Below, in pieces: positions 1 to 64,000 of a stretch of DNA of 64,000 nucleotides. The stretch covers positions 83,524 to 147,523 of the forward strand of contig CAIKXE010000004.1 of assembly GCA_903831305.1 (NCBI GenBank), written 5' to 3'. How positions within the stretch are numbered: the first letter of the stretch is position 1; the number at the start of each line of letters is the position of its first letter. The notes beneath the pieces are model-generated. The model worked only from the letters and a program-made list of their open reading frames with translations. It made no database searches and was not told the DNA's origin. This DNA is from an uncultured bacterium (lineage in GTDB: Bacteria; Patescibacteriota; Minisyncoccia; Phycocordibacterales; GWA1-40-21). Position numbers and translations under genes: made by a program.

Positions 1-7
1 GGAGAGG

Positions 8-1246
8 ATGAAAGGTTTAACAAAATACCACTCCGAATTTATTTCCTCAGAAGATTCAGAGGTCGTTGATTTATGGTTGGCAAACAGCTTTTCTCCAACA
101 ATGGGTTTAAACGGGGTGGTTGTTTATCGTGGTAATGGTGTTGATTTCAAATATGTTTTACACAATAAGGTTGCTGACTATCTAGATGAGTCTAAGGTTA
201 ATGATCTTCAGCCAAGGTGGGTAACCCCACAACTAGGAGTCGCTCTAGATTATGCTCATGATGACACTGGTGTTGGTGCTCAAGTCAGGGTTTATGAGTT
301 AACTGATGATATTTATCGCTATAATTTTAGTAACCGTAATGAAGAAGGGTCTTTGGGAGGAGATAAGGTTGAAGATCATAAATCGTATACCGACGAAGAG
401 GCGGCTAAACTGAAGCTGGAAAAGATGACCAATTTGCAATTGGCGGAAAACTTACTTAATCTTTATGTAGGCAACTCTATGAAGGAATTATCTGGTATTG
501 AGCCAAAAGAAAAAGAGTCTGGTATTATTAAAGACACGGGGGAAAGGGTGAGCTTTATAGAAAGTGAATATGTCCTAAGAAATAAGGATTTGAAAAATAA
601 TTTAGTATCGGTATATACTGAAATTACTGAGGGAAAACATAAAGGTAAGTGGAGAAGAATTTATCAACGACCGGGCTCAAACAATGAGCACCTACCTTTG
701 AAACAATATTTTTCTCATGATGATTTAAATCAGATTAGTTTAAAAACCGTTGCTAATCTTATTGCCAAAGGTAATGATTTTGGTTTTTTACAATTGGTGA
801 AAAATAACCCAGCCGTACTTGCTCAAGCCTTAAAGATGATTGAAACTAGTGGGGTTGATGTTAAAAAAATTCGTAGAGAATATGAGTCGCGGTTTAATCC
901 ATCCGTGGAGGACAAAAAAATTAGATTGATAGAAAAGGCGATTAATGATTTTGTTTTAACCCTGGCTGTTGATAATATTTTAGATCGCCAAAAAGGTATT
1001 AGTCGTACAGAAGAGCAAGAAAAAGATCTTAGGAGTGAGGTGTTACTAAAAAAAGTTAAAAATGTATTTGACCCACTTCATTTTATTTCTAAATATCAAG
1101 ATGGGTTACATCAAAAAAACAGGGAGTCTGTCAGTCAACGATTGTCAAAAAAGAGGGAAGAAATAAAATTAACCACCGATGAAGTTGGAGTTTTATACCA
1201 AGATATTTTAAAAAGATTAGAAGTTGAGTTTACTCTTCCACATTAA
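8..1246 (+). CDS. hypothetical protein (412 aa), no recognisable motif
   Basis: Long ORF with host-like AT-rich codon usage; converges on PBP gene. Confidence 0.45.
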   Translation: MKGLTKYHSEFISSEDSEVVDLWLANSFSPTMGLNGVVVYRGNGVDFKYVLHNKVADYLDESKVNDLQPRWVTPQLGVALDYAHDDTGVGAQVRVYELTDDIYRYNFSNRNEEGSLGGDKVEDHKSYTDEEAAKLKLEKMTNLQLAENLLNLYVGNSMKELSGIEPKEKESGIIKDTGERVSFIESEYVLRNKDLKNNLVSVYTEITEGKHKGKWRRIYQRPGSNNEHLPLKQYFSHDDLNQISLKTVANLIAKGNDFGFLQLVKNNPAVLAQALKMIETSGVDVKKIRREYESRFNPSVEDKKIRLIEKAINDFVLTLAVDNILDRQKGISRTEEQEKDLRSEVLLKKVKNVFDPLHFISKYQDGLHQKNRESVSQRLSKKREEIKLTTDEVGVLYQDILKRLEVEFTLPH

Positions 1247-3725
1247 AACTTACTTCCGTTTCACTTCTATTATAAACATAATCAGTGGCGAGGATTTTTA
1301 GAGTATTTGTGGTACTGATGGCTTTTATGTTTGCTGGAGTAAAAGAAAAAAGGAAAGGAGAAACAGAGGAAGAGCCAATATAGGTACTGTTTAAATAAAA
1401 ATCTAATTTAGAAATCGGGAAAGTATTCTGACTCGTGGTTTGGATAATTATTTTTTGGTTTATGTTATAAGTTTGGTTTTCAACTGGGCTGACAATGATG
1501 ACCTTGGGGCTTCGGGCGGGGGTGTGAATATCATCTTTGGTGGCGGGCTTTATAGGTTGAGTTAGGCTCTGCGTTTTTAGCCATTGTTGTACTGGATATT
1601 CCCAGTGATCAAATTGCGGATCGTCACTAGGGTTTTCCGGTACCGCGCCCCAAGGGTCGGCTTTGTTTACCCAGTATAATATTTCGTGTACATCTGGAAT
1701 ATAGACTTCTACTTTGGTTTCATCCGGGGTAAATTCTGTGGCCAATTTGCCAGATATTTTATCAACCGTAAAAAAATCATAACCTTGCCAAACACCTCGG
1801 AAAACTGGTTTTATTTCCTTGCTCGTTGGGGTTGGAGCCGTAAAATATTCTTTAGAAAAAGAGGGTAGAGCTTCATCCATAAAAGCGCGCCACATGGGAG
1901 CAATAACCATGCCAGCCACCTTTTTATCAATAGAGGTATTGTCATTGTTTCCCGCCCAAGACCCTACTACCAAGTTTGGGGTATAACCAACAATCCAAAC
2001 GTCACGGAAGTCGTTTGTTGTACCAGTTTTAACCGCCACTTGTCGGTCGGAAAAATAAAGAGGGGACCGCGTGCCATAGGCGGGGGTTCTGGCTATGTTG
2101 TCTGACAGAATATCAGATATTTTATTAGCACTTTCCTCAGATAAAACTGCTTCCGGGTTATAAGTAGCTTGTTCTAGTATTTCACCGATTGAATTTTCTA
2201 CTTTCAGAATAGAGAGATAAGGGTTTCTTACGCCGGCATTGGCAAAGACCCCATAAGCACTAGTGAGTTCTAAGGGCGAGACTTCGCCACCTCCTAACAC
2301 CAATGTCAGACCATACTGATTAGCATCACCAAGGCTAGTAATACCCATGTTGCGAGCGGTGTCTAAAGAGTCCTTCACACCAGCGAGGTAGAGGGCTTTA
2401 ATGGATGGAATGTTTCGGCTTTGGGCTAGGGCATCGCGCAGAGTTATAGGCCCTAAATATTTGCTATCATAATTTTCCGGCATATAACAATCTTCAGGAT
2501 TGGTGTCACCTATTGGTTTGCCTTGAGCAGTACAGGTGGTTTGAAATTCGGTTGGTAGGTCAAAAAGAACGGTTTCCGGGGTATAACCCTTATTAAAGGC
2601 GGTGGCATAAACAAAGGGTTTAAAGGTAGAACCTGGTTGGCGGTGAGCAAGGGCGACATTAAAGTTTCCCTGTATTTCTTTGTCAAAGTAGTCACGAGAA
2701 CCCACCATCACTAGTATTTCACCGGTTTTGGGATCAATAGCTACTAAGGCCGCATTTTCCGCATTATAACTTATCTTATTTTCTAAAGCGTATTTTTTTA
2801 CCACCGCTTCGGCTTTGGCTTGCAAATCATAATTTAAGGTAGTTATTACTTTTAGGCCGTCCTCTCGAACTGCTTTTTCTCCATATTTATCCTCTAAATA
2901 TTGTCTGACATATTCCACAAAGTGGGCAGCTTTGATACCGTTTGATTGCTTTGGTTGAAAAATCACCACTTCAGCCTTAGCGGTTTTATACTCAACGTCG
3001 GTAATCATTTTGTTTTCTAATAGTCGGGACAAGACTAGATTTTTTCGGTTGTCTAACTTATCTTTATTGTTTCCATAGGGAGAATAATAGGTTGGGGCGT
3101 TTGGGATGGCGGCCAGATAGGCCGCTTCGGCTAGGGTAACTGAAGCTGCGTTTTTCTTAAAGAAGGTCTGAGCGGCTTCTTCTACTCCATAAATACTACC
3201 ACCATAAGGATTTTCGTTTAGGTAGACGGACAGTATTTCGTCCTTACTCATAATGTTCTCTAGTCTGATGGCAAGTACCCACTCTTTTATTTTTCTAGAA
3301 ATAGCATATTCAGAAGTTAGTAAAGAATTTTTTACAACTTGTTGAGTAATGGTAGAGCCCCCTCCGACCCCGCCCATAAGGTGGGCCAAAGTGGCGCGAA
3401 TGATGGCCTTGATCTCTATCCCACCATGGCTATAAAAACCGGTATCCTCAATGGCGATGGTGGCATTTTTAATATAAGGGGAGATTTTTTCAAAGGAGAC
3501 AACCTGTCTTTTAATGTCTTGATTGAGGTCAAAAAGTAGTATTTCTCCGGTTCGATCATAGATTTTAGTGCTTTGGGAGACCGTTCTTTCTTCAAAAGAA
3601 CGCAAGTCTGGCATTTTAAAGGTAGAAATCCAGAAAGTGATAATACCCAAGCCAATAAAGCCTAGGCTGGCCAAGTAAATAATAGCTTTTTTATAGTGTT
3701 TTTTGATATGTCTCATAATTATCAT
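1230..3725 (-). CDS. mrcA: class A penicillin-binding protein (transglycosylase + transpeptidase) with C-terminal extension
   Basis: N-terminal TM; GT51 region (RKIKEWVLAIRLE...ILSVYLNENPYGG...GVEEAAQTFF); transpeptidase region with STFKP. Confidence 0.85.
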   Translation of the reverse strand: MIIMRHIKKHYKKAIIYLASLGFIGLGIITFWISTFKMPDLRSFEERTVSQSTKIYDRTGEILLFDLNQDIKRQVVSFEKISPYIKNATIAIEDTGFYSHGGIEIKAIIRATLAHLMGGVGGGSTITQQVVKNSLLTSEYAISRKIKEWVLAIRLENIMSKDEILSVYLNENPYGGSIYGVEEAAQTFFKKNAASVTLAEAAYLAAIPNAPTYYSPYGNNKDKLDNRKNLVLSRLLENKMITDVEYKTAKAEVVIFQPKQSNGIKAAHFVEYVRQYLEDKYGEKAVREDGLKVITTLNYDLQAKAEAVVKKYALENKISYNAENAALVAIDPKTGEILVMVGSRDYFDKEIQGNFNVALAHRQPGSTFKPFVYATAFNKGYTPETVLFDLPTEFQTTCTAQGKPIGDTNPEDCYMPENYDSKYLGPITLRDALAQSRNIPSIKALYLAGVKDSLDTARNMGITSLGDANQYGLTLVLGGGEVSPLELTSAYGVFANAGVRNPYLSILKVENSIGEILEQATYNPEAVLSEESANKISDILSDNIARTPAYGTRSPLYFSDRQVAVKTGTTNDFRDVWIVGYTPNLVVGSWAGNNDNTSIDKKVAGMVIAPMWRAFMDEALPSFSKEYFTAPTPTSKEIKPVFRGVWQGYDFFTVDKISGKLATEFTPDETKVEVYIPDVHEILYWVNKADPWGAVPENPSDDPQFDHWEYPVQQWLKTQSLTQPIKPATKDDIHTPARSPKVIIVSPVENQTYNINQKIIIQTTSQNTFPISKLDFYLNSTYIGSSSVSPFLFSFTPANIKAISTTNTLKILATDYVYNRSETEVSFNVEE

Positions 3726-3778
3726 TATTGTAGCATAAATTTCGGGACAAAGTAAAAAAAATATGTTAGATTTTAATT

Positions 3779-4981
3779 ATGAAAATAGACACTAATATAA
3801 AAAAAATAGATGAATTTCTTACTCGCGCTGTTGAGCATATTTATCCTAACGAAGATTTTTTAAGAAAGAAGCTTTTGTCAGGAGAAAGGCAGACCGTTTA
3901 TTTAGGAATTGATCCAACTGGCCCAACTTTGCATATGGGGCACGCCGTAGTTTTAAAAAAACTTCGAGACCTCCAAAGACTTGGCCACAAAATTATTCTT
4001 TTGATTGGTGATTTTACTGCGACAATTGGTGATCCAGACAAGCTTTCCGTCCGTAAGCCGCTTACAAGAAAGGAAGTCTTAAATAATGCTAAATATTATA
4101 AAAAACAAGCCTCAAGGTTTTTGAATTTTGGTTGGGGTGGTGCTGAGTTAAAGTATAATTCCAAATGGTTGGCCAGTCTTTCTTTTGAGGATTTGTTAAA
4201 ACTTTCTTCCCACCTTACTTATTCTCAGGTCATTAAGCGCTCAATGTTTCAGGAGCGTATAAAGGAGGATCGGGACATATATCTTAATGAGTTTATGTAT
4301 CCGCTTATGCAGGGTTATGACTCTGTGGTCATGAATGTTGATGGTGAGATAGGAGGAAATGACCAAGTTTATAATATGTTGGTTGGACGTGATCTTATAA
4401 AAAAGATAAATAATAAAGAAAAGTTTGTTATCGGGACAAAGTTATTAGTTGATCCAACCGGAGTTAAGATGGGTAAGACCACTGGTAATATGATTACTAT
4501 GCAGGATAACGCCTCGGATATTTTTGGTAAGGTAATGAGCTGGCCGGATTCAATGCTTCTTCTGGGGTTTGAATTATGCACTGATGTCTCAATGGAGGAA
4601 ATAGAAAAGATCAAACAACAGATTTTAGCCGGGGTAAACCCACGAGATTTGAAAGTGCACTTGGCTAAGGAGATTGTCACTATTTACCATAGCCGAGCAG
4701 AGGCGGATAAAGCGGAGGCGGATTTTGTGAAGACTTTTAAAGAGGGCGGCCTGCCAGAAAAGATTGATGAGGTGTCAGCGGCTAACGGGGAATTACTTTC
4801 TGAACTTTCCGTTAAAGCCGGTTTGGTAAAATCCAAGGGGGAGTTTAGACGCCTGGTGCTTGAGGGGGCGGTGGCTAATCAGGAGACAGGAGATAAAATA
4901 AGCGACCCAAACTGGAAAGTTATTTCTACCGCCATATTTAAAATTGGGAAAAGGCGTTTTTTGAAGGTTGTGATTAAGTAA
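3779..4981 (+). CDS. tyrS: tyrosyl-tRNA synthetase
   Basis: HIGH motif (HMGH), KMSKS motif (KMGKT), C-terminal S4-like domain. Confidence 0.9.
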   Translation: MKIDTNIKKIDEFLTRAVEHIYPNEDFLRKKLLSGERQTVYLGIDPTGPTLHMGHAVVLKKLRDLQRLGHKIILLIGDFTATIGDPDKLSVRKPLTRKEVLNNAKYYKKQASRFLNFGWGGAELKYNSKWLASLSFEDLLKLSSHLTYSQVIKRSMFQERIKEDRDIYLNEFMYPLMQGYDSVVMNVDGEIGGNDQVYNMLVGRDLIKKINNKEKFVIGTKLLVDPTGVKMGKTTGNMITMQDNASDIFGKVMSWPDSMLLLGFELCTDVSMEEIEKIKQQILAGVNPRDLKVHLAKEIVTIYHSRAEADKAEADFVKTFKEGGLPEKIDEVSAANGELLSELSVKAGLVKSKGEFRRLVLEGAVANQETGDKISDPNWKVISTAIFKIGKRRFLKVVIK

Positions 4982-5175
4982 GTAAAAAAGAGAAGATTGT
5001 TTGATTTTAAAATGTCTGGCCGAAGTTCTGACGAGGTGAGGATTGGTATGGGACCCAATCCGCAAGACTCATTGAGAGATTCTGTCTTCAGAAGATCCAA
5101 TGAGTGGACTGCCTCTGTAAGAGGATCCGAGGACTTTTAAAATTAAATAATCTTCTCTTTTTGTTTTGCCAAAAT

Positions 5176-5245
5176 AAAAACCCCAGGAAAATCCTCTTCG
5201 TTTAACGTCAGAACTAATCACTACGAGGAAATTCCTGGGGTTTTT
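5176..5245. terminator. long imperfect hairpin plus U/A runs; bidirectional terminator between tyrS and convergent small ORF
   Basis: aaaaaccccaggaa...ttcctggggttttt with extended arms. Confidence 0.6.
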
Positions 5246-5256
5246 ATTTAATTAGA

Positions 5257-5433
5257 TTAAAAATTATCAACGTCATTATATTCGCTAAACTCTTCCGTAA
5301 AGGTATCCTCCACAATCGCCGGATCAATCACGGCATCATCGCCGATCGGGCCATCTTCTTCGGTGGACTCCTTACCCCCTTTCTTTTTGGTGATGACTTC
5401 ATCATCAACCACTACGCCTTTTTTCTTTGCCAT
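5257..5433 (-). CDS. small acidic hypothetical protein (58 aa)
   Basis: ATG...TAA ORF below the ORF-track cutoff; MAKKKGVVVDDEVITKKKGG...; no homolog recognised. Confidence 0.3.
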   Translation of the reverse strand: MAKKKGVVVDDEVITKKKGGKESTEEDGPIGDDAVIDPAIVEDTFTEEFSEYNDVDNF

Positions 5434-5609
5434 TTGTTCTGTTAAATTTTCTACTATGACTTGGATTTACCCAAGCTTTATAGAAACTTTTTATTAAACT
5501 TGTAATTTATTTTATCCCACTAAAAGTATCTTAATGAGAAGATTTTTATATTAATAGCAAATTTGAAAATGTTTGCAAGGGGTCAAGGGTATAACCCCTG
5601 TGGAAAACT

Positions 5610-6101
5610 CTATTGTCGGTGGCAGGCAAAGTAGGTGAGACCGGTGGCGATGGCATCATACTCATCGTCATATTTGATTTTTTCGGTTATTGTTATGAGC
5701 TTTTTTACCATCATTATGACTTGGCTCTTATCACTTTTACCATAACCAGTGACCGCTACTTTTATTTGTAGGGGGGTAAATTCTTTTATATCCAAATTAT
5801 TTTTAGCGGCCTCGTAAAGCATTACTCCCCGGGCTTCAGATACCCGCATGGCGGTTTTGGCGTTGGTTTTAAAAAAGAGGGTCTCAATCGCCAGGGCCTC
5901 TGGCGCATATTTTTTAATTAAAGTGGATATTTCTATACCAATCAGGTGCAGTCTCTCTTCGGCGGTCTCGGTGGCCAAAGTTTTAAAACATTCAGAAAAA
6001 AGAAGGACTTCTTTTCCGTTGTTTTTTTCGAGGATAGCAATACCCACTCGTTCATAACCAGGATCAATGGCAATAATTTTCATATTATGATTATAACACA
6101 A
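5610..6101 (-). CDS. ruvC: crossover junction endodeoxyribonuclease RuvC
   Basis: MKIIAIDPGYERVGIAIL N-terminus typical of RuvC. Confidence 0.88.
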   Translation of the reverse strand: MCYNHNMKIIAIDPGYERVGIAILEKNNGKEVLLFSECFKTLATETAEERLHLIGIEISTLIKKYAPEALAIETLFFKTNAKTAMRVSEARGVMLYEAAKNNLDIKEFTPLQIKVAVTGYGKSDKSQVIMMVKKLITITEKIKYDDEYDAIATGLTYFACHRQ

Positions 6102-6152
6102 CCGCCCCGGTCATCAGAATGACCACCCCGCCTTAACTAAGGCGGGGATTAG
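6096..6152. repeat. two-hairpin miniature repeat element, copy A
   Basis: CACAACCGCCCC-GGTCATCAGAATGACC-ACCCCGCCTTAACTAAGGCGGGG; related copies at 20581-20640 and inside polA. Confidence 0.6.
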
Positions 6153-6170
6153 TTGGAATAATAGTAGCTA

Positions 6171-6695
6171 TTATTCTGCATTCGTATAAATTTCCTGCAC
6201 CTCATCATTGTCTTCTAGCTCTTCAATCAGTTTGTCTAATTTGAAGCCATCTTCTTCGGAAATTTCTACCATGGTATTTGGCATATAGCCTTCAGGGGTT
6301 TTAGTAAAAGCCCAAGAGGCACTCCCTGGAGCAGCCAAGGCACAGCCATTGGCGGAAAGAATGTGTTTGATTTCGCCAGCCGCCTTATTCCTATTATCCG
6401 TCAAAGCTTCAATCATCAGAGCTACTCCGCCTGGGCCGTAAGCCTCATACATGATGGATTCCATCTGTGTGGCATTGTCACTCTTTTTTAAGGCGCGTTC
6501 AATATTTTCATTTGGCACATTGTATTCCCGCGCCTTCTTAACCGCGGCTTGCACACCAGCCGCTTTGATATCACCGTTAGCTTTTTTAATTTCCACACCA
6601 ATCACCTTGGCCATCTTGGTATAGATTTTACCCTTACGGGCATCAGTGACCATTTTCTTATTCTTGATTTTTGACCATTTATTATGTCCAGACAT
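6171..6695 (-). CDS. yebC: YebC/PmpR family DNA-binding regulator (short, 174 aa)
   Basis: MSGHNKWSKIKNKK...EAYGPGGVA signature; sits between ruvC and ruvB as in many bacteria. Confidence 0.75.
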   Translation of the reverse strand: MSGHNKWSKIKNKKMVTDARKGKIYTKMAKVIGVEIKKANGDIKAAGVQAAVKKAREYNVPNENIERALKKSDNATQMESIMYEAYGPGGVALMIEALTDNRNKAAGEIKHILSANGCALAAPGSASWAFTKTPEGYMPNTMVEISEEDGFKLDKLIEELEDNDEVQEIYTNAE

Positions 6696-6714
6696 ATTAT
6701 TTTAGAAAATATTT

Positions 6715-7776
6715 TTATAAAAGTTTATTCGGGTTCTTTAACTTGAGATGCTGCTTGGCGCGCTCGGTGATGGTCCGGCCACGGGAAGTCCTCTCAATAA
6801 AACCAAGTTGAAGCAGGTATGGTTCATACACATCTTCAATCGTCGCTTGTTCTTCTGACAGAGCGGCGGCTAGGGTGTTTAGCCCTACTGGCCCACCGTT
6901 AAACTTTTCTTCAATCACGGTGAGGAGGGCGCGGTCAGTGGCATTCAAGCCCACCTCATCAATCCCCAGGAGGTTAAGGGCCTCCATCACGGTTTCTTTA
7001 GATAATTTACTCTCTCGGACTTGAGCCAAATCCCGGCTTCTCTTTAACAAATAGTTGGCAGTGCGGGGAGTAAACCTACTTCTCTTAGCAATCTCAGTTT
7101 TGGCTTCGGTCTCAATATCCACTTTTAGTATTTTAGCGGAGCGATGAATAATTTCCTCTATTTCTTCATTAGTATAAAATTCTAGTTTAAAAACTCCACC
7201 GGAAAAACGCGAACGGAGCGGGGCCGAGAGTAGGGCAATACGAGTGGTGGCGGCAATTAAAGTAAAAGGGGGGAGATCAAGCTGAATTGTTCTAGCTGAT
7301 GGTCCCTTACCAATAATAATATCCAGAGAGCCGGACTCCATGGCCGGGTAGAGCACCTCTTCAATTGCTTTATTGAGTCGGTGAATCTCATCAATGAATA
7401 AAATATCACCGGGGGATAGGTTTGTCAGGATACTTGCTAGGTCACCCACCTTTTCTATGGCGGGACCGGAGGTCGCTTTGAGCTGAGCGCGAGTTTCTTT
7501 GGCAATTAAATGGGCCAGGGTGGTTTTACCGAGTCCGGGCGGACCATAAAAAAGTAAATGTTCTGGCGGGTGCTTCCTTTGAGCCGCGGCCGTTAGCAAA
7601 ATTTGCAGATTATCTTTGATGTTCTTCTGGCCGATATAGTCCTTCCAAATAGTGGGCCTAAGGGTCTGATCTAGGAAGTTTACATCCCCTTCACGGCTAG
7701 CCACTACGTCCGTATCCTGGCTTGTTTGTTCAGTCTTTTGACTTTTAGTAATAGAATCTTTGTTTTTGCTTGACAT
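6715..7776 (-). CDS. ruvB: Holliday junction branch migration helicase RuvB
   Basis: Walker A GPPGLGKTT, AAA+ lid, C-terminal winged helix. Confidence 0.92.
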   Translation of the reverse strand: MSSKNKDSITKSQKTEQTSQDTDVVASREGDVNFLDQTLRPTIWKDYIGQKNIKDNLQILLTAAAQRKHPPEHLLFYGPPGLGKTTLAHLIAKETRAQLKATSGPAIEKVGDLASILTNLSPGDILFIDEIHRLNKAIEEVLYPAMESGSLDIIIGKGPSARTIQLDLPPFTLIAATTRIALLSAPLRSRFSGGVFKLEFYTNEEIEEIIHRSAKILKVDIETEAKTEIAKRSRFTPRTANYLLKRSRDLAQVRESKLSKETVMEALNLLGIDEVGLNATDRALLTVIEEKFNGGPVGLNTLAAALSEEQATIEDVYEPYLLQLGFIERTSRGRTITERAKQHLKLKNPNKLL

Positions 7777-7847
7777 ATTTTTTGTTTTATGCTAAGCTAC
7801 TATAAGAAGCCTATGGTGCGTGTCGGAGGCTTTTTTTTGTACCTTTC

Positions 7848-8012
7848 CAGAGTATAAATCTCTAAGCAATTGGATCGTTTGCGCGGTTTACGAATTTTTC
7901 CGAGAGGACGGCCTGGTCTACACCTTCGGGTGCTCTGCGAGACCTATCCTTTAAGAACTGTTTAACTTTTGGTATCTAATATTGAAAGTATTGCTTAGAG
8001 ATTTATGTTCTG
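7848..8012. repeat. 17-nt perfect inverted repeat (ataaatctctaagcaat / attgcttagagatttat) enclosing a ~120-nt GC-richer core with a cUUCGg loop
   Basis: seen directly in sequence; see findings. Confidence 0.5.
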
Positions 8013-8102
8013 GATTCTCTATTTCTTTATACTAGAACTATTTTTAATATTTGCAACTGTGGAAAAGTTTTAAGACACAAGATTTTACTCTAGTGAAGCT
8101 GA

Positions 8103-9788
8103 TTAGTCACGACTTTCAATATCAATCACCCGCCCAAGCTCATCGAGTGAGCTTACTCCCTTCAAAATTCTGATCACGCCGTCTTGTTTCATATCTAAAA
8201 GATTTTGTGAGGCAGCCGCGGCCTTGATATCGCGATCCGAAGGGTTGTTAATAATAGCGTCCTCCACTTCCTTTTTCATCAAAATTACTTCTGTAATAGC
8301 AATACGCCCTTTATAGCCAGTTTTGTGACAGACTTCACAACCCACTGCTTGCCAGATCTTTTCAGTTTGAATATTAGCTAAATAAGTCTTGTCAGTAATA
8401 GTGGAGAGGGTGTGGTCAATAAATTCTTTTTCCTTGGCTGTTGGGGTGACCTGCGCTTTACAGTTGTTGCAGAGTTTTCTGATAAGTCTCTGGGCCATGG
8501 CCACGTTGATAGCGGAAGAAATAATTTTTGGGTTCACTCCGAGGTCAATCAGACGGGGGAAAGCACCCGCGGCGGTGTTGGTGTGCAAAGTAGAGAAGAC
8601 CAGGTGACCAGTCAAGGCGGAGTTGATAGCGATAGTAGCGGTTTCACCATCACGGATTTCTCCCACCATTATTACATCTGGATCCTGGCGCAAGGCGGAA
8701 CGCAAACCTGAAAGAAAAGTATAATCTTTTTCTTCTTCTACTTGGGTTTGGACAATACCTGGTAGGTGATATTCGATCGGATCTTCAATGGTAATTATCT
8801 TTACATCAGGAGAGCTGATCTTTTTCATAAAAGCATAGAGGGTCGTGGTTTTACCAGAGCCGGTGGGACCCGTGATGAGGAGCATGCCGTTTGGTCTCTT
8901 GATTTGTTCCAGTAAGGATTTTAAAGTGCGGTCTTCAATCCCAAGCTCTTCGATCGGCACAGCAATTGATTTTGGGTTTAAAAGTCTCATCACAATACTT
9001 TCATTATAGGCACCTGGTAAAACAGAGGAGCGGATTTCAATATCGTTATCTTGTATTTTGACACTAAAACGCCCATCCTGGGAGGTATTTTTTATGTTTA
9101 ATTTCATCCCGGACAATAATTTTATGCGGGACAAAAGTAATTCGTATGTATCAGTATCAAATTCAAAGACACTGATGAGCACGCCATCCAGTCTGAAGCG
9201 GATCCGGACATAAGCTTCTTCTGGCTCCACGTGAATATCAGAAGCGGAGAGGGCCAGGGCACCAGCGATCATTACTTCCATCATCTTGGAAATCTTATAA
9301 GCCTTTTTAAGGGACAAAATTTCCTTGATAATAGCTGTAACATCATCAACCTTTTTGATTTTATTCATATATTGAAGCACTTGGTCGGTAGAAATATCAA
9401 AAGTTCCGGCTGTGCTGTTTACTGCGTAAGATAAATCCTTATAGCGGTCCCAAGCCTTTGCTAGGCTAGCGGTGGTGGCCATGCTGGTCTGTATTTTATA
9501 ACCTTCATCAGCTAATTTTTTTAAAATAATGATTGCCTTATCATTCTTGGGTGAAAATACAGCGACTTGGATTTTTTTACCCACTTTTTCATAAACCGCT
9601 ATCTTTGCCTCACGAGCAAGCTCCTCCGGAATCAAACGAAGGGCGTCAGTATTTATCGGCACCGGCTTAAGATCAATAAAATTTAAACCATACCTAGTGG
9701 CTAGAATACGAATAACATCGTCTTCCTCTTTTTTATAGAGCTCTTCTAGACGCTTGGCTTGTTTATCTTCGTTAGCAAAGTCTGACAT
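8103..9788 (-). CDS. pilB: type IV pilus assembly ATPase PilB / GspE family
   Basis: Walker A GPTGSGKTT, Asp/His boxes, C-terminal Cys4 tetrad (CNNC...CEVC). Confidence 0.88.
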   Translation of the reverse strand: MSDFANEDKQAKRLEELYKKEEDDVIRILATRYGLNFIDLKPVPINTDALRLIPEELAREAKIAVYEKVGKKIQVAVFSPKNDKAIIILKKLADEGYKIQTSMATTASLAKAWDRYKDLSYAVNSTAGTFDISTDQVLQYMNKIKKVDDVTAIIKEILSLKKAYKISKMMEVMIAGALALSASDIHVEPEEAYVRIRFRLDGVLISVFEFDTDTYELLLSRIKLLSGMKLNIKNTSQDGRFSVKIQDNDIEIRSSVLPGAYNESIVMRLLNPKSIAVPIEELGIEDRTLKSLLEQIKRPNGMLLITGPTGSGKTTTLYAFMKKISSPDVKIITIEDPIEYHLPGIVQTQVEEEKDYTFLSGLRSALRQDPDVIMVGEIRDGETATIAINSALTGHLVFSTLHTNTAAGAFPRLIDLGVNPKIISSAINVAMAQRLIRKLCNNCKAQVTPTAKEKEFIDHTLSTITDKTYLANIQTEKIWQAVGCEVCHKTGYKGRIAITEVILMKKEVEDAIINNPSDRDIKAAAASQNLLDMKQDGVIRILKGVSSLDELGRVIDIESRD

Positions 9789-9841
9789 ACCAATATTATA
9801 ACATAAATGAATTTTAGATGTTAGGTTATAAGTATACTTTA

Positions 9842-9870
9842 TTGACAGATAATAGAGTGTGTGCTACTAT
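9842..9870 (+). promoter_or_regulatory. sigma70-like promoter TTGACA-17-TACTAT upstream of GC-rich lipoprotein ORF
   Basis: hexamers read directly; SD AGGAGG 7 nt before ATG at 9955. Confidence 0.5.
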
Positions 9871-9954
9871 CTTAGTTAGATATCTTGATAATCTTTCCCT
9901 GGTGTTACCTGTGTGGGTGCTCAGTGGAAGGAACAAAGAAGTTAGGAGGTTGAG

Positions 9955-10158
9955 ATGAAGAAGGTCTTTGTTTGTCTGGTGATGGTCGGGGTTTGTTTGG
10001 CGGCTGGAGGGTGCTTGATGCCGTATGACCCTTATGCCGGAGGGGTCTATGTGGAACCCGTCCCTCGGCCTTACTACGGTCCGGTGGTCGTCGTTCCGCC
10101 ACCTCCCGTCTACTACCATCACCGGCCACCACCTCCGCGTTACTACCGCCATCGGTAG
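9955..10158 (+). CDS. small Pro/Tyr-rich lipoprotein (67 aa) in GC-rich island
   Basis: signal peptide plus lipobox LAAGGC; strong SD; G/C-ending codons unlike neighbours. Confidence 0.5.
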   Translation: MKKVFVCLVMVGVCLAAGGCLMPYDPYAGGVYVEPVPRPYYGPVVVVPPPPVYYHHRPPPPRYYRHR

Positions 10159-10174
10159 GAATGCGGTAGGGCCA

Positions 10175-10213
10175 GGGCGCGCTTTGTGGAAGCTGATACC
10201 TTCCCCGAGCGCG
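10175..10213 (+). terminator. GC-rich hairpin plus T run
   Basis: agggcgcgc...gagcgcgctctttttgttt. Confidence 0.5.
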
Positions 10214-10250
10214 CTCTTTTTGTTTATAAAATTTATGCTAAAGTATAAAT

Positions 10251-10721
10251 ATGCTTTATTCAAGTAAAAGTGTGGCGGAAACAAACAAAATAGCAGCAGA
10301 TTTTCTACCAAAGATTATTGGCTCTCTCACAAATGATCAGAGTGGAGTGGCGGGAGCTACTGTCGTGGGGCTATTTGGCGACCTAGGTTCTGGTAAAACT
10401 ACTTTTACACAGTCTCTCGGTAAACATCTCGGGATAAAAGAAGTGATGACGAGTCCGACTTTTGTGATTGAAAAGATTTATTTATTAAAAAATCACTCCG
10501 AGGAATTTCCGGTGGCCTTTACTAGGTTGATCCATATTGATGCTTACCGCTTAGAAAAAGGGGAGGAATTACAAAGTCTCGGTTTTGCCGAATTATTAAA
10601 GGATCCTAAAAATTTGATTTTGATTGAATGGCCAGAGAGGGTAGTGGATATTTTGCCACCAAAGATGGTTAAAATTAATTTTAAGTTTGTTAGTGAGTTT
10701 GAGCGAGAGATTGAGTTTTAA
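10251..10721 (+). CDS. tsaE: tRNA threonylcarbamoyladenosine biosynthesis protein TsaE (YjeE)
   Basis: P-loop GDLGSGKTTF, SPTF motif, ~155 aa. Confidence 0.8.
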   Translation: MLYSSKSVAETNKIAADFLPKIIGSLTNDQSGVAGATVVGLFGDLGSGKTTFTQSLGKHLGIKEVMTSPTFVIEKIYLLKNHSEEFPVAFTRLIHIDAYRLEKGEELQSLGFAELLKDPKNLILIEWPERVVDILPPKMVKINFKFVSEFEREIEF

Positions 10722-10741
10722 ATATGCTATAATCTCCCTAA

Positions 10742-13210
10742 ATGGCCAAGATAAACCCTAAAGAAAAATCTCGGGCAGGTAAAAAACTAGTGTTGCTAGA
10801 TGTGCATGCTATCATCCACCGGGCGTATCACGCCTTGCCAGAATTTGTGTCTAGTAAAGGTGTGCCAACCGGCGCTTTATATGGCCTTTCTACCATGCTG
10901 CTAAAAATCATTGGGGATATCAAACCGGACTATATCATGGCTTGTTATGATTTGCCCAAGCCCACTTACCGTCATGAAGCTTACAAGGATTATAAAGCCG
11001 GCCGAGCCAAGACAGATGACGAACTAGTGGCCCAGCTGAAGAAGTCTCGGGAGATCTTTGAAGCTTTTGATATACCAATTTATGATAAAGAGGGTTTTGA
11101 GGCGGATGATATGATCGGCACCTTGGTGGAAAAAGTGTTGAAGTTGGACAAGGCCTCGCCTTGTCCGGAAATTGACGTGGTGATTGCTTCTGGCGATATG
11201 GATACTTTACAGCTAGTGGTGGATGACCGTGTGCGGGTCTATACTTTAAAAAAGGGGATTAAAGATACAATTATTTATAATGAAAAAGCGGTGGTGGAGC
11301 GTTTTGGTTTTTTGCCTAAACTTTTGCCAGATTATAAAGGCCTCCGGGGTGATCCGTCTGACAACATTATTGGTATTAAAGGAATCGGGGAGAAGACAGC
11401 CGGGATTTTAATTCAAAACTTTGGGGGTATAGAGGACATTTATAAAAAATTAAAAGCTAAAGGAGGAAAGGAAGAATTTAAAAAAGCGGGGATCACTGAC
11501 CGAATAGTAAAACTGCTAGAAGAGGGGGAAGAGGAAGCTGAGTTTTCTAAAATGCTTGGAACGATAAGGCGAGATGCGCCGATTGATTTTAAAATTCCGG
11601 AAAAGACTTGGTCGGAAAATCTGGCGGAAGAAAAGGTGCTTAAGTTGTGGAGTGAGTTGGAGTTTAGGACTTTGGGGACAAGATTAAAAGAATTGGTGGG
11701 TGGAAAGGCGGGGGAAAGTGTGGCCGAGAAAAAAGAAGCTATAGTAAAGCAGAATAATCAGTTATTCGCGGATAGTGACTTGTCTGAGACTGAGCTAAAA
11801 GAAGCTCAGATTGCCCTCTGGCTTGTCAATTCCAATATTACGGACCCGAAAATTGAAGATATTATTAACCTGTCTGGACAAAAGGATTTGAAGTCCGCCA
11901 AAGACTTTTTGTTGGCGGAAATTAAAAATAAAAAATTAGATTATGTTTTCACGGAGATTGAGAAACCCCTAATTCCGATTATTAAAGAGATGGAAGCTTG
12001 GGGAATTGTGGTAGATAAAGAGGCCCTTTTGAAATTGTCCGTGGAGAATCACAAGATTTTGGCTGATTTGGAAAAGAAAATTTGGGATTTGGCTGGTAGT
12101 GAATTTAATATAAATTCCCCTAAACAGATGGGAGAGATTTTATTTGATAAGATGGGTTTGCAAGTGAAGAATCAAAAGAAAACGGCTGGTGGTAAAGCTT
12201 CCACTAAGGAAAGCGAGCTGGAAAAAATGCGGGATTTAGACCCGATCATCCCTTTGATTCTAGAATATCGCGAATTGCAGAAAATGCTCTCCACTTATAT
12301 TGATAATATTCCAAACATGGTGGCGCCAGATGGACGCTTGCATGCTCGGTTTTTACAAACTGGAACCACCACTGGACGCATGTCATCGCAAGATCCAAAC
12401 CTACAAAACATTCCGAATAAAAGTGGCCTAGGAATGGAGGTGCGGAAGGCTTTTAAAGCGGGACCGGGCTGTAAGTTAGTAGCTTTTGATTATTCGCAGA
12501 TTGAAATCCGTATTGCTGCCTTTCTATCCGGCGATGAAAAACTTTTGGAGATTTTTAGAAAAGGGGAGGATGTTCACACCGCCGTGGCCTCGGAAGTATT
12601 TGGCGTACCACTCAACCAGGTGGACAAAGAAATGCGCCGAAAAGCTAAAGTAATTAACTTTGGTATTATGTATGGGATGGGTGTTTCCGCTCTTAAACAA
12701 AACCTGGGCACAGAACGAGCGGAAGCGCAAAAGTTTTATGATGATTATTTTGCTAAATTCAGTGGTCTGGCCAAATATTTGGATAAGGTAAAAGAGGAGA
12801 CTAAACAAACCGGGTTTACAGAAACACTGTTTGGTCGCCGTCGCTATTTTGAGGGTATCAAGTCTAAAATTCCTTTTATTAAGGCCATGGCCGAGCGTAT
12901 GGCTATAAATGCGCCAATTCAAGGGACAGAGGCGGATATTATAAAACTAGCGATGATTAAGGTGGGGGAATTTTTGAGCACAACCGCCCCTAACCCCTCC
13001 TTAACTAAGGAGGGGGAGGGAAAGAAAAATATCCACCTGTTGTTACAGGTTCATGATGAACTCGTTTATGAGATGCCGGTGGAAATGGTGGAAAAAATAG
13101 CCCCTAGAATAAAAGAAATCATGGAAAACGTGGTTAGTTTAGAAAAAACTAAAGGCGTGGTCTGCAAGGTGGATTATAAAGTGGGGGATAATTGGGGCGA
13201 GATGAAATAA
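10742..13210 (+). CDS. polA: DNA polymerase I (5' nuclease + polymerase; 3'-5' exo region reduced)
   Basis: 5'-nuclease N-terminus; motif A DYSQIEIR; motif B RRKAKVINFGIMYG; motif C QVHDE; carries in-frame repeat-derived insert. Confidence 0.92.
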   Translation: MAKINPKEKSRAGKKLVLLDVHAIIHRAYHALPEFVSSKGVPTGALYGLSTMLLKIIGDIKPDYIMACYDLPKPTYRHEAYKDYKAGRAKTDDELVAQLKKSREIFEAFDIPIYDKEGFEADDMIGTLVEKVLKLDKASPCPEIDVVIASGDMDTLQLVVDDRVRVYTLKKGIKDTIIYNEKAVVERFGFLPKLLPDYKGLRGDPSDNIIGIKGIGEKTAGILIQNFGGIEDIYKKLKAKGGKEEFKKAGITDRIVKLLEEGEEEAEFSKMLGTIRRDAPIDFKIPEKTWSENLAEEKVLKLWSELEFRTLGTRLKELVGGKAGESVAEKKEAIVKQNNQLFADSDLSETELKEAQIALWLVNSNITDPKIEDIINLSGQKDLKSAKDFLLAEIKNKKLDYVFTEIEKPLIPIIKEMEAWGIVVDKEALLKLSVENHKILADLEKKIWDLAGSEFNINSPKQMGEILFDKMGLQVKNQKKTAGGKASTKESELEKMRDLDPIIPLILEYRELQKMLSTYIDNIPNMVAPDGRLHARFLQTGTTTGRMSSQDPNLQNIPNKSGLGMEVRKAFKAGPGCKLVAFDYSQIEIRIAAFLSGDEKLLEIFRKGEDVHTAVASEVFGVPLNQVDKEMRRKAKVINFGIMYGMGVSALKQNLGTERAEAQKFYDDYFAKFSGLAKYLDKVKEETKQTGFTETLFGRRRYFEGIKSKIPFIKAMAERMAINAPIQGTEADIIKLAMIKVGEFLSTTAPNPSLTKEGEGKKNIHLLLQVHDELVYEMPVEMVEKIAPRIKEIMENVVSLEKTKGVVCKVDYKVGDNWGEMK
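12979..13025 (+). repeat. partial copy of the two-hairpin repeat element inserted in-frame in polA (encodes ~TAPNPSLTKEGEGKK)
   Basis: CACAACCGCCCC-TAA-CCCCTCCTTAACTAAGGAGGGGGAGGG shares 5' 12-mer and hairpin 2 with copies A/B. Confidence 0.55.
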
Positions 13211-13211
13211 T

Positions 13212-13973
13212 ATGTTTTATTTATTTTACGGAGCGGATACAGCCAAAGCCAGAAGCCAAGCCTATAAGGTGGTGGAGGCGGCCAAGAAAAAGCATGAGAC
13301 GGCGGAATTTTTTAAATTAGACAGTGAAAACTTTTCCGCAAGTAAGCTGGATGAGCTTTCCGCTAGCCAAGGACTTTTCTATTCTGCCTTTATTATTTTG
13401 GCTGATAAGTTATGTGATGATGAGGATACTTCAGAGATCTTATTAAAAAAATTAAAGGAACTAAAAGAGTCACCAAACTTTTTTATCTTTTTAGAGGGAG
13501 CGCTGAATAAAAAAGAGCTAGAAAAATTTGGAAAATATGCGGAGAAAGTGGAGGAATTTAACAAACCAGGGCGGAAGCTAAATAAAAAAGAGGCTTTGGC
13601 CGCTAAAGGCGAGAAAATAGACTTCTTTGAATTTGCTAATACGCTGGGAGAGAGAAATAAAAAGCTACTTTGGACTCTGTATCAGGATGCTTTGGCGGAG
13701 GAGGTGGCTTCTGAGGAGGTGCATGCCATGTTTTTTTGGCAGGTAAAGTCCATGCTCGCAGCGGTAAAGTCTAAAGATGCCACCGAGGCCGGGCTAAATC
13801 CTTATGTTTTTACCAAGTCTAAGGGTTATGCGCAAAATTATGGAACCACAGCCCTCGAAAGTGAGAAAAAATTGAAGGAGATGTCTACCAGGCTCTTTGA
13901 AATGTATCATGAGGCCCATCGGGGGAAGGCGGATTTTGCGGTGGCGCTAGAGAGATTTATTTTGGAGTTGTAA
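13212..13973 (+). CDS. DNA polymerase III delta subunit-like protein (HolA-like), uncertain
   Basis: N-terminal FYLFYGAD resembles HolA start; placed after polA; short for HolA. Confidence 0.3.
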   Translation: MFYLFYGADTAKARSQAYKVVEAAKKKHETAEFFKLDSENFSASKLDELSASQGLFYSAFIILADKLCDDEDTSEILLKKLKELKESPNFFIFLEGALNKKELEKFGKYAEKVEEFNKPGRKLNKKEALAAKGEKIDFFEFANTLGERNKKLLWTLYQDALAEEVASEEVHAMFFWQVKSMLAAVKSKDATEAGLNPYVFTKSKGYAQNYGTTALESEKKLKEMSTRLFEMYHEAHRGKADFAVALERFILEL

Positions 13974-14003
13974 ACCTATTTGATTTGAGCATATAAAGTT
14001 CTA

Positions 14004-14027
14004 GGGCCCCCGAGGTTGTCGGGGGCC
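14004..14027 (-). terminator. GC hairpin gggcccccga-caac-ctcgggggccc after Cys-rich ORF
   Basis: perfect 9-10 bp GC stem. Confidence 0.5.
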
Positions 14028-14043
14028 CTTGCTCATCTCTCGG

Positions 14044-14214
14044 TCACTCACCAAGGGGCGGGCACTTGCTTCTGTCGCAGATGCTGAAGGCACAGAGTCC
14101 TTCAGCCAATCCGCACATGATGCAGTAGCGCTCCTCTTCCTTTTTCTCACCGTTCTTGTACACGGTGATGTGCCCGTTTGCCCTGGCTTTTTTTCGGCCT
14201 TCTGCTTCGTCCAT
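14044..14214 (-). CDS. Cys-rich small protein (56 aa) in GC-rich island
   Basis: ATG preceded by AAGGGGG SD; 5 Cys (CxxC..CxxxxC..C); promoter-like TTGCAA-17-TATGGT at 14273-14301. Confidence 0.35.
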   Translation of the reverse strand: MDEAEGRKKARANGHITVYKNGEKKEEERYCIMCGLAEGLCAFSICDRSKCPPLGE

Positions 14215-14331
14215 TGGAACCCCCTTGTCCTTCCGGCTCTATTAGTGGCCGGTCTTTTACTGTTCTTTCTATACCATACTGTATTTCTGTCACTTTTGCA
14301 AGGAGTGAGGCTGGACAAACACTTGGCTGTT

Positions 14332-15060
14332 TTATATTTTTTTATAAAAAGTCTTAAATATTTGTTTTTGGAATTCCGCAATCCTCTTACTCTCTATAGT
14401 CATACAAGTCTCAGAATTGTAATCAATGAAGGCTACTTTGTCCCCATAAATTATTTCTGTGACATTGTGCTCAAAAGGACCAAAATCCGGCGGTAATACT
14501 TTGGTAAAGCGGTCCAAACTCGGTCTCTTGTTCTTAGCTGTTTGAACATTGGTGATCACCTCGCGTTGTAGCCTTTTTTTATCACGCATTTTTTGATAAA
14601 TTCTCGGTACATATTTATCTTTTTTTTCCTGACCATTTTTGTTTGAACTGTAACGGTAAAAGGTGTCACCTTTTTTTAGACTCCTGACCACATCATCAAA
14701 TATTCTTTTAGTACCATCCTTACCCTCTAGGAATCTGATCTTGGGTCTCTTCTCACTGCTGGCATAGGCATCTTCCAAGTCTGGCAATATCTCAAAGAAA
14801 TCAATTTTTAAATCATCAAACAAGGTTTCCAGCCGGTTGGGTGGCTCAGCACCAAAGACCACGCTTTTCAGTTTTTGGGTTTTGGTCACCAGTTTTTTAT
14901 CCAGGAGGGCGGGGAGAGCTTTATAAATGAGGGGGCGGTGGATAGAAGTTTTCTCGGATATCTCGGAAATATTTGAAGTCCCCATCTCAAGTAGCGCCAA
15001 ATAGATAGCGCTTTCATTCTTGGTCAGCCCTATTTTCTCCAAAATTTTGTTTTTGTCCAT
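14332..15060 (-). CDS. TrmB-family transcriptional regulator (paralog 0)
   Basis: N-terminal wHTH LTKNESAIYLALLEMG; full-length similarity to the three regulators in the ABC-transporter locus. Confidence 0.7.
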   Translation of the reverse strand: MDKNKILEKIGLTKNESAIYLALLEMGTSNISEISEKTSIHRPLIYKALPALLDKKLVTKTQKLKSVVFGAEPPNRLETLFDDLKIDFFEILPDLEDAYASSEKRPKIRFLEGKDGTKRIFDDVVRSLKKGDTFYRYSSNKNGQEKKDKYVPRIYQKMRDKKRLQREVITNVQTAKNKRPSLDRFTKVLPPDFGPFEHNVTEIIYGDKVAFIDYNSETCMTIESKRIAEFQKQIFKTFYKKI

Positions 15061-15372
15061 TTTTTATCTGTTTTAGTTATTAAAATTGTAACTCAATTTT
15101 ACAAATATATTATCATAATCATTAAGAAAGTTTAAGTTTTTCAAGGATTTATCCATATTATTGTATTGATTTGACGTGTTTGTAATATATTGTTACATCT
15201 TTTATGAGTAGAATAGGCCAGAGATTAACGGTTTGCGGGTAACGCCCGTATTTACATTACAGTACCGCCTCCAAAATAGGTGATGGCGAAGTAATTTTAA
15301 TATTATATTGTTCAGATAAGAGCTCCTTGAGATTTGAATCTAGGTTTAGAAAGGAAAAAAGGAGAAGGGCCA

Positions 15373-15599
15373 TGCGTTACGAAGGTGGTTTGACCTTGGA
15401 ACAGGCCAGGCGGGTGGAGGTGGGGGATGTGATCGTCCTGCACGACTACGGACCACTCAAAGTGATTGATGGGCACAAACTGCCCCCCTCAACGGTAAAT
15501 GGTGGGGATACCCCGCGGTCCATGGTGGTCAGGACGCAGGGTGGCCTCAGACGCCTCCTCATCGTCACGGCTCAGTCTGAAACCTTGTCCGTCTTCTGA
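15373..15599 (+). CDS. small hypothetical protein (~75 aa) in GC-rich island
   Basis: SD AAAGGAGAAGG then ATG; G/C-ending codons; terminator hairpin 15628-15652. Confidence 0.35.
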
Positions 15600-15627
15600 C
15601 TACTGACCTAGCATGTCACAAAACTGC

Positions 15628-15656
15628 CAGCCCGAGTAATCTCGGGCTTTCTCAAT
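15628..15656 (+). terminator. hairpin gcccgag-taat-ctcgggc plus T run
   Basis: read directly. Confidence 0.55.
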
Positions 15657-15672
15657 AAGTTTAAATATTTTG

Positions 15673-15745
15673 TCCGCCCAGTTGGAGTCGAACCAACGAC
15701 CTTCTCCTTAAAAGGGAGCTGCTCTACCAGCTGAGCTATGGGCGG
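15673..15745 (-). tRNA. tRNA-Lys (anticodon UUU)
   Basis: hand fold: 7-bp acceptor CCGCCCA/TGGGCGG, D arm GCTC/GAGC, loop CTTTTAA, T arm GTTGG-TTCGACT-CCAAC. Confidence 0.8.
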
Positions 15746-15803
15746 AATGCAAAAAATATAACAAAAAAAACAGCAAATGTCCAATTTAAAAGGTAAAAAG
15801 TAA

Positions 15804-16217
15804 TTACAGCATTGGAACATCTATGGCATAGAGCCCAGCACCGGAGAGGATGAGGGAAGCACAGATAGCGGTAAGGAGAAGATAAAAAACCATATCTCTT
15901 TTTAGAATTGATTCTTCCTCATATTCTATTAGTAGTTCACAAGTAGAAATAACCGCCAGGACTAGGGCTGCGACTTGGGTGTAAGCGCCACCGATGAGCA
16001 GGAACCCGCCGATAATCTCCACTAAGCCAAGAAGAGTAGTAAAAAAACCAGCTGGTTTGACACCTAAAATACTTAAGGAAGATATCCAACCCTTTTTTTC
16101 TTTACCTAGTTTTAAGAAACCAAGATTTAAGAAAACAAGACCAATAACAATCCTCAGAATCAGAGGGGCCAGTAATGAATAAGAAAATAGTTCGGGAAAA
16201 AGATTAAATGTTTGCAT
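15804..16217 (-). CDS. DoxX-family membrane protein
   Basis: 4 TM helices, DoxX-like LVFLNLGFLKL...GFLLIGG pattern. Confidence 0.65.
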   Translation of the reverse strand: MQTFNLFPELFSYSLLAPLILRIVIGLVFLNLGFLKLGKEKKGWISSLSILGVKPAGFFTTLLGLVEIIGGFLLIGGAYTQVAALVLAVISTCELLIEYEEESILKRDMVFYLLLTAICASLILSGAGLYAIDVPML

Positions 16218-16246
16218 ACGGGTATTATACCATGTAATATAAATTT

Positions 16247-16723
16247 ATGAAGCAAAAGGAAGTAATTGTCATCTTGGATAATATCAGAAGCACATATAAT
16301 GTGGGATCTATTTTCCGCACAGCAGATGCCCTAGGGGTAAAACAGCTTATTTTGGGTGGCACCACGCCAACACCGATAGACCGGTTTGGGCGTGAGCGAG
16401 CAGATATTGCTAAGGTGTCCTTGGGGGCGGAGAAAAGTGTGCCCTGGAAGCAGGAGAAAGCTATTTTGCCGGTTATCAAGAAGCTAAAAAAAGAGGGTTA
16501 TCAGATAATTGCCGTTGAACAGTCAGAAAAATCGGTGGATTATAAAAGGGTAAAAACCGCTGGTCGAGTAGCTTTTATTATGGGGGCGGAGGTGGAGGGG
16601 GTAGCAAAGGATATTTTAAAAATTGCTGACGTGATTGCGGAGATACCTATGTTGGGTAAAAAAGAATCATTAAATGTATCTGTTTCCTTTGGTGTCGCTT
16701 TATTTCGGATTTTGAATGTTTAA
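16247..16723 (+). CDS. SpoU/TrmH family RNA 2'-O-methyltransferase
   Basis: SPOUT motifs VILDNIRSTYNVGSIFRTADALG ... IMGAEVEGV. Confidence 0.75.
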   Translation: MKQKEVIVILDNIRSTYNVGSIFRTADALGVKQLILGGTTPTPIDRFGRERADIAKVSLGAEKSVPWKQEKAILPVIKKLKKEGYQIIAVEQSEKSVDYKRVKTAGRVAFIMGAEVEGVAKDILKIADVIAEIPMLGKKESLNVSVSFGVALFRILNV

Positions 16724-16732
16724 AACAGCACC

Positions 16733-16830
16733 TCCAGTTAATATGATTTTGGAGGCTTCACAGGCGGGTAGCCGAGAGAGAGCAAATTTTTGCAGAGAAT
16801 TTTATGCGCACTCCAAAATCATATTAACTG
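16733..16830. repeat. 20-nt perfect inverted repeat (CAGTTAATATGATTTTGGAG ... CTCCAAAATCATATTAACTG) with 57-nt spacer, between convergent genes
   Basis: read directly; bidirectional terminator or MITE-like element. Confidence 0.55.
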
Positions 16831-16852
16831 TAGGTTCTTGCAAATGGCTGAC

Positions 16853-17713
16853 TTATTTCTGACACCCTGGGCAGTAATGCGTTCCTCGGCCCGCATGTTT
16901 GGTTTTTATTATTGACAGGCCACACCTTTTACAAGCCTCACCTTTTCGGCCATAGACCATGAGGTGGGGGACAAAGCCACCCTTCTCTCCGTTACTTCGC
17001 ACATAATTTTTGGCGGAGGTCCCTTTTTTCTTGATAGAAAACTTTAGCACATTAATAATATTCTGATGTAAATCCCTTATTTCCTTGTTTGTCAGTGTTT
17101 TTGTTTTGCGCATTGGTAAAACACTGCTTAAAAAAGCACTTTCGTCTGCATAGATATTGCCAATACCGGCAAGCAAATGCTGATCTAAAAGTATTTGTTT
17201 TATAGTTCGGTTTGGGTACTTAGTAAATATTTTTTTAAGATTCGCTATGGTGAAAGTTTTAGAAAGAGGTTCTAGACCAATTTCTGTATCAATATACTTT
17301 TTTAGTTTATCGTCCAATATTTTGAACCAACCAAATTTTCTTAAGTCATTGAAGTAGAGATGACTTCTGTCTTTGAAGGTAAAGAACAGGCGGGTGTGCC
17401 GACCAGGGGTTTGGATATCAGCCGTGGGGTGGCCACCGGTGATTATTTTACCAGTTTGAGGCATAAAGATTAGTTGCCCGGTCATTTTGAGGTGAATAAT
17501 CAGGCTTAACTCGCCACTCAAATGGACTAAAAGCATTTTAGCTCGGCGATCTAGGCTAAGTATCTTTTTCCCCGTTACCATTTTAGTGAAGTTTTGAACG
17601 GAAGTGGGAGAGACAGTTTTTGGCCACAAAATAGTCACTTGGGAAATCACTTTTCCCTTAAGTGTTTTAGCCAGCTCTCTTTTGATAGTTTCAACTTCTG
17701 GTAATTCGGGCAT
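16853..17713 (-). CDS. mutM: formamidopyrimidine-DNA glycosylase
   Basis: N-terminal PELPEVE, H2TH, C-terminal zinc finger CxxC...CxxC. Confidence 0.88.
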   Translation of the reverse strand: MPELPEVETIKRELAKTLKGKVISQVTILWPKTVSPTSVQNFTKMVTGKKILSLDRRAKMLLVHLSGELSLIIHLKMTGQLIFMPQTGKIITGGHPTADIQTPGRHTRLFFTFKDRSHLYFNDLRKFGWFKILDDKLKKYIDTEIGLEPLSKTFTIANLKKIFTKYPNRTIKQILLDQHLLAGIGNIYADESAFLSSVLPMRKTKTLTNKEIRDLHQNIINVLKFSIKKKGTSAKNYVRSNGEKGGFVPHLMVYGRKGEACKRCGLSIIKTKHAGRGTHYCPGCQK

Positions 17714-17790
17714 AATCTAAGTGTATGTTTAAACGGTAAAAATGTAAAATATATACAGGACATAAAATTATTATCTGTTATAATAGGCCA

Positions 17791-18711
17791 GTGAAGAATA
17801 AGGAAAACATTGCCGGTATATTATGTTTGATAGCGATGTTTTTTGTTATAATCAATCTGTTTGCGGTGGCCTTTCCTCAATATGCAGCGATCTTTTTTGC
17901 TCAAGGTAAAACAGTGGAGGCTGTGGTGGCTAAATATGAGAAGGCCCCAAAGGAGGCCAAAGTAAAAATATTAATTGTGCCTGGACATGAAGCCGATTTT
18001 GGTGGGGCCTTGTATAATGGACTTATCGAGCGTGATATGAACGTGGCTTTAGCAGAAAAGATTTTAAGCGAGCTTAGCCTAAATGAAAAATTTCAGATTA
18101 TTTTAGCCCGTGACTATTATAAATGGAACCCGATTTTAGCTGATTATTTTACCAAGAATTTGGAGGCGATAAAAAAATGGAAGGATGATCAAAAAGGAGC
18201 AATGCTGTCTTTGGTTAAAAATGGCAAAATTCAATTGATTGATTCTGTTCCGCATAGTACTGCCCCAACTGCTCAAGCTTTACGCTTGTACGGTATAAAT
18301 AAGTGGGCCAATGAAAATAAAGTAGATATTGTTTTGCATGTGCACTTTAATGATAATTATCGGAAAAACGGGGTGCCTAAATATAGTGGTTTTTCCGTTT
18401 ATGTCCCCGAGGAACAGTATTCTAACGCGACCTCTAGTGTGGCTCTGGCGGGGGACCTCTTGGCTGAATTATTAAGGATTGGTCATGTGAGTACCTTAGA
18501 GCCGGAGTCGGCTGGGGTGGTGGAAGATCAGGACTTGATTGCTATCGGCAGTTATAATACCGCGGACGCTCTAAGCGTCCTGATTGAGTATGGCTATATT
18601 TATGAGAGCCAGTTTAAAACAAGGGATTTAAGAACTGTTTTTTATGATAAAGCCGCCAAGGCTACCACTCAAGGTGTTGTGAATTTCTTTGAAAGTCGCT
18701 CGTCTTTTTAG
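17791..18711 (+). CDS. N-acetylmuramoyl-L-alanine amidase-like (Amidase_3-like) protein with N-terminal TM
   Basis: ILIVPGHEADFGGA ... DIVLHVHFND resembles Amidase_3 metal-binding pattern. Confidence 0.45.
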   Translation: MKNKENIAGILCLIAMFFVIINLFAVAFPQYAAIFFAQGKTVEAVVAKYEKAPKEAKVKILIVPGHEADFGGALYNGLIERDMNVALAEKILSELSLNEKFQIILARDYYKWNPILADYFTKNLEAIKKWKDDQKGAMLSLVKNGKIQLIDSVPHSTAPTAQALRLYGINKWANENKVDIVLHVHFNDNYRKNGVPKYSGFSVYVPEEQYSNATSSVALAGDLLAELLRIGHVSTLEPESAGVVEDQDLIAIGSYNTADALSVLIEYGYIYESQFKTRDLRTVFYDKAAKATTQGVVNFFESRSSF

Positions 18712-19986
18712 CTAATTTAGTTTGTCTAGCTCCTCTTTGGCTACCACGGCATCACTCCAGGGCTCTTTGGCTGCATTTTTACGCATGATATATGGGTCCG
18801 TGCCCTTACCAGTGATAAGGATGATTACTTTTTTATTATCCTGAGGGAGTTTAGCTAGACGAATGGATTCAGCAATCGCGGCTCGGCGGTCCATAATAAT
18901 TTTCGTTTTGTCTCGATTTGTAAACTTGGCCATATCTTCAACTATTTCTAGCGGGTCATCATCATAAGGATCTTCATCTGTGAGGATTATCTCATCACAA
19001 TATTTTTCCGCTATCAGGGCCATCTCTTTTCTCTTCCATTTGTCACGGCCACCGCCACAGCTACCCAGGACGCAGATTTTTCTTTTATTAGGAAATGAAG
19101 AATATAGCGCCTGCAGGGAATCAGCGGTGTGGGCATAATCCACCAATACATCAATTCCTAAGTCGTTTGGTATCTTTTCGGCTCGGCCCTTTATCTCAGT
19201 CACTTTTTCTAGGCCGGCTTTTATGGAGTCCATACTGATACCTAAGGCCCGGGCATAGGCGGTAGCGGCGAGCATATTATAAACATTGAACTTACCGGGT
19301 AGCTTGCTTTGGACTTTTACTGTTTCACAGACAAAATCCACTCCATTATCATGACAGACTAAAGGCTCACCATCTTTAAGAGAGTAGGGGGCTTTCTTCT
19401 CAACATTTATAGCGAGGAAAAACTTACTCTCTGGATCATCTGTGTTAGCGGCAATGATTTTATTCCTTTTGGGGGATTTTTCTAAGGCCTCGGCAATACT
19501 TAGCTTGGCCTTTAAATATTTTTCATAAGAGCCGTGAGACTCAATATGTTCAGGAGCTATATTGGTAAAAATCAAGGCATCCAAATCAATAAATTTGTGG
19601 CGGTATTGTTTGGCCGCTTCAGAAGATATTTCAATGATGGCATAGTCACAGTGGGCGTTTACGGCCTGGCGCAGGAAGTGTTGGATGAAAAACCGGCCGG
19701 GCATCGTCATTTTAAACATATTTGGTTTGGACTCATTACGTATTTTGAAACGCAAGGTACCAGCGAGGGCGGTGACAAAACCCGCTTCCTCTAATATGGC
19801 ATTTACAAATTCTACAGTGGAGGTTTTACCTTTTGTGCCAGTGACAGCCACCACTTTTATTTTACGGGAAGGGAAGCGGTAAATCAGAGCCCCTAAAAGA
19901 GCTAGAGTATAATGATAAACTGGTTGAGCCAGAGTAAACACTTTTGTGGGTATTAGTTTTTTAATTTTTCTTAGAATCTTTTCCAT
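18712..19986 (-). CDS. Mur ligase family protein (MurE-like)
   Basis: VAVTGTKGKTST P-loop, DYAIIEISSE, central and C-terminal Mur ligase domains (DYAHTADSL, LGSCGGGRDKWKR). Confidence 0.7.
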   Translation of the reverse strand: MEKILRKIKKLIPTKVFTLAQPVYHYTLALLGALIYRFPSRKIKVVAVTGTKGKTSTVEFVNAILEEAGFVTALAGTLRFKIRNESKPNMFKMTMPGRFFIQHFLRQAVNAHCDYAIIEISSEAAKQYRHKFIDLDALIFTNIAPEHIESHGSYEKYLKAKLSIAEALEKSPKRNKIIAANTDDPESKFFLAINVEKKAPYSLKDGEPLVCHDNGVDFVCETVKVQSKLPGKFNVYNMLAATAYARALGISMDSIKAGLEKVTEIKGRAEKIPNDLGIDVLVDYAHTADSLQALYSSFPNKRKICVLGSCGGGRDKWKRKEMALIAEKYCDEIILTDEDPYDDDPLEIVEDMAKFTNRDKTKIIMDRRAAIAESIRLAKLPQDNKKVIILITGKGTDPYIMRKNAAKEPWSDAVVAKEELDKLN

Positions 19987-19997
19987 TGGTTTTAATT

Positions 19998-20567
19998 TTA
20001 TTGTTTTCCTAAGTGTTTGAGAGCCGCTTTGACTCGGTCACTCGTGGTAATAAGGCTCTTATCTATTTCCTGAAGGGCTTCACGTGATTCACGGTGAGAA
20101 TAGCCTAAGGATTTTAAGGCCTCTAGAGCGTCAATCTCTTCTTTGAGACCGAGACTTACTTCTTCATAGCTACCAAGTTTGCCCTTGAGCTCTAGCACTA
20201 TTTTATCAGCCATCTTTTTACCCAAGCCAGAAACTTTGGTCAGGTGAGCGGTCTCCCCGGTGGAAATAGCTTTACGCAATGAATCCACCGTGGCAACATT
20301 TAGTATCCCTAACGCCGTCTTAGGCCCGACGCCGGAGATAGTAATCAATAATTCAAAAAAGTCCAATTCTTTTTTATCCGCAAAACCATAAAGGTCCAGG
20401 GCATTCTCTCGGACAGCGAGGTACGTCCAGATCTTTTGGGTCAGATCCACTTTAGCTAGGTTTAATAATTCAGTGGTACCAAACACCTTATAACCAATGT
20501 TATTGGTTTCTACGATGACAAATTTGTCGGCTTTATAGATTATCTTTCCAGTTATTTGTGAGATCAT
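19998..20567 (-). CDS. ruvA: Holliday junction DNA helicase RuvA
   Basis: MISQITGKI..., HhH pairs (GVGPKTAL), C-terminal RuvB-binding domain. Confidence 0.9.
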   Translation of the reverse strand: MISQITGKIIYKADKFVIVETNNIGYKVFGTTELLNLAKVDLTQKIWTYLAVRENALDLYGFADKKELDFFELLITISGVGPKTALGILNVATVDSLRKAISTGETAHLTKVSGLGKKMADKIVLELKGKLGSYEEVSLGLKEEIDALEALKSLGYSHRESREALQEIDKSLITTSDRVKAALKHLGKQ

Positions 20568-20580
20568 AAATTAATTATAG

Positions 20581-20640
20581 CACACCACCCCGGTTATCAG
20601 AATAACCACCCCTCCTTGACTAAGGAGGGGAAAGGGGAGG
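20581..20640. repeat. two-hairpin miniature repeat element, copy B
   Basis: CACACCACCCC-GGTTATCAGAATAACC-ACCCCTCCTTGACTAAGGAGGGG-AAAGGGGAGG; compensatory changes relative to copy A. Confidence 0.6.
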
Positions 20641-20705
20641 TCATGTTGCTTTTTTGTCTTGTCTGTGTTATCTTTTCTTGGCAATAACTAATTAATAAAA
20701 AATCA

Positions 20706-20972
20706 ATGCCTATAACTTCATCTGCCAAAAAGGCCTTAAGGGCCTCAAAACACAAAGCCGTTTTTAATCTTCGAAGAAAAGACGCTATTTCTGATGTTGT
20801 CAAAAAGCTTAAGAAGCTCGTCTTGGCTAAAGATATTAAGAAAGCCGAGGCTCTACTCCCAACCGCTTTCCAGGCCATAGATAAAGCTTGCAAGACCAAG
20901 TTAATCCACAAGAATACCGCCTCCCGTAAGAAAAGCCGTCTAGCCAAAATGCTCGCTAAGGCATCTAAATAA
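20706..20972 (+). CDS. rpsT: 30S ribosomal protein S20
   Basis: MPITSSAKKALRASKHKAVFN... typical S20. Confidence 0.9.
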   Translation: MPITSSAKKALRASKHKAVFNLRRKDAISDVVKKLKKLVLAKDIKKAEALLPTAFQAIDKACKTKLIHKNTASRKKSRLAKMLAKASK

Positions 20973-20980
20973 TTAAAACA

Positions 20981-21008
20981 AAAACCACTCGGGAACGAGT
21001 GGTTTTTT
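20981..21008 (+). terminator. hairpin aaaaccactcg-ggaa-cgagtggtttt plus T run
   Basis: read directly. Confidence 0.65.
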
Positions 21009-21018
21009 GATTTAATTG

Positions 21019-21090
21019 TCCCCCTGGCAGGAATCGAACCTGCATTTCTCCCTTCGCAGGGGAGTGTCCTATCCATTGAACGACAAGAGG
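21019..21090 (-). tRNA. tRNA-Arg; anticodon reads GCG by hand fold (unusual)
   Basis: acceptor CCTCTTG/CAGGGGG (two GU), D arm GTTC/GGAC, anticodon stem CTCCC/GGGAG loop CTGCGAA, T arm GCAGG-TTCGATT-CCTGC. Confidence 0.6.
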
Positions 21091-21116
21091 AATTTAAAAA
21101 CTCTAACACAAATAGG

Positions 21117-21596
21117 CTAAAATCCCAAGTATTCCATGATTTTATGAGAAGCGGGTTCGGTGAGCTCTTTTTCTTCTAGAAAGTTTTTTAAATATGAGGA
21201 AACGTCATTTACGCTGTCTTCATGGACCGGGATAATGATAAAAGGTAGCACGGCTTTTTTCAAGTGTAGAATTAATTTGGGCTCACCCAGCCGTGTTTCT
21301 AACCAGAAGGCTTCAATAGTGAGGTAGGGATGCAAATCTTGGTTTATTATAATACCACGCTCGTTTATCTCATACTGTACATCTTGCGGTATCCGCAGAG
21401 TGTAAAAAATCAGGACCACCGCTGAGAGTAGTATCAATATACCAAACAAAGCATTGTCAAAAATAAAAGCCAAAACAACCACGCAGACTATGATGATGCC
21501 CACCGCCCAAAACCAATCCGCACTTCTTTGATAGTGATGATATTCGGGCGCTTGCCATTTGAGAGATGAATCTTCCACGGGATAATTATAACACAA
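21117..21596 (-). CDS. hypothetical membrane protein (2 TM)
   Basis: hydrophobic core helices; no motif recognised. Confidence 0.4.
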   Translation of the reverse strand: MCYNYPVEDSSLKWQAPEYHHYQRSADWFWAVGIIIVCVVVLAFIFDNALFGILILLSAVVLIFYTLRIPQDVQYEINERGIIINQDLHPYLTIEAFWLETRLGEPKLILHLKKAVLPFIIIPVHEDSVNDVSSYLKNFLEEKELTEPASHKIMEYLGF

Positions 21597-21663
21597 TTCT
21601 ATTTTTAAATAAAAGCAAAGATTGTCAGAGCTTTTATCTAAGTGTTAAATGAGGTAAGATTAG

Positions 21664-23055
21664 GTGATGGAAAAGAATTTTACATTTATCATCATGGGGG
21701 TGACGGGGGACTTGGCAAAATTAAAGCTTATTCCCGCTATTTATAAATTATTAAAGTTAAATACCGTGGCTGAGGCGGCACTTATCGGTGTAGCTCGGTC
21801 AGAAAATACTATCCAAGCTATTTTGGCGGAGGCAAAAAAGAATATTAGGGAAGTAGATGAAGTAGTTTGGCAGAAACTCTGTAATTCAGCGTATTATGAG
21901 CGTTTGGATTTTGCGGAATTAGATGATTTTGAAAATTTAAAAAATAAAATAGTTGCGGTAGAAGAGAAGCACGGCTTGTCACATAATCGCTTGTTTTATT
22001 TAGCAACCCTACCTGAACATTTTGAAGTAGCAACGGTGAATTTGGCTAAGGTGGGTCTGGTAAATAGTAAGGATGATAAATGGGAAAGGGTGCTCTATGA
22101 AAAGCCTTTTGGTGATAGTTTGCACTCAGCCAGGCAGATTAATAAAGAAATTGATAAGGTTTTCTTAGAAGAAAACGTGTATCGAGTGGACCATTATTTA
22201 GGCAAGGAATTAGTGGGGAATATTGCTCTTCTACGCTTTACCAACCGTGTTTTGGAACCACTGTGGAGTCGGGTGCATATTGACTCGGTGCAGATTATTT
22301 GTGATGAAAATTTTGGAATAAAAAACCGTGGAAATTATTATGATAAATATGGTGCGGTTAAGGATTTTTTACAGAATCATATTTTGCAAATGCTTTCTTT
22401 GGTAGCCATGGAGTCACCCAAGCTTATTTCTGGGGAATATTTGAGAAATGAGAAAGTAAGGGTTTTAAAGAAAACAAAAATAGTAGATATTTTACTCGGG
22501 CAATATGAGGGTTATGAAAATGAAAGGGGAATTACGCCAGGCTCAAAAACCGAGACGTTTTTTGCGGCAAAACTTTTGGTAAATAATCGCCGTTGGCGCG
22601 GGGTGCCTTTTTTTGTGCGAGCGGGTAAAAATCTGACTAAAAAGGAGACAGTTATTCATATCCGTTTTAAGGCGGTGGATTGCCTTTTGGCCAAGTCTTG
22701 CCCGGCGGATAATAACTATCTGACCATCCGGATTGATCCAAACGAAGGTTTTTCTCTTGAGCTAAATTCCAAGTCCTTACGTAAGGGTTTTGAAGTGGAG
22801 ACTGTAGATATGGATTATTCACATAATTCTGTCCATGGTGTAAATACCCCTGAGGCTTATGAGGTTCTCTTGGAACAGGCGGTTTTAGGTGAGCAGGCTT
22901 TATTTGTTCGTAATGATGAAGTGGAGTTAGCTTGGAAAATAGTAGACCGAATAGATTTTAAAAAATTGGAAGTTTATAAATATCCGGTTGGTAGTTCTGG
23001 TCCTTTGGAACTTACTGATTGGAACAAGAAAAATAATATAATATGGAAATCGTAA
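21664..23055 (+). CDS. zwf: glucose-6-phosphate 1-dehydrogenase
   Basis: N-terminal GVTGDLAKLKLIPAIY, RVDHYLGKE active-site motif. Confidence 0.88.
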   Translation: MMEKNFTFIIMGVTGDLAKLKLIPAIYKLLKLNTVAEAALIGVARSENTIQAILAEAKKNIREVDEVVWQKLCNSAYYERLDFAELDDFENLKNKIVAVEEKHGLSHNRLFYLATLPEHFEVATVNLAKVGLVNSKDDKWERVLYEKPFGDSLHSARQINKEIDKVFLEENVYRVDHYLGKELVGNIALLRFTNRVLEPLWSRVHIDSVQIICDENFGIKNRGNYYDKYGAVKDFLQNHILQMLSLVAMESPKLISGEYLRNEKVRVLKKTKIVDILLGQYEGYENERGITPGSKTETFFAAKLLVNNRRWRGVPFFVRAGKNLTKKETVIHIRFKAVDCLLAKSCPADNNYLTIRIDPNEGFSLELNSKSLRKGFEVETVDMDYSHNSVHGVNTPEAYEVLLEQAVLGEQALFVRNDEVELAWKIVDRIDFKKLEVYKYPVGSSGPLELTDWNKKNNIIWKS

Positions 23056-23969
23056 AACGGATTGGTTTTATTGGTTTGGGACGGATGGGGTCAAATATGG
23101 TCTACAATCTTTTAGATAAGAAATATGAAGTGGTAGTATTTAATCGGACGCAAGAAAAGATGGCTGAGCCAATCAAGGCGGGAGCGATAGGGTCCTCGTC
23201 TATTTCCGAATTAGTAAAGCTCATAACCCTAAATGAAACACCGGGCAAGCCTGAACGCAAAGTCATCTGGCTCATGGTCAATGCCGGGGAAGCGCTAGAC
23301 CAAGTCTTGGCCGAACTTACTCCGCTTTTGAAGGAGGGCGATATTGTGGTGGATGGTGGTAACTCATATTATCAGGACTCTCAAAAAAGGTATGCCGGTC
23401 TAAAAAAACTTGGTGTGAGCTTCTTGGACTGTGGTACTTCCGGGGGGATGGGGGGAGCGAGGAATGGCGCTTGCCTCATGATTGGCGGGGACCGGGAGAG
23501 CTTTGACTATGTTAAGAATGTTTTTCAGGATCTGGCTTTGCCGGACGGTTTTGCTTATCTTGGTCAGAGCGGGGCGGGGCATTATGTAAAGATGGTTCAC
23601 AACGGTATTGAGTACGGTATGATGTCAGCCTTGGGCGAGGGGTTTGAGACGATTAAAAATTCGGACTTAAATATTGATTTGAAGGAAGTCGCTAAAGTGT
23701 ATTCTCATGGCAGTATTGTGGAGAGTAAACTCATGGGTTGGCTTGCGGAGTCATTTAATGAGGAAGGTTATTTGGATGCTATTTCAGGTGAAGTGCCAAA
23801 GGGGGAGACTGAAGAAGAAATGAAGAAGCTAAACGAGGCTTCTCATATGCCGAGCCTGGCGAGCGCCATAAAAGTGCGGGAAGAGTCACGACTCAAGCCG
23901 TCATATGCTGGCAAGCTGATCTCTGCTATGCGTAACAAATTCGGTGGGCATAAGGTAAATAAGGCCTAG
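23043..23969 (+). CDS. gnd: 6-phosphogluconate dehydrogenase (decarboxylating), short form
   Basis: Rossmann IGFIGLGRMGSNM, overlaps zwf stop. Confidence 0.82.
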   Translation: MEIVKRIGFIGLGRMGSNMVYNLLDKKYEVVVFNRTQEKMAEPIKAGAIGSSSISELVKLITLNETPGKPERKVIWLMVNAGEALDQVLAELTPLLKEGDIVVDGGNSYYQDSQKRYAGLKKLGVSFLDCGTSGGMGGARNGACLMIGGDRESFDYVKNVFQDLALPDGFAYLGQSGAGHYVKMVHNGIEYGMMSALGEGFETIKNSDLNIDLKEVAKVYSHGSIVESKLMGWLAESFNEEGYLDAISGEVPKGETEEEMKKLNEASHMPSLASAIKVREESRLKPSYAGKLISAMRNKFGGHKVNKA

Positions 23970-23984
23970 CCTTGATCTATAATT

Positions 23985-24020
23985 GTAAACACCCCAGGGA
24001 CACAGGTTCCGTGGGGTGTT
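23985..24020 (-). terminator. hairpin acacccc...ggggtgt after GC-rich minus-strand ORF
   Basis: read directly. Confidence 0.45.
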
Positions 24021-24042
24021 TTGTGTAGGTGAGCGCGGTGGC

Positions 24043-24273
24043 TCAGGTGAGGAAGAGACCGAGGGTCTGCTGGTCTTCGGGTTCTTCGGCCACATACCAG
24101 GAACTGACGATGAGCACACTGTGAGTTTTGGGGTGCTTGCTAGGCCACTCTTTGAGTGCCCGTTTTTCCCGTTCGTTTTGGTTCAGACGTTGCTCTGAAA
24201 CAACGTCAATCTCCCCGGTGACCGGTTTGTCGCGTACACTCAAGGCGCTGATCATGACTCGGTACCTGTACAT
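24043..24273 (-). CDS. small hypothetical protein (76 aa; alternative upstream ATG at 24297) in GC-rich island
   Basis: SD AAGGAGG 7 nt before ATG MYRYRVMIS...; G/C-ending codons. Confidence 0.35.
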   Translation of the reverse strand: MYRYRVMISALSVRDKPVTGEIDVVSEQRLNQNEREKRALKEWPSKHPKTHSVLIVSSWYVAEEPEDQQTLGLFLT

Positions 24274-24595
24274 CCGCTCCTCCTTTGGCTTCTCCAACTC
24301 GTGGCTATTTGCCGCACATATCTTTTACCAATATATACCTTCAATTATTTTTGTAAAGATTATAAATATTTTTAGTCAAATCTTGTTTTTATACAATTTT
24401 AAAAAATTAGGCATTTAACGCCTCTTTTGCTCAGTAAAATATTACCCTGTCCGTCATGACAGAGAAAGACGATAGATATGCCAGTGTAGTCTTTTCCTTT
24501 ATCCATATTTGGATTATATCATAATTAATAAGGCTTGAAAAAATGCCAGAAATATGAGACTATTGTGCAGAAGCAGGGTTTTGCCCCTACTTGAC

Positions 24596-24682
24596 GGATG
24601 GGTGTCGGAGTGGTCTAACGAAACAGTCTTGAAAACTGTCGCCCGGGAAACTGGGCCGTGAGTTCGAATCTCACCCCATCCG
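24596..24682 (+). tRNA. tRNA-Ser (anticodon UGA)
   Basis: acceptor GGATGGG/CCCATCC, anticodon stem ACAGT/ACTGT loop CTTGAAA, long variable arm, T arm GTGAG-TTCGAAT-CTCAC. Confidence 0.85.
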
Positions 24683-24837
24683 CATTGTTAAAAAATTTAT
24701 GCTATAATAAATATCTTATTAGCGTAATTAATCCTAAACCAAAATAAATATTTTGGTCGGACAAGAAAAAAATGGCAAAAGGAAATAATCGACAGCAAAA
24801 AGAGAAGAAGAAACCAAAGAAGGCAAAATAATTAAAA

Positions 24838-24877
24838 ACAGCGGAGGGTTCAGACCTGAACCCTCCGCTGTTTTTTT
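24838..24877. terminator. perfect 15-bp hairpin cagcggagggttcag-acc-ctgaaccctccgctg plus T run (bidirectional)
   Basis: read directly. Confidence 0.7.
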
Positions 24878-24883
24878 ATTTGA

Positions 24884-25135
24884 TTATATTTGAGGTGGAG
24901 TCACAGTTGTCTGAGGAACAACTGATTTCTTTGTTTTATAATACATATAAGCTAGGTAGATTATCTCACCTACACCGAGGGTATTTATAACCAAGAGGAT
25001 AATAAAGATGACCAGCTGATTATTCCGCCCCGCCTTCCATAAAGCTAAGCCTTTCCAAATCAATGACCAAATCATAACAATGATAAACATTGTTATTTGT
25101 TGAGAGGTAAGCTCGCTCGGTAAACCACTAAACAT
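24884..25135 (-). CDS. small membrane protein (83 aa, 2 TM)
   Basis: two hydrophobic helices; no motif recognised. Confidence 0.4.
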   Translation of the reverse strand: MFSGLPSELTSQQITMFIIVMIWSLIWKGLALWKAGRNNQLVIFIILLVINTLGVGEIIYLAYMYYKTKKSVVPQTTVTPPQI

Positions 25136-25228
25136 ATTTTTAATTTATTAATATTTATAAAATCGACTATCATAGTATATACCTGGGGTGTGTTTTCTCA
25201 AAATCACTTTTTAGTGTAAGATAGGGAG

Positions 25229-25612
25229 ATGAAATATTTAGGTATTGATTTTGGGGAAAAACGGGTAGGAATAGCTATATCTGATGAAGATGGCAAGTTT
25301 GCTTTTCCGACGACGGTTTTGACTAATGATTCTGATTTAATGAAAAATATTGTAGATTTGTGTATGAAAAATAATGCAGAGGCAGTGGTGATGGGGGAAT
25401 CTCGTAATTTTCAGGGACAGATAAATAATATTATGTGGAAAATTGAGGGGTTTAAAAAGCAGTTAGAGACTATCGGTTTTAAGGTGGTATTTGAGCCAGA
25501 GTTTATGACTTCTATTCAGGCGAGCCAGATCACCGGGGAAAATAAGATGCTTGATGCTTCGGCGGCGGCCATAATTTTACAAGCGTATTTAAACAGACAA
25601 AATAATGGATAA
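25229..25612 (+). CDS. ruvX: putative pre-16S rRNA nuclease / Holliday junction resolvase-like YqgF (RuvX)
   Basis: MKYLGIDFGEKRVGIAISD start, RNase H-like. Confidence 0.85.
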   Translation: MKYLGIDFGEKRVGIAISDEDGKFAFPTTVLTNDSDLMKNIVDLCMKNNAEAVVMGESRNFQGQINNIMWKIEGFKKQLETIGFKVVFEPEFMTSIQASQITGENKMLDASAAAIILQAYLNRQNNG

Positions 25613-25943
25613 AATAATTTATGATGATTTTAAAAAAGTAGAAATCAAGATCGGTAAGATCCTGACAGTGGAGAGAATTGAAAAATCTGAGAAGTTATTA
25701 AAACTATCTGTGGATTTTGCAGAAGAAACGGGCCCTCGGCAGATTTTATCTGGTATTGCCAAGTATTTTCCCAATATTGAGGATTTGATCGGCAAGAAAT
25801 GCCCTTTTGTCACTAATCTGGAGCCTAAACCCATGATGGGAATGGAAAGTAACGGTATGATCTTGGCCGTGGGGGGCGGGGATGACCCTTTTTCTCTCTT
25901 TGAAGTAGCAGACGAAGGTCTTGTGGGTAAGATAATAAAATAA
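25605..25943 (+). CDS. tRNA-binding domain protein (CsaA/Trbp111-like, EMAP fold)
   Basis: DFKKVEIKIGKILTVE...KLLKLSVDFAEE...ILSGIAKYF typical of the MetRS C-terminal-like tRNA-binding domain. Confidence 0.7.
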   Translation: MDKIIYDDFKKVEIKIGKILTVERIEKSEKLLKLSVDFAEETGPRQILSGIAKYFPNIEDLIGKKCPFVTNLEPKPMMGMESNGMILAVGGGDDPFSLFEVADEGLVGKIIK

Positions 25944-25996
25944 ATTAAGCTACCCATCTTTCTTTCTTTGTAAATTAAGAAAAAAATATGTTATAA

Positions 25997-27076
25997 TTGA
26001 GACATAAAATTATGTCGCAACAAGTTCCTTATTCTAAATTATTTACTCCACCCCGTTTCCTAGAGATGGCTTCTGTCTCGGTGGAAATAAAGCCCCGAGG
26101 TATTACTTTTCTATCCACTAAAAATACGGAGAGAGGTCTATTACCAGATGTTTATGGAGTGATACCCTTACCAGAGAATGCTGTCGCTTTTGGGGAGATA
26201 ATAAAAAAGGAGCCCGTTATCAAGGCTTTGGTGGAAATCAAAAAGAGAACCAAAGTTGACTTTGTCCGCTATTCTATCCCTGAGGAAAAAAGTTATATTT
26301 TTATGGTTAATCTACCGCTTCTAAAGCCTAAGGAAATGCGTGATATTTTGGATTTTAAAATAGAGGAAAATGTCTCTCTTTCAGCCAAGGAAGCAGTGTT
26401 TGATTATGATATCGTTCCTGGATCCACCTATAAATCTAATTTAGACGTAGTAGTTTCCGTGGTCCCACTAGATATAGTGGAAGAAATGCAGTCCCTATGC
26501 CTTCAGGCCGGGTTAACTCCTATTTCCTTTAGCTCAGAGTCTAGTAACGTCGCTCGATCCGTCATAAAGAGCTCTAATGAACAAGTGATTATTGTCGTAT
26601 ATATTCGTGAGGCTAACATCATATTATCGCTCGTTGTTCATGGTGTGGTGTGTCAGACCTCGTCTGTAAATTTTGGCAGCTCTACTTTTACGGATTTGCT
26701 GGCCAAGTATTTTAAAGTGTCTTTAGCTGAGGCAGAGGAGATAAAAAAGGAGAAGCTGTATACTGACAATCCTGACAACATGGAAGTCTTTTCTTATTTG
26801 ATCAACACTATTTCTGCTATTAAAGATGAACTTTTCAAGTTTATTTCTTATTGCAACGAGCGTGAAGACGTGACCGGTCAAGTTGATCGGGTTATCTTGT
26901 GTGGGCAGGATGCTTTGATGATGGGTTTTGATAAATATCTATCCCTAAATTTGGATATACGTGTAGACGTGGCAAATGTCTGGGTAAATAACTTTGATTT
27001 GGATAAGTATGTGCCAGACATTAATCATGTGGCTTCGCAGAATTTATTAACCGTAAACGGTCTTAGTTTATTATAA
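25997..27076 (+). CDS. pilM: type IV pilus assembly protein PilM-like (actin-like ATPase fold)
   Basis: size, position ahead of PilN/O-like bitopic proteins. Confidence 0.6.
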   Translation: MRHKIMSQQVPYSKLFTPPRFLEMASVSVEIKPRGITFLSTKNTERGLLPDVYGVIPLPENAVAFGEIIKKEPVIKALVEIKKRTKVDFVRYSIPEEKSYIFMVNLPLLKPKEMRDILDFKIEENVSLSAKEAVFDYDIVPGSTYKSNLDVVVSVVPLDIVEEMQSLCLQAGLTPISFSSESSNVARSVIKSSNEQVIIVVYIREANIILSLVVHGVVCQTSSVNFGSSTFTDLLAKYFKVSLAEAEEIKKEKLYTDNPDNMEVFSYLINTISAIKDELFKFISYCNEREDVTGQVDRVILCGQDALMMGFDKYLSLNLDIRVDVANVWVNNFDLDKYVPDINHVASQNLLTVNGLSLL

Positions 27077-27077
27077 A

Positions 27078-27623
27078 ATGGCAAATCTTATTACCGAAAA
27101 ACAAAAGAAGATAATCAAGGTGGATTATTTGGTCCGTCTCCTGGCTCTTTCTTTGTTTGTGGCCAGTGTTTTGGGATCGTTTATTTTGGTTTACATTGTT
27201 CCGTATTATGTTTTTTTGAGTAAAAAGGAGGATCAGGTAGCCAAACAGTTTGAAGCTATGATCACGAGTGATAAAAAAGGGGGAGCGGGAGCCGGGGCGT
27301 CAGAGATTGTGCGGGAGACCCTGGATCAGATGAAGGCGCTAGAGCTTTATAAACCAGGTCAGCTGGACCCCTCAGATTACTTCACCAAAATTATTGAAAG
27401 CAAAAATACCAATATTGGTTTGAAAAAGCTTACCTTCAGCCCTAGTGGTAAAAGTGAAATTAAATTTTTAGTCAGTGGTATTTCCTTAGACCGAGAAAGC
27501 TTGGTGGATTTTATTGAGGCTTTGAAAATTAAAGGCGGTTTTGCCAGTGTAGAATCACCGGTTTCTGATTTTGCCAAGGATAAGAATATTTCTTTTACTT
27601 TAAATATTATTGCTAAAATATGA
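27078..27623 (+). CDS. pilN: PilN-like bitopic membrane protein
   Basis: single N-terminal TM after basic stretch, follows pilM with 1-nt gap. Confidence 0.5.
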   Translation: MANLITEKQKKIIKVDYLVRLLALSLFVASVLGSFILVYIVPYYVFLSKKEDQVAKQFEAMITSDKKGGAGAGASEIVRETLDQMKALELYKPGQLDPSDYFTKIIESKNTNIGLKKLTFSPSGKSEIKFLVSGISLDRESLVDFIEALKIKGGFASVESPVSDFAKDKNISFTLNIIAKI

Positions 27624-28189
27624 AATTAACTTTTTCCAAAAAAATATTAGTCCTGGCCCTCACCGTTTTTACTGGTATTTTGGTTTTGGATATTGTCCTG
27701 GGAAATTTACTTATTAACAGGATCTCTAGTATTAATGGCCGAGTGGACCAGTTAAACACTTCTTCACAAAAACGAGAAAAGGATCTAGTCTTGACGGACT
27801 TCATCGCTAATTCAGCCGCTGAACGTGATCAGCTGGCTAGCTACTTTGTGGGGGCTGGTAATGCGCAGACCGTAGATTTTACCAAATATTTAGAGACGCT
27901 GGCTAAGGAGGCAGGAGTAACGGAGAAAAAGACTTTGAACTATCAATCAGTGACTGGTCTGGAATCATCGGTTAATGTGTCAGCTATTGAGTATCATTTT
28001 AGTGTTTCTGGCCGGTGGACAAATATTTTTTCTTTCTTACAGTTGATTGAAAATTTACCTAAGGTACTGGTTTTAAATAATGTGTCGTTGTCAGTAGCTT
28101 CAGAGGCAGTTTCTCTTAATGAGATAAGGGCCGGGGTGAGAGTTTGGTCATTGGACCTAGATTTTTCTGTTGTTAATTTGAAAAATTAA
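27620..28189 (+). CDS. pilO: PilO-like bitopic membrane protein
   Basis: single TM, coiled-coil; overlaps pilN stop. Confidence 0.45.
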   Translation: MKLTFSKKILVLALTVFTGILVLDIVLGNLLINRISSINGRVDQLNTSSQKREKDLVLTDFIANSAAERDQLASYFVGAGNAQTVDFTKYLETLAKEAGVTEKKTLNYQSVTGLESSVNVSAIEYHFSVSGRWTNIFSFLQLIENLPKVLVLNNVSLSVASEAVSLNEIRAGVRVWSLDLDFSVVNLKN

Positions 28190-28192
28190 AAC

Positions 28193-28477
28193 ATGATGAG
28201 AAATACTAATTTAAAAAATATAATTCGGGATTGGAAGATTGTGGTCAGTACCTTTGCCGTTCTTTTGATTATTGTATCAGCCCTAGCCTGGAAAGTGTAT
28301 TTGAGCCGGGAGATAGGTGGGGGATTCTTCTCAAGAGCAGAGGTGCCTACCGACACACAGGAGGTGACCATGGATAGTAAGAGACTAAAAGCCGATCTAT
28401 TAATCATGGAAACTAAACAGGCGGATTTTGTTAAAGTAAAAGCCACGCGCTCCCGCCTAGTTGACCCCTCGCTCTAA
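28193..28477 (+). CDS. small bitopic membrane protein, possible PilP-like
   Basis: operon position only. Confidence 0.3.
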   Translation: MMRNTNLKNIIRDWKIVVSTFAVLLIIVSALAWKVYLSREIGGGFFSRAEVPTDTQEVTMDSKRLKADLLIMETKQADFVKVKATRSRLVDPSL

Positions 28478-28506
28478 AACTGTTATATTCAGCAGGTCTG
28501 ATCCAT

Positions 28507-28578
28507 GCCCTCGTAGTTCAATGGATAGAACAAAGCTCTTCTAAGGCTTTGATGTTGGTTCGATTCCAACCGAGGGCA
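28507..28578 (+). tRNA. tRNA-Arg (anticodon UCU)
   Basis: acceptor GCCCTCG/CGAGGGC, anticodon stem AAGCT/GGCTT loop CTTCTAA, T arm GTTGG-TTCGATT-CCAAC. Confidence 0.8.
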
Positions 28579-28719
28579 CAATAAAAAGTACTCTTTTTTA
28601 TTGTGCCCGAGAGCAGGCATGGGTATGCCTGCGTGTTGGAATCGAAGCCTGTTTGAGATTTTTTAGAATTTCCGAATGAATAAAAAATCCAAACACGGAT
28701 ACTGTTCTCGTAGAGAAAG

Positions 28720-28739
28720 ATATCCAACCGAGGGCACCA
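28720..28739 (+). repeat. direct repeat of the tRNA-Arg(UCU) 3' end (gatATCCAACCGAGGGCAcc)
   Basis: matches 28561-28579 (GATTCCAACCGAGGGCACA) 140 nt upstream. Confidence 0.5.
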
Positions 28740-28800
28740 GAATAAAAGTATCTATTGTCTACTTTTTGATAAGAACGGAAAAAAATGATATATTTATCCG

Positions 28801-29676
28801 GTGGATATTGTTCCCCAACTCATTGTAAATAGTCTCATTGCTGGATCACTCTATGCCTTGGTAGCTTTGGGTTTCAATTTTATTTATGGAGCAACCCGTT
28901 TTTTCAACTTGGCGCACGGGGCTATCGCCGTGGCGGGAGGCTATATAGTGTACTTCTTTACAAAAATGCTCGGCTGGTCAGCTATACCGTCCATCATTAT
29001 TGGTCTACTTGTTGCTGGGTTGTTAGGTTATTTATCTGAACGTTTTATCTACCGCCCCCTTCGAGCCCGTAAAAGCTCACACATGGTTCTTCTGGTAGCT
29101 TCCTTGGGTGTATTGACCGCCCTCCAAGCCATAATTGCTATGCTCTTTACTAGCCAGTTTCAGACCCTGGGCCAGATGGATAGTGTGAACCGAACTTTCA
29201 ATATCTTTGGTGGCGTGATCACGCAAATACAGCTGATTATGTTTATCTCTGTGGTGGTGGTGATGGTGGGCCTGGCCGTGATTTTGAAATTTACTTTTTT
29301 TGGCAAATCGGTTCGGGCTATCAGTGACGATGAAGAAGTGGCCAGGATGGTGGGGATAAACACTAATCAAGTAATCGGTATTGTTTTTTTTATTGGTTCA
29401 GCCTTGGCGGGTCTCTCCGGGATACTTTCGGGCTATGATACCGGACTGGAGCCCACTATGGGTATGAGCTTGCTTTTGAAAGGGGTTATTGCTTCTATTA
29501 TCGGCGGTATTGGCAATGTGTATGGGGGAGTGCTTGGGGCCTTCCTTCTAGGTTTTGTAGAAAATTTCGGCATCTGGAAAATTTCCGGTGAGTGGAAAGA
29601 TGCTATTGCCTTTGGTCTCCTCATCATTTTCCTCCTGCTCAGACCCAATGGTATTTTAGGTCAAAAGCGGTCATAG
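28801..29676 (+). CDS. livH: branched-chain amino acid ABC transporter permease (LivH-like)
   Basis: 8 TM, conserved permease loop; near AGGYIVYFF. Confidence 0.8.
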   Translation: MDIVPQLIVNSLIAGSLYALVALGFNFIYGATRFFNLAHGAIAVAGGYIVYFFTKMLGWSAIPSIIIGLLVAGLLGYLSERFIYRPLRARKSSHMVLLVASLGVLTALQAIIAMLFTSQFQTLGQMDSVNRTFNIFGGVITQIQLIMFISVVVVMVGLAVILKFTFFGKSVRAISDDEEVARMVGINTNQVIGIVFFIGSALAGLSGILSGYDTGLEPTMGMSLLLKGVIASIIGGIGNVYGGVLGAFLLGFVENFGIWKISGEWKDAIAFGLLIIFLLLRPNGILGQKRS

Positions 29677-29681
29677 TCTAG

Positions 29682-30494
29682 CTAATCTTTTAGTTGTTTA
29701 GAGTCCCAAGAGAGTTCAAAAATAGTTTTCATCATGTCATGTATGGCCTGATCCTCGATGATTACGCCAGTCTCATGATCCTTCTTGAAGTTAGTTATAG
29801 CTACTTTATTTGTTCCATATATTGTAATTTCTGAGGCGGAAGGAAATTTTCCCTTTTTTACAAATCGCATTTCTGGCCAAAACTTTTTATCCACATTACC
29901 ATAAAATATTTCTCTTGATTCTCTATCTTCTTTAGTATCTGGTAAAATAATGCGAGTGGTTATTCCGTTTTTGGTTTTTCTTTCTGTGTAGGATTTGAAT
30001 AAATCCTTATTGTCGGCATCAAGAAAGTTTGTAAACTCCTTACCGTTGGTGAAGTTTAACATTTCATATGGTTTCTGATTAGTGACCATATCGTCAAAGA
30101 TGTCAAAGAAGCCCTTTTTACCAGAATAATAAGTAATTTTTGCTTGGTCTTGGTTTGACGAGTAGATATTTTTTATATTTGGCAAGATTTCGGTTATCTC
30201 ACTAACAGATTCTTCTACTTGATGAAGTCTTGATTTAGTAAATTTTAAAACATTTTCCGGTTTTTCTATCTGGTAGTATATTTTATCCTTATTCATTATT
30301 TCATTGACGAGACCTTTTATGGATAGCGAGGTCAAAATATTATATGCGGTTGATCGCCGTATCCCTGCGTATTTGGCGATTCGGGAAGGGAAGGCTTCCC
30401 TCAGTTCCAGAACAGAAACGTATACCAGAGACTCTTTGTCAGTCAGGCCAGACTTCATTAGTTTTTTTATTAGCCCGATATTCTTTATTTCCAT
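29682..30494 (-). CDS. TrmB-family transcriptional regulator (paralog 1)
   Basis: wHTH LTDKESLVYVSVLELREAFPSRIAKYAGIRRSTAY; divergent to SBP gene. Confidence 0.7.
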   Translation of the reverse strand: MEIKNIGLIKKLMKSGLTDKESLVYVSVLELREAFPSRIAKYAGIRRSTAYNILTSLSIKGLVNEIMNKDKIYYQIEKPENVLKFTKSRLHQVEESVSEITEILPNIKNIYSSNQDQAKITYYSGKKGFFDIFDDMVTNQKPYEMLNFTNGKEFTNFLDADNKDLFKSYTERKTKNGITTRIILPDTKEDRESREIFYGNVDKKFWPEMRFVKKGKFPSASEITIYGTNKVAITNFKKDHETGVIIEDQAIHDMMKTIFELSWDSKQLKD

Positions 30495-30689
30495 AGTTTA
30501 ATAGTAACAGATGTGTGTAAACTGTCAATGTAAACCGACAGTCTCTGTATAATTCTACAATAGACTTCTATTTAGTCATATTTATAGTTTGGAGTGTCAA
30601 TCATTACACACATATTCTTAGTATGTGGTAGTCTTTTTGATAGAAGGTCTAGGTTATGACCTTCTATTTTAATCAATAATTTAAAAAAA

Positions 30690-31805
30690 ATGGAAAAAAT
30701 AAATAAGAAATGGTTAGTAAAAATTATTGTTTTGGTTTTAGTTATAATATTTGTCGGTTTAGCTTTTGGAATGACTAGGCCGGTTGCTAATAAATCAGTG
30801 AAAGTTGGGGTAATTTTACCCTTGACTGGGGCCGCCGCTGATTATGGGCAGGCCACAAAAAAGGGTATTATCTTGGCGGTGGCTAAGACTTTGAAGAATG
30901 ACAATATTAATCTGGAAGTTATATATGAAGATAGCCAGGCTGATCCAAAGTTAGCCGTTAGTGCTATGAAAAAATTGGTGAATATTGATAAAGTAAAATA
31001 TGTTATTGGCTTTACTAGCGGGGAAACTTTAGCTATTTGTTCTATCGCGGATACTAATAAGGTTATATTGCTTGGAACTGCCACCAGCCCTGATATCACG
31101 ACGAAGTGCGGGGATTATACTTTTAGGAACTCACCGTCTGATACTTATCAGGGTAAGGTTTTAGCAGACAAGGTTTTTGCTATGGGTTATAAAAATGTTG
31201 CTATTTTTTATATTAACAATGATTACGGAGTTGGTTTGAAAGATAAATTTATAAAGGATTTTGAGGGAACAATTACAAATGTGGAGTCACACAAGCCTAA
31301 TGATACGGACTTTAGAACTCAGCTGATGAAGATAAAAGCAAACAATCCCGAGGCAGTTGTTCTCATTTCCCATCTGGCCGAGGGATCAATAATCCTCAAA
31401 CAGCAGGTGGAGTTAGGGCTGGCCAAGCCTGTATTTTCTTCGGAGTCTTTGAAGGACTCCGCCGTATTCAAGCTTAGTAAGCTTTCATTAGAAAGATTAT
31501 ATATTAGCTTCATTAGCCAATACGAGGGTCCGGAATTTAAGGAGTACAAGGATAGTTATACAAAAGCTTATGGTTCGGAGTTTGGTATCTATTCAGATTA
31601 TCAGTATGATAATATTTTAACTATAGTTAATGCTCTAAAGATTTGTAAAGATGGAAGTGATATTGAGTGTGTAAAGAAAGAAATTTACAGAACTAATATA
31701 ATTGGTGCTACGGGCCGTATAAACTTTGACAGCAATGGTGATCGAGTTGATAAAGATTATTTTCTATATAAGGTACAGGATAATACTTTTGTTCCACTAG
31801 ATTAG
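30690..31805 (+). CDS. ABC transporter substrate-binding protein, Leu/Ile/Val-binding family (SBP-1)
   Basis: N-terminal TM anchor, VKVGVILPLTGAAADYGQ motif. Confidence 0.8.
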   Translation: MEKINKKWLVKIIVLVLVIIFVGLAFGMTRPVANKSVKVGVILPLTGAAADYGQATKKGIILAVAKTLKNDNINLEVIYEDSQADPKLAVSAMKKLVNIDKVKYVIGFTSGETLAICSIADTNKVILLGTATSPDITTKCGDYTFRNSPSDTYQGKVLADKVFAMGYKNVAIFYINNDYGVGLKDKFIKDFEGTITNVESHKPNDTDFRTQLMKIKANNPEAVVLISHLAEGSIILKQQVELGLAKPVFSSESLKDSAVFKLSKLSLERLYISFISQYEGPEFKEYKDSYTKAYGSEFGIYSDYQYDNILTIVNALKICKDGSDIECVKKEIYRTNIIGATGRINFDSNGDRVDKDYFLYKVQDNTFVPLD

Positions 31806-31815
31806 TCTTGCAACC

Positions 31816-32562
31816 TTAATCCTCCGTGGAGATATTCCACAAAATATTGAACAGGGCTAGGATGGTTTGGCTAAACTCGGGGCTCTCAATCACAAAGCCA
31901 AAATTTCCCCTTTCGGTAAAGATGATCGCTACCTTTTGCCCGATGACACAGATGGTATCTGGGATGAAGACCCCTTTAGGGGCATAGCGTATTTCCCGTA
32001 GCATTTCTGTGGCGCCACTGATAAGTGGTTCAGTGGGCTGATCCTCGCGCATACGGACATTTTTTACTTTGATCCTTTTGGCGATTCGGCGCCTGGCATA
32101 ATCCTTGAGGAAGTCATCACCGACGGTTTGCACCCGGGAAGCATTAGAGCTGACGTAATACATGGTTTTACTTCTGGTGGTCAGTGTTTCCTCAAAGATA
32201 TTTTGCATCCCTTTTTGCCCAAAATAATATTTCATCTTTGGTTTTTCTTGGTCCGGTGAGATCATAGCAGACAAAGCGGGGACTACTTGCTCAGCGTATT
32301 TTAAATTATTTTTAGCTTGGCGGATAAAGGCCGTAGGGGATTCTACTTTGTATTGCTTTTTCTTTTCTGTCAGCACCATGGTAATCAAGCCACGTCTGAT
32401 GAGCTCATCTAAGATAAGGTAACAAGTGGGCCTCTTTAGCCCGGATTTGGCCGCCACTTCCAGGACAGTAAAGGACACTAGCTCCAAGGCGGCCAGGTAT
32501 AGCCGGGCTTCCTTGTCACCGAGGCCTAATAGTTCTAATTGTTTCTCCTTTATCATTGCCAC
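31816..32562 (-). CDS. TrmB-family transcriptional regulator (paralog 2)
   Basis: wHTH GDKEARLYLAALELVSFTVLEVAAKSGLKRPTCY. Confidence 0.7.
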   Translation of the reverse strand: MAMIKEKQLELLGLGDKEARLYLAALELVSFTVLEVAAKSGLKRPTCYLILDELIRRGLITMVLTEKKKQYKVESPTAFIRQAKNNLKYAEQVVPALSAMISPDQEKPKMKYYFGQKGMQNIFEETLTTRSKTMYYVSSNASRVQTVGDDFLKDYARRRIAKRIKVKNVRMREDQPTEPLISGATEMLREIRYAPKGVFIPDTICVIGQKVAIIFTERGNFGFVIESPEFSQTILALFNILWNISTED

Positions 32563-32731
32563 CCTATTATAACAGAGCCAAGTATGTTGTCAAATTTATT
32601 GACATTTATCTACATACCTTAATATACGGCTATATGTAAGAATATTATGTAATATATAGTTTAAATTGTTTGACGTATTTTGGTCTTGTGATACAATAAT
32701 TCTGTTAGTTTATTAATTATCAATTAATCAT

Positions 32732-33856
32732 ATGAAAAAAATATACATATATTTAGGTTTAGTTGTTATTGTGCTTGCGGGGGCGGTTATGGTTTCTAGA
32801 AATCAAACCACACTTGGGCCGGTCAAGATCGGCGTTATCGGTCCAGTGACTGGTAGCTCCGCTGGGGTTTATTATGAGCCATTGAAAAAGGGGATTGATA
32901 TTGCTCTGGCGGGGATAAACAAGAGTGGTACTAAATTAGCGGTGGTGTATGAGGATGATCAGCTAGATGGTAAATTATCAGTTTCGGCCTATGCTAAATT
33001 AAAAGCAGAAGGTGTGCGGTACTTTATCCTAAACGGTAGTCCAGCGGCGGCCGCCGTCGCTCCACTGATCAAGGCTGATGGAAACGTGTCCATGGTGCCC
33101 TCAGCCCTCCTGACGGCTTACAAGGATGATAGCCCTCTGACTTGCCGTATTGCTCTGACCGCTGACAATTATGGTCCAGCTTTCACTGATTTGTTCTTAA
33201 ATAAATTAGATAAGAAGCAAATAGTCACCTTGGTTTCAAATACCGAGGGGGCGATGGCTATCTATAATGTATTCAAGGAAAAGTTTGAGGCCGCAGGCGG
33301 GCAGATAGTCCAGGCGGAAACCTTTGGCAAGGATGACATTGATTTCCGTACCCAGATTACTAAAATCAAAGCTAATAAAAAAGCCGAAGCGATTGTGGTT
33401 ATAAACTGGTCAAGCACTATTGTACCTATGCTTACTCAGATAAAAGAACTTGGCCTGACCTTACCGATCTTTGGTGACACGGGGACAATCAAGAATGCGG
33501 CTATCAAGGATTTGACTCTGGCTAACGGAATTACTTTCTTGGACTATTCTTTCACCACTGATGGTAACAATGTTTCAGGCATTGCTCAGAAATTTATCAG
33601 TGATTATGCTTCCTTAAATGGTGGAAGCAAGCCGAGTATCCAAGCCCTCCAAGGTCATGACTCTGTAAGTATCCTGGCTCATGCTCTTGCTCAGGCTGAT
33701 GCTAAGAACCCAACCAGTGTGGCAAACTATATTGTAAATAATATTAAGGATTATGAGCTGGCCGGTGGTAAATTCTCCTTCAACAGTACCTGTGAAGCTG
33801 ATAGAGATATTGCCGTCAGACAAGTGGTAAACGGGGAGATTGTAGATGTAAAATAA
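32732..33856 (+). CDS. ABC transporter substrate-binding protein, Leu/Ile/Val-binding family (SBP-2)
   Basis: VKIGVIGPVTGSSAGVYYE; paralog of SBP-1/3. Confidence 0.8.
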   Translation: MKKIYIYLGLVVIVLAGAVMVSRNQTTLGPVKIGVIGPVTGSSAGVYYEPLKKGIDIALAGINKSGTKLAVVYEDDQLDGKLSVSAYAKLKAEGVRYFILNGSPAAAAVAPLIKADGNVSMVPSALLTAYKDDSPLTCRIALTADNYGPAFTDLFLNKLDKKQIVTLVSNTEGAMAIYNVFKEKFEAAGGQIVQAETFGKDDIDFRTQITKIKANKKAEAIVVINWSSTIVPMLTQIKELGLTLPIFGDTGTIKNAAIKDLTLANGITFLDYSFTTDGNNVSGIAQKFISDYASLNGGSKPSIQALQGHDSVSILAHALAQADAKNPTSVANYIVNNIKDYELAGGKFSFNSTCEADRDIAVRQVVNGEIVDVK

Positions 33857-33878
33857 AGATTATTAATAATTAATCACC

Positions 33879-33908
33879 AAAATAGCCCTAAACCAGGGCT
33901 ATTTTGGT
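33879..33908 (+). terminator. hairpin aaaatagccct-aaacc-agggctatttt
   Basis: perfect 11-bp stem. Confidence 0.65.
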
Positions 33909-33922
33909 GTCAGAAAAAGTGC

Positions 33923-33951
33923 TTGACAAATAGTCCATACTATGCTAGTGT
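33923..33951 (+). promoter_or_regulatory. sigma70-like promoter TTGACA-17-TAGTGT for GC-rich two-gene island
   Basis: hexamers read directly; SD AGGGAG before ATG 34023. Confidence 0.45.
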
Positions 33952-34022
33952 TATAGGTAGATCGATCCACCGTAATTCGCGTCCCATATCGGGGTGCGAC
34001 GGGGATCAAGGGAGATATCGGG

Positions 34023-34394
34023 ATGAAGAAGATCATTGGTATGCTGGTGGCTGTCGCGGTCGTGGCGTTGTTTGCCACGGGGTGCGCGTCGCTCACTCGG
34101 GATCCGAACCGTGGGCGGGGCGTGGAGTATTCGGAGAAGATCCTCCGGCCGACGGGCGACGTCCCGAAGATCGGGACCGTGATCCACGTGATCGCGATTC
34201 TGAATCGGGAGGTGGAGTCTCAGGTCATCTGGACCGAGATGCCCACTGACTACGCCATGTTCCCGAAAGTTCGGGTCATGACGGTCAAGGGGTTTCGCGC
34301 CTGGTCGGAGGGTGTGGGTGACGAGAGAGACTCGTTGTGCATGGTCCAGTACGATAGTGAGACCAGCATACGCCTCATCCTCATGAAGGACTGA
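34023..34394 (+). CDS. lipoprotein (123 aa) in GC-rich island
   Basis: signal peptide plus lipobox LFATGC; GC3-rich codons. Confidence 0.5.
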   Translation: MKKIIGMLVAVAVVALFATGCASLTRDPNRGRGVEYSEKILRPTGDVPKIGTVIHVIAILNREVESQVIWTEMPTDYAMFPKVRVMTVKGFRAWSEGVGDERDSLCMVQYDSETSIRLILMKD

Positions 34395-34564
34395 CCACCC
34401 GAGTTTGTGGGTTAACTCTGACAACTCATATGGTCCTGAGGCGCCATTGTAAAAAGCCTCACTGTCTCACGATGTGTGTCGTGACTGATAAGTCCAAAAG
34501 GACGAAACAGAAAAGTTCTTTGAGAGGTAAGTAAGCGGGGTAAATCCCCAGAAAGAGAGAGACA

Positions 34565-35404
34565 ATGAATACGGAAACGAAGAATGGTCGGCCGGTGAAG
34601 GTTCATTTGGCCATGAGGGACGGTCCAGTTCCCAGGTCGATCAGGCAAGTTCTGCCGATCGTCGGGGATGAGGCCTCCCACACTTACGTGGAGGTCCAAG
34701 CCGAGGCAGACCTCGTCATCTTTGACGAGGTGCGGGAGATCGAACGGGGATACGACAAGGAGAAATCCTACGCGTTCCTGCAGATGCCCGGAGTGAAGGT
34801 TCCGCGTCTGCCGGATAACTGCGAGGTCATCAACCCCCTGCAGATCTTGCCGGGCTTGATCGGGTCCATCAGTAAGGCTCGTTTGAGACTTCCCCCGCCC
34901 GCCATGTCGGCCGTGGAAGAAGAGGAAGAGACGACTGTGTCTTTACTCCCCGACGCCCTGCGTATCCTCGTCATTGAGGATACGCCGCGGCACCAGGCGA
35001 GTGCTAAGCAAGGTCTGGCCGGACACCGACTCATGGTAGCCACGGGGTACGAGGAAGCGATGGAGGTTCTCGGCAACGAGAAGTTCGACGTCGTCCTCAC
35101 GGACCTGCAACTACCCATGTCCTCGCGCACGCTCGGTACCGAAGCGTTCAAGCTCGGTCAGCTGGTGCCTTATGGCCTCATGCTCATGATCGAGGCGGCG
35201 CACCAGGGGGCGAGACATGTGGCGGTCGTCACAGACATGAACCATCACGCGGACTGGCTATCGGCAGCATTCGATCACTTCCGCTACTCGGTGAAAATCG
35301 AGGGAGCGGTCGTGCAGATGATGCACGCGCCGATGAAGCGGGACGCGTCTGGTGAGTCCGTCAAGGACTGGGTCGCCGCCCTTGACCGGCTCCTGAAAGA
35401 GTAG
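34565..35404 (+). CDS. protein with C-terminal CheY-like receiver-type domain (279 aa), GC-rich island
   Basis: LRILVIEDT...DVVLTDLQLPM pattern resembles REC domain; no obvious output domain. Confidence 0.45.
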   Translation: MNTETKNGRPVKVHLAMRDGPVPRSIRQVLPIVGDEASHTYVEVQAEADLVIFDEVREIERGYDKEKSYAFLQMPGVKVPRLPDNCEVINPLQILPGLIGSISKARLRLPPPAMSAVEEEEETTVSLLPDALRILVIEDTPRHQASAKQGLAGHRLMVATGYEEAMEVLGNEKFDVVLTDLQLPMSSRTLGTEAFKLGQLVPYGLMLMIEAAHQGARHVAVVTDMNHHADWLSAAFDHFRYSVKIEGAVVQMMHAPMKRDASGESVKDWVAALDRLLKE

Positions 35405-35470
35405 CTCTTAACCTAAAGCGCGGATATAATCCGCCAAGTGACCTGACATGTTACAGACAACTGTCAACGG

Positions 35471-35505
35471 GCCCGGACTGCAACACGCAGTTCCGGGCCT
35501 TTAAA
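35471..35505 (+). terminator. hairpin ggcccggactgc...gcagttccgggcc plus T run
   Basis: read directly. Confidence 0.55.
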
Positions 35506-35582
35506 CTTGTCTGAATTTCAAAATAAGGTGTGGATTATAAATAAGCGGTCGCGTTCTTATATTCCACCCCTAAACAGGGTTT

Positions 35583-36482
35583 TTGTTTTGGAAAAATTTA
35601 AGGTATAATTTCTCCGTGGAATATTTAATACACCTTGCCATACTCTTTGCTATCTACGTGCCACTGGCGGTGTCACTAAATTTGGTGGTGGGGTATACTG
35701 GACTGCTCTCTGTCACTCACGCGGCCTTTTATGGTGTGGGGGCTTATGCCACTACTCTGCTTGTGGTAAATTTTGGTTGGGGCTTTATCCCGGCTTTGCT
35801 TGTGGCCATGATCCTCTCCGGCCTCCTGGCCACTCTCTTTGGCTTGATCCTCAGCCGTTTCCGAGATGATTATTATGCCTTGGTCTCTTTTGGTTTCAAC
35901 ATTATCGTTTACAGTATTTTATTAAACTGGGAGAGCTTGACCCGTGGCCCCCTAGGGATCCCTGGTATTCCTCGGCCAGAAATATTTGGTCTGACTTTTG
36001 ATTCAAATTTATCATTCTTGATTTTAGCCTTGGCTCTGGCTCTCACGGTCTACCTGGTTTCAGCGGGCATTGTAAAATCATCCCTTGGCCGAGTGCTCAA
36101 AGGGATAAGAGAAGATGAAAAGGTGCTCGCTATCTTTGGTTACAATACCGAGGTTTTCAAGCTGGTCATCTTTGGCCTGACCGCGATGATGGCGGGGCTC
36201 GCGGGTGGTCTCTTTGCTACTTATATTACTTTTATTGACCCTTCCACTTTTGGCCTGAATGAAAGTATTTTTATCCTGGCTATGATTATCCTGGGTGGTA
36301 TGGCTAATCTCCGGGGGTCCGTCATCGGCGCTCTGTTCCTAATCCTCCTGCCGGAAATTCTGCGTTTTGTGGGCTTCCCCTCAGACATCGCGGCCCAGAT
36401 GCGCCAAGTGGTGTATGGGGCTCTCTTGGTCTTGCTTATGTTATATCGTCCCCAAGGATTGCTAGGGGAGTATAAACTGTGA
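35583..36482 (+). CDS. livM: branched-chain amino acid ABC transporter permease (LivM-like)
   Basis: multi-TM permease; paralogous to LivH-like gene. Confidence 0.78.
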   Translation: MFWKNLRYNFSVEYLIHLAILFAIYVPLAVSLNLVVGYTGLLSVTHAAFYGVGAYATTLLVVNFGWGFIPALLVAMILSGLLATLFGLILSRFRDDYYALVSFGFNIIVYSILLNWESLTRGPLGIPGIPRPEIFGLTFDSNLSFLILALALALTVYLVSAGIVKSSLGRVLKGIREDEKVLAIFGYNTEVFKLVIFGLTAMMAGLAGGLFATYITFIDPSTFGLNESIFILAMIILGGMANLRGSVIGALFLILLPEILRFVGFPSDIAAQMRQVVYGALLVLLMLYRPQGLLGEYKL

Positions 36483-36526
36483 TATTCTTTAAATAGTAAT
36501 TTATTAATAATTCTTAAAAAAAACTC

Positions 36527-36697
36527 ATGAAAAAGTGGCTTTGGATTGCTCTGATTATCGTGGTGGTGGCTATTATCGGCGCGGGGATGAATAAGGGGAA
36601 GGATACTACAAATATCAAAGTAGGGGCTACCCTCTCTCTTACGGGCAGTTTAGCCTCAATTGGTAAATCAGAAATGATTGCTAGATTGGCAATTTAG
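36527..36697 (+). pseudogene. truncated substrate-binding protein remnant (56 codons: TM anchor + first beta-strand KVGATLSLTGSLASIG)
   Basis: aligns with N-termini of SBP-1/2/3 then stops. Confidence 0.5.
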
Positions 36698-36721
36698 TAA
36701 TTATGTTTGAATTTTATCAAG

Positions 36722-36752
36722 GCAAAAAATCCCTCCCAAACGGGGGATTTTT
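36722..36752 (+). terminator. hairpin aaaatccctccc-aaac-gggggatttt
   Basis: read directly. Confidence 0.55.
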
Positions 36753-36767
36753 TGCTATACTGTATAG

Positions 36768-37520
36768 GTGACTATATTGCGAACACAAAATATTCATAAA
36801 AACTTTGGTGGGGTGAAGGCGGTGGACGGAGTCTCTATTGCTTTCGAGCCGGGGAAAATCACGGGGTTGATAGGGCCGAATGGCTCCGGTAAGTCTACCC
36901 TGATAAACCTTTTGACCGGTATGACTGCCTTTGATAACGGCCTTATTTATATTGGGGAGCATACCCGGCTGGATCATATACACCCTTATGACTTGCCAGA
37001 CTTTGGCATCACCCGGACCTTTCAGGATATCCGCCTGTTTGAACAGATGCCGGTTTTAGATAATATCTTGATTGTGATTACTTCCCGGAATGTGCTCGGC
37101 GCCCTTTTTGAAAAGCATAAAAAGTATCATTTAGATATTGCGGAGAAGGTGCTCCGGCAAGTGGGCTTGTGGGAGAAGAGAGACTGTTTGGCTCATGATT
37201 TGTCATATGGGCAGAGAAAGCTTTTGGAGATTGCTCGGGTACTTGCCCTAAATGAAGATGGTGGTGAGGTGCTCCACACTATTTTATTTGACGAACCGTT
37301 TGCTGGCCTATTTCCGGAGATGATAAAGATCGTTTCAGAGACCCTGTGCCTCCTGCGGTCTCAAGGCAAGACGGTGGTACTGGTGGAGCATAATATGGAT
37401 ATTATCCGGGAATTATCTGATCACGTTATCGTTCTGGATAGTGGCCAGGTGATAGCCGAGGGGACACCGGCCCACGCCCTCTCTCAGGCGAGCGTCATCG
37501 AGGCGTATTTGGGAAAATAG
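36768..37520 (+). CDS. livG: branched-chain amino acid ABC transporter ATP-binding protein (LivG-like), GTG start
   Basis: Walker A GPNGSGKST, signature LSYGQRKLLEIA, Walker B ILFDEP. Confidence 0.85.
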   Translation: MTILRTQNIHKNFGGVKAVDGVSIAFEPGKITGLIGPNGSGKSTLINLLTGMTAFDNGLIYIGEHTRLDHIHPYDLPDFGITRTFQDIRLFEQMPVLDNILIVITSRNVLGALFEKHKKYHLDIAEKVLRQVGLWEKRDCLAHDLSYGQRKLLEIARVLALNEDGGEVLHTILFDEPFAGLFPEMIKIVSETLCLLRSQGKTVVLVEHNMDIIRELSDHVIVLDSGQVIAEGTPAHALSQASVIEAYLGK

Positions 37521-37521
37521 T

Positions 37522-38262
37522 TTATTTCTCCTCAGGGATCATCTCCCACATCACTTCAAATATTTGTTTTATGGCATCATGGATTTTTGAACTTTCAATT
37601 ATTATTCCCAGGCGGTCATCATAGTTTAAAATAGCCGTTTTATTTTTACCATACAAGAGTATCTCATTCTCCAGATTAAACTTTTTAGAATCCAAGGTCC
37701 GAGATTTGCGTAACTGCTCGCTATTTTTGAGAATATACGGTTTTAGCTCCTGGCTGTCTGGTAGGATAGCGCGGATCCAGATGTTTTTCTTTTGCCTTTC
37801 CGGAATATAATATTTTTCCTGAAAGGATTCACTACCAACTGAAGAGGAAGCGGAGAACCAGGATTGGATCTCTTGGTTTGGAGTAGAAAGTGTTTCTCGG
37901 TAGGCCTCCTTTATGCCATCTTCACCTTCAAAATACCGGACAGACGGTTTTTTATCAATCGCTGATCCCAGGGATAAAAGGCTGGCCATATTTTGTTCCA
38001 GTTCTTTTTTATTTTCATCCAGGATCGCTAGAATCACTTTAGGGCTCTGAGCATTATAATATTTCAAATTCCGCCTTTCTGATTGACTGACCAATCCCTT
38101 TTTTATCAAGTTTTCAAGCTCCATATAAGTAGTGGGCCTTTTTATGCCGGACTTTTGGGCAATGCGGGAAGCGGTGGTTTCTCCAAGCTCATAACTGGCT
38201 AGGTAAACTGAGGCCTCCTTAGGGGAGAGGCCAGCCTTAATCAAGGTGTCTAAATGGTTCAT
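37522..38262 (-). CDS. TrmB-family transcriptional regulator (paralog 3)
   Basis: wHTH LSPKEASVYLASYELGETTASRIAQKSGIKRPTTY. Confidence 0.7.
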   Translation of the reverse strand: MNHLDTLIKAGLSPKEASVYLASYELGETTASRIAQKSGIKRPTTYMELENLIKKGLVSQSERRNLKYYNAQSPKVILAILDENKKELEQNMASLLSLGSAIDKKPSVRYFEGEDGIKEAYRETLSTPNQEIQSWFSASSSVGSESFQEKYYIPERQKKNIWIRAILPDSQELKPYILKNSEQLRKSRTLDSKKFNLENEILLYGKNKTAILNYDDRLGIIIESSKIHDAIKQIFEVMWEMIPEEK

Positions 38263-38482
38263 AATTTATTTTAAATATTACTTTGTCAGTAAAATTGACA
38301 ACAGTGTAATAATAGTAATCTTCTATTAGTTTGTCAAGAATAATAAGGATATTTATTAACACGCTCATTTTCATAAAGTGTCAATTTGTATGACTATGTT
38401 GTTATATATTCTCTAGAGTGTATAATATATGGAGATATAAGGTTAATCCTTTTATTTTATTAGTAGTTAATTTTTAAAAAAT

Positions 38483-39607
38483 ATGGAACAAGCAAAAAAG
38501 AGTTGGTGGGTTGTGGGAGTTGTGATATTAATTGTTTTAATTATTATTGTGGTTATTTCTACTAAAAAACCCACAGAGACTGGGCCAATTAAGATTGGTT
38601 TTGTGGCCCCCCTTACTGGGGATGCTGGTGGTATAGGGCAGAGTATAAAGCAAGCGGCTGAGCTAGCGGTGTCTGAAATAAATATGGCCGGTGGTATCAA
38701 TGGGCAAATGGTTACCTTGTTATCAGAGGATGGTAAATGTGACGGTAAGGAGGCAGTAACGGCGGTGACCAAGCTTATCAATGTGGATAAAGTGGGGGTG
38801 ATAGTTGGTGGGGCTTGTTCCTCTGAAACGGTGGCTTCAGCTCCGATCGCGGAGAAGGCCAAGGTGGTGATGCTCTCACCTCTTTCTTCTAGTCCAGCTC
38901 TGACAACGGCAGGAGACTATATCTTCAGGGACTATCCGTCTGACTCCTTTCAGGGAGTAAAGGCGGCGGAATTTGCGGTGAACACCTTGAATGCTAAAAA
39001 GATTGCTATTCTGTCTTGTGTGGATGATTGGTGTCAGGGGGTGGCTCAGGTTTTCAAAGCTAAAGCTATTGCCTTGGGGGCGAGCCTGGTCAGTGAAGAA
39101 AAGTATGAGAAAAGTTCTACTGACCTAAAGACGCAGTTGACCAAGATAAAAGCGGCTAATCCAGACCTGGTATATTTTCTGGGTTATACAGATGGAACTG
39201 TTGTGGGTTTAAAGCAAGCCAAAGAACTAGGCTTGCAAGCTAAAATACTTGGTGGTGATGCGTGGAATGATCCTAAGATTGTGGCCAGTGTTGGTTTGGC
39301 TGCTGAGGGGATAGTCTATCTGGTCCCGACCTCGTTTAAGAATGCTTCATTTGAAACGGCGATGGTAAAAGTAAATGGTGGCAAGGAGATAACCATCGGT
39401 TCAAAGGAATCATATGATGCGGTGAAGATTCTGGCGCAGGTGATGCAGAAAGTCGGTACGGATAGTACCAAGGTAAAGAATGCTTTATACGAGGTCAAGA
39501 ATTATCAAGGAGTGTCTGGCAGTATTTCTTTCGATAAGAATGGAGATATTAGCAGTTCAAGTTATGATGTTAAAGTGATTAAGGGAGGTGTTGCAGTAAA
39601 CTACTAG
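38483..39607 (+). CDS. ABC transporter substrate-binding protein, Leu/Ile/Val-binding family (SBP-3)
   Basis: IKIGFVAPLTGDAGGIGQ; paralog of SBP-1/2. Confidence 0.8.
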   Translation: MEQAKKSWWVVGVVILIVLIIIVVISTKKPTETGPIKIGFVAPLTGDAGGIGQSIKQAAELAVSEINMAGGINGQMVTLLSEDGKCDGKEAVTAVTKLINVDKVGVIVGGACSSETVASAPIAEKAKVVMLSPLSSSPALTTAGDYIFRDYPSDSFQGVKAAEFAVNTLNAKKIAILSCVDDWCQGVAQVFKAKAIALGASLVSEEKYEKSSTDLKTQLTKIKAANPDLVYFLGYTDGTVVGLKQAKELGLQAKILGGDAWNDPKIVASVGLAAEGIVYLVPTSFKNASFETAMVKVNGGKEITIGSKESYDAVKILAQVMQKVGTDSTKVKNALYEVKNYQGVSGSISFDKNGDISSSSYDVKVIKGGVAVNY

Positions 39608-39633
39608 GATCTTAAGAAGAAATAAATAAAACA

Positions 39634-39663
39634 AAAACCCGCTTATTGTTGCGGGTTTTTGTT
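39634..39663 (+). terminator. hairpin aaaaacccgc-ttattgtt-gcgggttttt
   Basis: read directly. Confidence 0.65.
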
Positions 39664-39686
39664 TATAGGTTAATATATAAAGACAC

Positions 39687-40361
39687 ATGGAACCAGAAAA
39701 AATGGAGATAATTGAAAAACCGCAATTCACTAGAAAAGTATTTTGGGACAACCCTTATCTAACAGAATTGAAAGCTAAGATAACTAGCGTGGAGGATAAT
39801 AATATTACACTGAATCAAACTATCTTTTATGCTTTTTCTGGTGGTCAGGAAAGTGACGAAGGCACAATTGGAGGTAATCATGTTCTGCAAGCGAAAAAGG
39901 AAGGGAAAAATATTATTTACACCATAGAAAGTGGTAAGTGTTATAATGTGGGTGATGAGGTAACGATAAGTATTGATTGGGCGAGACGGTATGAGCTGAT
40001 GAAACTACATTTTGCTGCGGAAATTGTATTGGAATTGATGTACAAGAAATTTCCCGGCATCGAGAAACTGGGAGCTCACATTGCTTTTAATAAAGCGAGG
40101 ATAGATTTTAAATATGATGGAAGTCTGGCAGATATTTTGTCCGAAATAGAAAAGGTAGCCAATGAAATCATTAGCAATAAAGTAGTAGTTAAGAGTGATT
40201 TTAGTGATATTGAAAATGAACGAAGATACTGGGAGATTACAGGTTTTGCTCAGGTGCCCTGTGGAGGAACTCATATTAAAAATACCGGTGAGATTGGACG
40301 TGTTGAATTAAAACGAAAGACAGCTGGTAAAGGAAAAGAGAGAATTGAAATCAATCTTTAA
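39687..40361 (+). CDS. AlaX-like tRNA editing domain protein (Ala/Thr-tRNA synthetase second additional domain)
   Basis: conserved CGGTH motif (VPCGGTHIKNTGEIG) and H..H region characteristic of AlaRS-type editing domains. Confidence 0.55.
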   Translation: MEPEKMEIIEKPQFTRKVFWDNPYLTELKAKITSVEDNNITLNQTIFYAFSGGQESDEGTIGGNHVLQAKKEGKNIIYTIESGKCYNVGDEVTISIDWARRYELMKLHFAAEIVLELMYKKFPGIEKLGAHIAFNKARIDFKYDGSLADILSEIEKVANEIISNKVVVKSDFSDIENERRYWEITGFAQVPCGGTHIKNTGEIGRVELKRKTAGKGKERIEINL

Positions 40362-40402
40362 AAGATGATTTTAGCGGGGAAATACCGTATAATGAAGAGA
40401 CG

Positions 40403-41134
40403 ATGAAAAAAGAAGGGAAAGAACAACTCTTAAAACTAGAAAATATCAGTGTGAACTTTGGCGGGGTGCAAGCCTTGAAGGGTGTTTCTCTGTCATTTGA
40501 TGAGGGGGAGATAGTGGCCTTGATGGGTCCAAACGGGGCTGGCAAATCTACTGTGCTAAAGGCGATCTTTGGCCTAGTGGAGACGGCTGGTGGTAAGGTG
40601 CTGTGGCATGAGCAGGAGATTCGGCCTGTACCGCATGAGGTGGTCAAGCTCGGTATCTCTTTTGTGCCCCAGGGCCGGCGGGTATTTAAATATTTGACCG
40701 TGAAGGAAAATCTGGAGCTAGGCGGAGTCACAATAAAGAATAAGAATATTTTGAAGGAAAGGCTGGAAGAAGTGCTGGTCCTGTTCCCGGCTTTGCGGGA
40801 AAAGCTTTCCGCCAAGACCGGGGCGCTGTCCGGTGGACAACAGCAGATGGTGGCGATAGCCAGGGGACTCATCACTGATCCCAAGATATTGCTTTTAGAT
40901 GAGCCGTCACTTGGGCTATCACCTAAGATTGTGGGCGAAGTCTTTCAAAAAATTAAGGAAATAAATGAAAAGAGAAAGATGACTATAGTGGTGGTGGAGC
41001 ATAATATTAAGTCGCTCTTGCCCATCACCGACCGGGCCTATATTTTAGATAAAGGGGTGCTGGTTCATACTGGTGTGGGTACAGAAATCCTAAAAGATAA
41101 TATTTTAGAGAAGGTGTTTTTGGCCAAAATCTAA
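40403..41134 (+). CDS. livF: branched-chain amino acid ABC transporter ATP-binding protein (LivF-like)
   Basis: Walker A GPNGAGKST, signature LSGGQQQMVAIA, Walker B LLLDEPS. Confidence 0.85.
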   Translation: MKKEGKEQLLKLENISVNFGGVQALKGVSLSFDEGEIVALMGPNGAGKSTVLKAIFGLVETAGGKVLWHEQEIRPVPHEVVKLGISFVPQGRRVFKYLTVKENLELGGVTIKNKNILKERLEEVLVLFPALREKLSAKTGALSGGQQQMVAIARGLITDPKILLLDEPSLGLSPKIVGEVFQKIKEINEKRKMTIVVVEHNIKSLLPITDRAYILDKGVLVHTGVGTEILKDNILEKVFLAKI

Positions 41135-41143
41135 TTGCTATTT

Positions 41144-41219
41144 TGGTGGGCGGTATAGGACTTGAACCTATGACCCTTCGCGTGTAAAGCGAGCGCTCTA
41201 CCAACTGAGCTAACCGCCC
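41144..41219 (-). tRNA. tRNA-Val (anticodon UAC), CCA encoded
   Basis: acceptor GGGCGGT/ACCGCCC, anticodon loop TTTACAC, T arm TAGGTTCAAGTCCTA. Confidence 0.8.
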
Positions 41220-41287
41220 CCTAGGTAAAAGATTAGCTTAAAATCAGGGATAATGCAATTTTTTCTTTTTTATGTTAGAACTTATAT

Positions 41288-42025
41288 ATGGAAATACCTG
41301 TTTTATATGAAGACAAGAATATGCTGGCGGTGAATAAACCGTCTGGTCTTGTGATACACACAGATGGCCGGACCAAGGAGCCGGCTCTGACGGATTGGAT
41401 TAAAGATAAATGCCCCAAGTGTGAGGATGTGGGGGAACCACTGGAGATCGGCACCGGACAAATGATCAAGCGGTACGGGATAGTGCACCGGATTGACCGA
41501 GAGACTTCCGGGATAGTCCTTATTGCCAAGAATCAGGAAACTTATGAGTTTCTGAAAAATCAGTTTTTAAAACGCGAGATAGAAAAGTTTTATCACGCTA
41601 TTGTCCATGGTGATGTGTGTTATGATGAGGGAATAATTAATTTGGCGATTGGCCGAAATAAAAGTGACTTCCGCAAGCGCGCTACTGGCAAAGCAGTGCG
41701 CGGGGAGGTCAAGGAGGCTATCACTCACTATAAAACTCTGGCTCGGAAGGAGAAAATATCTTTTATTGAAGCTAATCCGCGGACCGGCCGGACACATCAG
41801 CTTCGAGTGCACTTTGCGGATATTGGGCACCCGATCGTGGGGGATAGGCTGTATTCTGTACCCCGCAAATCACCTTTAGAGATCACCCGTTTAGCCTTGC
41901 ATGCTTATGCTATAGAATTTGAAATCCCCCCTAATTCCGAGGAACGGGCAGGTGGTGGTAACTTGACCAAAATTATCGCTCCTTATCCTCCTGATTTTCA
42001 AAAAGCGGTGGATTTCTTTAAGTAA
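41288..42025 (+). CDS. RluA-family pseudouridine synthase
   Basis: HRIDRETSGIVLIAKN catalytic Asp motif; no S4 domain. Confidence 0.85.
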   Translation: MEIPVLYEDKNMLAVNKPSGLVIHTDGRTKEPALTDWIKDKCPKCEDVGEPLEIGTGQMIKRYGIVHRIDRETSGIVLIAKNQETYEFLKNQFLKREIEKFYHAIVHGDVCYDEGIINLAIGRNKSDFRKRATGKAVRGEVKEAITHYKTLARKEKISFIEANPRTGRTHQLRVHFADIGHPIVGDRLYSVPRKSPLEITRLALHAYAIEFEIPPNSEERAGGGNLTKIIAPYPPDFQKAVDFFK

Positions 42026-42203
42026 CTGGTTTTTCATCAGTCCTCTTTTTCACCACATCCTTTTCCGGGTACGAATTTTTTCTGCTAAAAAAATTCTCCG
42101 TTTTCGCCTCAGTCAGGCTCAAAAGCCCCTCCAAAGGAAGATGGTTCAACGAGGACCTTTTAAACGATTTGCGAAAAAGGAATATCTGTGCTAGATTACG
42201 GGG

Positions 42204-42593
42204 ATGAAAATTTCAACGGTAAACATTGAAGAAAGGAAGAAACTGGTCCTCAAGGCCGGTGATACGGTGCGTGTTCACCAGAAGATTGTGGAAGGTGACA
42301 AGTCCCGAATCCAGATTTTTGAAGGTTTAGTCATTGGCCGTAAGCATGGTGATGAAGCCGGTGGTACTATCACTGTCCGTAAGGTGATTGATGGGGTAGG
42401 GGTAGAGAGAATCTTCCCATTTTACTCTCCAAACATTGCTAAATTTGAAGTTGTCAGAAAGTCCAAGACCCGCCGTTCCAAGCTCTACAATATCCGAGAC
42501 AAAGCCGCCAAGGAAATCCGTCGTAAGATGAAAAACATCATCAATGCTAAGGAACCAGTAGAAGTAGCCGAGGCTCCAGCTGAAACTAAATAA
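42204..42593 (+). CDS. rplS: 50S ribosomal protein L19
   Basis: typical L19 sequence ([22 protein letters not shown]). Confidence 0.9.
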
Positions 42594-42602
42594 ATTAAAT
42601 TT

Positions 42603-42632
42603 AAAAACCCCGGTTATGATAACCGGGGTTTT
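42603..42632 (+). terminator. hairpin aaaaccccggttat-ga-ataaccggggtttt
   Basis: perfect palindrome; shares the CCCCGGTTAT 10-mer with repeat copy B. Confidence 0.7.
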
Positions 42633-42696
42633 TAGTTGTATATTAATTGGTAGACGCTACAGGTTTGAGGTATTTCTTTTAGCGTGATACATTTAT

Positions 42697-43377
42697 GTGA
42701 TGGGAAAGCGTGGCCCAAAACCAAAATATTTAGTTTCAACTGTTTGGCGATTTGGCCTCGCTTACGCGGTTGGTTTATTGGCCTCTGATGGATGCCTTTC
42801 TTGTGATGGCAGGCATATTGATTTAACTTCGATAGACATAGAGCAATTAGAAAATTTTAACAAGGCACTAGGATTAAATTTTGAAATCGGGTTCAAGGAT
42901 AGAAATTCTAAAAGTAATAATACTGCATACAGGGTTCAAATTTCAAGTGTTTTGTTCTATGAGTTTCTAGAAGGAATCGGTTTTACAAAAAAGAAGTCCC
43001 TGACAATAAAGGAGATAAATTTACCAGATAAGTATTTTGCAGATTTTCTTAGAGGACTATTTGATGGGGATGGGTGTAGCTATTCCTATTGGGACAAGAG
43101 ATGGAGGTCTAGTTTTATGTTTTATGTTGGATTTTGTTCTGGAAGCACTGCCTTTGTTAGTTGGTTACAAGAAAAAATTAAAAAACAAGTAAAGGTAAAA
43201 GGACATATTACTAAATCAAAAAGAAAAAACTTTTATTATCAGTTAAAGTATTCAAAATATGAAGCTGTAAAACTGGTCGGTTTTTTATATAAAAATGGTA
43301 ATGTTATTAAATTAAATAGAAAGTACTTGAAAATAATGAAAACTTTAGGTACTATGAGGAAGTTAGGTGAGATTTAG
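42697..43377 (+). CDS. free-standing double-motif LAGLIDADG homing endonuclease
   Basis: two LAGLIDADG motifs (LLASDGCLS and GLFDGDGCS) ~100 aa apart; ends 1 nt before tRNA-Leu. Confidence 0.75.
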   Translation: MMGKRGPKPKYLVSTVWRFGLAYAVGLLASDGCLSCDGRHIDLTSIDIEQLENFNKALGLNFEIGFKDRNSKSNNTAYRVQISSVLFYEFLEGIGFTKKKSLTIKEINLPDKYFADFLRGLFDGDGCSYSYWDKRWRSSFMFYVGFCSGSTAFVSWLQEKIKKQVKVKGHITKSKRKNFYYQLKYSKYEAVKLVGFLYKNGNVIKLNRKYLKIMKTLGTMRKLGEI

Positions 43378-43462
43378 GCCTGGGTGGCGAAACTGGCTAG
43401 ACGCACTACCTTGAGGTGGTAGCGGGAGCAATCCTATGGAGGTTCAAATCCTCTCCCAGGCA
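43378..43462 (+). tRNA. tRNA-Leu (anticodon GAG)
   Basis: acceptor GCCTGGG/CCCAGGC, anticodon stem CTACC/GGTAG loop TTGAGGT, long variable arm, T arm GAGGTTCAAATCCTC. Confidence 0.8.
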
Positions 43463-43466
43463 CAAT

Positions 43467-43997
43467 ATGTTATATACACGTAAAGGTGATAAAGGCAAAA
43501 CGCAAATCTTTGGCTGTAATCAAAAGCTGTCTAAAAGCTCGGTGATTGCCGAGGCTTTGGGGACACTGGATGAGGCTAATTCTTTTCTTGGTGTAATAAA
43601 ATCCAAGACAATAGATAAAAAGTTAGGCACTGTTATTAATAATGTTCAGGAAAATCTTTTTATTATTCAAGCTGAGGTGGCCGGGGCGGATAAAAGGATA
43701 ACTAGGACCAAGGTATTAGAGCTTGAAAAGATTATTAATCAGATTGAAAAGGAATTACCCCCTATCAAATCTTTTTTTATTTCTGGGGCATCAGAAACTT
43801 CAGCCCTATTTGATTTTGCGCGTACTCTTGCGCGGCGAGCGGAGAGGCGAGCGGTCCAGGTAGCCGAGGAAGGGGTGGCAAAGGTGGGTCCAGAGACCCT
43901 GGCTTACTTAAACCGCCTGTCCAGCTTATTATACGCTTTGGCTAGACAATCAGCCCATAAGAGTGGGTTTAGGGAAGCTATTCCTAAGTATAAATAA
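43467..43997 (+). CDS. PduO-type ATP:cob(I)alamin adenosyltransferase-like protein
   Basis: N-terminal MLYTRKGDKGKT and overall helical-bundle pattern typical of PduO/MMAB family. Confidence 0.55.
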   Translation: MLYTRKGDKGKTQIFGCNQKLSKSSVIAEALGTLDEANSFLGVIKSKTIDKKLGTVINNVQENLFIIQAEVAGADKRITRTKVLELEKIINQIEKELPPIKSFFISGASETSALFDFARTLARRAERRAVQVAEEGVAKVGPETLAYLNRLSSLLYALARQSAHKSGFREAIPKYK

Positions 43998-44060
43998 TAT
44001 ATTTTTTAACCACAGATTTGAGTATTTACATTAACTGATGATTTTTGTATACTTATAAAT

Positions 44061-44534
44061 ATGGATGATTTTAATTGTGATTTTTGTGGTAATAAATTTA
44101 AAAAGAAGAAATCTCAAGTAAAGTTGAGTTTTAAACACTATTGTTCCAGGGTCTGTTCAGAAGGGGGAAGAAAAAATGGTAAACTCGTCCTGTGCTATGT
44201 TTGTAAAATACCTATTTATAAAAAGTTAAAGGATTTAGGTTCTTCAAAGAGTGGTAAGTATTTTTGTGGTCACGTTTGTTGTAATATCTGGACCGGAAAG
44301 AAACAAAGAGCAGAAAACCACCCTAATTGGGTTAATGGAAAGGCCTCGTATAAAAATATTTTAAAAAGGTCAGATTTTTTAAAAGAATGTATTCTGTGCG
44401 GAAAGAATGATATCAGGGTACTTTGTGTCCATCATCTAGATAAAAATAGGAAGAATAATACAATCCAAAACCTGGTTTGGTTATGTCAAAACTGTCATTT
44501 CCTAGTTCATCGATATAATAAAGAAATAAAATGA
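44061..44534 (+). CDS. HNH endonuclease with N-terminal Cys-rich zinc-finger repeats (paralog 1)
   Basis: HHLDKNRKNN...NLVWLCQNCH HNH motif; four CxxC pairs. Confidence 0.7.
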   Translation: MDDFNCDFCGNKFKKKKSQVKLSFKHYCSRVCSEGGRKNGKLVLCYVCKIPIYKKLKDLGSSKSGKYFCGHVCCNIWTGKKQRAENHPNWVNGKASYKNILKRSDFLKECILCGKNDIRVLCVHHLDKNRKNNTIQNLVWLCQNCHFLVHRYNKEIK

Positions 44535-45037
44535 AAGCTTTTTGCAAAATTTGTAGAACTAAATTTTCCCCTAGACCATCCCATGTAAAAAGAGGCTGGG
44601 GGTTATTTTGCTCAAGAGGTTGTAAGAATGTGGGTACTCGCGTTAGACAGAAAGTGTATTGTTTTATCTGTAGTAAGGAATTGTTCAAGACAGCTACGCA
44701 GATCAATCATTCAAAAAGTGGAAAATATTTTTGTGATAAATCGTGCCAGACAATTTGGAGGAATAGCCAATTTACTGGTTTAAGGCATTCAAATTTTAAG
44801 TCAGGTAGTCATACTTATCAAAGTATTTTAAAACGTAATAAGGTTTTTCAAACTTGTGGGTTTTGTGGCGAAAAGGATATAAGGGTTTTAGTTACACACC
44901 ACGTCGACGAAAACCATAGTAACAATGATCTCAATAATTTGGCTTGGCTCTGTCATAATTGCCATACACTGGTACATTATGCTAATGTAGAGAAGCGAAG
45001 GTTTCTTGTTAAACACAATAAGAGCCAGAGCAAATAA
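44531..45037 (+). CDS. HNH endonuclease with N-terminal Cys-rich repeats (paralog 2, overlaps paralog 1 by 4 nt)
   Basis: HHVDENHSNNDLNNLAWLCHNCH; KSGKYFC shared with paralog 1. Confidence 0.7.
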   Translation: MKAFCKICRTKFSPRPSHVKRGWGLFCSRGCKNVGTRVRQKVYCFICSKELFKTATQINHSKSGKYFCDKSCQTIWRNSQFTGLRHSNFKSGSHTYQSILKRNKVFQTCGFCGEKDIRVLVTHHVDENHSNNDLNNLAWLCHNCHTLVHYANVEKRRFLVKHNKSQSK

Positions 45038-45038
45038 T

Positions 45039-45112
45039 GGTAGCTATAGCTCAACTGGTAGAGCGTCCGCCTGTGGCGCGGAAGGTTACCGGATCATACC
45101 CGGTTAGCTACC
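45039..45112 (+). tRNA. tRNA-His (anticodon GUG) with encoded G-1
   Basis: G-1 : C73 pair, acceptor GTAGCTA/TAGCTAC, anticodon stem TCCGC/GCGGA loop CTGTGGC. Confidence 0.75.
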
Positions 45113-45498
45113 CAATATTTATTTTTGTAAGTATCTTCTTATTTTACTTTGTGTTTTGAAGTCTATTTTGATATGATTTCTAGATGCAGCAGTTATATTA
45201 TGAGTCTCCCGATAAAAAGAACCACGTAAAGGAATTATTTAGTTCACCTTTTGTTGGTCTTTGGAATTTTTATCGATAATATTCAGTCGGTCGCTGCTGT
45301 CCTATTATTTATTTTTAGGGCGGGTATTGATTCTGTTTTTTCTTTTTATAATGCTTTTCCTGGCAAAGACAACTCTGGGATGATAGACAGGATTTAGAAG
45401 GAGAAGCTCTTTGGCTGAACGTTCCAAATCTTTAATTGCTATTAAGTGTAATTCTTTGTATAATCTAACTATTATTAATAGCCTTAAACACCATAAGA

Positions 45499-45822
45499 GT
45501 GTTTTTTAAAAAAATGAATTTAATGAGCATTAAAAAGATAGTTTACGTTATTTTAACTATCATCTTTGGTCAGCTGATCAGCCTCTTGGCTTATGAAATA
45601 TCTTTGGCCGAATACATAAAGGCTATGTTATACCAAAATATTACCGTCAGTAATTATTTGGGTATTTTTTATAACCCGGCTGACGTTCATACTTTTTGGA
45701 TTTTTATTGGCTTTGGTTCCGTGTTTGGTTTTTTTCTTGGTTTGCATTGGTGGCGTATGGTCTATGTGGAGCACAAATACTGGAGAAAACCAGTAAGCAC
45801 CCCAGACCCTTTTCAGAAATAG
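45499..45822 (+). CDS. small membrane protein (107 aa)
   Basis: 2-3 TM helices; no motif. Confidence 0.35.
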   Translation: MFFKKMNLMSIKKIVYVILTIIFGQLISLLAYEISLAEYIKAMLYQNITVSNYLGIFYNPADVHTFWIFIGFGSVFGFFLGLHWWRMVYVEHKYWRKPVSTPDPFQK

Positions 45823-45834
45823 TTTAATTTTATT

Positions 45835-47406
45835 GTGTTAATGCCTGGTGACGCTAACAAAAAAGCCTATATCATCGGTGGGGGGATTGCTGGTTTAGCC
45901 ACGGCAGTTTTTCTTATTACGGATGGGGGGATGAAAGGAGAAAATATTTTTATCTATGATCAAAATCCAGAAAGCGGGGGGAGTCTGGATGAGCAGGGTA
46001 ATCCACAGTCTGGGTATTTGTGTCGAGGTTACCGGCTTTTTGAAAGGACCATTTACTCCACTACTTTTGATCTATTATCTAAAATTCCTTCGCCAGACAA
46101 TAGCGGAAGGACCCTAGAGGATGACTTTTTTGAATTTAATAAAAAGGTAAAAGTTAATTCTAGAGCTAGACTAATCAAAGAGGGTAAGGTAATAGAGGCC
46201 CATCATCTTGGTTTGAATTGGGGGGATCGTTTTAAATTGATTAAATTATTGTTTTATTCGGAGAATTTTTATTATAATAAGAAAGTTGAGGATTATTTTT
46301 CTAGTGACTTTTTTAAGTCTAATTTTTGGTTGGAGTGGGCTACTACCTTCAGTTTTGAACCCTGGCATGGGCTAGTGGAGATGAAGCGGTATTTGGGGAG
46401 GTTTATTCATGATGCGCCATATTTTGATACTATGTCCTGTACTCTAAATTCCCCATACAGTGAGCATGATTTTATGATTTTACCAATACTTACTTGGTTA
46501 AGAAACATGGGGGTGAATCTTATTCAAAATAATACAGTAACTGACTTAGAGTTTTTAGCTATCAAGGGTCAGAAGGAAGTAATCAGTTTGCTGGCAAAGG
46601 ACAAAGTTGAAATTAAAAAAAATGATTTAGTCTTTTTGACCAGTGGTTCTATCACCGAAGATTCAAGTGTGGGTTCTATGAATAAAGCTCCAATACTTAA
46701 AGAACAGGAGATCTCTCTGTGGAATATGTGGCGAGATGTAGTTAAAGATTTTTCTGATCTCGGGAACCCTGATAGTTTTTGTCTGGCTAAAGGTAAAACC
46801 CAGTGGGAATCTTTTACTCTTACTTTTTCTAATTCAGTCTTTTTTGACTTAATGGAGAATTTAACCAAGAATAAAGTCGGCACCGGGGGACCGCATACTT
46901 TTAAGGGTTCAAATTGGTTATTATCAATTATTTTACCTCATCAGCCATTTTTTAGAAATCAATCAGTCGGGACTTTTGTCTGTTGGGGATACGGTCTGGT
47001 CTCTAATCAGGAGGGAAATTACGTAAAAAAGAAGATGACTGAATGTAGTGGTGAGGAAATATTGAAGGAAGTGTGTTTTCATCTAGGCTTTGTTGAACAG
47101 ATGCCAGAAATAATCAAATCGGCTATTTGTATCCCGGTTTTAATGCCTTATATTACCAGCCAGTTTTCATTACGGAAAAGGACTGACCGTCCAGAAGTGG
47201 TTCCAAGGGGTTCGGTTAATTTTGCTTGTATTGGCCAATATGTGGAAATTTCAGATGAGATTACTTTTACGGTGGAGCAATCCGTCCGTTCAGCCAAAAT
47301 CGCCGTCAAAAAATTATTAAAACTGAAAAATAAAATCCCGCCAATTTATCAGGGAAAATATAATCCCTGGTATGTTATTAGGGCTATTTTAACTGTTTTG
47401 AGATAG
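45835..47406 (+). CDS. oleate hydratase (MCRA family, FAD-dependent)
   Basis: AYIIGGGIAGLA FAD fold; SNFWLEWATTFSFEPWHGLVEMKRYLGRFIH matches conserved MCRA core. Confidence 0.75.
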   Translation: MLMPGDANKKAYIIGGGIAGLATAVFLITDGGMKGENIFIYDQNPESGGSLDEQGNPQSGYLCRGYRLFERTIYSTTFDLLSKIPSPDNSGRTLEDDFFEFNKKVKVNSRARLIKEGKVIEAHHLGLNWGDRFKLIKLLFYSENFYYNKKVEDYFSSDFFKSNFWLEWATTFSFEPWHGLVEMKRYLGRFIHDAPYFDTMSCTLNSPYSEHDFMILPILTWLRNMGVNLIQNNTVTDLEFLAIKGQKEVISLLAKDKVEIKKNDLVFLTSGSITEDSSVGSMNKAPILKEQEISLWNMWRDVVKDFSDLGNPDSFCLAKGKTQWESFTLTFSNSVFFDLMENLTKNKVGTGGPHTFKGSNWLLSIILPHQPFFRNQSVGTFVCWGYGLVSNQEGNYVKKKMTECSGEEILKEVCFHLGFVEQMPEIIKSAICIPVLMPYITSQFSLRKRTDRPEVVPRGSVNFACIGQYVEISDEITFTVEQSVRSAKIAVKKLLKLKNKIPPIYQGKYNPWYVIRAILTVLR

Positions 47407-47486
47407 GTATTGTCATCACCCTCGCTTTGTATCTTAAGACATATTTAATTTGCAATTATGGTCGGTAAAGGAGTATACTCTTACTT

Positions 47487-47978
47487 GTGCTAAAAGAATT
47501 TTATTTTATGAAAAAAAAGGTAATATATATTATAATTTTGGTTATTTTTTTTCTGCTTCTGGCAAGCATTTTTACTGGAATTGAAACTAAAAAAGTCCAA
47601 TTAGGAACTCCGCTATCTCTTTTTGGTAATGTAAAATCTCCGTTACTCCAAAAAGCTATTATTCCAGAAAAAGTTTCCGAGGTCACTGACGGCCGCCAGA
47701 CAAATTTTATTGTCGGTTCGGTTTCCTATCCGGTTTCTACTGCTGTCGGAGGAAATATTTATGAGGTGATGAACACCTTATCTTCTACTACCGCTTTCCG
47801 CTTTACGGCAAAATATTATCAAGGTTTAGGCTATTTTATAGAGGAAATCAATGGAATAAAGAATAAGGATGGTTATTATTGGACTCTATATGTAAACGAG
47901 GTATATTCAACCGTTGGAGTATCAGACTATATTTTAAAAGAGGGTGATCAGATAGAATGGAAGCTTGAGAAAAAATAA
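47487..47978 (+). CDS. DUF4430-domain secreted protein
   Basis: N-terminal TM/signal; C-terminal GYFIEEINGIKN..DGYYWTLYVN...LKEGDQIEW pattern of DUF4430. Confidence 0.55.
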   Translation: MLKEFYFMKKKVIYIIILVIFFLLLASIFTGIETKKVQLGTPLSLFGNVKSPLLQKAIIPEKVSEVTDGRQTNFIVGSVSYPVSTAVGGNIYEVMNTLSSTTAFRFTAKYYQGLGYFIEEINGIKNKDGYYWTLYVNEVYSTVGVSDYILKEGDQIEWKLEKK

Positions 47979-48528
47979 AATTATGTCCAAGAAAGTCTCC
48001 TTGATTGTTTTAGTATTCTTAATTGGGCTCGGTATATTGGGGCGTTTCTTTCCGCATTTACCAAACGTCACACCAGTAACCGCCATTGCCCTCTTTTCGG
48101 TCACTTATTTGGGTTTACGGTATTCATTTATAGCCTTCTTGGTTACGATGTTTATTTCGGATATTTTTATTGGTTTTTATCAGTGGCAAATAATGCTCTC
48201 GGTTTATAGTGGTTTTGCTCTAGCTAGCCTCGTTGGGTTATATTTCAAAAAGCACAAAACATTCCCTATTATTTTAGGCGGCACCGTGGTGTCTTCTTTG
48301 TTATTCTTTGTGATAACCAACTGGGCAGTTTGGCAATACAGCGGTATGTATAGTCATAATTGGGCTGGTTTGCTTGAGTCATATACCATGGCTCTGCCTT
48401 TTCTTAAAAATTCGTTAGTGGGTGATTTGTTCTATACTGGTGTTTTCTTTGGGGCTTTTGAATTAGTTAAGTATTTTGTTATAAATAGAAGTGCAAATAT
48501 GCTATATTATAGGGGTGGACAAAAATAA
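47965..48528 (+). CDS. integral membrane protein, possible ECF-type S component
   Basis: 5-6 TM; genomic pairing with DUF4430 gene. Confidence 0.35.
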   Translation: MRKNKIMSKKVSLIVLVFLIGLGILGRFFPHLPNVTPVTAIALFSVTYLGLRYSFIAFLVTMFISDIFIGFYQWQIMLSVYSGFALASLVGLYFKKHKTFPIILGGTVVSSLLFFVITNWAVWQYSGMYSHNWAGLLESYTMALPFLKNSLVGDLFYTGVFFGAFELVKYFVINRSANMLYYRGGQK

Positions 48529-48555
48529 AATATTATTTTTTAGGTAATAATCCTT

Positions 48556-49203
48556 ATGTTTGATTTTTTAGAAAAAATAATAATCCCATATTCAGAGACT
48601 ATACATTTGGCTATATTTGCTCCAGTTATTTCGTTTATTGAGGAAGTAATTCCACCTATCCCTTCACCGTCTATAATGCTCGCTACGGGTTATATGGCCC
48701 AGATTCAGGGGTATTTGTTTTATAGCCTAATCATTTTAGCTATTCTTGGAGCTCTGGGTAAAACCGGTGGGGCCGCGGTGGTTTATTATATTGCGGATAA
48801 GGTGGAGGATCTCTTGTCTAGTAAAATTGCCAAATTCATCGGGGTTACCCATGAGCAGATTGAGTCTTTGGGGAAGCGGCTGAGTAAGGATAAGCGTGAT
48901 TATGTTATTTTGACCGCTCTACGGGCTACTCCGTTGGTACCGAGCTCGCTACTTTCCGTGGGCTGTGGTTTACTCAAGGTAGATTTTAAGCTTTTTATGA
49001 TCTCCACTTTTTTTGGTTCTATTATTCGGGATTTTATCTATATTTATTTGGGGTATACCGGAACCCGGCTAGCTATCCACTCCTTTAAAAATAATGCTAA
49101 TACCATTGAATCCATCATCCAGTATCTGGCTGTTATCCTGATTATCTTATTTTTGGGATTTTTATATTATAGACGTTATCAGAATAATAAAGTAAAAAAG
49201 TAA
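48556..49203 (+). CDS. DedA/SNARE-associated (VTT domain) family membrane protein
   Basis: YVILTALRATPLVPSSLLSVGCGLLKV VTT motif. Confidence 0.7.
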   Translation: MFDFLEKIIIPYSETIHLAIFAPVISFIEEVIPPIPSPSIMLATGYMAQIQGYLFYSLIILAILGALGKTGGAAVVYYIADKVEDLLSSKIAKFIGVTHEQIESLGKRLSKDKRDYVILTALRATPLVPSSLLSVGCGLLKVDFKLFMISTFFGSIIRDFIYIYLGYTGTRLAIHSFKNNANTIESIIQYLAVILIILFLGFLYYRRYQNNKVKK

Positions 49204-49262
49204 AGTTATTTTTATTAATTTATTAGCCCCAGCACAAAAAATAATGTTGGAGTCAAAATAAA

Positions 49263-49646
49263 ATGAAAGCATTCGTAAAAAACATTGAGGAGGCAACATT
49301 AGGAAATGAGAATTTTAGAAAGGTTCTTTATACTAGCAAATATGGTCAGGTGGTGGTGATGTCACTCTTACCAAAAGAGGAGATCGGGCTCGAGGTGCAC
49401 GAGGTCACGGATCAGTTTTTTAGAGTAGAGAAGGGTGATGGCAAGGTAATAATAGATGGGGAGGAATCTTATATTCATGATGGTTTTGTGGTGGTGGTGC
49501 CTGCCGGGGCGCATCATAATGTGATAAATACTTCAGCTGATCATGATTTAAAGCTTTACACTATATATATGCCCCCACATCATAAGGATGGGGTGATTCA
49601 TAAGACAAAAGCTGACGCTGAAGCAGATACCGAGGATCATTTGTAA
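49263..49646 (+). CDS. cupin domain protein
   Basis: cupin motifs G(x)5HxH-like VHEV..., PAGAHH. Confidence 0.6.
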   Translation: MKAFVKNIEEATLGNENFRKVLYTSKYGQVVVMSLLPKEEIGLEVHEVTDQFFRVEKGDGKVIIDGEESYIHDGFVVVVPAGAHHNVINTSADHDLKLYTIYMPPHHKDGVIHKTKADAEADTEDHL

Positions 49647-49647
49647 A

Positions 49648-50202
49648 ATGAAAACAGAAAATATTGAGATTTTGAAAAACGGCGGAGTGGGGGTGATGCC
49701 GACGGATACAGTGTACGGTATCGTCTGCAGTGCTTTTTCTAAGCCGGCGCTAGAAAGGCTTTTTAAAGTCAAAGGCCGGGATGAAAACAAACCACCGATT
49801 ATTCTCATAGCCGATATTTCTGATTTGGATAGGTTTGGAATCAGCATTTCTCCTACTCAGGTTGAGTTTATGGGAAAATATTGGCCAGGGAAGGTAACGA
49901 TTATCTTTACTGTACCAGAAAACTTTTCTTATTTAGACAAGGGTTTGGGTCTGGCTATCCGGCTACCGGCCGATGAGAGTTTGAGAGAAATCTTAAGGCA
50001 GACCGGACCACTGGCTACTACTAGTGCTAATTTTCAGGGTCAAACCACAGCTAAAAATATTAATGAGGCGAAGAAGTGTTTTGCTGATAATGTGGATTTT
50101 TATGAAGATGGTGGTGAGCTAGAATCCCTACCTTCTACCTTAGTAAAAATAAGTGGTGACAAAGTAGAAATCCTACGCCAGGGAGCGGTTGTTATTTCTT
50201 AA
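49648..50202 (+). CDS. tsaC: L-threonylcarbamoyladenylate synthase TsaC/YrdC
   Basis: VMPTDTVYGIVCSAF ... Sua5/YrdC fold. Confidence 0.8.
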   Translation: MKTENIEILKNGGVGVMPTDTVYGIVCSAFSKPALERLFKVKGRDENKPPIILIADISDLDRFGISISPTQVEFMGKYWPGKVTIIFTVPENFSYLDKGLGLAIRLPADESLREILRQTGPLATTSANFQGQTTAKNINEAKKCFADNVDFYEDGGELESLPSTLVKISGDKVEILRQGAVVIS

Positions 50203-51130
50203 ATATCTTGTTATATTGTTGATAAACAATCTTATGAAAAAAGGTTTTACCCACACCCTAAATTTTAAAAGAAAGTTAGTATGTGGGTTTACATTACTCG
50301 AAATCCTCCTCGTCGTCGGCATCATCGCTGTCCTGGCCGGCATTGTTATTTTAGCTATTAATCCTACGAAACAGTTCTCCAATATCCGTAATACTCAAAG
50401 AAAGATGAATCTAGCGGAAATCAACAAAGCCTTATACCAATACTATATAGATAATAGCGGTTATCCTTCCACTCTCACCACCACCTTAACCGAAATATGT
50501 AACACCGGTACTGGTACTACTACCCACAGTGTAGTCTGTACTGGACTTATCGACCTCTCGGCTCTCGTCCCCACTTATTTAGTAGCTATCCCCGCTGATC
50601 CCCAAGCTACCTCTACCAATGCTTTATATAAGGTGATGAAGGGTACCAATAATAAACCCTATGTCAGTGCAGCTTCAGCTGAGCTTGGGGTAACGGTTGA
50701 GTTGGGGACGGCACCACCGGCTGTGGTTCCTTGTGGTGACCCTACTAGTGAGGCTTGTTGGTCGACGATTGCTAGTAGTAAAGCTTGGGGACCATCTGGT
50801 GTAACTACTGGTGCCCAAAGTAATACTGACGGATCGGCAAATACAGTAATCTTGGCCGGTTTAGCTGGTAGTTATCCGGCAGCGGAATATTGTGACGCTC
50901 TGTCAGAAGGAGGTTATACTGATTGGTATTTACCAGCTAAGGATCAGTTATTTTCTGGTCGTGTAGCTCTCGGTTTGTCTGGTTTCCCGAGTGGTGTTTA
51001 TTATTGGTCATCTACTGAGAATCAAAACTATCCAGGTGACGGCGCTTGGTTCCTGGATACCGACTACGGTGGCAGCATGGGCGACTACTACGATAAGATC
51101 AATCAGTTCTCCATTCGTTGTCTTCGCTAG
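50189..51130 (+). CDS. type IV pilin-like protein with C-terminal DUF1566 (Lcl-like) domain
   Basis: prepilin motif G-FTLLEILLVVGIIAVLAGI; C-terminal YTDWYLPAKDQL...YYWSSTE...RCLR. Confidence 0.65.
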   Translation: MLFLKYLVILLINNLMKKGFTHTLNFKRKLVCGFTLLEILLVVGIIAVLAGIVILAINPTKQFSNIRNTQRKMNLAEINKALYQYYIDNSGYPSTLTTTLTEICNTGTGTTTHSVVCTGLIDLSALVPTYLVAIPADPQATSTNALYKVMKGTNNKPYVSAASAELGVTVELGTAPPAVVPCGDPTSEACWSTIASSKAWGPSGVTTGAQSNTDGSANTVILAGLAGSYPAAEYCDALSEGGYTDWYLPAKDQLFSGRVALGLSGFPSGVYYWSSTENQNYPGDGAWFLDTDYGGSMGDYYDKINQFSIRCLR

Positions 51131-51211
51131 TTTTTTGGTATTAACGTAGGTACATAAAATAGAGTTATTTATTTAATGGCTAATTTTATTTGACCAAGGT
51201 ATAATATATAA

Positions 51212-51862
51212 ATGTTAAATTTATTTAAAAAAAAGCTATTGGAAAATACGACTACTAAAACAAATATTCCTAAGGCATTTATCATTATTGGGCGCTCAGG
51301 CTGTGGTAAGGGGACGCAAGCGGACTTGCTGATGGAGCATTTATGTAAAACTGGTGATAAAACTTGCCGTAGTTTACATATTGAGAGCGGGGCGCTGCTC
51401 AGAGCCTTTTCTCTTGGTGGTAATTTTACTCAGAAAAAGATCAAAACTGTTCTAAATAGTGGCACCTTGGTACCAGAATCCATCATTGTGTCCTTGTGGA
51501 CAAATTATATTATTGCTAATTTTACTGGTACGGAAAATATGGTTTTTGATGGTACACCTAGGAAGCTTCATGAGGCCCAGCTTTTGGATAATGCCCTGCA
51601 GTTTTATGGAGTAGAAAAACCTGTTGTCCTTCATTTGGATGTTAGCCGAGATTGGTCAGAAAAAAGGTTGCAAGGAAGGGCGAGGAAGGATGATACCGTG
51701 GAGGCGATCGCTCGAAGGCTGGCTTGGTTTGAGACTGAAGTGACAAAGACAATAGATTATTATAAAAACAATTCCTATTATAATTTTATAAATATTAATG
51801 GCGAACAGCCGATTACTGATGTTCAAAATGAAATACTTGCCAAATTAGGCTTAAATAGGTAG
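51212..51862 (+). CDS. adk: adenylate kinase-like nucleoside monophosphate kinase
   Basis: P-loop IIGRSGCGKGTQA; NMP-binding and LID-like regions. Confidence 0.6.
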   Translation: MLNLFKKKLLENTTTKTNIPKAFIIIGRSGCGKGTQADLLMEHLCKTGDKTCRSLHIESGALLRAFSLGGNFTQKKIKTVLNSGTLVPESIIVSLWTNYIIANFTGTENMVFDGTPRKLHEAQLLDNALQFYGVEKPVVLHLDVSRDWSEKRLQGRARKDDTVEAIARRLAWFETEVTKTIDYYKNNSYYNFININGEQPITDVQNEILAKLGLNR

Positions 51863-51865
51863 TAT

Positions 51866-52645
51866 TTGTTAATGGCCGTAACTGTTAAAAATAAAGAGGA
51901 AATAGAAGCTTTGCGAGAAGGGGGTAAGAGATTAGCCTTTATTTTGGCTGAAGTGGCTCGGGCGGTAAAGCCTGGTGTTTCTACTTTGGATCTAGATAAT
52001 TTAGCTCGGAAGCTGGTAGAAGAGGGGGGTGATAAAAGTGCTTTTCTAAATTATAAACCGGCCGGTATGAAGAGGCCTTATCCGGCGACTATTTGTGTAT
52101 CAGTGAACGATGCGATTGTCCACGGTATTCCTAACGAGAATCCTCTGATTATAAAAGAAGGTGACATAGTTTCCTTGGATATGGGACTAAATCATAAGGG
52201 ACTTTTTACGGACGCGGCGGTGACAGTGGGGGTAGGAACAGTGGATCAGGCAGGTCAAAATTTGATTGACGCTACTCGCCTGGCTCTATATGAGGGAATA
52301 AATGTCATAAAACCAGGTAAACATATCAGAGATATTAGCTATGCGATTGAAAAATATGTCCGACCAAAGCATTTGGGGATTGTGGAGGAACTCTGCGGGC
52401 ACGGCGTGGGTTATAAAGTCCACGAGGATCCATTTATTCCAAATTTTTGTTTGGAAGAGAAAGGAGAAAAATTAAAAGAGGGCATGGTCCTGGCCCTGGA
52501 GCCAATGCTAAATGAGGGGAGTCGGCATATCAAGCTTGATGCGGATGGCTATACTTATAGGACACAGGATGGTAAGCGTAGCGCACATTTTGAACACACG
52601 GTCGTCGTCACCCATGATGGGGTGGAAATATTGACTCAGGAATAA
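51866..52645 (+). CDS. map: type I methionine aminopeptidase
   Basis: metal ligands in ...VHGIP..., D..D, H, E, E pattern. Confidence 0.88.
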   Translation: MLMAVTVKNKEEIEALREGGKRLAFILAEVARAVKPGVSTLDLDNLARKLVEEGGDKSAFLNYKPAGMKRPYPATICVSVNDAIVHGIPNENPLIIKEGDIVSLDMGLNHKGLFTDAAVTVGVGTVDQAGQNLIDATRLALYEGINVIKPGKHIRDISYAIEKYVRPKHLGIVEELCGHGVGYKVHEDPFIPNFCLEEKGEKLKEGMVLALEPMLNEGSRHIKLDADGYTYRTQDGKRSAHFEHTVVVTHDGVEILTQE

Positions 52646-52740
52646 TTATTGTCACCAAGTAAGCCATGGCTTACTTTACAATATAGGAGTTTTCAATATG
52701 TATCTGTGCTATTATAGTAAGCATAATTTTATTTAGTATT

Positions 52741-54681
52741 ATGAAAAGAAACCACGGTTTTACATTACTTGAAATCCTCCTCGTCGTCGGTCTCATCGCT
52801 ATCCTCGCTGGTATCGTGATTCTTGCCCTAAATCCCACCAAGATGTTCTCCCAAGTCCGTAATGCTCAGCGTAAGGCTAATCTGACAGAAATCAATAAAG
52901 CCGTCTACCAATATTATATTGATAACTCCCGTTATCCCGCCACCTTAACCTCCATCGCCACTGAGATCTGTAATACCGGGGCTACTTCTACTGGTCATAG
53001 TATAAGCTGTACTGGTTTGATTGACCTCTCAGCTCTCGTCCCTACTTATATGGTCGCCATCCCCACTGACCCCAGTGGGGCCATAAATACCGGTGGAGCC
53101 GGTTATAAAATAGCTAGTGACCCTATTGGTAAACCGTACCTTCAAGCCTCTCGCGCGGAACTCTCGGTCAGTATTTACATTGGTAATAGCACTGGAGTTC
53201 TAGGTACAAACTGGGATATGCCTGGAAGCTGGACTACACCTACTACAACCGGTAATCTCCGTTACTGGGTGGCCTCCTCGGCTGGCTCTTGGAATGATAC
53301 CGCTAACTGGTCTACTACCTCTGGTGGAGCGGGTGGCTCCTCGGTCCCCGGTTCTACCGAGGATGCCTACTTTGATGGTAGTGGAAATGGAGCTTGTACC
53401 ATAAATGCCACCGTCAATGTTAAAGGTCTAATCCTAGAAGGCTATTCCGGCACTATCACTCAAGGCTCCTATGCTGTGACGGTGGGGACTGATGGTTACT
53501 CTCAAGCCTCGGGGACCTTTACTGGTTCAGGTGCTGGCTCAGCGGTTACTGTAAATGGTATCTATAAATTGGCGGGAGGGGTGTTTACAGGGACAAGTGG
53601 GACGTTAACCGTGGCTGGTAATTTTACTAAAACGAATGGGACGTTTGCGCATAATAGCGGGACGACAAAAATGACTGGCTACGGGAGTACCTTTACTAGT
53701 GGTGGTACTACCTTTGGTAGTCTTACTTTTTATTCAACTGCCTATACCGCAAATCCATATGTCCTAGCCGACGATTTTGTTGTAGCAGGAGATTTAACAA
53801 TATCTTCAGCCGCATATGGATGGGTTACAGCCATATCTCCTCGCACAATTACCCTTCAAAGTAATTTTTATCAAACAACATCTTTTAATAGTGCACTTGG
53901 TGGTTTTGATACGAGTAATATAACTCTTATTATGACAGGAAGCGGAAAGACTTTTACTCTCTCATCCGGACAATTCAAAGCTAACTTAAGTTTACAAGGT
54001 GCAACTACATTAGCTTACTCAGCATATTTACCTAATTATTCTGGGACTCTCACTATTGATGCAAGTGTGGGTCTTGGCGCGGCATTAAATTGTGGTTCAT
54101 TAGTCATAAATTCCGGTAAGACCCTCACCACAAACAACTATGATGTTACCATTAGCGGCTCCTTAATTAATAGTGGCACGTTTACTTTGGGAACAAGTAA
54201 TGTAACATTAAGAAATGCATACAATTCAATAGTAACTCATACAACTGGTGGTATTGCCTTTAATAATCTGACACTTGGTGGAGCGAGTATAACTGGATCT
54301 CAAATATTAGCGGATAATTTTACAGTAGCTGGGACTTTGACGATCGGCGACGTCTCCTGGCTAAATACGGTTACTGCCACTTCTACTCGAACGATTACTC
54401 TTCAGGGTAATTTTGTTCAGACATTGCTTTCTAATAGTAACCTCGGCGGTTTTGATACAAGTAACATTACTCTTAATATGACAGGAAGCGGAAAGACTAT
54501 TAATTTTACTCAGGGTAAATTTAAGGCTAATTTAAATATTGCTAATTCTGCCTCAATTTCTTTGGTTAATAATTTAGTTGTTACTAGTGCCACGACTACT
54601 ATAAATGCCGGTGGTACATTAAACAAAATGGGCTATACCTTGACCGGGACTTTAGTAAATAATGGTACTCTAATACCTTAA
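52741..54681 (+). CDS. large type IV pilin-like protein (646 aa) with Thr/Gly/Ser-rich internally repeated C-terminal region
   Basis: prepilin motif G-FTLLEILLVVGLIAILAGI; N-terminal 140 aa paralogous to 50189 ORF; tandem ~180-aa repeats. Confidence 0.65.
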   Translation: MKRNHGFTLLEILLVVGLIAILAGIVILALNPTKMFSQVRNAQRKANLTEINKAVYQYYIDNSRYPATLTSIATEICNTGATSTGHSISCTGLIDLSALVPTYMVAIPTDPSGAINTGGAGYKIASDPIGKPYLQASRAELSVSIYIGNSTGVLGTNWDMPGSWTTPTTTGNLRYWVASSAGSWNDTANWSTTSGGAGGSSVPGSTEDAYFDGSGNGACTINATVNVKGLILEGYSGTITQGSYAVTVGTDGYSQASGTFTGSGAGSAVTVNGIYKLAGGVFTGTSGTLTVAGNFTKTNGTFAHNSGTTKMTGYGSTFTSGGTTFGSLTFYSTAYTANPYVLADDFVVAGDLTISSAAYGWVTAISPRTITLQSNFYQTTSFNSALGGFDTSNITLIMTGSGKTFTLSSGQFKANLSLQGATTLAYSAYLPNYSGTLTIDASVGLGAALNCGSLVINSGKTLTTNNYDVTISGSLINSGTFTLGTSNVTLRNAYNSIVTHTTGGIAFNNLTLGGASITGSQILADNFTVAGTLTIGDVSWLNTVTATSTRTITLQGNFVQTLLSNSNLGGFDTSNITLNMTGSGKTINFTQGKFKANLNIANSASISLVNNLVVTSATTTINAGGTLNKMGYTLTGTLVNNGTLIP

Positions 54682-54771
54682 TTTCGGACAAGGCCTCGCC
54701 TTGTCATAATTACTTTTGGTGAATTTTGATAATAAATTATTTTTTATTCTTTTTATGATATAATTATCTCA

Positions 54772-57591
54772 ATGGAAAATGGACTACAAAAAATAGAGCA
54801 AAAGTTTTCTTCTCCACAGGAGGAGCTAAATTATTTACGTGAGCAAGTGGCTCGGCAGGAAAAAGTCCTGATAGAGAAAGGGGAGAGTGTGCCTAGAGAA
54901 GACATCATCACCGATAAAATAATTGATTATAAAAATACTAGGCCCGAGGAGGCTTTACAGCCAGACTATCAGTTGAAAACGGCGGAGGTGGAGGCGATTG
55001 TTTTGGATCTGTCGCCGGAGGAGCACGATGCTAAGATGGAAGAGATGGTTACTATTTTACAGCACAAGGGCTTGATGAATGCTTTGTCTGTGGTGGAGAG
55101 TTTAAAGGACGCACATCTAGATGATGATTTCCACCGTTTTTTAATCCAATATATCAAGGCTGGTCTGCCACTTGGGGCGGTGAAGGAGAGTAGCCCATTT
55201 TTTAAGGCTCTTAAAATGACTTTATATGAAGTAGCTTTGCCACAAGCTGAGGAGGAAGAAAAAGGCAAGCAGAAAAATTTGAAAGAGCTTATTTCTAAAA
55301 TGGAACAGTTTTACGCTGGTATGCTTTCAGTCTCCGCAGAAAAGGCGGGCCCAGATTATCTGACGATAGAGCTTGCTAACGCTAACAAGAGTGCGGAGTT
55401 TATTTTTTATGTTTCTGTTTCGGATGCTAAAAAGGAGTTATTTGAAAAACAAATCATGTCTATTTTCCCTGAGGCTAGGATCCTGGAGAAAAAAGATGAT
55501 TATAATATTTTCAATGAGCAAGGGGTGTCAGTGGGCTCTTATGCCAAGCAGGAGAAAAACCATATCTTCCCATTAAAAACCTATGATAAGTTTGATTATG
55601 ACCCACTCAATGTTATTTTAAACAGTTTTTCAAAAATTGACCGTGATGGTGAAGGAGCCAGCATCCAGATAGTTTTTAAGCCAGTGGGGGAAAAATATGT
55701 GAGTTTTTATAAAACCGCTTTGAAGGACTTTTCCAAGGGGATGAAGCTTAAAGAAGCGATAGATATGGACCGCTTCTCCTTTTTTGGCGAGACCAAGAAA
55801 ATATTTAAAGAGATTACTGATAGCTTTGTGGAAGGAAAAAAAGAAAAAGAAAAGGAAAAAGGTTTGGCTGATCAAAAGACCTTGGATATGGATAAAAACG
55901 TGCTGGAAAACTTAAATGGCAAGATCAGCACACCCACGGTGGAGACAAATATCCGAATTATTGCATCATCCCGCACAGAGGCTGAAGCTCTGTCCATCCT
56001 ATCTGATCTGGAGTCCGCTTTTAATCAGTTTGAAAATACGGGTAGTAATAAACTGTCCTTTAAACGTCCGGAAGGTAAGGACCTCAGACAGTTTTTCCGT
56101 GAGTTTTCCTTCCGGGTTTTTATGGCTAGCCAAAAGATGCCCTTAAATATCAGGGAAATAACCAGTATGATGCATTTACCGGAGAATGAAATCTTGGGGA
56201 CCTCACAACTCAAGCAGAGTAAGGCCGGTAGTGCGCAAGCTCCGCTTGACCTACAGAAGAACGGTATTTCCCTTGGTAAAAATATTCACCGTAATGTGGA
56301 GACGGACATTTATATGTCACCGGAAGACCGTCTCCGTCACTTATATATCATTGGACAGACGGGTACTGGTAAAACTACTTTATTAAAGCAGATGATTAGA
56401 CAGGATATTTTAAATGGTGATGGTGTTTGTATGATTGATCCGCATGGTTCAGATATTCAGGATGTCTTATCATATGTGCCGAAAGAGCGCCTGGAGGACT
56501 TGGTTTACTTTGATCCATCCTACACCGCTCGGCCGATGGGCCTAAATATGCTGGAATATGATATTCGTTTCCCGGAGCAAAAGACTTTTGTGGTAAATGA
56601 AATGCTTTCCATCTTTAATAAACTCTTTGACATGAAGGTAGCTGGTGGCCCGATGTTTGAGCAGTATTTTAGAAATTCCGTGATGCTGGTATTGGAAGAT
56701 CCAGAGAGTGGTAATACTTTGCTTGACGTTTCTCGGGTTTTGTCCAACAAGCAGTTTAGGGATTTGAAGATTTCCAAATGTAAGAATCCGCTCGTTATAC
56801 AATTTTGGAAGGAGATAGCGGAGAAAGCCGGCGGAGAAGCCTCTTTGGCTAATATTGTGCCTTATATTGTCAGTAAGTTTGATGTCTTTTTGCAGAATGA
56901 TATTATGCGACCAATCATTGCTCAAGAAAAATCCTCTTTTAATTTCCGTGAGATAATGGATCAGAAGAAAATCCTTCTGGTGAACTTGTCCAAGGGACGC
57001 CTAGGGGATATCAATGCCAATTTGATTGGTCTGATCATTGTAGGTAAAATCCTGATGGCGGCTTTATCACGGGTGGATTCTCTTGGTAAGGACTTAGCAC
57101 CATTTTACTTATATATTGATGAATTCCAAAATATTACCACGGATTCTATCTCTACTATTTTCTCGGAGGCCAGAAAGTACAAATTATCACTTACTGTTGC
57201 CCATCAATTTATTGCTCAGCTGGAAGAGGATATTCGGGATTCCGTTTTTGGAAACGTGGGATCCATTGCTTCTTTCCGGGTTAGTTCGGAGGATGCTGAA
57301 TATTTGGAAAAGCAGTTTGCGCCGACTTTCTCCGCCAAGGATTTGATGAGTATAGATAATTTGAATTGTTATATGAAGATGCTTGCTTCTGGCCGGCCGG
57401 TCAAGCCATTTAATTTGTTTATCCCCTTTCCACCACGTGGGGATAATGCCTTGATTGACAAAGTAAAGGAACTTTCCTATCTTAAATATGGTCGGGATCG
57501 TGAATTAGTGGAGTCAGAAATAATGAAGAAGTATGAGAAAAAGCCACTTGAGGAGGCGCCGCCAGTCCCGGTTAGCCCATTTAAGATTTAA
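54772..57591 (+). CDS. large P-loop NTPase (939 aa): novel N-terminal ~480 aa + C-terminal TraD/VirD4/HerA-FtsK-like ATPase domain
   Basis: Walker A IIGQTGTGKTTLL, IDPHG, Walker B YLYIDEFQN, HQ sensor; no TM segments seen. Confidence 0.55.
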   Translation: MENGLQKIEQKFSSPQEELNYLREQVARQEKVLIEKGESVPREDIITDKIIDYKNTRPEEALQPDYQLKTAEVEAIVLDLSPEEHDAKMEEMVTILQHKGLMNALSVVESLKDAHLDDDFHRFLIQYIKAGLPLGAVKESSPFFKALKMTLYEVALPQAEEEEKGKQKNLKELISKMEQFYAGMLSVSAEKAGPDYLTIELANANKSAEFIFYVSVSDAKKELFEKQIMSIFPEARILEKKDDYNIFNEQGVSVGSYAKQEKNHIFPLKTYDKFDYDPLNVILNSFSKIDRDGEGASIQIVFKPVGEKYVSFYKTALKDFSKGMKLKEAIDMDRFSFFGETKKIFKEITDSFVEGKKEKEKEKGLADQKTLDMDKNVLENLNGKISTPTVETNIRIIASSRTEAEALSILSDLESAFNQFENTGSNKLSFKRPEGKDLRQFFREFSFRVFMASQKMPLNIREITSMMHLPENEILGTSQLKQSKAGSAQAPLDLQKNGISLGKNIHRNVETDIYMSPEDRLRHLYIIGQTGTGKTTLLKQMIRQDILNGDGVCMIDPHGSDIQDVLSYVPKERLEDLVYFDPSYTARPMGLNMLEYDIRFPEQKTFVVNEMLSIFNKLFDMKVAGGPMFEQYFRNSVMLVLEDPESGNTLLDVSRVLSNKQFRDLKISKCKNPLVIQFWKEIAEKAGGEASLANIVPYIVSKFDVFLQNDIMRPIIAQEKSSFNFREIMDQKKILLVNLSKGRLGDINANLIGLIIVGKILMAALSRVDSLGKDLAPFYLYIDEFQNITTDSISTIFSEARKYKLSLTVAHQFIAQLEEDIRDSVFGNVGSIASFRVSSEDAEYLEKQFAPTFSAKDLMSIDNLNCYMKMLASGRPVKPFNLFIPFPPRGDNALIDKVKELSYLKYGRDRELVESEIMKKYEKKPLEEAPPVPVSPFKI

Positions 57592-57674
57592 TAGTGCATC
57601 AGCAGGAAATATTTAATTTTAAAAGTCCTCCAGACATTTTAAAATTAAACATTTCTTGTTGATGAGAAAATAAC

Positions 57675-58271
57675 ATGCAAAACGAAAAAACCTTTGTCAT
57701 TATCAAGCCGGATGGAGTCCAACGTACTTTGATTGGGGAGATCATCAGACGTTACGAGCGGATGGGCTTAAAAATGGTTGCCTTAAAGATGCTCGTGCCG
57801 ACAGCAGAGATGGCTGAGAGACATTACACCTTGGATCCAGAGTGGCTCCGCAAGGTGGGGGAGAAGTCAATCGCTAGTTATAAAGCTAAAAATATTCCAG
57901 CTCCCTCTGATGATCCGATTACCTTGGGGAAAAAAGTTTTAACTCGTTTAGTTAAGTTTGTGACTTCTGGTCCGGTGGTGGCCATGGTCTGGCAAGGGGC
58001 GCACGCTGTGGGAATAGTCCGAAAGATGACTGGTGGCACAGAGCCCTTAAGCTCAGATATTGGTACAATCCGGGGTGACTTTGTGCTGGACTCTTATCAG
58101 ATTGCTGATGTCTCAGATCGAGCTATTCGTAATCTGGTCCACGCTTCCGGTTCGGTAGCGGAGGCCGAGAATGAAATAAAGCTTTGGTTCAAACCGGAGG
58201 AAATACTGAATTATAGGCTTATCCAGGACGCTATCCTTTACGATGTAAATTTAGATGGTATATTAGAGTAA
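57675..58271 (+). CDS. ndk: nucleoside diphosphate kinase (long form)
   Basis: TFVIIKPDGVQR, catalytic His in NLVHASG. Confidence 0.88.
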   Translation: MQNEKTFVIIKPDGVQRTLIGEIIRRYERMGLKMVALKMLVPTAEMAERHYTLDPEWLRKVGEKSIASYKAKNIPAPSDDPITLGKKVLTRLVKFVTSGPVVAMVWQGAHAVGIVRKMTGGTEPLSSDIGTIRGDFVLDSYQIADVSDRAIRNLVHASGSVAEAENEIKLWFKPEEILNYRLIQDAILYDVNLDGILE

Positions 58272-58546
58272 AAGCTATTGCATTTGACTAGGTGGAGTTT
58301 ATAATAAGAGCAGGAGTTATTTAAGGTATTTTCTAGCTTAAATAATTTTTAAGGGAGTTCTATATCGGTAGTGACCTTGGTCATCTATCTGCGGACACCC
58401 ACCTAGAATCATTTCTGGGGAATACCTCTGAGTAACTCCTATAAAGAACCCATCCTGAGGTTTACGAAGGGTGGATTTTTTATTTCTTGCACCGCGTAGC
58501 TAATTTAGCTTTGGAAATTAGTGAAGTGGTGTGGTATAATTACCAC

Positions 58547-59023
58547 ATGTTCAAGCAAAAACCATTTCCGTTCTCGCTGATTGTATTAGCTGTTTTGGTT
58601 TCTTTGCACTCTCTTGGCTCATATCTTTCCTGGTATTGGTTTTACCCGTGGTTTGATATGCCAGTCCATATTATAAGTGGGTTATGGATAGCTCTGGTTT
58701 TTTTATGGCTTGCCTCTATTTTTGGGGAGCTCAAATCCTTGAGAAATTATAAAATCAAGGCTTTCCTCATCGCTTTTATTACTGCCGCTTTTGTGGGTGT
58801 GGCCTGGGAACTGATTGAAAACTTTACCCAGATCACCTCTGTTCGGTCTCCGGATTATAGTTTTAATACTACAAAAGATATTTTGAGTGATTGTCTTGGT
58901 GGTTTATTAGCTTTTTGGTATTTTATTCAAATAAAAAAATGTACTTTTAAGAAAGAGGATTATTATTCTTTGCATCCCTTTTATGATAAGACCGGTATTG
59001 TTAATCATGAAGCCAATGTCTAA
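58547..59023 (+). CDS. hypothetical membrane protein (4 TM); ATG lies 8 nt after a TATAAT box (possible leaderless start); alternative start 58487
   Basis: hydropathy by eye; TATAAT at 58533-58538. Confidence 0.35.
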   Translation: MFKQKPFPFSLIVLAVLVSLHSLGSYLSWYWFYPWFDMPVHIISGLWIALVFLWLASIFGELKSLRNYKIKAFLIAFITAAFVGVAWELIENFTQITSVRSPDYSFNTTKDILSDCLGGLLAFWYFIQIKKCTFKKEDYYSLHPFYDKTGIVNHEANV

Positions 59024-60383
59024 ATTAACTTTTTATGGCGGGACGGGAACAGTGACAGGAGCAAATTTTTTACTGGAAATAGATGGTTGCAAAATATTAG
59101 TAGACTGTGGTTTGGTGCAGGGACATCAAGCAGCTGAAAACCTAAATCGTTCAGAGTTTCCTTATAATCCGGCGGAGGTTGATTACCTTTTAGTGACACA
59201 TGCTCATATTGATCATATCGGCCGTATTCCCAAATTAGTAAAGGACGGTTTTTCTGGTCAAATAATCAGCACGCCCGAGACGAGGGAGATCGCTGAATTT
59301 TTGTTGGCAGATATGGTCAAGATTTTAGACACGGAGGCCAGGCATGATGGCGTCTTGCCTATATACGGTGCTTCAGATATTGCTCCGGTCCTGGCTCTTT
59401 GGAATACCTTGCCTTATCATACGGCAAAAGAGTTAAAAGGCGGGGTAAGTATTTATTTGAAGGATGCCGGACATATTTTAGGCTCTACCATGATTGAGCT
59501 ATCTCATAATGATAAAAAGATTGTTTTTACTGGTGACCTAGGTAATTCACCATCTATCCTACTGCGTGATACAGAGGAGATTACGGATGCGGATTATATC
59601 TTGATGGAATCCGTCTACGGTGACCGCAATCATGAGCCTAAGGAAGAGAGAAGAAAGAAACTATCGTCCGTAGTGGCTGACGTGGTGGCTAATAAGAAGA
59701 CCTTGATTATTCCGGCTTTTTCTCTGGAGCGCACCCAGATGATTATCTATGAATTGAATGAACTATTTGAAAATGGTGAAGTAAAGGCCAAGGTACCCGT
59801 TTTCCTAGACTCACCACTCGCCATAAAGATTACTGGTGTGTATGAAAAGTATACGGAGGATTTTAATGATAAAGCTCGAGCGGATATAAAATCTGGTGAT
59901 GATATTTTTAACTTTCCTGGTTTGAAATTTATTGTTCAAGGTGGGGATTCCAAGATGATTGATCAGGTGCCTGGGCCAAAGATCATTATGGCCGGCTCGG
60001 GGATGTCTGTGGGTGGGCGAGTGATTCTCCATGAGAAGCATTATATTTCAAATCCAAATGCGGAGATTTTGTTTGTGGGTTATCAAGCAGTGGGAAGCCT
60101 TGGGCGCAAGCTTCAAGACGGGGCGCAGAAGGTAAATATTTACGGTGAGGAAAAAGTAGTTAAGGCTAAGATAGAATCTATCAGTGGATATTCCTCGCAT
60201 AAAGACTCTGATCACTTATTGGAGTTTGTAGCTAAGGCCACGGAAGGAGGAAAGTTAAAGCAGGTCTTTGTGGTGATGGGGGAGCCCAAGTCCTCAATGT
60301 TTTTGGTGCAAAAATTACGGGATAATCTAGGGGTGGAGGCCATATATCCAGAATATAAGCAGATAAATGAGATTGACTTTTAA
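59007..60383 (+). CDS. MBL-fold beta-CASP ribonuclease (RNase J-like)
   Basis: HxHxDH motif (THAHIDHIG), beta-CASP motifs, C-terminal His. Confidence 0.7.
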   Translation: MKPMSKLTFYGGTGTVTGANFLLEIDGCKILVDCGLVQGHQAAENLNRSEFPYNPAEVDYLLVTHAHIDHIGRIPKLVKDGFSGQIISTPETREIAEFLLADMVKILDTEARHDGVLPIYGASDIAPVLALWNTLPYHTAKELKGGVSIYLKDAGHILGSTMIELSHNDKKIVFTGDLGNSPSILLRDTEEITDADYILMESVYGDRNHEPKEERRKKLSSVVADVVANKKTLIIPAFSLERTQMIIYELNELFENGEVKAKVPVFLDSPLAIKITGVYEKYTEDFNDKARADIKSGDDIFNFPGLKFIVQGGDSKMIDQVPGPKIIMAGSGMSVGGRVILHEKHYISNPNAEILFVGYQAVGSLGRKLQDGAQKVNIYGEEKVVKAKIESISGYSSHKDSDHLLEFVAKATEGGKLKQVFVVMGEPKSSMFLVQKLRDNLGVEAIYPEYKQINEIDF

Positions 60384-60385
60384 TT

Positions 60386-60412
60386 AAAAAACCTCCGAGC
60401 GGAGGTTTTTTT
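60386..60412. terminator. hairpin aaaaaacctccg-agc-ggaggttttttt (bidirectional)
   Basis: read directly. Confidence 0.7.
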
Positions 60413-60415
60413 AGA

Positions 60416-60760
60416 CTATTTGACTTGAGCGACGACTCTTTTGAAAGTATCAAGGTTGTTCTCCGCGAGGTCAGCCAGGATCTTGCGGTCCACTTCAATA
60501 TTTTTCTTGTGCAAAGCGTCAATGAATTTGCTGTATGACAGGCCTTCAGGTCTCACGGCAGCGTTGATCTTTACATTCCATAAATTACGCATGTCACCCT
60601 TTTTATCTCGGCGGTGAGCAAAGGCGTAAGCCCCAGCATGCATCATAGCCTCGGTGGCGTTTGCCTCCTTGGTGGATCGGCCAAAACGGTAACCCTTAAC
60701 TTGCTTTAAGAGATTGCGTCTGGTCTTGGTTTTTAGTACTCCTCTTTTTACTCTGGTCAT
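60416..60760 (-). CDS. rplT: 50S ribosomal protein L20
   Basis: MTRVKRGV...typical L20. Confidence 0.92.
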   Translation of the reverse strand: MTRVKRGVLKTKTRRNLLKQVKGYRFGRSTKEANATEAMMHAGAYAFAHRRDKKGDMRNLWNVKINAAVRPEGLSYSKFIDALHKKNIEVDRKILADLAENNLDTFKRVVAQVK

Positions 60761-60796
60761 TTTGGTTTAGCGGTTAATTAATAATCTTTAAATATT

Positions 60797-60982
60797 TTAG
60801 GCTCCGTTTAGGAAACGAGCTTTAGCTTTGTTCTTAAAATTCACATTCAAGGTCCTCTTCTTAGCCTGCTGGCTACGGCGACTTTCCTTGGAATTGAAGT
60901 GATTTTGGCCAGCCTTACGACCGATGATTTTACCGGTTCTGGTCACTCTGAGTCTTTTACTAAATGATTTGTTTGTTTTCAT
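60797..60982 (-). CDS. rpmI: 50S ribosomal protein L35
   Basis: MKTNKSFSKRLRVT... typical L35. Confidence 0.9.
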   Translation of the reverse strand: MKTNKSFSKRLRVTRTGKIIGRKAGQNHFNSKESRRSQQAKKRTLNVNFKNKAKARFLNGA

Positions 60983-61015
60983 TTTTTTACTTTATAAACT
61001 TTATAACCTTTTACT

Positions 61016-61528
61016 TTATAACTTTTCAATCACCATGGTTAGTCCTTTCAACCCTTTTTTAGGACTCTCCGCCACTTTATATTTCTCAGTGATTAATTTC
61101 AAAATTCGATCTAACCTTTCATTTAAAAACTTGAAGTCCATATACTTGGCCCGGCCCGTGATGAATAAATCAATCTTTATTCGGTGACCTTCGGCCAGCC
61201 ACTCGGAAGCTTTTTTGGCTTTGAGCTGTAAATCATGCTCGTCCGTGGCTATCTTGACCTGTAAACTCTTGGTTTCAATGGTCTTGATCTTGGTTTTGGC
61301 TTCTTTATGCTTCTTCTTCTCGTCATACTGATACTTACCAAAGTCCGTAATCTTGCAAATTGGCGGAACAATATTGGGTGATATCTCTACCAAATCCAAG
61401 CCAAACTCCTGGGCCTTAGCCAAAGCGTTTTGCAAGGGGAGTACCCCGAAGTTTTCACCGGCCGGGCCGATTACTCGTAGTTCCGGAGACTTTATTTGAT
61501 GATTTATTCTGATTTTAATATTGCTCAA
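61016..61528 (-). CDS. infC: translation initiation factor IF-3 (TTG start)
   Basis: N- and C-domains; non-ATG start is typical for infC autoregulation. Confidence 0.9.
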   Translation of the reverse strand: MSNIKIRINHQIKSPELRVIGPAGENFGVLPLQNALAKAQEFGLDLVEISPNIVPPICKITDFGKYQYDEKKKHKEAKTKIKTIETKSLQVKIATDEHDLQLKAKKASEWLAEGHRIKIDLFITGRAKYMDFKFLNERLDRILKLITEKYKVAESPKKGLKGLTMVIEKL

Positions 61529-61597
61529 CTTATTTGTAACAGTTATTTGAGAGACTTAGTTATAGCATTTTTTCCTTTTTTGGGCAAGTATTTTGGG

Positions 61598-61624
61598 CGA
61601 GTCGGGTGGAGATGGGCGAAACTC
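61598..61624 (-). repeat. degenerate direct repeat of the tmRNA 3' end (GGTGGAGATGGGCGaaactcgaccc)
   Basis: shares TGGAGATGGGCG with 61795-61806; T-arm degenerated. Confidence 0.45.
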
Positions 61625-61794
61625 GACCCTTACAGGGTCAGTACCCGTGTTTGGATTTTTTATTCTCCTTCGAAAGACTCAGGATCTAAAAAATCTCAAA
61701 CAGGCTTCGCTTCCGCCCCGTAAGCAAAATCATTTGCTTACTCATCTCCACATAACAAAAATCGCCCATCAGAATGAGCGGGTTTTTGTACATG

Positions 61795-62208
61795 TGGAGA
61801 TGGGCGGAATCGAACCGCCGTGCATAAGAGTATCCTAATTGCTTCTACAAAGTCTAGTTAATTTATCTTCACTTGCGTGAATTTAAGTCTGTGATTTCAA
61901 AAAGAACAAAATGATCACAAACCGATCCTCTAATTTCTTTCCGTACCGAGAAAATTACGGAATATAATCTAATTTTATGTCACCCAGACCAGTTTATTAG
62001 ATATGGACTGATTGGATGCCGCTTAGGTTTGTTTTATGAAACGTAAGCGAAAGCAAAGTTGTTGGCCGCAAAATATGGGGACACAACAGACTTTACTCTT
62101 GAAACAATGCTATTAGCAGTTGTTTGTTTATTAACATTTTAGGTGTGTATAATAATGCACCACTTTGCGCAATCAAGGACAGATCAGATGTCTAGGCCGA
62201 TCATCCCC
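61795..62208 (-). ncRNA. ssrA: tmRNA (ssrA), ~414 nt
   Basis: 5' GGGGATG pairs with 3' CATCTCC-A; 3' T arm GGCGG-TTCGATT-CCGCC; smpB 0.4 kb away. Confidence 0.6.
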
Positions 62209-62301
62209 CTAAAACATTTTATCGGATAAAATGTTCGGGCGACCAATTTTAGGAAAAATTGGTTTAGCCCAAAAACATTATCTTTAAAATATCTAGTCAT
62301 A

Positions 62302-62574
62302 TTATAAAGTATGACCTATTTTATTTATATATTCATTTAGAATTTTTCTTTTCTCTCTAGCACCCCAGAGACTTTTTAAAAATCTTTCTTTGTTAAACGC
62401 AGCAGTTTTGCTTGGGGCTTCTTCTAAATGAATTCTTACTAAAGGACGTCTATTTTTCGTGGTAAGTACTTTTCCAGAATTATGTTCTTCTAGTCTTTGG
62501 TCTGGATTTTGTGTACATCCAACATATAGGCGATTATCTTTTTTGCTTAGTAAAATATAAACAAAATAGGGCAT
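62302..62574 (-). CDS. GIY-YIG nuclease family protein (90 aa, YhbQ-like)
   Basis: FVYIL...LYVGCT...R..EHN motif set. Confidence 0.75.
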   Translation of the reverse strand: MPYFVYILLSKKDNRLYVGCTQNPDQRLEEHNSGKVLTTKNRRPLVRIHLEEAPSKTAAFNKERFLKSLWGAREKRKILNEYINKIGHTL

Positions 62575-62579
62575 ACTTA

Positions 62580-63029
62580 TTATTCATTTTTCAAAGTGCG
62601 GCGTATATCACGATCTGTCTCGCGTTTCTTGATAGTCTCGCGTTTATCAAAGCTCTTTTTACCCTTGGCAATACCGAGTTCTAGCTTGAGCTTTCTACCT
62701 GTATTATACACCGCTATAGCCACAATTGTCAAGCCTTTCTTGTTTTCAATCTCAGTCAGCTGTTTGATCTCTTTTTTGGTCAATAAAATCTTTCGATTTC
62801 GGAGAGGGTCGTAATCAGCAGGAGTATTAGTGGCCTGATAGGCGGGGATATTGGCGCCAATGAGGAAGGCTTCTCCACCGCGGACCGTGACATAAGCGCC
62901 ATCGAGCTGACCCTTTTTCCCCCGCACACTCTTTACCTCCAAGCCTAAAAGCTCTAGCCCGGCGGTAAATTTGTCCGTGATTTCATAGTTAAAGTATGCT
63001 TTTTTATTTTGTAGTAAACTTTCACTCAT
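62580..63029 (-). CDS. smpB: SsrA-binding protein SmpB
   Basis: KAYFNYEI..., C-terminal basic tail; canonical SmpB. Confidence 0.92.
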   Translation of the reverse strand: MSESLLQNKKAYFNYEITDKFTAGLELLGLEVKSVRGKKGQLDGAYVTVRGGEAFLIGANIPAYQATNTPADYDPLRNRKILLTKKEIKQLTEIENKKGLTIVAIAVYNTGRKLKLELGIAKGKKSFDKRETIKKRETDRDIRRTLKNE

Positions 63030-63089
63030 GACAGTATCTTAGCATATAGGCTTGTTTGTTTATAGTGTTTTGTCTGTCTTTATGAAAAT

Positions 63090-63986
63090 GTGGTTGTGTG
63101 CTATATTGTGTTTATGGAAAACCTAATAATATTAAAAACTAAAACCAGTGCGGATTATGAACTCCTAGACTCTGGTGATGGGGAGAAATTAGAGCGTTTT
63201 GGTGAATATACCTTGCGTCGTCCAGATCCGCAGGCTCTCTGGAAAAAAGCTTTGGATGAAAAAGAGTGGAAGAAGGCCAGCGCCTCTTTCATCCGGGAGG
63301 GGGACAATGCCAAATGGCGTATTAAAGACAGCTTACCGAAGGAATGGGTGATAGGCATGCTTGATTTAAGGTTTTACATCAAGCCCACGGCTTTTAAGCA
63401 TACTGGTCTTTTTCCCGAGCACGAGGCTAATTGGCAGTGGATTATAGGGAAGATAAAAGAAGCCGAGCGACCAATAAAAGTTTTAAACCTTTTTGGTTAT
63501 ACGGGCGGGGCTACTTTAGCGGGGCTGACCGCTGGGGCCGAAGTGACGCATGTGGATAGTTCTAAAAGCGCCATCACTTGGGCCAAGCAGAATGCTGAGG
63601 CTTCAAAGCTGGACACAAAAAAGGTGCGCTTTATTGAAGATGATGCTCGCAAGTTTGTCCTGCGGGAAATAAAGCGGGGAAATAAGTATGACGCTATTAT
63701 TATGGATCCGCCCGCTTTTGGTCATGGGGCTAATAATGAATTATGGAAGATTGAAGATGATTTTATCAAATTATTGGATTCTTGTTTGGAAATTTTATCT
63801 GATAAACCGCTGTTTGTTTTGGTGAATGGTTATTCCGCTGGTTATTCCGCCGTCGCTTATGCTAATAGTCTTTCACCGCTCGTCAAAAAGTATGGTGGAG
63901 ATATAGAAAGCGGGGAGTTGACCATTGAAGAGTCAGCTGCCGGCCGCCTCCTTCCAGCCGGTATCTTTTCCCGCTGGTCAAAATAG
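63090..63986 (+). CDS. class I SAM-dependent rRNA methyltransferase (RlmI/RlmK-like catalytic domain)
   Basis: VLNLFGYTGGATLAG SAM motif I, IIMDPPAFG motif IV (DPPxF). Confidence 0.65.
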   Translation: MVVCYIVFMENLIILKTKTSADYELLDSGDGEKLERFGEYTLRRPDPQALWKKALDEKEWKKASASFIREGDNAKWRIKDSLPKEWVIGMLDLRFYIKPTAFKHTGLFPEHEANWQWIIGKIKEAERPIKVLNLFGYTGGATLAGLTAGAEVTHVDSSKSAITWAKQNAEASKLDTKKVRFIEDDARKFVLREIKRGNKYDAIIMDPPAFGHGANNELWKIEDDFIKLLDSCLEILSDKPLFVLVNGYSAGYSAVAYANSLSPLVKKYGGDIESGELTIEESAAGRLLPAGIFSRWSK

Positions 63987-64000
63987 ATTTTATGCTATAA

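Follow-up and report, generated by a model that had tools for sequence, protein, structure and literature searches.

Why do two adjacent, strongly G/C-rich genes stand inside the Liv cluster of an otherwise AT-rich bacterial chromosome, and what keeps them so? The window, the whole stretch of DNA that was analysed, comprises 64,000 nucleotides, and its backbone genes include those for PBP, RuvAB, PolA, Mur ligase, G6PD and similar proteins. A preliminary description had located the island between a binding protein and a permease; these neighbours were identified as a Peripla_BP_6 binding protein upstream and a BPD_transp_2 permease downstream. It had offered acquisition from a high-GC donor such as the Actinobacteria, a family of mobile mini-cassettes and an assembly chimera as possible origins. 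The hammerhead between the genes had escaped it, as had the conserved elements of the UTRs and the surplus of structure in the mRNAs.

Composition and integrity of the island

The GC content was 0.58-0.59 at 33951-35500, compared with 0.41 for the 64-kb window. The GC3 of the lipoprotein ORF was 0.829 (z = 6.2) and that of the 279-aa ORF was 0.760 (z = 5.2), relative to 63 backbone ORFs with a mean of 0.416, a standard deviation of 0.066 and a maximum of 0.548. The aberrant composition noticed earlier was borne out by this comparison. The GC content was raised in the UTRs and at every codon position of the GC-rich units, and the amino acid use was also shifted (R:K of 48:35 in the GC-rich genes and 691:1603 in the backbone). 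Adenine mutagenesis of the DGR type was rejected as the source of the GC richness; the sense strand showed no A-specific depletion and an AT skew of about 0.

The Logan assemblies of ERR4221775 and ERR4222573 matched the window at 100% identity along 5000 and 3656 bases, respectively, and spanned both junctions. The exact 279-aa protein was found on 21 contigs from four sources, the longest being 216,961 bp; an ENA/NCBI contig carries the same gene order, and the architecture was seen again in other species. An assembly chimera of reads from two organisms, which would account for the compositional break only, is refuted because the independent assemblies agree at both junctions. The island is genuine, a unit of two genes that belongs to a small, AT-rich genome of the Parcubacteria.

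The features of the island and of four further GC-rich units are listed in Table 1. The island was described as a self-contained unit, one of five in the window, and all five proved to be real. The promoter, the Shine-Dalgarno sequence and the lipobox were recognised in the sequence as described; however, the -10 element is in fact an extended one, since TG is located at 33943-33944. The promoter was missed by a consensus scanner because its -10 element matches at only 3/6 positions. A near-identical promoter (ttgacaaat..ctatgctagtRtta.agggtaga) precedes the lipoprotein gene of the related locus L001. The upstream terminator hairpin does exist, but it belongs to the preceding binding-protein gene. 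The GC hairpin terminator at the 3' end was corroborated by covariation of its stem in the orthologs; the scanner did not flag it because its T-run is too short.

Table 1. Coordinates of the features of the island and of the other GC-rich cassettes in the window.
Feature	Position	Strand	Description
Upstream hairpin	33875-33909		Terminator belonging to the preceding binding-protein gene
Island promoter, extended -10	33923..33951	+	TTGACA 33923-33928, 17 nt, TAGTGT 33946-33951; read from sequence
123-aa lipoprotein gene	34023..34394	+	Shine-Dalgarno AAGGGAG 34008-34014; signal peptide with lipobox LFATG, then C
Structured extension abutting the ribozyme	34430..34460	+	AUGG 34430-34433; hairpin GAGGC 34438-34442 / GCCUC 34456-34460
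Type III hammerhead ribozyme	34459..34513	+	Rfam RF00008, 32.9 bits, E 1e-4
Conserved leader AGUUCUUUGA	34514..34523	+	Directly 3' of ribozyme stem III
279-aa tandem receiver protein gene	34565..35404	+	N-terminal degenerate REC-like domain, C-terminal REC domain
Conserved 3'UTR element	35420..35469	+	Hairpin A 35420-35434, then 5-bp hairpin 35435-35469
Terminator hairpin	35470..35502	+	13-bp G+C-rich stem, short T tail (TTT); hairpin 35470-35499; read from sequence
c1	9842..10222	+	Promoter 9842-9870, 67-aa Pro/Tyr-rich lipoprotein 9955-10158, nested terminator
c2	14044..14214	-	56-aa Cys-rich ORF with own Shine-Dalgarno and terminator
c3	15372..15599	+	75-aa ORF
c4	24043..24273	-	76-aa orphan ORF; promoter-like site 24357-24330

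The two proteins and their homologues

The translation of the first gene has the lipobox MKKIIGMLVAVAVVALFATG followed by C, with the Cys at residue 21. This lipoprotein matched no Pfam or PHROGs family and is an orphan, as only itself was matched among 5.8 billion proteins. A weak similarity (30% over 80 aa, pairwise E 3e-6) was observed with the L001 lipoprotein at the same position.

The 279-aa protein was described as receiver-like in its C-terminal half and devoid of an output domain, which was upheld. The catalytic residues of a receiver (acidic pair, phospho-acceptor Asp, Thr/Ser and Lys) are retained in the C-terminal REC domain as D139, D180, T223 and K267, which were invariant in 36 sequences, the catalytic positions being assigned from motif order and not from superposition. 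The domain conforms to the (βα)5 CheY-like fold; PF00072 gave 25.8 bits, below the gathering score of 30.2, the match being confined to the first half of the profile. In the family, termed REC279, strand 3 is followed by a long insert and the Thr by an invariant HH motif. No output domain was found in the protein, and no histidine kinase beside its gene in the loci examined.

The search for the 279-aa protein revealed 86 homologs, and every named one belongs to the Parcubacteria/Paceibacteria (Taylorbacteria, Wolfebacteria and others). Outside the same genome, the homologs were at most 83% identical. A homolog is carried by 21 species-representative genomes, all of which are MAGs of uncultured bacteria; the named carriers are Paceibacterota/Parcubacteria lineages, except for automated titles of ‘uncultured Candidatus Saccharibacteria’. 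The species-representative search gave only two other matches, both short and generic for receivers, and no high-GC relative was found beyond such generic receiver similarity. All of the 28 sampled homologs were GC-richer than their own genomes or flanks (mean +0.126, Wilcoxon p 4e-6), in genomes that range from 0.32 to 0.53 GC. The correlation between the GC of the gene and that of its host, considered as a means to tell a resident gene from an imported one, was weak and not significant (r 0.27) and was set aside.

These data bear on the proposed recent acquisition from a high-GC organism, which might be an actinobacterium with an epibiotic CPR cell living on it. The composition and the amino acid use are indeed shifted toward GC; however, the homologs are GC-rich within each of these AT-rich genomes, and the lipoprotein has no relatives at all. 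Since the relatives are also GC-rich and have unusually structured mRNAs, the island is not regarded as DNA from a high-GC host, and this origin is considered very improbable.

The identity of the REC genes decreases in the order L005 > L006 > L032 ≈ L001, which follows the identity of the host genes, and in five genomes the gene is located close to the Liv cluster. A mostly vertical descent is consistent with both observations. A serious, though less probable, rival explanation is a pool of mobile cassettes exchanged within the Parcubacteria; they would come from a GC-richer pool and be transferred by transformation or by some vehicle that was not seen. The high GC would then reflect a slowly ameliorating history, whereas the ribozyme and leader would form a portable expression module. 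That identity tracks host divergence argues against such a pool; the variety of locations argues for it. The gene occurs in at least four contexts, namely Liv loci, pyrG/recR, Maf and an array of zinc-ribbon proteins, and the genes upstream of the closest homolog (83%) differ from those upstream of the island. The REC dS was 1.2-1.6 where the host genes were saturated, despite a higher REC dN. A dS below that of the host would also suit the mobile pool; it is read here as a sign of synonymous constraint, and dS was rejected as a transfer clock because it is confounded by this constraint and by composition. The polarised synonymous changes were in excess from GC to AT (11:5, 17:5 and 29:3), which would fit decay from a GC-richer past, although parsimony is biased in that direction. 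The REC family was absent from 2.9 million viral contigs, which speaks against a phage vehicle for the pool. The PHROGs matches were limited to two families of unknown function and to the receiver region of the protein.

The hammerhead ribozyme and its flanking elements

A type III hammerhead lies in the spacer between the lipoprotein gene and the 279-aa gene. It consists of stem I (34467-34484), the core CUGAUAA (34485-34491), stem II (34492-34503) and GAAA (34504-34507), and the predicted cleavage site is after GUC, between 34466 and 34467. The triplet agrees with NUH, as do GUC, GUA or GUU in the other copies. RF00008 scored 32.9 bits on the window copy, 45.3 on that of L005 and 31.2-32.9 in L031, all below the gathering score of 48.5, and Rfam at this threshold gave no match. 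The assignment is supported by structure. Ten copies were recovered by an independent structural search, and in 8 aligned copies 99.5% of the cells were paired, compared with 35-46% in slid controls. Of the twelve pairs with compensatory change, stem I has 6, stem II 3, stem III 1 and the upstream hairpin 2. Thus, the three helices are supported by covariation, with stems I and II closed by loops and stem III open.

The window copy departs from the conserved core at position 8, where A replaces G (34490), with C3 unchanged. The orthologous hammerheads of L001, L005, L006, L007 and L032 have the canonical core CUGAUGA, and A8 occurs in 14 of the 159 copies of this subclass. C3 and G8 pair and covary to U3-A8 in hammerheads, as stated by Perreault et al. 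2011 (PMC3088659). As A8 is opposite an unchanged C3, the window ribozyme may be slow or dead, and the substitution probably slows its cleavage.

The extension abutting the ribozyme carries CCAU (34444-34447) in the loop of its hairpin and is a candidate H-type pseudoknot. It was found upstream of 8 hammerheads, 7 of which precede a gene of the REC279 family. Covariation was seen at 2 pairs of the hairpin, whereas the predicted pairing of AUGG with CCAU is invariant and thus out of reach of a covariation test. In the leader, G.TC.TT is invariant in 10 aligned copies (consensus A-R-A-W-GWTCTTTGAAA). The form AGWTCTTTRA was rejected as a general 5'UTR signal of the window cassettes, as 32 matches against 31.6 expected is no enrichment.

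The 3'UTR element was aligned in 9 orthologs, with a mean column identity of 79%, above that of the protein. Its second hairpin has the loop CUGAYAY and the tail GACAACUGUCAA, and its 5-bp stem showed covariation at 3/5 pairs. A model of the element (R1) scored 45-53 bits on its nine training sequences and had no other match in 1.04 Mb. The motif had also been seen by eye in cassettes c1, c3 and c4, an impression that was discarded because R1 found only the nine training 3'UTRs. Neither the 3'UTR element nor the upstream extension nor the L012 motif was matched to a known Rfam family.

RNA structure in the coding regions

Relative to dinucleotide shuffles, the structured mRNAs had z values of -4.09 and -3.42, compared with +0.26, -0.75 and -0.97 for host genes. 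Similar results were obtained with synonymous-codon shuffles. The z was -3.39 for the lipoprotein mRNA (0/100 shuffles fold as well) and -2.84 for the REC gene of the window; in eight REC orthologs it ranged from -2.66 to -8.27 (each 0/50), whereas 15 host control genes gave -1.88 to +0.94. Synonymous shuffling also removes local GC3 heterogeneity, which could inflate these z values somewhat. The consensus fold of nine REC orthologs had a z of -4.0 and 15 compensatory pairs, compared with a z of -1.6 for LivM from the same genomes. Moreover, 54 hammerhead-led cargo genes had a mean z of -2.43, and the backbone -0.49 (p 4e-6).

The excess structure was missing in c3, c4, the L001 lipoprotein and the 154-aa gene of L031 (z near 0), and therefore structure alone cannot explain every GC-rich cassette. 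The GC3 of the REC gene was 0.56 at predicted unpaired sites, still above the backbone level. The contrast in GC3 between paired and unpaired sites is also present in host genes and is uninformative. A mobile pool leaves the conserved excess of coding-region structure unexplained.

The four mini-cassettes and the hammerhead module at other loci

Cassettes c1-c4 each consist of a small ORF (GC3 0.63-0.71, z 3.2-4.4), accompanied by a Shine-Dalgarno sequence and hairpins. They are real GC-rich orphan genes with no detectable motifs in common with the island. The tblastn search of c1 and c3 gave no matches; c3 has six distant homologs, some of them as repeats inside proteins of 1166-1750 aa. The codon-shuffle z of c2 was -2.55.

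The same intergenic sites hold different GC-rich genes in related genomes, as a mobile pool would predict. For example, c1 has a positional ortholog in L006 (3825-4163), which agrees with it in the regions of the promoter, the signal peptide and the terminator, whereas the mature protein is unrelated. The site after the holA-like gene is occupied by c2 in the window, and by a GC-rich 154-aa gene, a hammerhead and REC in L006. The earlier suggestion of a mini-cassette family therefore holds in part. The turnover of sites and the multiple REC contexts agree with it; however, the 3' model and the leader search detected no end motifs common to the five cassettes, and no repeated copies, flanking repeats or recombinase were seen. 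No integrase, transposase or reverse transcriptase was found near any cassette, the neighbours being housekeeping genes.

Another explanation is GC-biased gene conversion at recombination hot spots, by which frequent recombination with biased repair would raise the GC of the hypervariable surface and accessory loci. GC-rich recombining surface-protein loci occur in other AT-rich bacteria, and the turnover and mosaicism at conserved sites, together with the raised GC in the UTRs and all codon positions, would agree with it. It is nevertheless improbable. No silent or donor copies were found within the 64-kb window, and the ordered and conserved RNA structure is not predicted. The excess of GC to AT changes, which would suit the mobile pool, opposes a GC-raising bias that is currently active. 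The GC offset of +0.13 to +0.2 is also far above the expectation for bacterial biased gene conversion.

The hammerhead and leader were found at more than 120 metagenome loci ahead of diverse genes, including arrays of 4-5 in AT-rich backbones. The cargo was GC-enriched in 55/68 cases, although some metagenome cargo ORFs may be mis-called or include structured spacers. Nearly all cargo genes are singletons or orphans, and the module also occurs in the 0.575-GC contig L124, adjoining a homolog of a Parcubacteria gene; both points favour exchange from a mobile pool. A phage reservoir was rejected, as the module was found in only 2 of 2.9 million viral contigs, both from unrelated phages, which also counts against the pool. 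A search for the exact ribozyme core was uninformative on a phage origin, as this core is generic among phages. A full-text literature search for hammerhead or self-cleaving ribozymes in these bacteria found no relevant paper.

A possible function of the island

An even chance is given to the reading that the island is a resident, chromosomally fixed unit of a lineage-wide, ribozyme-associated accessory class whose RNAs are selected for high structure. The order of the elements is a lipoprotein gene, a structured spacer, the hammerhead, the leader, the REC-REC gene, the 3'UTR hairpin and the terminator, and they would be transcribed together from the extended -10 promoter. From known hammerhead chemistry, the ribozyme would cut after the GUC at 34466 and part the lipoprotein mRNA, ending in a 2',3'-cyclic phosphate, from the REC mRNA, which would begin with a 5'-OH and still carry the folded ribozyme at that end. 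Stability and dosage might then be independent for the two genes. The high GC is a conserved property of the gene family and not the relic of a high-GC donor, and it would accompany selection for base pairing in the coding regions. Such structure may provide a long-lived mRNA in an AU-rich, RNase-exposed transcriptome, or may insulate the ribozyme from misfolding. The proteins are probably a phosphorylation-dependent signalling adaptor and a variable surface lipoprotein, the latter being fast-evolving. A Parcubacteria-specific tandem receiver with hypervariable lipoproteins would be a candidate surface-signalling module in organisms that are thought to be attached to other cells.

A broader and more doubtful proposal is that the Parcubacteria own a distinct ‘dialect’ of GC-rich genes, which are punctuated by hammerheads and a fixed leader and whose coding regions are selected for conserved, stable RNA structure. 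If true, this class would form a post-transcriptional expression compartment within genomes that are otherwise AT-rich and streamlined. Variable surface and signalling proteins might thereby be made from mRNAs that are stored or live long, or from coding RNAs with a second function.

The apparent foreign island thus becomes a testable system of RNA biology, with a predicted self-cleaving ribozyme at a fixed intergenic place and conserved flanking elements; what hammerheads do in bacteria is as yet poorly understood. Furthermore, a compositional anomaly need not equal horizontal transfer, as it is conserved here across orthologs and accompanies mRNA structure that appears to be selected. This is relevant to island-prediction tools and to the binning and decontamination of CPR genomes.

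Comparison with known systems

The ribozyme resembles type III members of RF00008 in its three-way junction, its CUGANGA...GAAA core, its GUC triplet and the covariation of all stems. It differs in its scores, which are below the gathering cutoff, in the short stem III (4 bp) and, in the window, in the G8 to A change. Compared with tandem receivers such as the REC-REC part of PleD (PDB 1w25), the 279-aa protein lacks an output domain, and no histidine kinase is encoded beside it. The long insert, the HH motif, the sub-cutoff Pfam score and the confinement to Parcubacteria also distinguish it from PleD-type receivers.

Hammerheads clustered in prophages flank single genes, and were proposed to divide a long transcript into mRNAs of gene length (PMC3088659). 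As in those clusters (Perreault et al. 2011, PMC3088659), the hammerheads are located between genes of one transcription unit and the flanked genes are varied; the related loci also carry 4-5 hammerheads in a row. Unlike the prophage clusters, the island lies in a Parcubacteria chromosome amid housekeeping genes, with no phage genes, and its ribozyme is coupled to a fixed leader. The REC family adds the pseudoknot-like extension and the 3'UTR element; the cargo of the island type is GC-enriched with over-structured mRNA, and only one hammerhead, with an A8 core, is present in the window.

Phage morons and classical genomic islands are self-contained promoter-gene-terminator units of deviant composition, as is the island. 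However, no integrase, tRNA target or direct repeats were seen among its neighbours, and the PHROGs search gave no phage protein families that would place it in a prophage. No homolog outside the Parcubacteria was found either, whereas a classical genomic island should have an identifiable donor lineage. The five cassettes have no common motif that could be an attC-type recombination site, and no integrase was seen that would make them integron cassettes. In contrast to recent arrivals, the deviant composition of the island is conserved across orthologs in many genomes.

Organization of the GC-rich island

The GC-rich island is genuine and forms a conserved module of Parcubacteria, with two genes and an associated ribozyme, in which a lipoprotein gene is followed by a hammerhead spacer with a leader, the gene of a tandem receiver protein (REC) and a 3'UTR hairpin. 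The mean GC content of the window is 0.41; in a 400-base profile, values of 0.52-0.61 were confined to 34.0-35.6 kb, and within the island GC falls to 0.44-0.46 in a 170-base spacer. The deviant GC3 proposed in the preliminary description was borne out for both genes (table below) against 63 backbone ORFs (mean 0.416, sd 0.066, maximum 0.548). GC1 and amino-acid use of the GC-rich genes are also shifted (R:K 48:35 vs 691:1603 in the backbone). The expression signals listed there are likewise present in the sequence. The promoter has a weak -10 hexamer preceded by TG and was not called by a consensus scanner; another genome has an almost identical promoter ahead of its equivalent lipoprotein gene.

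The four further GC-rich cassettes described at the outset (c1-c4) proved to be genuine short ORFs that have ribosome-binding sites as well as hairpins (GC3 0.63-0.71). They have composition and self-contained expression signals in common with the island, with no demonstrable common motif. The genes nearby are of ordinary kinds: those around the island encode a binding protein (Peripla_BP_6), a permease (BPD_transp_2), an ABC ATPase and regulators of TrmB type, and those around the mini-cassettes PBP, RuvAB, PilB, TsaE, PolA, Fpg, Mur ligase, G6PD and PilM.

Positions of features in the window and in compared loci (L numbers; other genomes or metagenomes)
Feature	Position (strand)	Observation
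GC-rich stretch	33951-35500	limits from a finer scan
Lipoprotein ORF	34023-34394	123 aa; GC3 0.829, z = 6.2 vs backbone
Hammerhead	34459-34513	32.9 bits
REC ORF	34565-35404 (+)	279 aa; GC3 0.760, z = 5.2 vs backbone
Inverted repeat	35524-35573	imperfect
ORF between permease and ABC ATPase	36527-36697 (+)	56 aa
Backbone ORF	40403-41134 (+)	codon-shuffle z -3.36
c1	9955-10158 (+)	
c2	14044-14214 (-)	
c3	15372-15599 (+)	75 aa; 73 bases from tRNA-Lys
c4	24043-24273 (-)	~320 bases from tRNA-Ser
tmRNA gene	61792-62208 (-)	98 bits
L003 REC ortholog	10001-10819	codon-shuffle z -8.27
L010 repeated element	~9850-9990, 10800-10900	both sides of REC
L012 repeated element	~420-520, 1320-1400	both sides of REC
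L031 hammerhead	1551-1613	directly after HIT-like gene
L033 tandem arrays	1485-7908, 10981-17980	REC within
L185 region with HIT-like gene	482-1836	gene bracketed by hammerheads

The inverted repeat (GGTGTGGATTATAA ... TTATATTCCACCCC) lies between the island terminator and the permease gene and includes TGTGGATTA, one mismatch off a DnaA-box complement; L005 and L031 have a perfect TGTGGATAA upstream of cassette promoters. The 56-aa ORF resembles a Liv-type binding-protein N-terminus (signal anchor and IKVGATLSLTG); it is probably a fragment of a gene, in a transporter locus that seems to have been rearranged or to be in decay. The window also contains seven tRNA genes.

Origin and conservation

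An assembly chimera, which had been offered as one reading, was rejected: assemblies made independently from two other sequencing runs match the window at 100% identity over both island junctions, and the exact 279-aa protein occurs on 21 contigs (NCBI, JGI, Logan and ENA; longest 217 kb). The gene order of the locus is repeated in a third record.

Transfer from a high-GC host was also suggested there; it was likewise rejected, on the distribution and composition of REC. Among 86 homologs (36-83% identity), all those with an organism name belong to Parcubacteria/Paceibacteria. With one genome scanned per species, full-length relatives numbered 21, all from uncultured-bacterium MAGs. Where a title names a lineage, it is Paceibacterota, Parcubacteria, Taylorbacteria, Wolfebacteria, Campbellbacteria or Moraniibacteriota; eight automated titles read 'uncultured Candidatus Saccharibacteria', and two plain 'bacterium'. 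The Saccharibacteria titles were treated cautiously, because L006, a locus so titled, has housekeeping proteins 85-88% identical to those of the window. The decisive point against a high-GC donor is that REC is GC-rich wherever found: its GC is 0.39-0.60 in genomes of 0.32-0.53, and exceeds that of its own flanks in 28/28 loci (mean +0.126; Wilcoxon p 4e-6). The upstream partner gene, where present beside REC, is GC-rich likewise.

Encoded proteins

The C-terminal half of REC is a receiver domain, as its first reading had it. It matched Pfam Response_reg at 25.8 bits (under cutoff), the AF2 model has a pLDDT of 89, and four residues that match the catalytic set of receivers in their order (D139, D180, T223 and K267) show no variation across 36 sequences. 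The same DVVLTDL...TDxxHH motifs occur in shorter paralogs with a single receiver domain, encoded by further GC-rich islands in L009, L017 and L137. The island lipoprotein is an orphan, weakly similar to the L001 lipoprotein in the equivalent position. The c4 product is also an orphan, c3 has six distant relatives, and the small proteins have no relatives in 1.1 Mb of related loci. The c3 product matches a unit repeated 5-10 times within 1166-1750-aa proteins elsewhere, and is therefore a free-standing giant-protein repeat encoded as a GC-rich mini-gene. The L033 arrays consist of paralogous 410-590-aa proteins, which begin with a CxxC...CxxC zinc-ribbon motif (MNQETKQCQNCKQEF...) and have no Pfam family on record.

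Hammerhead ribozyme and associated RNA elements

Comparison of the regions upstream of REC genes revealed a hammerhead core. In the window, the match to the Rfam type III model was below the gathering score (E 1e-4 over the searched stretch); the model scored 45.3 bits on L005 and had two matches in L031. A separate structural search found ten copies. In eight aligned hammerheads, 99.5% of cells are paired, with compensatory change at 12 pairs, against 35-46% in slid-partner controls. In the window copy the core reads CUGAUAA (G8 to A, C3 unchanged), as it does in L031, the closest relative of this copy. In hammerheads, C3 pairs with G8, and the pair covaries to U3-A8 (Perreault et al. 2011, PMC3088659). 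Because A8 with unchanged C3 breaks this rule, the window ribozyme is probably attenuated or impaired. A8 is common to 14/159 copies of its subclass.

A leader with the consensus AGUUCUUUGA lies within a few bases 3' of every hammerhead copy. Eight hammerheads, seven of them ahead of a REC279-family gene, have an upstream extension in which AUGG is followed by a covarying hairpin whose loop contains CCAU, a candidate pseudoknot in contact with stem III. A 35-nt element downstream of REC, a covarying 5-bp hairpin (loop CUGAYAY) with the tail GACAACUAUCAA, averages 79% column identity, above that of the REC protein, and its covariance model matched only the nine REC 3'UTRs in 1.04 Mb searched.

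In L010 and L012, REC is flanked by a different repeated element, in which a long hairpin (CYCCCACCAGA...GGUGGGAG) is followed by UAAAA and the same leader (AAGUUCUUUGA), with no hammerhead; L012 had no Rfam match. The leader therefore seems constant and the upstream structure interchangeable.

mRNA structure of the GC-rich genes

Fold stability was expressed as z against shuffled sequences, negative values being more stable. With dinucleotide shuffles, the two island coding regions gave -4.09 and -3.42, and three host genes +0.26, -0.75 and -0.97. Synonymous-codon shuffles preserve the protein, codon usage and 3-base periodicity, and when global also erase local compositional patches; with these, the lipoprotein gene gave -3.39, REC -2.84, c2 -2.55, c1 -1.59, and both c3 and c4 values close to 0; the nine host controls of that run lay between -0.92 and +0.94. 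In the eight other REC orthologs z was -2.66 to -8.27, and none of the 50 shuffles of any gene reached the native stability; six host controls lay between -1.88 and +0.63. The consensus fold of a codon-based alignment of nine orthologs reached -4.0 against codon-column shuffles (0/32), with 15 compensatory pairs; in the same five genomes, REC gave -4.5 vs -1.6 for LivM. Among the matches listed, 54 hammerhead-led cargo genes averaged -2.43 vs -0.49 for 38 backbone ORFs (Mann-Whitney p 4e-6), of which the most negative overlaps c2 and another low one a tRNA gene.

The dS of REC is 1.2-1.6 where host genes are saturated, although its dN is higher; the lower dS fits excess mRNA structure. Such structure is absent from some GC-rich genes. 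Unpaired third positions are also GC-rich, and the paired/unpaired test does not discriminate. Polarised synonymous changes tend from GC to AT. The most likely account, at about even odds, is that the hammerhead would cut the transcript into separate mRNAs and that their GC richness would reflect selection for a stable fold; the ribozyme copy in the window is probably weakened.

The L003 ortholog (MFE -368 vs -288 kcal/mol) has neither a hammerhead nor the conserved 3'UTR element. The backbone ORF in the table is the only clearly non-cassette window gene with strong excess structure, and appears to encode an ABC ATPase because its L001 and L032 orthologs have ABC_tran domains.

Cassette turnover and probable vertical descent

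L006 is syntenic with 6.7-14.0 kb of the window (protein identity 62-88%). At the c1 site it has a GC-rich lipoprotein gene whose promoter, signal-peptide and terminator regions correspond while the mature protein is unrelated; at the c2 site, a different GC-rich gene is followed by a hammerhead and REC. Five genomes have REC close to the Liv cluster, though at differing places in it; elsewhere it lies between pyrG and recR, at a locus with maf upstream, or in an array of zinc-ribbon proteins. Cassette content thus changes at intergenic sites that stay fixed, which agrees with that part of the mobile mini-cassette family first envisaged, and which would favor exchange within Parcubacteria out of a GC-richer pool. 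This is the less likely of the two main explanations: the cassettes showed no recombinase, no repeats and no ends in common, and REC identities to the window (L005 69%, L006 63%, L032 and L001 60-63%) follow the order of the host permeases (88, 80, 65 and 64%), a ranking that fits mainly vertical descent. Such exchange and a processed transcript selected for structure are not mutually exclusive.

Distribution of the module and comparison with known systems

The hammerhead and leader pattern was found at >120 metagenome loci among the matches listed, and in viral contigs at only two matches, both unrelated phages. L137, L185, L187 and L161 have four or five hammerheads in a row, with a small, GC-richer gene behind each one, on AT-rich backbones (GC3 0.2-0.3) with TrmB regulators and EF-G. 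Among the matches listed, the cargo comprises 65 distinct proteins, nearly all singletons; apart from the receiver proteins, no family appears more than twice. Cargo GC exceeds that of its own contig in 55/68 cases (p 1e-8). The HIT-like gene of L031 and L185 is AT-rich and encodes 122 aa (MSKFKSLRK...); a homolog lies near a hammerhead and leader in L124, a 0.575-GC contig.

A full-text literature search pairing hammerhead or self-cleaving ribozymes with the names of these bacteria returned no relevant paper. Hammerhead clusters flanking single genes are already known from prophages (Perreault et al. 2011, PMC3088659). The present module resembles them in flanking single genes; however, a phage context was sought and none was found, and in this the module differs from the prophage clusters.

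Follow-up and report, generated by a model that had tools for sequence, protein, structure and literature searches.

Free-standing LAGLIDADG and HNH nuclease genes linked to tRNA genes in Patescibacteria: probable cases of intronless homing

Why do three apparent homing-endonuclease genes lie packed against two tRNA genes in the genome of an uncultured Patescibacteria bacterium? The locus is part of a 64,000-nucleotide stretch of DNA, here called the window, which we compared with ~180 related loci. An initial annotation had described a single cluster of three nucleases, and explained it either by homing targeted at tRNA genes or by a degraded mobile element or intron whose endonuclease ORFs survived. 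The features that it listed are all present and needed only small refinements (Table 1): the rplS terminator is a canonical hairpin, the PduO-type gene is confirmed with its true start at the ATG at 43467, and the tRNA-His gene was recovered as well. The single cluster, on the other hand, resolves into two independent cassettes on a conserved backbone with the gene order tRNA-Val, RluA, rplS, tRNA-Leu(GAG), PduO, tRNA-His. The two cassettes are separate and mutually independent because each occurs without the other: locus L171 has the HNH pair and no LAGLIDADG gene, and locus L006 has the LAGLIDADG gene and no HNH pair. PduO is conserved backbone and lies outside both; many loci without either nuclease (e.g. 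L096, L108) have it between tRNA-Leu and tRNA-His. As we delimit it, the first cassette (42645-43463) comprises a tRNA-Leu pseudo-fragment with a predicted promoter, a probably leaderless LAGLIDADG gene that also holds the likely tRNA promoter, and a complete variant tRNA-Leu(GAG). The second (about 44008-45113) comprises two zinc-finger HNH genes, coupled in translation, and behind them a divergent tRNA-His(GTG). The order of terminator and then LAGLIDADG cassette is also found in most related loci.

Table 1 Features of the locus (window coordinates)
Feature	Coordinates	Strand	Basis or remark
rplS	42204-42593		Ribosomal_L19, 114 bits
rplS intrinsic terminator, left border of LAGLIDADG cassette	42601..42635	+	16-bp stem, then T run
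Pseudo-tRNA fragment, copy of tRNA-Leu(GAG) positions ~14-40	42645..42671	+	Local alignment, conservation
Predicted LAGLIDADG promoter	42665..42693	+	Read directly from sequence; inference, no transcript data
Free-standing monomeric double-motif LAGLIDADG endonuclease gene, 225 aa	42700..43377	+	Pfam, homologues, AlphaFold2/Foldseek
Promoter-like TTGAAA-17-TACTAT in last LAGLIDADG codons	43327..43355	+	22 nt upstream of tRNA-Leu
tRNA-Leu(GAG)	43378..43463	+	ARAGORN, Rfam
PduO-type adenosyltransferase gene	43467..43997	+	Cob_adeno_trans 157 bits, TIGR00636 152 bits
AACCACAG motif, reverse complement of tRNA-His anticodon-loop CTGTGG	44008..44015	+	Conserved upstream of HNH genes
Promoter-like TTTACA-17-TATACT	44025..44053	+	Sequence motif; 7 nt before HNH1 ATG
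HNH1, upstream pair member: two Cys4 zinc modules and HNH domain	44061..44534	+	Homology, catalytic motif
HNH2, zinc-finger HNH endonuclease adjoining tRNA-His	44531..45037	+	Homology, AlphaFold2
tRNA-His(GTG) with encoded G-1 at 45039	45039..45113 (tRNA 45040-45113)	+	Divergent allele

The mechanically called LAGLIDADG ORF runs from a GTG at 42697 to 43377. Its start is most likely the ATG at 42700, because MGKRGPKPK opens all homologues. The gene reported initially thus stands, with a probable length of 225 rather than 226 aa; the gap of 1 nt to tRNA-Leu does not, the stop codon ending at 43377 with 0 nt between. The ORF matches Pfam LAGLIDADG_3 with 33.5 bits (cut-off 22.5) and contains both motifs, GLLASDG (D31) and GLFDGDG (D125). 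Both aspartates and the flanking glycines are invariant in 34 homologues. The AlphaFold2 model (pLDDT 90.4, pTM 0.88) has the doubled alpha-beta-beta-alpha-beta-beta-alpha topology of the LAGLIDADG DNA-binding saddle, and Foldseek matched it with probability 1.00 to I-Tsp061I, I-AniI, I-SceI, I-DmoI and intein endonuclease domains, which supports the suspected I-SceI-like fold. Sequence identity to the solved enzymes is only 11-19%, and a PDB sequence search with the protein returned no match. With I-Tsp061I, I-DmoI, I-AniI and I-SceI the protein shares fold, size class and two motifs with catalytic Asp; motif and fold are those of a monomeric LAGLIDADG homing endonuclease. The gene does not fit an intron- or intein-encoded enzyme: no intron family was detected at E<=1 within 40-48 kb, and the ORF, flanked by a terminator on one side and a complete tRNA gene on the other, has a stop codon and a predicted promoter of its own. 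LAGLIDADG homing endonucleases cleave site-specifically, at sites of ~20 bp, leaving 4-nt 3' overhangs.

The dN/dS of the LAGLIDADG gene, 0.06-0.15, equals that of rplS, RluA and PduO. The enzyme is intact and under purifying selection; its cleavage activity is inferred. Such constraint, no different from that of the neighbouring genes, would also fit domestication: the LAGLIDADG protein (perhaps the HNH proteins too) would have ceased to be mobile and would serve the host, for example by binding DNA or RNA to regulate or mature the tRNA beside it, with vertical inheritance and occasional loss. At least 539 Patescibacteria species have the gene, in a constant position directly 5' of tRNA-Leu(GAG), its predicted promoter and N-terminal MGKRGPKPK tail are conserved, and the tRNA-like element upstream of it does not follow the cognate tRNA in its conservation, which would suit an operator. 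There is also a precedent in WhiA (DUF199), a free-standing double-domain LAGLIDADG protein of bacterial chromosomes under purifying selection, whose structures 3hyi and 3hyj are among the Foldseek matches of our model. In WhiA, however, the catalytic residues have been lost, an HTH domain forms the C-terminus and conservation extends across lineages, whereas the window protein keeps both Asp, has a LAGLIDADG_3 match, no second domain and no WhiA Pfam match, and is patchily distributed. A domesticated protein of the WhiA type was rejected on these grounds.

The broader domestication reading was weighed against the distribution of the genes. The LAGLIDADG protein has >2650 homologues. Among the ~180 loci, LAGLIDADG-family ORFs lie 5' of tRNA-Leu(GAG) in 93 cases and of tRNA-Leu(CAG) and tRNA-Phe in 1 case each, and HNH-family ORFs lie 5' of tRNA-His in 20 cases and of tRNA-Ser in 1. 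This strict tRNA linkage of both families persists across otherwise unrelated gene neighbourhoods. Occupancy of the site is polymorphic: a search anchored on rplS found 41 empty rplS-tRNA-Leu sites and 9 occupied ones, and the HNH pair is absent from the closest relatives of the window, L006 and L008. Universal conservation of the three genes in one context, which the initial annotation had named as an argument against mobility, is thus not observed. Mapped on a host tree, occupancy requires 18 Fitch changes, as against a mean of 24 for random labels; the empty locus L092 is sister to the occupied L032, and the occupied L159 lies inside an empty clade.

Nuclease and host phylogenies are incongruent. 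With a Mantel r of just 0.55, the two share nearest neighbours in 16 of 63 cases. Host proteins of L068 and L080 are 92% identical and their nucleases 67%; for L014 and L027 the values are 87% and 59%, and for L046 and L065 the relation is inverted (host 53%, nuclease 78%). Between L031 and L060, dS is 0.26 for LAGLIDADG and 0.06 for rplS. Polymorphic at a fixed site and with a phylogeny that departs from that of the host, the LAGLIDADG gene behaves, as far as these comparisons reach, as a mobile gene. Their reach is limited: the host tree is a neighbour-joining tree from ~350 residues of two neighbouring genes that could themselves be co-converted, and occupied loci were found by nuclease search and empty loci by rplS search, so that sampling differs between the sets.

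One locus, and only one, looks like a fresh invasion. In L159 the native tRNA is truncated: a full tRNA-Leu 5' half of native type lies upstream of the nuclease gene, and the tRNA-Leu downstream is of a foreign type that differs from the native tRNA of the clade. Most empty sites lack nuclease remnants, the sole and weak one being in L112 (E 0.04). That empty sites are interspersed among occupied lineages, that the phylogenies disagree, that both catalytic Asp are invariant, in contrast to WhiA, and that the acquisition in L159 came with a foreign tRNA all speak against domestication. So do the recurrence of the same arrangement in two unrelated nuclease families at different tRNAs and the many relatives that live without the nucleases, which for the HNH pair include the closest relatives of the window. 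We consider domestication unlikely, without dismissing it.

The tRNA-Leu genes themselves carry possible traces of cutting. The abutment of LAGLIDADG ORF and tRNA-Leu, which had seemed striking, is nothing special to the nuclease, because at empty sites the rplS stop codon adjoins tRNA-Leu by 0-12 nt. The alleles do differ. Twelve of 41 empty-site tRNAs and none of 83 occupied-site tRNAs have the motif GGTAGACG[CT]ACTACCTTGAGGTGGTAG (Fisher 5e-7), in place of which the window tRNA-Leu has GGCTAGACG. Compared with the frequent allele of empty sites, this variant has one extra C in its D loop (43397). The D arm and anticodon stem of occupied-site tRNAs, and no other parts, show roughly double the diversity of those at empty sites (entropy 0.78 versus 0.35 and 1.19 versus 0.64); the acceptor stem, variable arm and T arm have no such excess. 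Similarity of tRNAs correlates weakly with similarity of nucleases (r 0.13). The allele and diversity patterns are consistent with signs of target and escape, in the absence of cleavage data and with some of the patterns recognized only post hoc.

Upstream of the LAGLIDADG gene, the pseudo-tRNA fragment spans the D loop, 3' D stem, 5' anticodon stem and anticodon loop (TTGAGGT) of tRNA-Leu. The score of its local alignment with the window tRNA-Leu was reached by 7 of 5000 shuffles, and it is conserved as AATTGGTAGACGCTAYTACCTTGAGGTGATATAAT before nearly all of ~80 LAGLIDADG genes. Before the LAGLIDADG paralogue beside tRNA-Leu(CAG), the fragment carries CAG. It does not track the stem sequence of the cognate tRNA, and therefore is either passed on as part of the cassette or kept for its promoter function; it does not arise anew with every invasion. 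The predicted LAGLIDADG promoter consists of a -35 box TTGAGG, a 17-nt spacer and an extended -10 box TGaTACATT. Its -35 box is the anticodon loop of the fragment, which is predicted to double as promoter, and the mRNA appears to be leaderless because the predicted promoter ends only 7 nt before the ATG; both are inferences made without transcript data. The -10 box lies 6-7 nt before the LAGLIDADG ATG in all related loci, and no Shine-Dalgarno sequence was found before this ATG in them. The promoter-like sequence within the last LAGLIDADG codons is likely that of tRNA-Leu: TTGAAAAT...TAnAnT recurs at the same place, the end of the ORF, in many occupied loci, and also in the empty sites L088, L090, L095 and L096, which lack any ORF.

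The upstream fragments break off at the anticodon loop or directly behind it, which is where tRNA introns are found in bacteria. The fragment could then be an old 5' exon, and the ORFs relics of group I introns in the anticodon loops of tRNA-Leu and tRNA-His. Against this, a search of 40-48 kb with Rfam gave no significant match at E<=1 to a group I intron, a group II intron or any further structured RNA, a complete tRNA and no 3' exon follows the ORF, and the ORF start is preceded at 6-7 nt by a -10 box of its own. Moreover, the published tRNA introns of Patescibacteria are in tRNA-Asn and tRNA-Asp, at position 35/36. We regard an intron origin as very improbable; the degraded intron proposed initially is not supported, and the statement that no intron or intein host gene is evident agrees with our search.

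Partial tRNA genes also flank many genomic islands, for which tRNA genes are classic integration hot spots, and in L169 a resolvase gene lies beside the HNH/tRNA-His unit. The nucleases might accordingly be parts of islands or defence systems brought to tRNA genes by an integrase or by chance, with the fragments as attachment-site duplications. Neither window cassette has an integrase in it or next to it, however, and the copied segment comes from the 5' part of the tRNA and is located upstream, the reverse of what attachment sites produce. A single nuclease gene makes up the insert, and the association is kept in >100 loci. An integrase-borne island was rejected as a candidate, there being no recombinase gene within 41-47 kb and the repeat being of the 5' part, not the 3' end, of the tRNA, and we give islands in general next to no credence.

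The second cassette repeats the arrangement with unrelated enzymes. As described initially, HNH1 and HNH2 are tandem paralogues with Cys4 modules that overlap by 4 nt (ATGA); they are 41% identical (E 3e-42). Pfam HNH scores of both ORFs fall just under the gathering threshold (17-20 bits versus 21.4). The family alignment has the invariant pattern CxxC...HHxD...N...NLxWLCxNCH...H besides two N-terminal Cys4 modules; in the two paralogue types alike, C109, C112, H123, H124, D126, N131, N136, C141, C144, H145 and H149 never vary. In the AlphaFold2 model of HNH2 (pLDDT 88.8) the C-terminal domain matches Gme HNH (4h9d), IscB and McrA with probability 0.96-0.99, in support of the HNH fold. The proteins thus have the HNH (beta-beta-alpha-metal) motif, with its catalytic His, structural Asn and metal-binding His, braced by CxxC...CxxC, and nuclease activity is inferred. 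Orthologous pairs are present in L171-173, L040 and L020. Of the 377 HNH2 homologues, those with examined context lie directly 5' of tRNA-His(GTG) or overlap it; in L087 an HNH gene has no called tRNA-His downstream.

In most HNH loci (T/A)ATCCACAG occurs ~45 nt before the start codon. In L090, L174 and L015 it and CTGTGGA, a remnant of a tRNA-His 5' half, are arranged as an inverted repeat, and L015 and L004 have tRNA-His 5' halves upstream of their HNH genes. Other HNH loci share the -35 box TTTAC(A/T), with a -10 box that precedes the start codon by 6-7 nt, and the HNH1 message may be leaderless too, if the promoter-like motif alone can be trusted. The window tRNA-His begins 1 nt after the HNH2 stop codon and has an unusual T loop (GGATCATACCC). 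It is identical to the tRNA-His of the HNH-less L006 and L008, which do not differ from each other, at only 48 of 75 positions (64%), whereas the window tRNA-Leu matches that of L006 at 84 of 86 (98%). From this comparison, the window tRNA-His was probably acquired together with the HNH pair.

Tight tRNA linkage and presence/absence patterns favour the first of the two initial explanations, tRNA-targeted homing. We think it likely that both cassettes are free-standing homing endonucleases engaged in intronless homing on tRNA genes, with the tRNA allele co-transferred and cleavage itself inferred. The nuclease would cut the tRNA gene of a cassette-free genome, in the case of LAGLIDADG likely in the D arm and anticodon arm (positions ~14-45), a target deduced from correlations that were partly found post hoc. 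A cassette-bearing copy would then serve as repair template, and the nuclease gene would be copied in along with the linked tRNA allele, which may resist further cutting; this immunity, like the exact target, is inferred only. The 5' half of the old tRNA would sometimes be left upstream. The essential tRNA would stay functional through replacement, not through an intron or intein.

Intronless homing of this kind is known from phage T4, in which the free-standing GIY-YIG nuclease SegB recognizes the tRNA T-psi-C motif and cleaves the nuclease-less genome, so that its own gene and neighbouring tRNA genes are co-inherited (PMC2330249). The window resembles SegB (and SegF, SegG and MobE in intronless homing) in having free-standing nucleases among tRNA genes, and the inferred logic of nuclease, linked target gene and co-conversion is the same. 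Two hallmarks of SegB-like homing are seen here: the nuclease gene lies beside and not inside its target, if the tRNA is the target, and flanking markers are co-converted, as comparative evidence alone indicates for the replaced tRNA-Leu of L159 and the window tRNA-His. There are differences as well. The host is not a phage but a cellular chromosome of Patescibacteria, and LAGLIDADG and zinc-finger HNH enzymes take the place of GIY-YIG. Each nuclease is tied to one tRNA, directly 5' of which it sits, the predicted promoter incorporates a pseudo-tRNA fragment, and the inferred target, without biochemistry, is the D arm and anticodon arm instead of the T arm.

LAGLIDADG genes are already known from rRNA insertions of CPR bacteria (PMC11270868). 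Intron- and intein-encoded LAGLIDADG enzymes and the window protein both aim at highly conserved structural RNA genes (by inference in our case), but the latter has no surrounding intron or intein and its target gene is kept intact by replacement, not splicing. A further comparison is with Allomyces atp6, where a mobile GIY-YIG endonuclease ORF carries a replacement gene end. There, too, an essential gene is invaded, a substitute for part or all of it is brought and the displaced native fragment remains beside it; that case involves the 3' end of a mitochondrial protein gene, replaced in frame, and ours a tRNA gene whose 5' half is displaced.

If this mechanism holds, intronless homing extends beyond the known phage and organelle examples to chromosomes of a very large group of uncultured bacteria, where it strikes essential tRNA genes. 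Harmless invasion by carrying a replacement copy would then be a third route into essential genes besides introns and inteins, and would explain sharp differences in tRNA-Leu and tRNA-His between close relatives. A wider and more tentative reading, which we offer as a possibility and do not favour, is that Patescibacteria carry phylum-wide 'tRNA gene drives'. Small free-standing nucleases, each devoted to one tRNA (tRNA-Leu or tRNA-Phe for LAGLIDADG, tRNA-His or tRNA-Ser for zinc-finger HNH), would overwrite a gene cut in its D arm and anticodon arm with their own resistant allele, and the retained pseudo-tRNA piece would be a promoter, perhaps also an operator bound by the nuclease itself. 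Were this so, the nucleases would be a main cause of the unusual tRNA stem diversity in these bacteria, and might persist by excluding or converting incoming DNA of competing strains. For annotation, it is of note that the LAGLIDADG and HNH genes at present bear hypothetical or generic labels. In the LAGLIDADG family, whose monomeric enzymes are compact at 225 residues, there are also hundreds of clusters at 50% identity; with a target that can be guessed, they form a large natural series useful as meganuclease scaffolds.

The rplS-to-tRNA-His(GTG) region analyzed here belongs to a Patescibacteria (CPR) genome, and the named homologues come from Zambryskibacteria, Nomurabacteria, Kaiserbacteria and Paceibacterota. 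The coordinates that the initial annotation assigned to the features of this region were all confirmed. Its statement that no intron host is evident also stands, as Rfam searches returned no intron or other structured RNA in 40-48 kb (E ≤ 1) and, for the whole window at gathering thresholds, tRNAs and one tmRNA only.

Features of the window (coordinates are window positions)
Feature	Position	Remark
Binding-protein gene, branched-chain amino-acid type ABC transporter	32732-33856	
High-G+C segment	34000-35500	G+C 52-57%, genome ~40%
ORF within the segment	34565-35404	Response_reg below cut-off
Permease gene, branched-chain amino-acid type ABC transporter	35583-36482	
rplS	42204-42593	
rplS terminator hairpin	42601-42635	strong
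Pseudo-tRNA-Leu fragment	42645-42671	
LAGLIDADG_3 ORF	42700-43377 (probable start)	
tRNA-Leu(GAG)	start 43378	directly after LAGLIDADG ORF end
PduO-type adenosyltransferase gene	start 43467	4 nt past tRNA-Leu
HNH1 and HNH2 ORFs, paralogous	44061-44534 and 44531-45037	overlap ATGA
tRNA-His(GTG)	encoded G-1 at 45039	begins 1 nt past stop of HNH2
tmRNA gene	61792-62208 (-)	Rfam, 98 bits

The linkage of nucleases to tRNA genes was counted in all DNA fetched, that is, the window and related loci from other genomes (designated by L and a number). LAGLIDADG ORFs lie directly 5' of tRNA-Leu(GAG) in 93 cases, and of tRNA-Leu(CAG) and tRNA-Phe in one case each. Distant viral matches aside, no LAGLIDADG-family ORF was found at any other place in this DNA. 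HNH ORFs lie directly 5' of tRNA-His in 20 cases and of tRNA-Ser(TGA) in one, a diverged paralogue in L044. All other HNH ORFs come first in a tandem pair, with the exception of L087, where no tRNA-His was called by ARAGORN downstream of the HNH family gene (4021-4524); this is the sole exception to the HNH/tRNA linkage. The gene next to tRNA-Phe(GAA) is a diverged LAGLIDADG paralogue (37% identity; L130, 6819-7559). The rplS/tRNA-Leu site of that locus is empty, and a search upstream of the paralogue found no tRNA-Phe fragment.

A search of PDB sequences with the LAGLIDADG protein gave no match, so a fold search was needed. The AlphaFold2 model (pLDDT 90.4) has the doubled alpha-beta-beta-alpha-beta-beta-alpha topology and matches I-Tsp061I, intein endonuclease domains, I-AniI, the bI3 maturase, I-SceI, I-DmoI and WhiA. 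Together with the LAGLIDADG_3 match and the retained Asp residues, these fold matches bear out the original assignment of the protein. The family is large, with >2650 full-length homologues; a profile search of 1.8 billion cluster representatives retrieved 285 clusters at E ≤ 1e-30 and 6500 at E ≤ 1e-10. The catalytic residues D31 and D125 are invariant or nearly so, as is a long strand segment past motif 2, SYSYWDxRWxSSxMFY. A phage origin of the gene was considered and rejected, as viral contigs carry relatives at 26% identity only.

In the nuclease-anchored sample (80 species genomes fetched, from a scan with relatives in at least 539 species) the gene order is always rplS, LAGLIDADG, tRNA-Leu(GAG). 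The gap from the LAGLIDADG stop to the tRNA is mostly 0-12 nt, and LAGLIDADG identity (51-57%) is similar to that of L19, PduO and RluA. We dropped the inference that the gene is universally conserved, and hence domesticated or vertically inherited, because the nuclease had been the criterion by which these loci were chosen, and empty sites appear when the scan is anchored on L19 instead. In the L19-anchored scan RluA-rplS-tRNA-Leu(GAG) is a widespread backbone, and the rplS/tRNA-Leu spacer is occupied by a LAGLIDADG ORF in 9 loci and empty in 41. The gene is thus not universal in this context, in line with the mobility first suspected. In many of the empty sites the rplS stop codon is itself 0-12 nt from tRNA-Leu. 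The abutment of the ORF and the tRNA, initially described as striking, is therefore a trait of these compact genomes and not of the nuclease. Decayed LAGLIDADG remnants were sought in the empty spacers and detected in L112 only, as a weak match (E 0.04) to C-terminal codons. In L124 (~1650-1790) the nuclease-less spacer contains, ahead of the real tRNA-Leu, a second, degenerate tRNA-Leu-like copy (GCACGGGTGGCGAAACT...), which an old event may have left behind or a tandem duplication produced.

On a neighbour-joining host tree (L19 and RluA, 93 loci) empty sites are interspersed with occupied ones (18 Fitch changes; mean 24 for shuffled labels). For example, the empty L092 is sister to the occupied L032, and the occupied L159 is nested within a clade that is otherwise empty. 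LAGLIDADG and host identities are only moderately correlated (Mantel r 0.55), and their nearest neighbours agree in 16 of 63 loci. The clearest conflicts occur in both directions: host identities of 92% and 87% accompany LAGLIDADG identities of 67% and 59% (L068/L080 and L014/L027, respectively), and a host identity of 53% accompanies a LAGLIDADG identity of 78% (L046/L065). In the closest pair, L031/L060, synonymous divergence is 0.26 in LAGLIDADG vs 0.06 in rplS, a fourfold difference. The gene is under strong purifying selection (dN/dS 0.06-0.15), in the same range as its neighbours. An intact, constrained enzyme with a patchy and host-incongruent distribution is good evidence for a homing endonuclease gene that persists through repeated invasion. 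It is not conclusive, because the host tree rests on a short alignment of flanking genes. The main rival explanation, that the family has been domesticated for a host role, draws support from this constraint and from the breadth of the family, but is hard to reconcile with empty sites dispersed over the host tree, with the incongruence of nuclease and host, with an active site that is retained and with the structure of L159.

In L159 the piece upstream of the nuclease is a whole tRNA-Leu 5' half, which agrees in its acceptor strand GCCCAGGTGGTGGAA and its loop TTTGAGGG with the native tRNA-Leu of the sister lineages, whose site is empty. The nuclease is followed by a functional tRNA-Leu (GCGCGGGTGCTGTAATGGTAGCCA...CCCGCGCAC) of a type that occurs in occupied lineages only distantly related to L159. 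We therefore infer that the nuclease and a foreign tRNA arrived together and that the native gene was truncated near position 38. Homing on tRNA genes, one of the two possibilities raised in the initial annotation, is the best-supported reading. In this form it involves free-standing endonucleases that home without an intron and carry a linked tRNA allele; the nuclease activities are inferred.

A shorter copy of tRNA-Leu is found at most occupied sites. The conserved sequence AATTGGTAGACGCTAYTACCTTGAGGTGATATAAT lies upstream of nearly every LAGLIDADG ORF, with the ATG 6-7 nt further, and corresponds to positions ~14-40 of tRNA-Leu(GAG) with one base inserted. The alignment score of the window copy was reached in 7 of 5000 shuffles. 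A paralogue in L069, 5' of tRNA-Leu(CAG), has the same element with CAG replacing GAG; this element and the L159 5' half tie the copy to the invasion of tRNA genes. The idea that the fragment is renewed from the recipient tRNA at each invasion was rejected (anticodon-stem bases match the cognate tRNA at 1.75 of 5 vs 1.89 by chance). Inheritance along with the cassette, or constraint by its role as a promoter, therefore accounts for the fragment in most lineages. In most loci the element supplies both a predicted -35 box, TAGACG, and an extended -10 box, TGATATAAT; in the window and its relatives the promoter comprises TTGAGG (the anticodon loop), 17 nt and TGaTACATT. These assignments are based on conservation across loci and not on a scan, in which promoter-like sites in the region (12) do not exceed chance (shuffle mean 9.0, sd 3.6). 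The position of the -10 box implies, by inference from sequence alone, a leaderless LAGLIDADG mRNA starting at A42700.

Every LAGLIDADG and HNH gene examined, in the window and in related loci, has a -10 box 6-7 nt ahead of its start codon (window 42688-42700 and 44048-44061) and no Shine-Dalgarno sequence. Expression without a leader may be typical of these nucleases or, more widely, of the genomes that carry them. The window tRNA-Leu has no encoded CCA, and the PduO ATG just beyond it (43463-43469) leaves no space for a ribosome-binding site; 3' processing of the tRNA would yield a nearly leaderless PduO mRNA.

The last LAGLIDADG codons (RKxLKI...) include the promoter-like sequence TTGAAAAT-N17-TAnAnT (window 43327-43355, 22 nt ahead of tRNA-Leu). 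In the empty sites L088, L090, L095 and L096 the same sequence is present without an ORF, in the interval from the rplS terminator to the tRNA. Thus the ORF reads through the likely tRNA-Leu promoter, and some empty sites may be deletions that retained it. A further sequence, TTGACAAA, recurs 8-15 nt upstream of tRNA-Leu(GAG) in L030, L074, L048, L027, L044, L053, L085 and others, at times within the ORF end and at times past it. It is also present in the empty sites L095 and L096, is absent from the window, and is too near the tRNA to be its -35 box.

The tRNA-Leu alleles differ with occupancy. The exact sequence GGTAGACG[CT]ACTACCTTGAGGTGGTAG is present in 12 of 41 distinct empty-site tRNA-Leu sequences and in none of 83 from occupied sites (Fisher, 5e-7). 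Where the anticodon arm is the same, tRNAs from occupied sites are altered in the D loop, which in the window has an extra C (GGCTAGACG). A reference-free comparison of entropies agrees with this pattern: occupied vs empty values are 0.78 vs 0.35 for the D arm, and 1.19 vs 0.64 and 1.14 vs 0.64 for the 5' and 3' strands of the anticodon stem; in the acceptor stem, variable arm and T arm the occupied values are equal or lower. The upstream fragment copies the very part of the tRNA that is diversified; this part fits a LAGLIDADG site in size and is a candidate target. This diversification may represent escape from cleavage, a suggestion that rests on a correlation, is partly post hoc and lacks cleavage data. 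The occupied and empty sets were sampled differently, and tRNA-Leu similarity is only weakly related to that of the nuclease (r 0.13) or the host (0.08), which makes this comparison uninformative.

HNH1 and HNH2 are 41% identical. Proteins of this family have two N-terminal Cys4 modules and an invariant CxxC...HHxD...N...NLxWLCxNCH...H, and the C-terminal domain of the model matches HNH nucleases, as anticipated for HNH proteins with N-terminal zinc fingers. All HNH2-type homologues examined are directly 5' of tRNA-His(GTG) or overlap it, and the linkage persists in unrelated neighbourhoods, such as beside MscL and a resolvase (L168) or after tRNA-Phe (L174). Tandem pairs are found again in L171-173, L040 and L020, a recurrence that suggests joint action of the two proteins. 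In L006 and L008, the closest relatives of the window, the HNH pair is missing and 11-14 nt separate PduO from tRNA-His; in L171 the pair is present and the LAGLIDADG gene absent. The HNH pair is thus independent of the LAGLIDADG cassette, and the earlier description of one nuclease cluster does not hold.

The window tRNA-His is identical to those of L006 and L008 at 48 of 75 positions, and the latter two are identical to each other; for tRNA-Leu, 84 of 86 positions are shared with L006, which suggests that tRNA-His has been replaced. The T loop of the window tRNA-His (45085-45100) reads GGATCATACCC instead of GGTTCRANYCC. Odd T loops are also seen in other HNH-linked tRNA-His genes (GGAGCATAACC in L171, GGGGCAGGTCC in L053, GTGCAAATC in L004 and L174), and in L074 without an adjoining HNH gene. 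L015 and L004 have a common-type tRNA-His 5' half upstream of the HNH gene, ending at the anticodon loop and past the anticodon stem, respectively. Most HNH loci, including the window, keep only (A/T)ATCCACAG upstream, the reverse complement of the tRNA-His anticodon loop. This motif is unexplained; a binding site is one possibility. An inverted repeat built on the same loop, CTGTGGA(N4-8)TCCACAG, is present upstream of HNH in L090 (~7990-8015), L174 (~2940-2965) and L015 (~3585-3610), and the window retains only AACCACAG (44008-44015).

The nearest characterised case is phage T4 SegB, which recognises the tRNA T-psi-C motif and drives the inheritance of itself and neighbouring tRNA genes (PMC2330249). 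In contrast, the host here is a bacterial chromosome, the enzyme families differ, each nuclease is paired with a single tRNA, the pseudo-tRNA also serves as promoter, and there is evidence of native tRNA overwriting. Papers on CPR rRNA insertions and Patescibacteria tRNA introns report intron-borne LAGLIDADG and HNH genes and do not describe the present arrangement. Further searches found nothing closer; this is limited to the literature searched and novelty is unproven.

Two other observations concern the surroundings of these genes. In one relative (L004/L005/L022, 3063-4475) the interval between RluA and rplS contains a reverse transcriptase gene and a bAvd gene, a combination that is the hallmark of diversity-generating retroelements. 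In the window, the high-G+C segment separates the binding-protein and permease genes of the ABC transporter. The ORFs on it match Pfam weakly or not at all, and the segment may be a foreign insertion.

Follow-up and report, generated by a model that had tools for sequence, protein, structure and literature searches.

Probable modular ("cargo-carrying") type IV pilins with lectin-like and predicted beta-solenoid cargo domains in a CPR/Patescibacteria bacterium

Modular pilins are an already published kind of protein. In Streptococcus sanguinis they are represented by the minor pilins PilB, a modular pilin adhesin with a vWA module, and PilC, which carries a lectin module (Raynaud et al. 2021, PMC8179133). 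Modular pilins are reported to be widespread, CPR included, and the InterPro census of such architectures lists CPR examples, PF13385 cargo and the combination IPR012902-IPR011460 (pilin plus Lcl_C), for which it gives 7 proteins, or 9 if a two-copy form is counted (PMC8179133). Minor pilins with non-signature extra domains have been described as well, namely Thermus ComZ, which has a beta-solenoid, and ETEC CofB, which has a beta-repeat and a beta-sandwich (PMC8179133). The Saccharibacteria species Nanosynbacter lyticus TM7x possesses two minor pilins, the jelly-roll, lectin-like PilX1 and the beta-propeller PilX2; both are encoded inside pilus loci, and neither is reported to have a canonical PilD-type signal. 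Efficient binding to the host requires PilX2, a pilin extended by a C-terminal domain, and a glycan-binding mechanism was proposed for this step (PMC11623550). The C-terminal domain of Legionella pneumophila Lcl (PDB 8Q4E) is the head of a GAG-binding adhesin, a T2SS-secreted trimer on a collagen-like stalk that is without disulfides and binds GAG via surface lysines (PMC11162425).

Here we analyzed a 64-kb stretch of DNA (the window) from an ultrasmall CPR/Patescibacteria bacterium, for which a reading made before any database search (the sequence-only reading) had proposed two paralogous prepilin-like ORFs that share an N-terminal module and differ in their C-terminal cargo. Both ORFs are located on the plus strand and are the only ones in the window with prepilin motifs: gene A (50234..51130, 298 aa) encodes a pilin module with Lcl_C/DUF1566 cargo, gene B (52741..54681, 646 aa) a pilin module with predicted beta-solenoid cargo. 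BLASTP aligned the two proteins with 66% identity over 143 residues (A18-158 / B6-148, E 2e-60) and found nothing significant outside this region, as had been proposed, and the quoted motifs were all recovered (GFTLLEILLVVG..., NLxEINKAxYQYYIDNS, EICNTG, LVPTYxVAIPxDP, YTDWYLPAKDQL, YYWSSTEN and RCLR). At the DNA level the two modules constitute a 300-nt direct repeat with 74% identity. The first ORF was found where it had been placed, but not with the proposed 313 aa, a length that results from the start of the maximal ORF at TTG 50189; public gene calls start at ATG 50234, and the identical 298-aa protein (P0193) is present on 12 contigs. Public data also contain a partial protein (P0001) that is 100% identical to B. 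Like S. sanguinis PilB and PilC, A and B have a class III signal followed by a small pilin module, a short linker and a module that is not pilus-specific, while their pilin module belongs to a different, CPR-specific family and their cargo domains differ. They resemble PilX1 and PilX2 in being CPR pilins with large C-terminal domains, and are distinguished from them by canonical G/FTLLE signals (the slash marks the predicted prepilin-peptidase cut), a location outside pilus loci and different cargo folds. A and B are therefore discussed here as probable modular type IV pilins, adding new members to the published kind.

The leader peptide of A comprises 18 aa (MKKGFTHTLNFKRKLVCG; 50234..50287, +) and that of B 6 aa (MKRNHG; 52741..52758, +), each ending in the Gly of the G/FTLLE motif; the extended leader of A is also kept in the sibling pilins P0014, P0010 and P0016. 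The prepilin signal, on which the sequence-only reading hinged, was recognized in both proteins by the NCBIfam model for prepilin N-terminal cleavage/methylation TIGR02532 (A 19.0 and B 22.9 bits; cut-off 16.3), and B in addition matched Pfam N_methyl (27.4; cut-off 21.2). Gly-1, Phe+1 and Glu+5 are present in A as well as B and invariant across 25 aligned modules. The pilin modules span residues 19-158 in A (50288..50707, +) and, as delimited by BLASTP against A, residues 7-148 in B (52759..53184, +), and the shared part thus encompasses the prepilin leader and a complete pilin domain of ~140 aa, after which A and B diverge. In the AF2 model of A (pLDDT 91.4; helix 21-74, strands 86-157) this part adopts a pilin fold (pLDDT 91), a long alpha1 helix followed by a small beta-sheet head with a conserved Cys pair, and PilA1, EpsG, PulG and geopilin were the fold (Foldseek) and PDB profile matches of the A module. 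For B, the model of the pilin module was poor (pLDDT 40-60), since the underlying alignment had few sequences of the module.

Among GTDB genomes, 112 module-bearing ORFs were found in 80 loci, 48 of which have pilB at a distance of no more than 10 kb. Approximately 84 of these ORFs encode nothing but the module (136-165 aa when mature), which in many CPR genomes is a short pilin encoded beside pilB-pilC, as exemplified by the order pilB-pilC-...-minor pilin-two short module pilins at locus L026. The B module is 42-56% identical to such short pilins elsewhere in the CPR, most of them linked to pilB. As for the comparison of C-terminal modules among relatives that had been suggested as a check, hundreds of cargo carriers combine the module with domains that include LamG, Fib_succ_major, Gly_rich_2, GLUG, Flg_new and fn3. 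The outcome that the sequence-only reading had set against itself, a module serving as a generic secretion signal in unrelated proteins, was observed as far as the hundreds of unrelated proteins are concerned, but what these share is a whole pilin domain and no bare signal, and the wide sharing therefore strengthens the interpretation as modular pilins. Module phylogeny and cargo type agreed only partially; the cargo varies on a conserved carrier. In 50/50 bootstrap trees (NJ) a split was recovered that comprised 61-70 of the 74 short pilins and at most two carriers. The module is thus a homologue of the short CPR pilins that falls into a separate clade, and the cargo carriers are a paralogue group distinct from the short pilins. 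This separation bears on the idea that A and B could each be the major subunit of a filament of their own, with cargo decorating the entire fibre, as might be expected from the ~50% identity of the module to the pilB-pilC-adjacent short pilin of other CPR genomes and from a window without any other pilin gene. We consider such filaments highly improbable, since elsewhere in the CPR the short pilins are found in the pilB operon and the carriers are not, one MAG has both (L026 and L046), the carrier clade is distinct, and 475 aa of cargo per subunit would be hard to fit at normal helical packing.

A and B are located outside any pilus operon among housekeeping genes, ~40 kb from pilB. As the sequence-only reading stated, the two genes are separated by adk (51212-51862) and map (51866-52645), and a large ATPase gene follows B; the encoded 939-aa P-loop ATPase is, however, an orphan VirD4/TraD-like coupling-protein homologue without pilus-ATPase identity, its adjacency to B is not conserved, and all three neighbors are incidental. 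Pilus functions in the window include a PilB-type assembly ATPase (T2SSE), the presumed pilin-polymerisation motor (8103..9788, -; Pfam T2SSE 400.9 bits plus MshEN), the actin-like pilus alignment protein PilM (25997..27076, +; Pfam PilM_2 68.4 bits) and, immediately 3' of pilM, two small single-pass membrane proteins (27078..28189, +) that by position are candidates for PilN/PilO, with overlapping stop/start codons, an N-terminal hydrophobic helix in each and no Pfam match in either. The 64-kb window contains neither a prepilin peptidase nor PilC, PilT or a short major pilin, and a complete pilus machine is assumed for the genome. Genes dispersed among housekeeping genes outside pilus operons, very bulky cargo and the lack of a major pilin, PilC and PilD nearby would also fit proteins that use the class III signal and the pilin domain only for export, with alpha1 as a membrane tether and the cargo at the cell surface, never in a pilus, comparable to archaeal class III-signal sugar-binding proteins or to short pseudopilus stubs. 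Surface anchoring of this type is unlikely, as the carriers retain the full pilin head beyond a mere signal and have an invariant Glu5, the helix Pro and the Cys pair in common with the short pilins, features for which a membrane tether would have no use. In addition, the pilin module of the carriers is under purifying selection (dN/dS 0.21-0.24, ~0.22), and purified pili contain those modular pilins that have been studied experimentally (PMC8179133).

The cargo of A (residues ~170-298; 50741..51127, +) is an Lcl_C/DUF1566 domain with a C-type-lectin-like fold, in agreement with the DUF1566/Lcl-like end ascribed to this protein before, and the combination of a pilin with Lcl_C is already catalogued. 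Pfam Lcl_C scored 31.5 bits on A itself, under the gathering score of 34.9, and matched 64/70 proteins of alignment A2 (A plus 69 relatives), while the A-family profile matched the Legionella Lcl C-terminal domain 8Q4E with an E value of 3.7e-8. Unlike Legionella Lcl, the domain of A is attached to a pilin and contains conserved cysteines (positions 167, 220 and 296, conserved in at least 90% of A2). Foldseek with the A model retrieved C-type-lectin-like domains and, as best structural match, the fimbrial protein BACOVA_04982 of Bacteroides ovatus (PDB 4EPS; E 1.4e-3, 174 columns), whose C-terminal region was also matched weakly by the A-family profile (E 0.015). It seems that a domain related to that of A occurs in this fimbrial protein, whose pilus type is unrelated; the protein differs from A in belonging to another pilus system and in not being a type IV pilin, and it resembles A weakly.

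In B, a Thr/Gly-rich linker of low model confidence (residues 149-171; 53185..53253, +; pLDDT <50 at residues 152-165) leads to a cargo of ~475 aa (residues ~172-646; 53254..54678, +) with the cap motif LRYWVASSAGSWNDTANWSTTSGGAGGSSVPGSTEDAYFD at its start. AF2 predicted short strands throughout, forming an all-beta solenoid with pLDDT mostly >90 (block means 82-98) for residues 170-380 and down to 64-85 by 420. The two proposed tandem repeats of ~180 aa were confirmed (copy 1, residues 264-441, 53530..54063, +; copy 2, residues 444-623, 54070..54609, +); the copies are 44-51% identical to each other (E values from 5e-20 to 7e-30), with a repeat period of 546 nt / 182 aa and a dN/dS of 0.60 between them. 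Foldseek gave no significant match for the B model (best E 0.31, range 0.3-9), and its neighbors, all weak, were the beta-helix surface proteins or adhesins RsaA, HxuA, Ag43, EspC and EspP, consistent with the earlier description of this region as reminiscent of beta-helical adhesins; structure prediction, also suggested then, thus returned a pilin fold for the A module and a solenoid for the B cargo. B shares the all-beta solenoid with the autotransporter passengers Ag43, EspP and EspC, the TpsA protein HxuA and the S-layer protein RsaA, but unlike Ag43, EspP, EspC and HxuA it has no autotransporter barrel or TPS domain and would be exported via its prepilin signal. No Pfam model covered the cargo region in B or its 77 homologues and no solved relative was matched; lacking a database signature, B would be missed by a signature-based census. 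The homologues of this cargo bear Sec signals or T9SS sorting domains and are therefore surface or secreted proteins, and the cap motif is at the mature N-terminus in non-pilin, Sec-secreted homologues, so that B seems to be an entire surface protein grafted onto a pilin. As in ComZ and CofB, a pilin is combined with a beta-rich extension, thought to be at the pilus tip in those proteins, and the extra domain of ComZ is a beta-solenoid like that of B, although neither a sequence match nor a significant fold match to them was obtained. [quoted passage not shown]

Many glycan-degrading enzymes and phage tailspikes are right-handed beta-helices, and the B solenoid could accordingly be imagined as an enzyme, such as a polysaccharide lyase or a hydrolase, that is carried on the pilus and attacks the host envelope, with a non-adhesive domain in A. 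About 25 homologues of the B cargo have no signal peptide and begin MADRYWV..., which would be compatible with proteins of phages or with non-Sec proteins of other kinds, single members of the family matched Phage_spike and PBCV_P4 weakly, and peptidase modules have been reported on modular pilins (PMC8179133). Enzymatic cargo is nevertheless quite unlikely: pectate-lyase, glycosyl-hydrolase and other catalytic families had no match in B or 69 aligned relatives, the folds nearest to B are of the adhesin and S-layer type, and the characterized relative of the Lcl_C domain of A binds ligands and is non-catalytic (PMC11162425).

For A and B as modular pilins, we infer PilD cleavage, filament incorporation, filament position and ligand binding as follows. 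Both would be synthesized with a class III signal peptide, which a prepilin peptidase would remove by cutting after the leader Gly. The alpha1 helix with the invariant Glu5 and the small beta head would provide a complete pilin domain, a paralogue of the pilB-pilC-linked short pilin, allowing the PilB/PilC/PilM machinery to insert A and B into the type IV pilus of the organism. Because the cargo is bulky, they would probably be placed at the pilus tip or sparsely along the shaft, a placement required if, as we expect, the filament body has no room for 475 aa of solenoid on each of its subunits. A flexible linker that follows the pilin fold at its C-terminal end would hold the cargo out from the cell, where the lectin-like Lcl_C/DUF1566 domain of A and the adhesin-type beta-solenoid of B may bind polymers of host-cell or substrate surfaces. 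By analogy, an adhesin role and a tip location are thus suggested, and display of adhesins on type IV pili, the role proposed for A and B in likeness to the S. sanguinis modular pilins, would be their most likely function; their cargo domains are probably adhesive heads with which the cell clings to a host. The genome appears to hold several carriers with different cargo, and if so, one pilus machine would gain a set of binding specificities.

Genes A and B had been read as encoding paralogous prepilin-like proteins with a common N-terminal part and different large C-terminal domains. BLASTP bore out the shared part, aligning A18-158 with B6-148 at 66% identity over 143 residues (E 2e-60), and detected no further significant similarity between the two proteins past this module. 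All motifs quoted in that sequence-only reading were found in the two proteins, and we rate the finding as real and its interpretation as correct. Gene B is the ORF at 52741-54681 (plus strand, 646 aa). The length of 313 aa proposed for A holds for the maximal plus-strand ORF from 50189 to 51130; public calls begin at the ATG at 50234, and a 298-aa protein identical to this shorter form is present on 12 contigs. The DNA of the two modules constitutes a direct repeat of 300 nt with 74% identity, and their synonymous divergence (dS ~1.2) ruled out recent gene conversion between A and B. Judged by their substitution rates (dN/dS 0.21-0.24, dS 1.0-1.3), the module pairs are old paralogues under purifying selection, neither recent copies nor products of gene conversion. 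Promoter-like hexamers occur immediately 5' of A and B, yet the regional count of such hexamers did not exceed the shuffled expectation.

The prepilin motifs of A and B were the only two in the 64-kb window. Both proteins carry a class III signal consisting of a basic leader with terminal Gly, the residues FTLLE (Glu at +5), and a hydrophobic segment. The predicted cut after the leader Gly separates MKKGFTHTLNFKRKLVCG from FTLLEILLVVGIIAVLAGIVILAINP in A, and MKRNHG from FTLLEILLVVGLIAILAGIVILALNP in B. The proposed prepilin leader was recognized by NCBIfam model TIGR02532 in both proteins (A 19.0 bits, B 22.9 bits, cut-off 16.3), while Pfam N_methyl (PF07963) scored B at 27.4 bits against a cut-off of 21.2 and A slightly under it at 20.2. 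The leader of A is unusually long (18 aa), and its first half (KKGFTHTL) is similar to the cleavage motif. This extended type is kept in sibling pilins with other cargo (P0014, P0010, P0016, P0007, P0012 and P0040), some siblings having the variant ..GFIPLET...SLTG, and it may provide another site of processing, act as a regulatory propeptide or be left over from a duplication.

A was modelled with AlphaFold2 from an alignment with 69 full-length relatives, and the model (mean pLDDT 91.4) displayed the lollipop fold of pilins, with a long helix (residues 21-74) and a small beta head (strands 86-157), followed by a linker of lower confidence (~159-170, pLDDT 68) and a compact alpha/beta domain (170-298). 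Foldseek and a PDB-sequence profile search related the N-terminal half to Clostridioides difficile PilA1, EpsG, PulG, PilE and geopilin. The B module itself was modelled poorly and is 66% identical to the well-modelled module of A. The possibility that the shared region is a generic secretion signal found in unrelated proteins was upheld only insofar as it is present on many proteins with unrelated cargo; the region itself is a whole pilin domain. Membership in the named families was rejected for GspG (TIGR01710; A 34.8 and B 34.1 bits, cut-off 88.85), which covered only the helix (residues ~5-80), for the GspG domain PF08334 (14-15 bits versus 21) and for ComGC, ComGD and ComGE (16-22 bits versus NCBIfam cut-offs of 49-75). 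The module is a pilin outside the named GspG and ComG families.

A is organized as a modular pilin in which the module (19-158) and the linker (~159-169) are followed by a distinct Lcl_C domain (170-298). The DUF1566/Lcl-like nature proposed for this cargo was substantiated by the alignment of A with its 69 relatives, in which 64 of the 70 proteins match Lcl_C (PF07603) at E <= 1e-3. A alone matched the Pfam model over residues 213-298 with 31.5 bits (E 2.3e-7), under the gathering score of 34.9, and the family profile matched the C-terminal domain of Legionella Lcl (8Q4E) over residues 221-294 with E 3.7e-8. Homology of the A cargo to Lcl_C is well supported despite the single-sequence score falling short of the gathering score. 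The domain was modelled at pLDDT 92-98 and has a C-type-lectin-like alpha/beta fold. The best Foldseek match of the model was the Bacteroides fimbrial protein 4EPS (E 1.4e-3), and weak matches (E 0.35-3) included rhodocetin and other snaclecs, CD72, BDCA2, the mannose-receptor CRD and intimin. These fold classes are those reported for the C-terminal domain of Lcl, an adhesin that binds glycosaminoglycans and whose head is formed by this trimeric, C-type-lectin-like domain (PMC11162425). More than 60 of the 120 relatives listed combine pilin and Lcl_C in full, over more than 85% of their length, and the corresponding IPR012902-IPR011460 architecture is already part of the published modular-pilin census (PMC8179133).

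B follows the same modular plan, with the module at 7-148, a linker at 149-171 (pLDDT <50) and a solenoid with Sec- and T9SS-exported homologues in other phyla. Residues 149-646 have 77 relatives; no Pfam model covered this region in B or in the relatives, and no sequence relative was found in the PDB. The AlphaFold2 model contained short beta strands throughout, with block means of confidence of 82-98 (mostly >90) for residues 170-380, 64-85 by residue 420 and moderate values beyond. The suggested likeness to beta-helical adhesins was reflected in the Foldseek neighbours, which were exclusively beta-helix surface proteins (RsaA, HxuA, Ag43, EspC, EspP and an ice-binding protein), none of them at a significant level. 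Classification as an autotransporter or two-partner-secretion beta-helix adhesin (including PATR, PF12951) was rejected on the lack of matches to such Pfam models in B and its cargo relatives, the non-significant fold similarity and the export by a prepilin signal. Enzymatic activity of the cargo would be a further explanation for such large C-terminal domains, and is less likely than a role in binding because no catalytic family was matched.

The tandem repeats of ~180 aa that had been noted in B were recovered as residues 264-441 and 444-623 (44-51% identity, E 5e-20 to 7e-30), with a period of 546 nt or 182 aa. They were detected by BLAST after splitting B at several points, unsplit self-BLAST returning the diagonal only. 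Several independent public assemblies break off inside B (the loci L082 and L083 and two more contigs), leaving partial products of 530, 585 and 598 aa. Probably short-read assembly was broken by the 546-nt repeat; alternatively, the repeat number may vary between strains.

The solenoid begins with a conserved cap motif, ..RYWVa...GNWNDTANWSTTSGGAGGASVPG..D.A.FD, which is located directly behind a Sec-type signal peptide in the non-pilin relatives and after the pilin module in B and its sibling P0002; some of the Bacteroidota relatives end in a T9SS sorting domain. The simplest reading is that B represents a complete mature surface protein grafted onto a pilin, its own signal peptide having been replaced. 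About 25 relatives of the B cargo have the cap motif at residues 1-4 (MADRYWV...) without a signal peptide, among them P0147, P0164, P0167, P0170, P0175, P0177 and P0180-P0192, which suggests non-Sec export or phage origin for these proteins. Matches to Phage_spike and PBCV_P4 were weak and limited to single members of the cargo relatives.

Part of the pilus machinery is encoded in the window, including PilB (8103-9788, minus strand; T2SSE 400.9 bits), PilM (25997-27076; 68.4 bits) and two PilN/PilO-like genes. PilC, PilT and a short pilin, which consists of the module alone, were absent from the 64-kb window, and no Peptidase_A24 gene that could encode PilD was recognized among its ORFs. The same module was found in pilB-pilC operons of other CPR genomes. 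A and B are placed among housekeeping genes, as are their closest siblings. Sua5/YrdC lies upstream of A and, as had been described, adk and map are situated between A and B, with a 939-aa P-loop ATPase downstream of B. The arrangement sua5-pilin-adk-map-pilin-ATPase was rejected as a functional unit, with adk and map present in none of 80 related loci and the ATPase in two, and we treated adk, map and the ATPase as incidental neighbours. The latter (54772-57591) is an orphan homologue of VirD4/TraD-like coupling proteins whose long N-terminal region matched no family and which has no VirB4 gene in its vicinity; genes of this kind are frequent in CPR genomes and mostly stand alone (PMC12102498). 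Among the siblings, P0014, with LamG cargo and the 18-aa leader of A, is a single gene within a ribosomal protein operon directly after rplE (L087, 5051-6133), P0002 is a single gene between murB and secA (L089, 8001-10688), P0010 adjoins HU and RNase Y, and P0005 adjoins an ABC-F ATPase. Locus L010, from a relative with a PilB 85% identical to that of the window, shares the ruvC-yebC-ruvB...pilB-tsaE block and encodes after it a 538-aa modular pilin (9986-11602) with a Flg_new-like domain and two tandem repeats of ~110 aa. At the equivalent position of the window (9788-10742) tsaE is directly followed by polA without such a pilin, and carriers, as we call modules with cargo, are therefore gained or lost between close relatives.

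Other features of the window include a GC-rich island (33900-35500, GC 0.55-0.63 versus ~0.40 elsewhere) that is flanked by two genes of a branched-chain-amino-acid-type ABC transporter, those for the substrate-binding protein (32732-33856) and the permease (35583-36482). The island looks like inserted foreign DNA, and its ORF at 34565-35404 (279 aa) matched a response-regulator receiver only below threshold (25.8 versus 30.2 bits). A LAGLIDADG endonuclease-like ORF (42697-43377) and two adjacent HNH/zinc-finger ORFs (44061-44534 and 44531-45037), located among tRNA genes for Val, Leu and His, may be remnants of mobile elements. Seven tRNA genes are dispersed over the window, and a tmRNA gene is found at 61792-62208 on the minus strand (Rfam RF00023, 98 bits).

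Alignment of 25 modules and a scan of GTDB with one genome per species yielded 393 module relatives. The best 80 loci of these belonged mostly to Patescibacteria and comprised Paceibacteria, Doudna-, Uhr-, Jackson-, Davies-, Morani-, Falkow-, Magasanik-, Buchanan- and Taylorbacteria as well as others; the titles Gammaproteobacteria, Pseudomonadales or Bdellovibrionales on about a dozen MAG records were regarded as unreliable labels of the bins. These 80 loci contained 112 module ORFs, ~84 of which consist of the module alone with a mature length of 136-165 aa, and in 48 of the loci a PilB homologue was present within 10 kb, usually 4-6 kb upstream. In a Paceibacterota MAG the order at one locus (L026) was pilB (T2SSE), pilC (T2SSF), a small ORF, an LVIVD propeller protein, a minor pilin and two short module pilins. 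A second locus of the same MAG (L046) encodes a 369-aa protein with module and Fib_succ_major cargo adjoining a histidine kinase, with no pilus genes close by. Because of the GTDB loci and the pattern of these two loci, the module can be equated with the fold of the short pilin located beside pilB-pilC in CPR, which by size and position is probably the major pilin. A and B could alternatively each be the major subunit of a filament of their own, but this is less likely than insertion into a common pilus, since it is the short pilins that hold the pilus operons in related genomes. The 488-aa LVIVD-repeat beta-propeller protein of L026 (7592-9058) belongs to a canonical CPR pilB-pilC-pilin operon, its gene immediately preceding those of the minor and short pilins, and may be a PilY1-like or pilin-linked tip factor.

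A word-indexed search, whose 120 listed matches were all at least 360 aa long, had indicated that the module never occurs without cargo, which was refuted by the ~84 module-only pilins. An exhaustive HMMER search with B1-150 retrieved 18,583 proteins at E <= 1e-3, 1,922 at <= 1e-10 and 124 at <= 1e-30, and nearly all of the best 150 representatives measured 250-970 aa. Together with the trees this search reconciles both results, as the carriers are most closely related to B and make up a group of their own. When 272 modules were placed in a neighbour-joining tree, the short pilins formed an almost pure clade with the cargo-bearing modules outside, and a split containing 61-70 of the 74 short pilins and at most two carriers was recovered in all 50 bootstrap replicates. 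Mean module identity was 0.63 within short pilins, 0.57 within carriers and 0.50 across the groups, and a few diagnostic positions separate them, such as mature residues 11-12 (GI or GL in carriers, AA in short pilins). Anchoring to the cell surface without filament assembly would also account for a pilin signal joined to cargo; it is less likely than assembly, given that carriers retain the whole pilin head, Glu5 included.

Precomputed Pfam domains on carriers included Laminin_G_3, Fib_succ_major, Gly_rich_2, GLUG, Lcl_C, Flg_new, fn3, F5/8 type C and others. Single-linkage clustering placed almost all cargo in one cluster and was unusable; we therefore grouped cargo by 50% coverage and Louvain communities, in which Lcl_C and Flg_new proteins were still merged. 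When C-terminal modules were compared for the swapping that had been envisaged, the nearest module neighbour carried cargo of a different community in 110 of 205 cases versus an expectation of ~82% under random assortment (our own estimate), which points to both inheritance and exchange of cargo. The module of A is 70-73% identical to modules with LamG, Fib_succ_major or Gly_rich_2 cargo, the values for Lcl_C carriers being 68% at best, then 63% and 60%. The comparisons as a whole suggest that the carrier module serves as a conserved scaffold that evolves separately and occurs across many CPR classes, that many cargo types are attached to it, and that cargo is swapped between carriers. A tentative joint reading, somewhat short of an even chance in our judgement, is that CPR bacteria maintain a carrier-pilin lineage, distinct from the pilB-pilC short pilin, as a display scaffold of the plug-and-play kind. 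Surface proteins in their whole mature form, the beta-solenoid of B included, would lose their own signal peptides and be grafted to its C-terminus, cargo exchange would proceed faster than module divergence, and the genes would be scattered as singletons in housekeeping operons, even a ribosomal protein operon. If this holds true, the host or substrate range of uncultured episymbionts would be determined by, and readable from, the cargo set of their genomes.

How A and B may function is inferred from Streptococcus sanguinis PilB/PilC (PMC8179133), Saccharibacteria PilX1/PilX2 (PMC11623550) and Legionella Lcl (PMC11162425). The leader would be cut off by prepilin peptidase, and the PilB/PilC machine would insert the carrier module into the type IV pilus of the organism. 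The flexible linker would then hold the cargo at the tip of the pilus or at scattered positions on its shaft, where it would bind surface polymers of the host or substrate. PilX2 (PMC11623550) and S. sanguinis PilB (PMC8179133) act in adhesion and the C-terminal domain of Lcl binds glycosaminoglycans (PMC11162425); a direct role of the A and B cargo in pilus-mediated adhesion is proposed by analogy with these. Modular type IV pilins are established, numerous and diverse, with CPR examples in the 2021 census (PMC8179133), and Saccharibacteria have provided one experimentally tested case (PMC11623550). The modular-pilin concept and the architecture of A were already known, and B adds a cargo family without a signature. 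The distinct carrier clade, the partial congruence of cargo with the module tree, the graft in B, whose junction coincides exactly with the N-terminus of the free protein in its mature form, and the scattered location in housekeeping operons are useful but incremental results.

Most CPR bacteria are uncultured and apparently attached to other cells. For the few Saccharibacteria in culture, the attachment device with the best support is the type IV pilus. For cargo missed by domain databases, a rule emerging from this analysis is to use the carrier module rather than the cargo as query. A and B supply specific proteins for binding assays. Pilins with recognizable binding domains are concrete candidates for host recognition that can be read from a genome, and the window adds two of them, a lectin-like Lcl_C head and a long beta-solenoid from a family without a database model.
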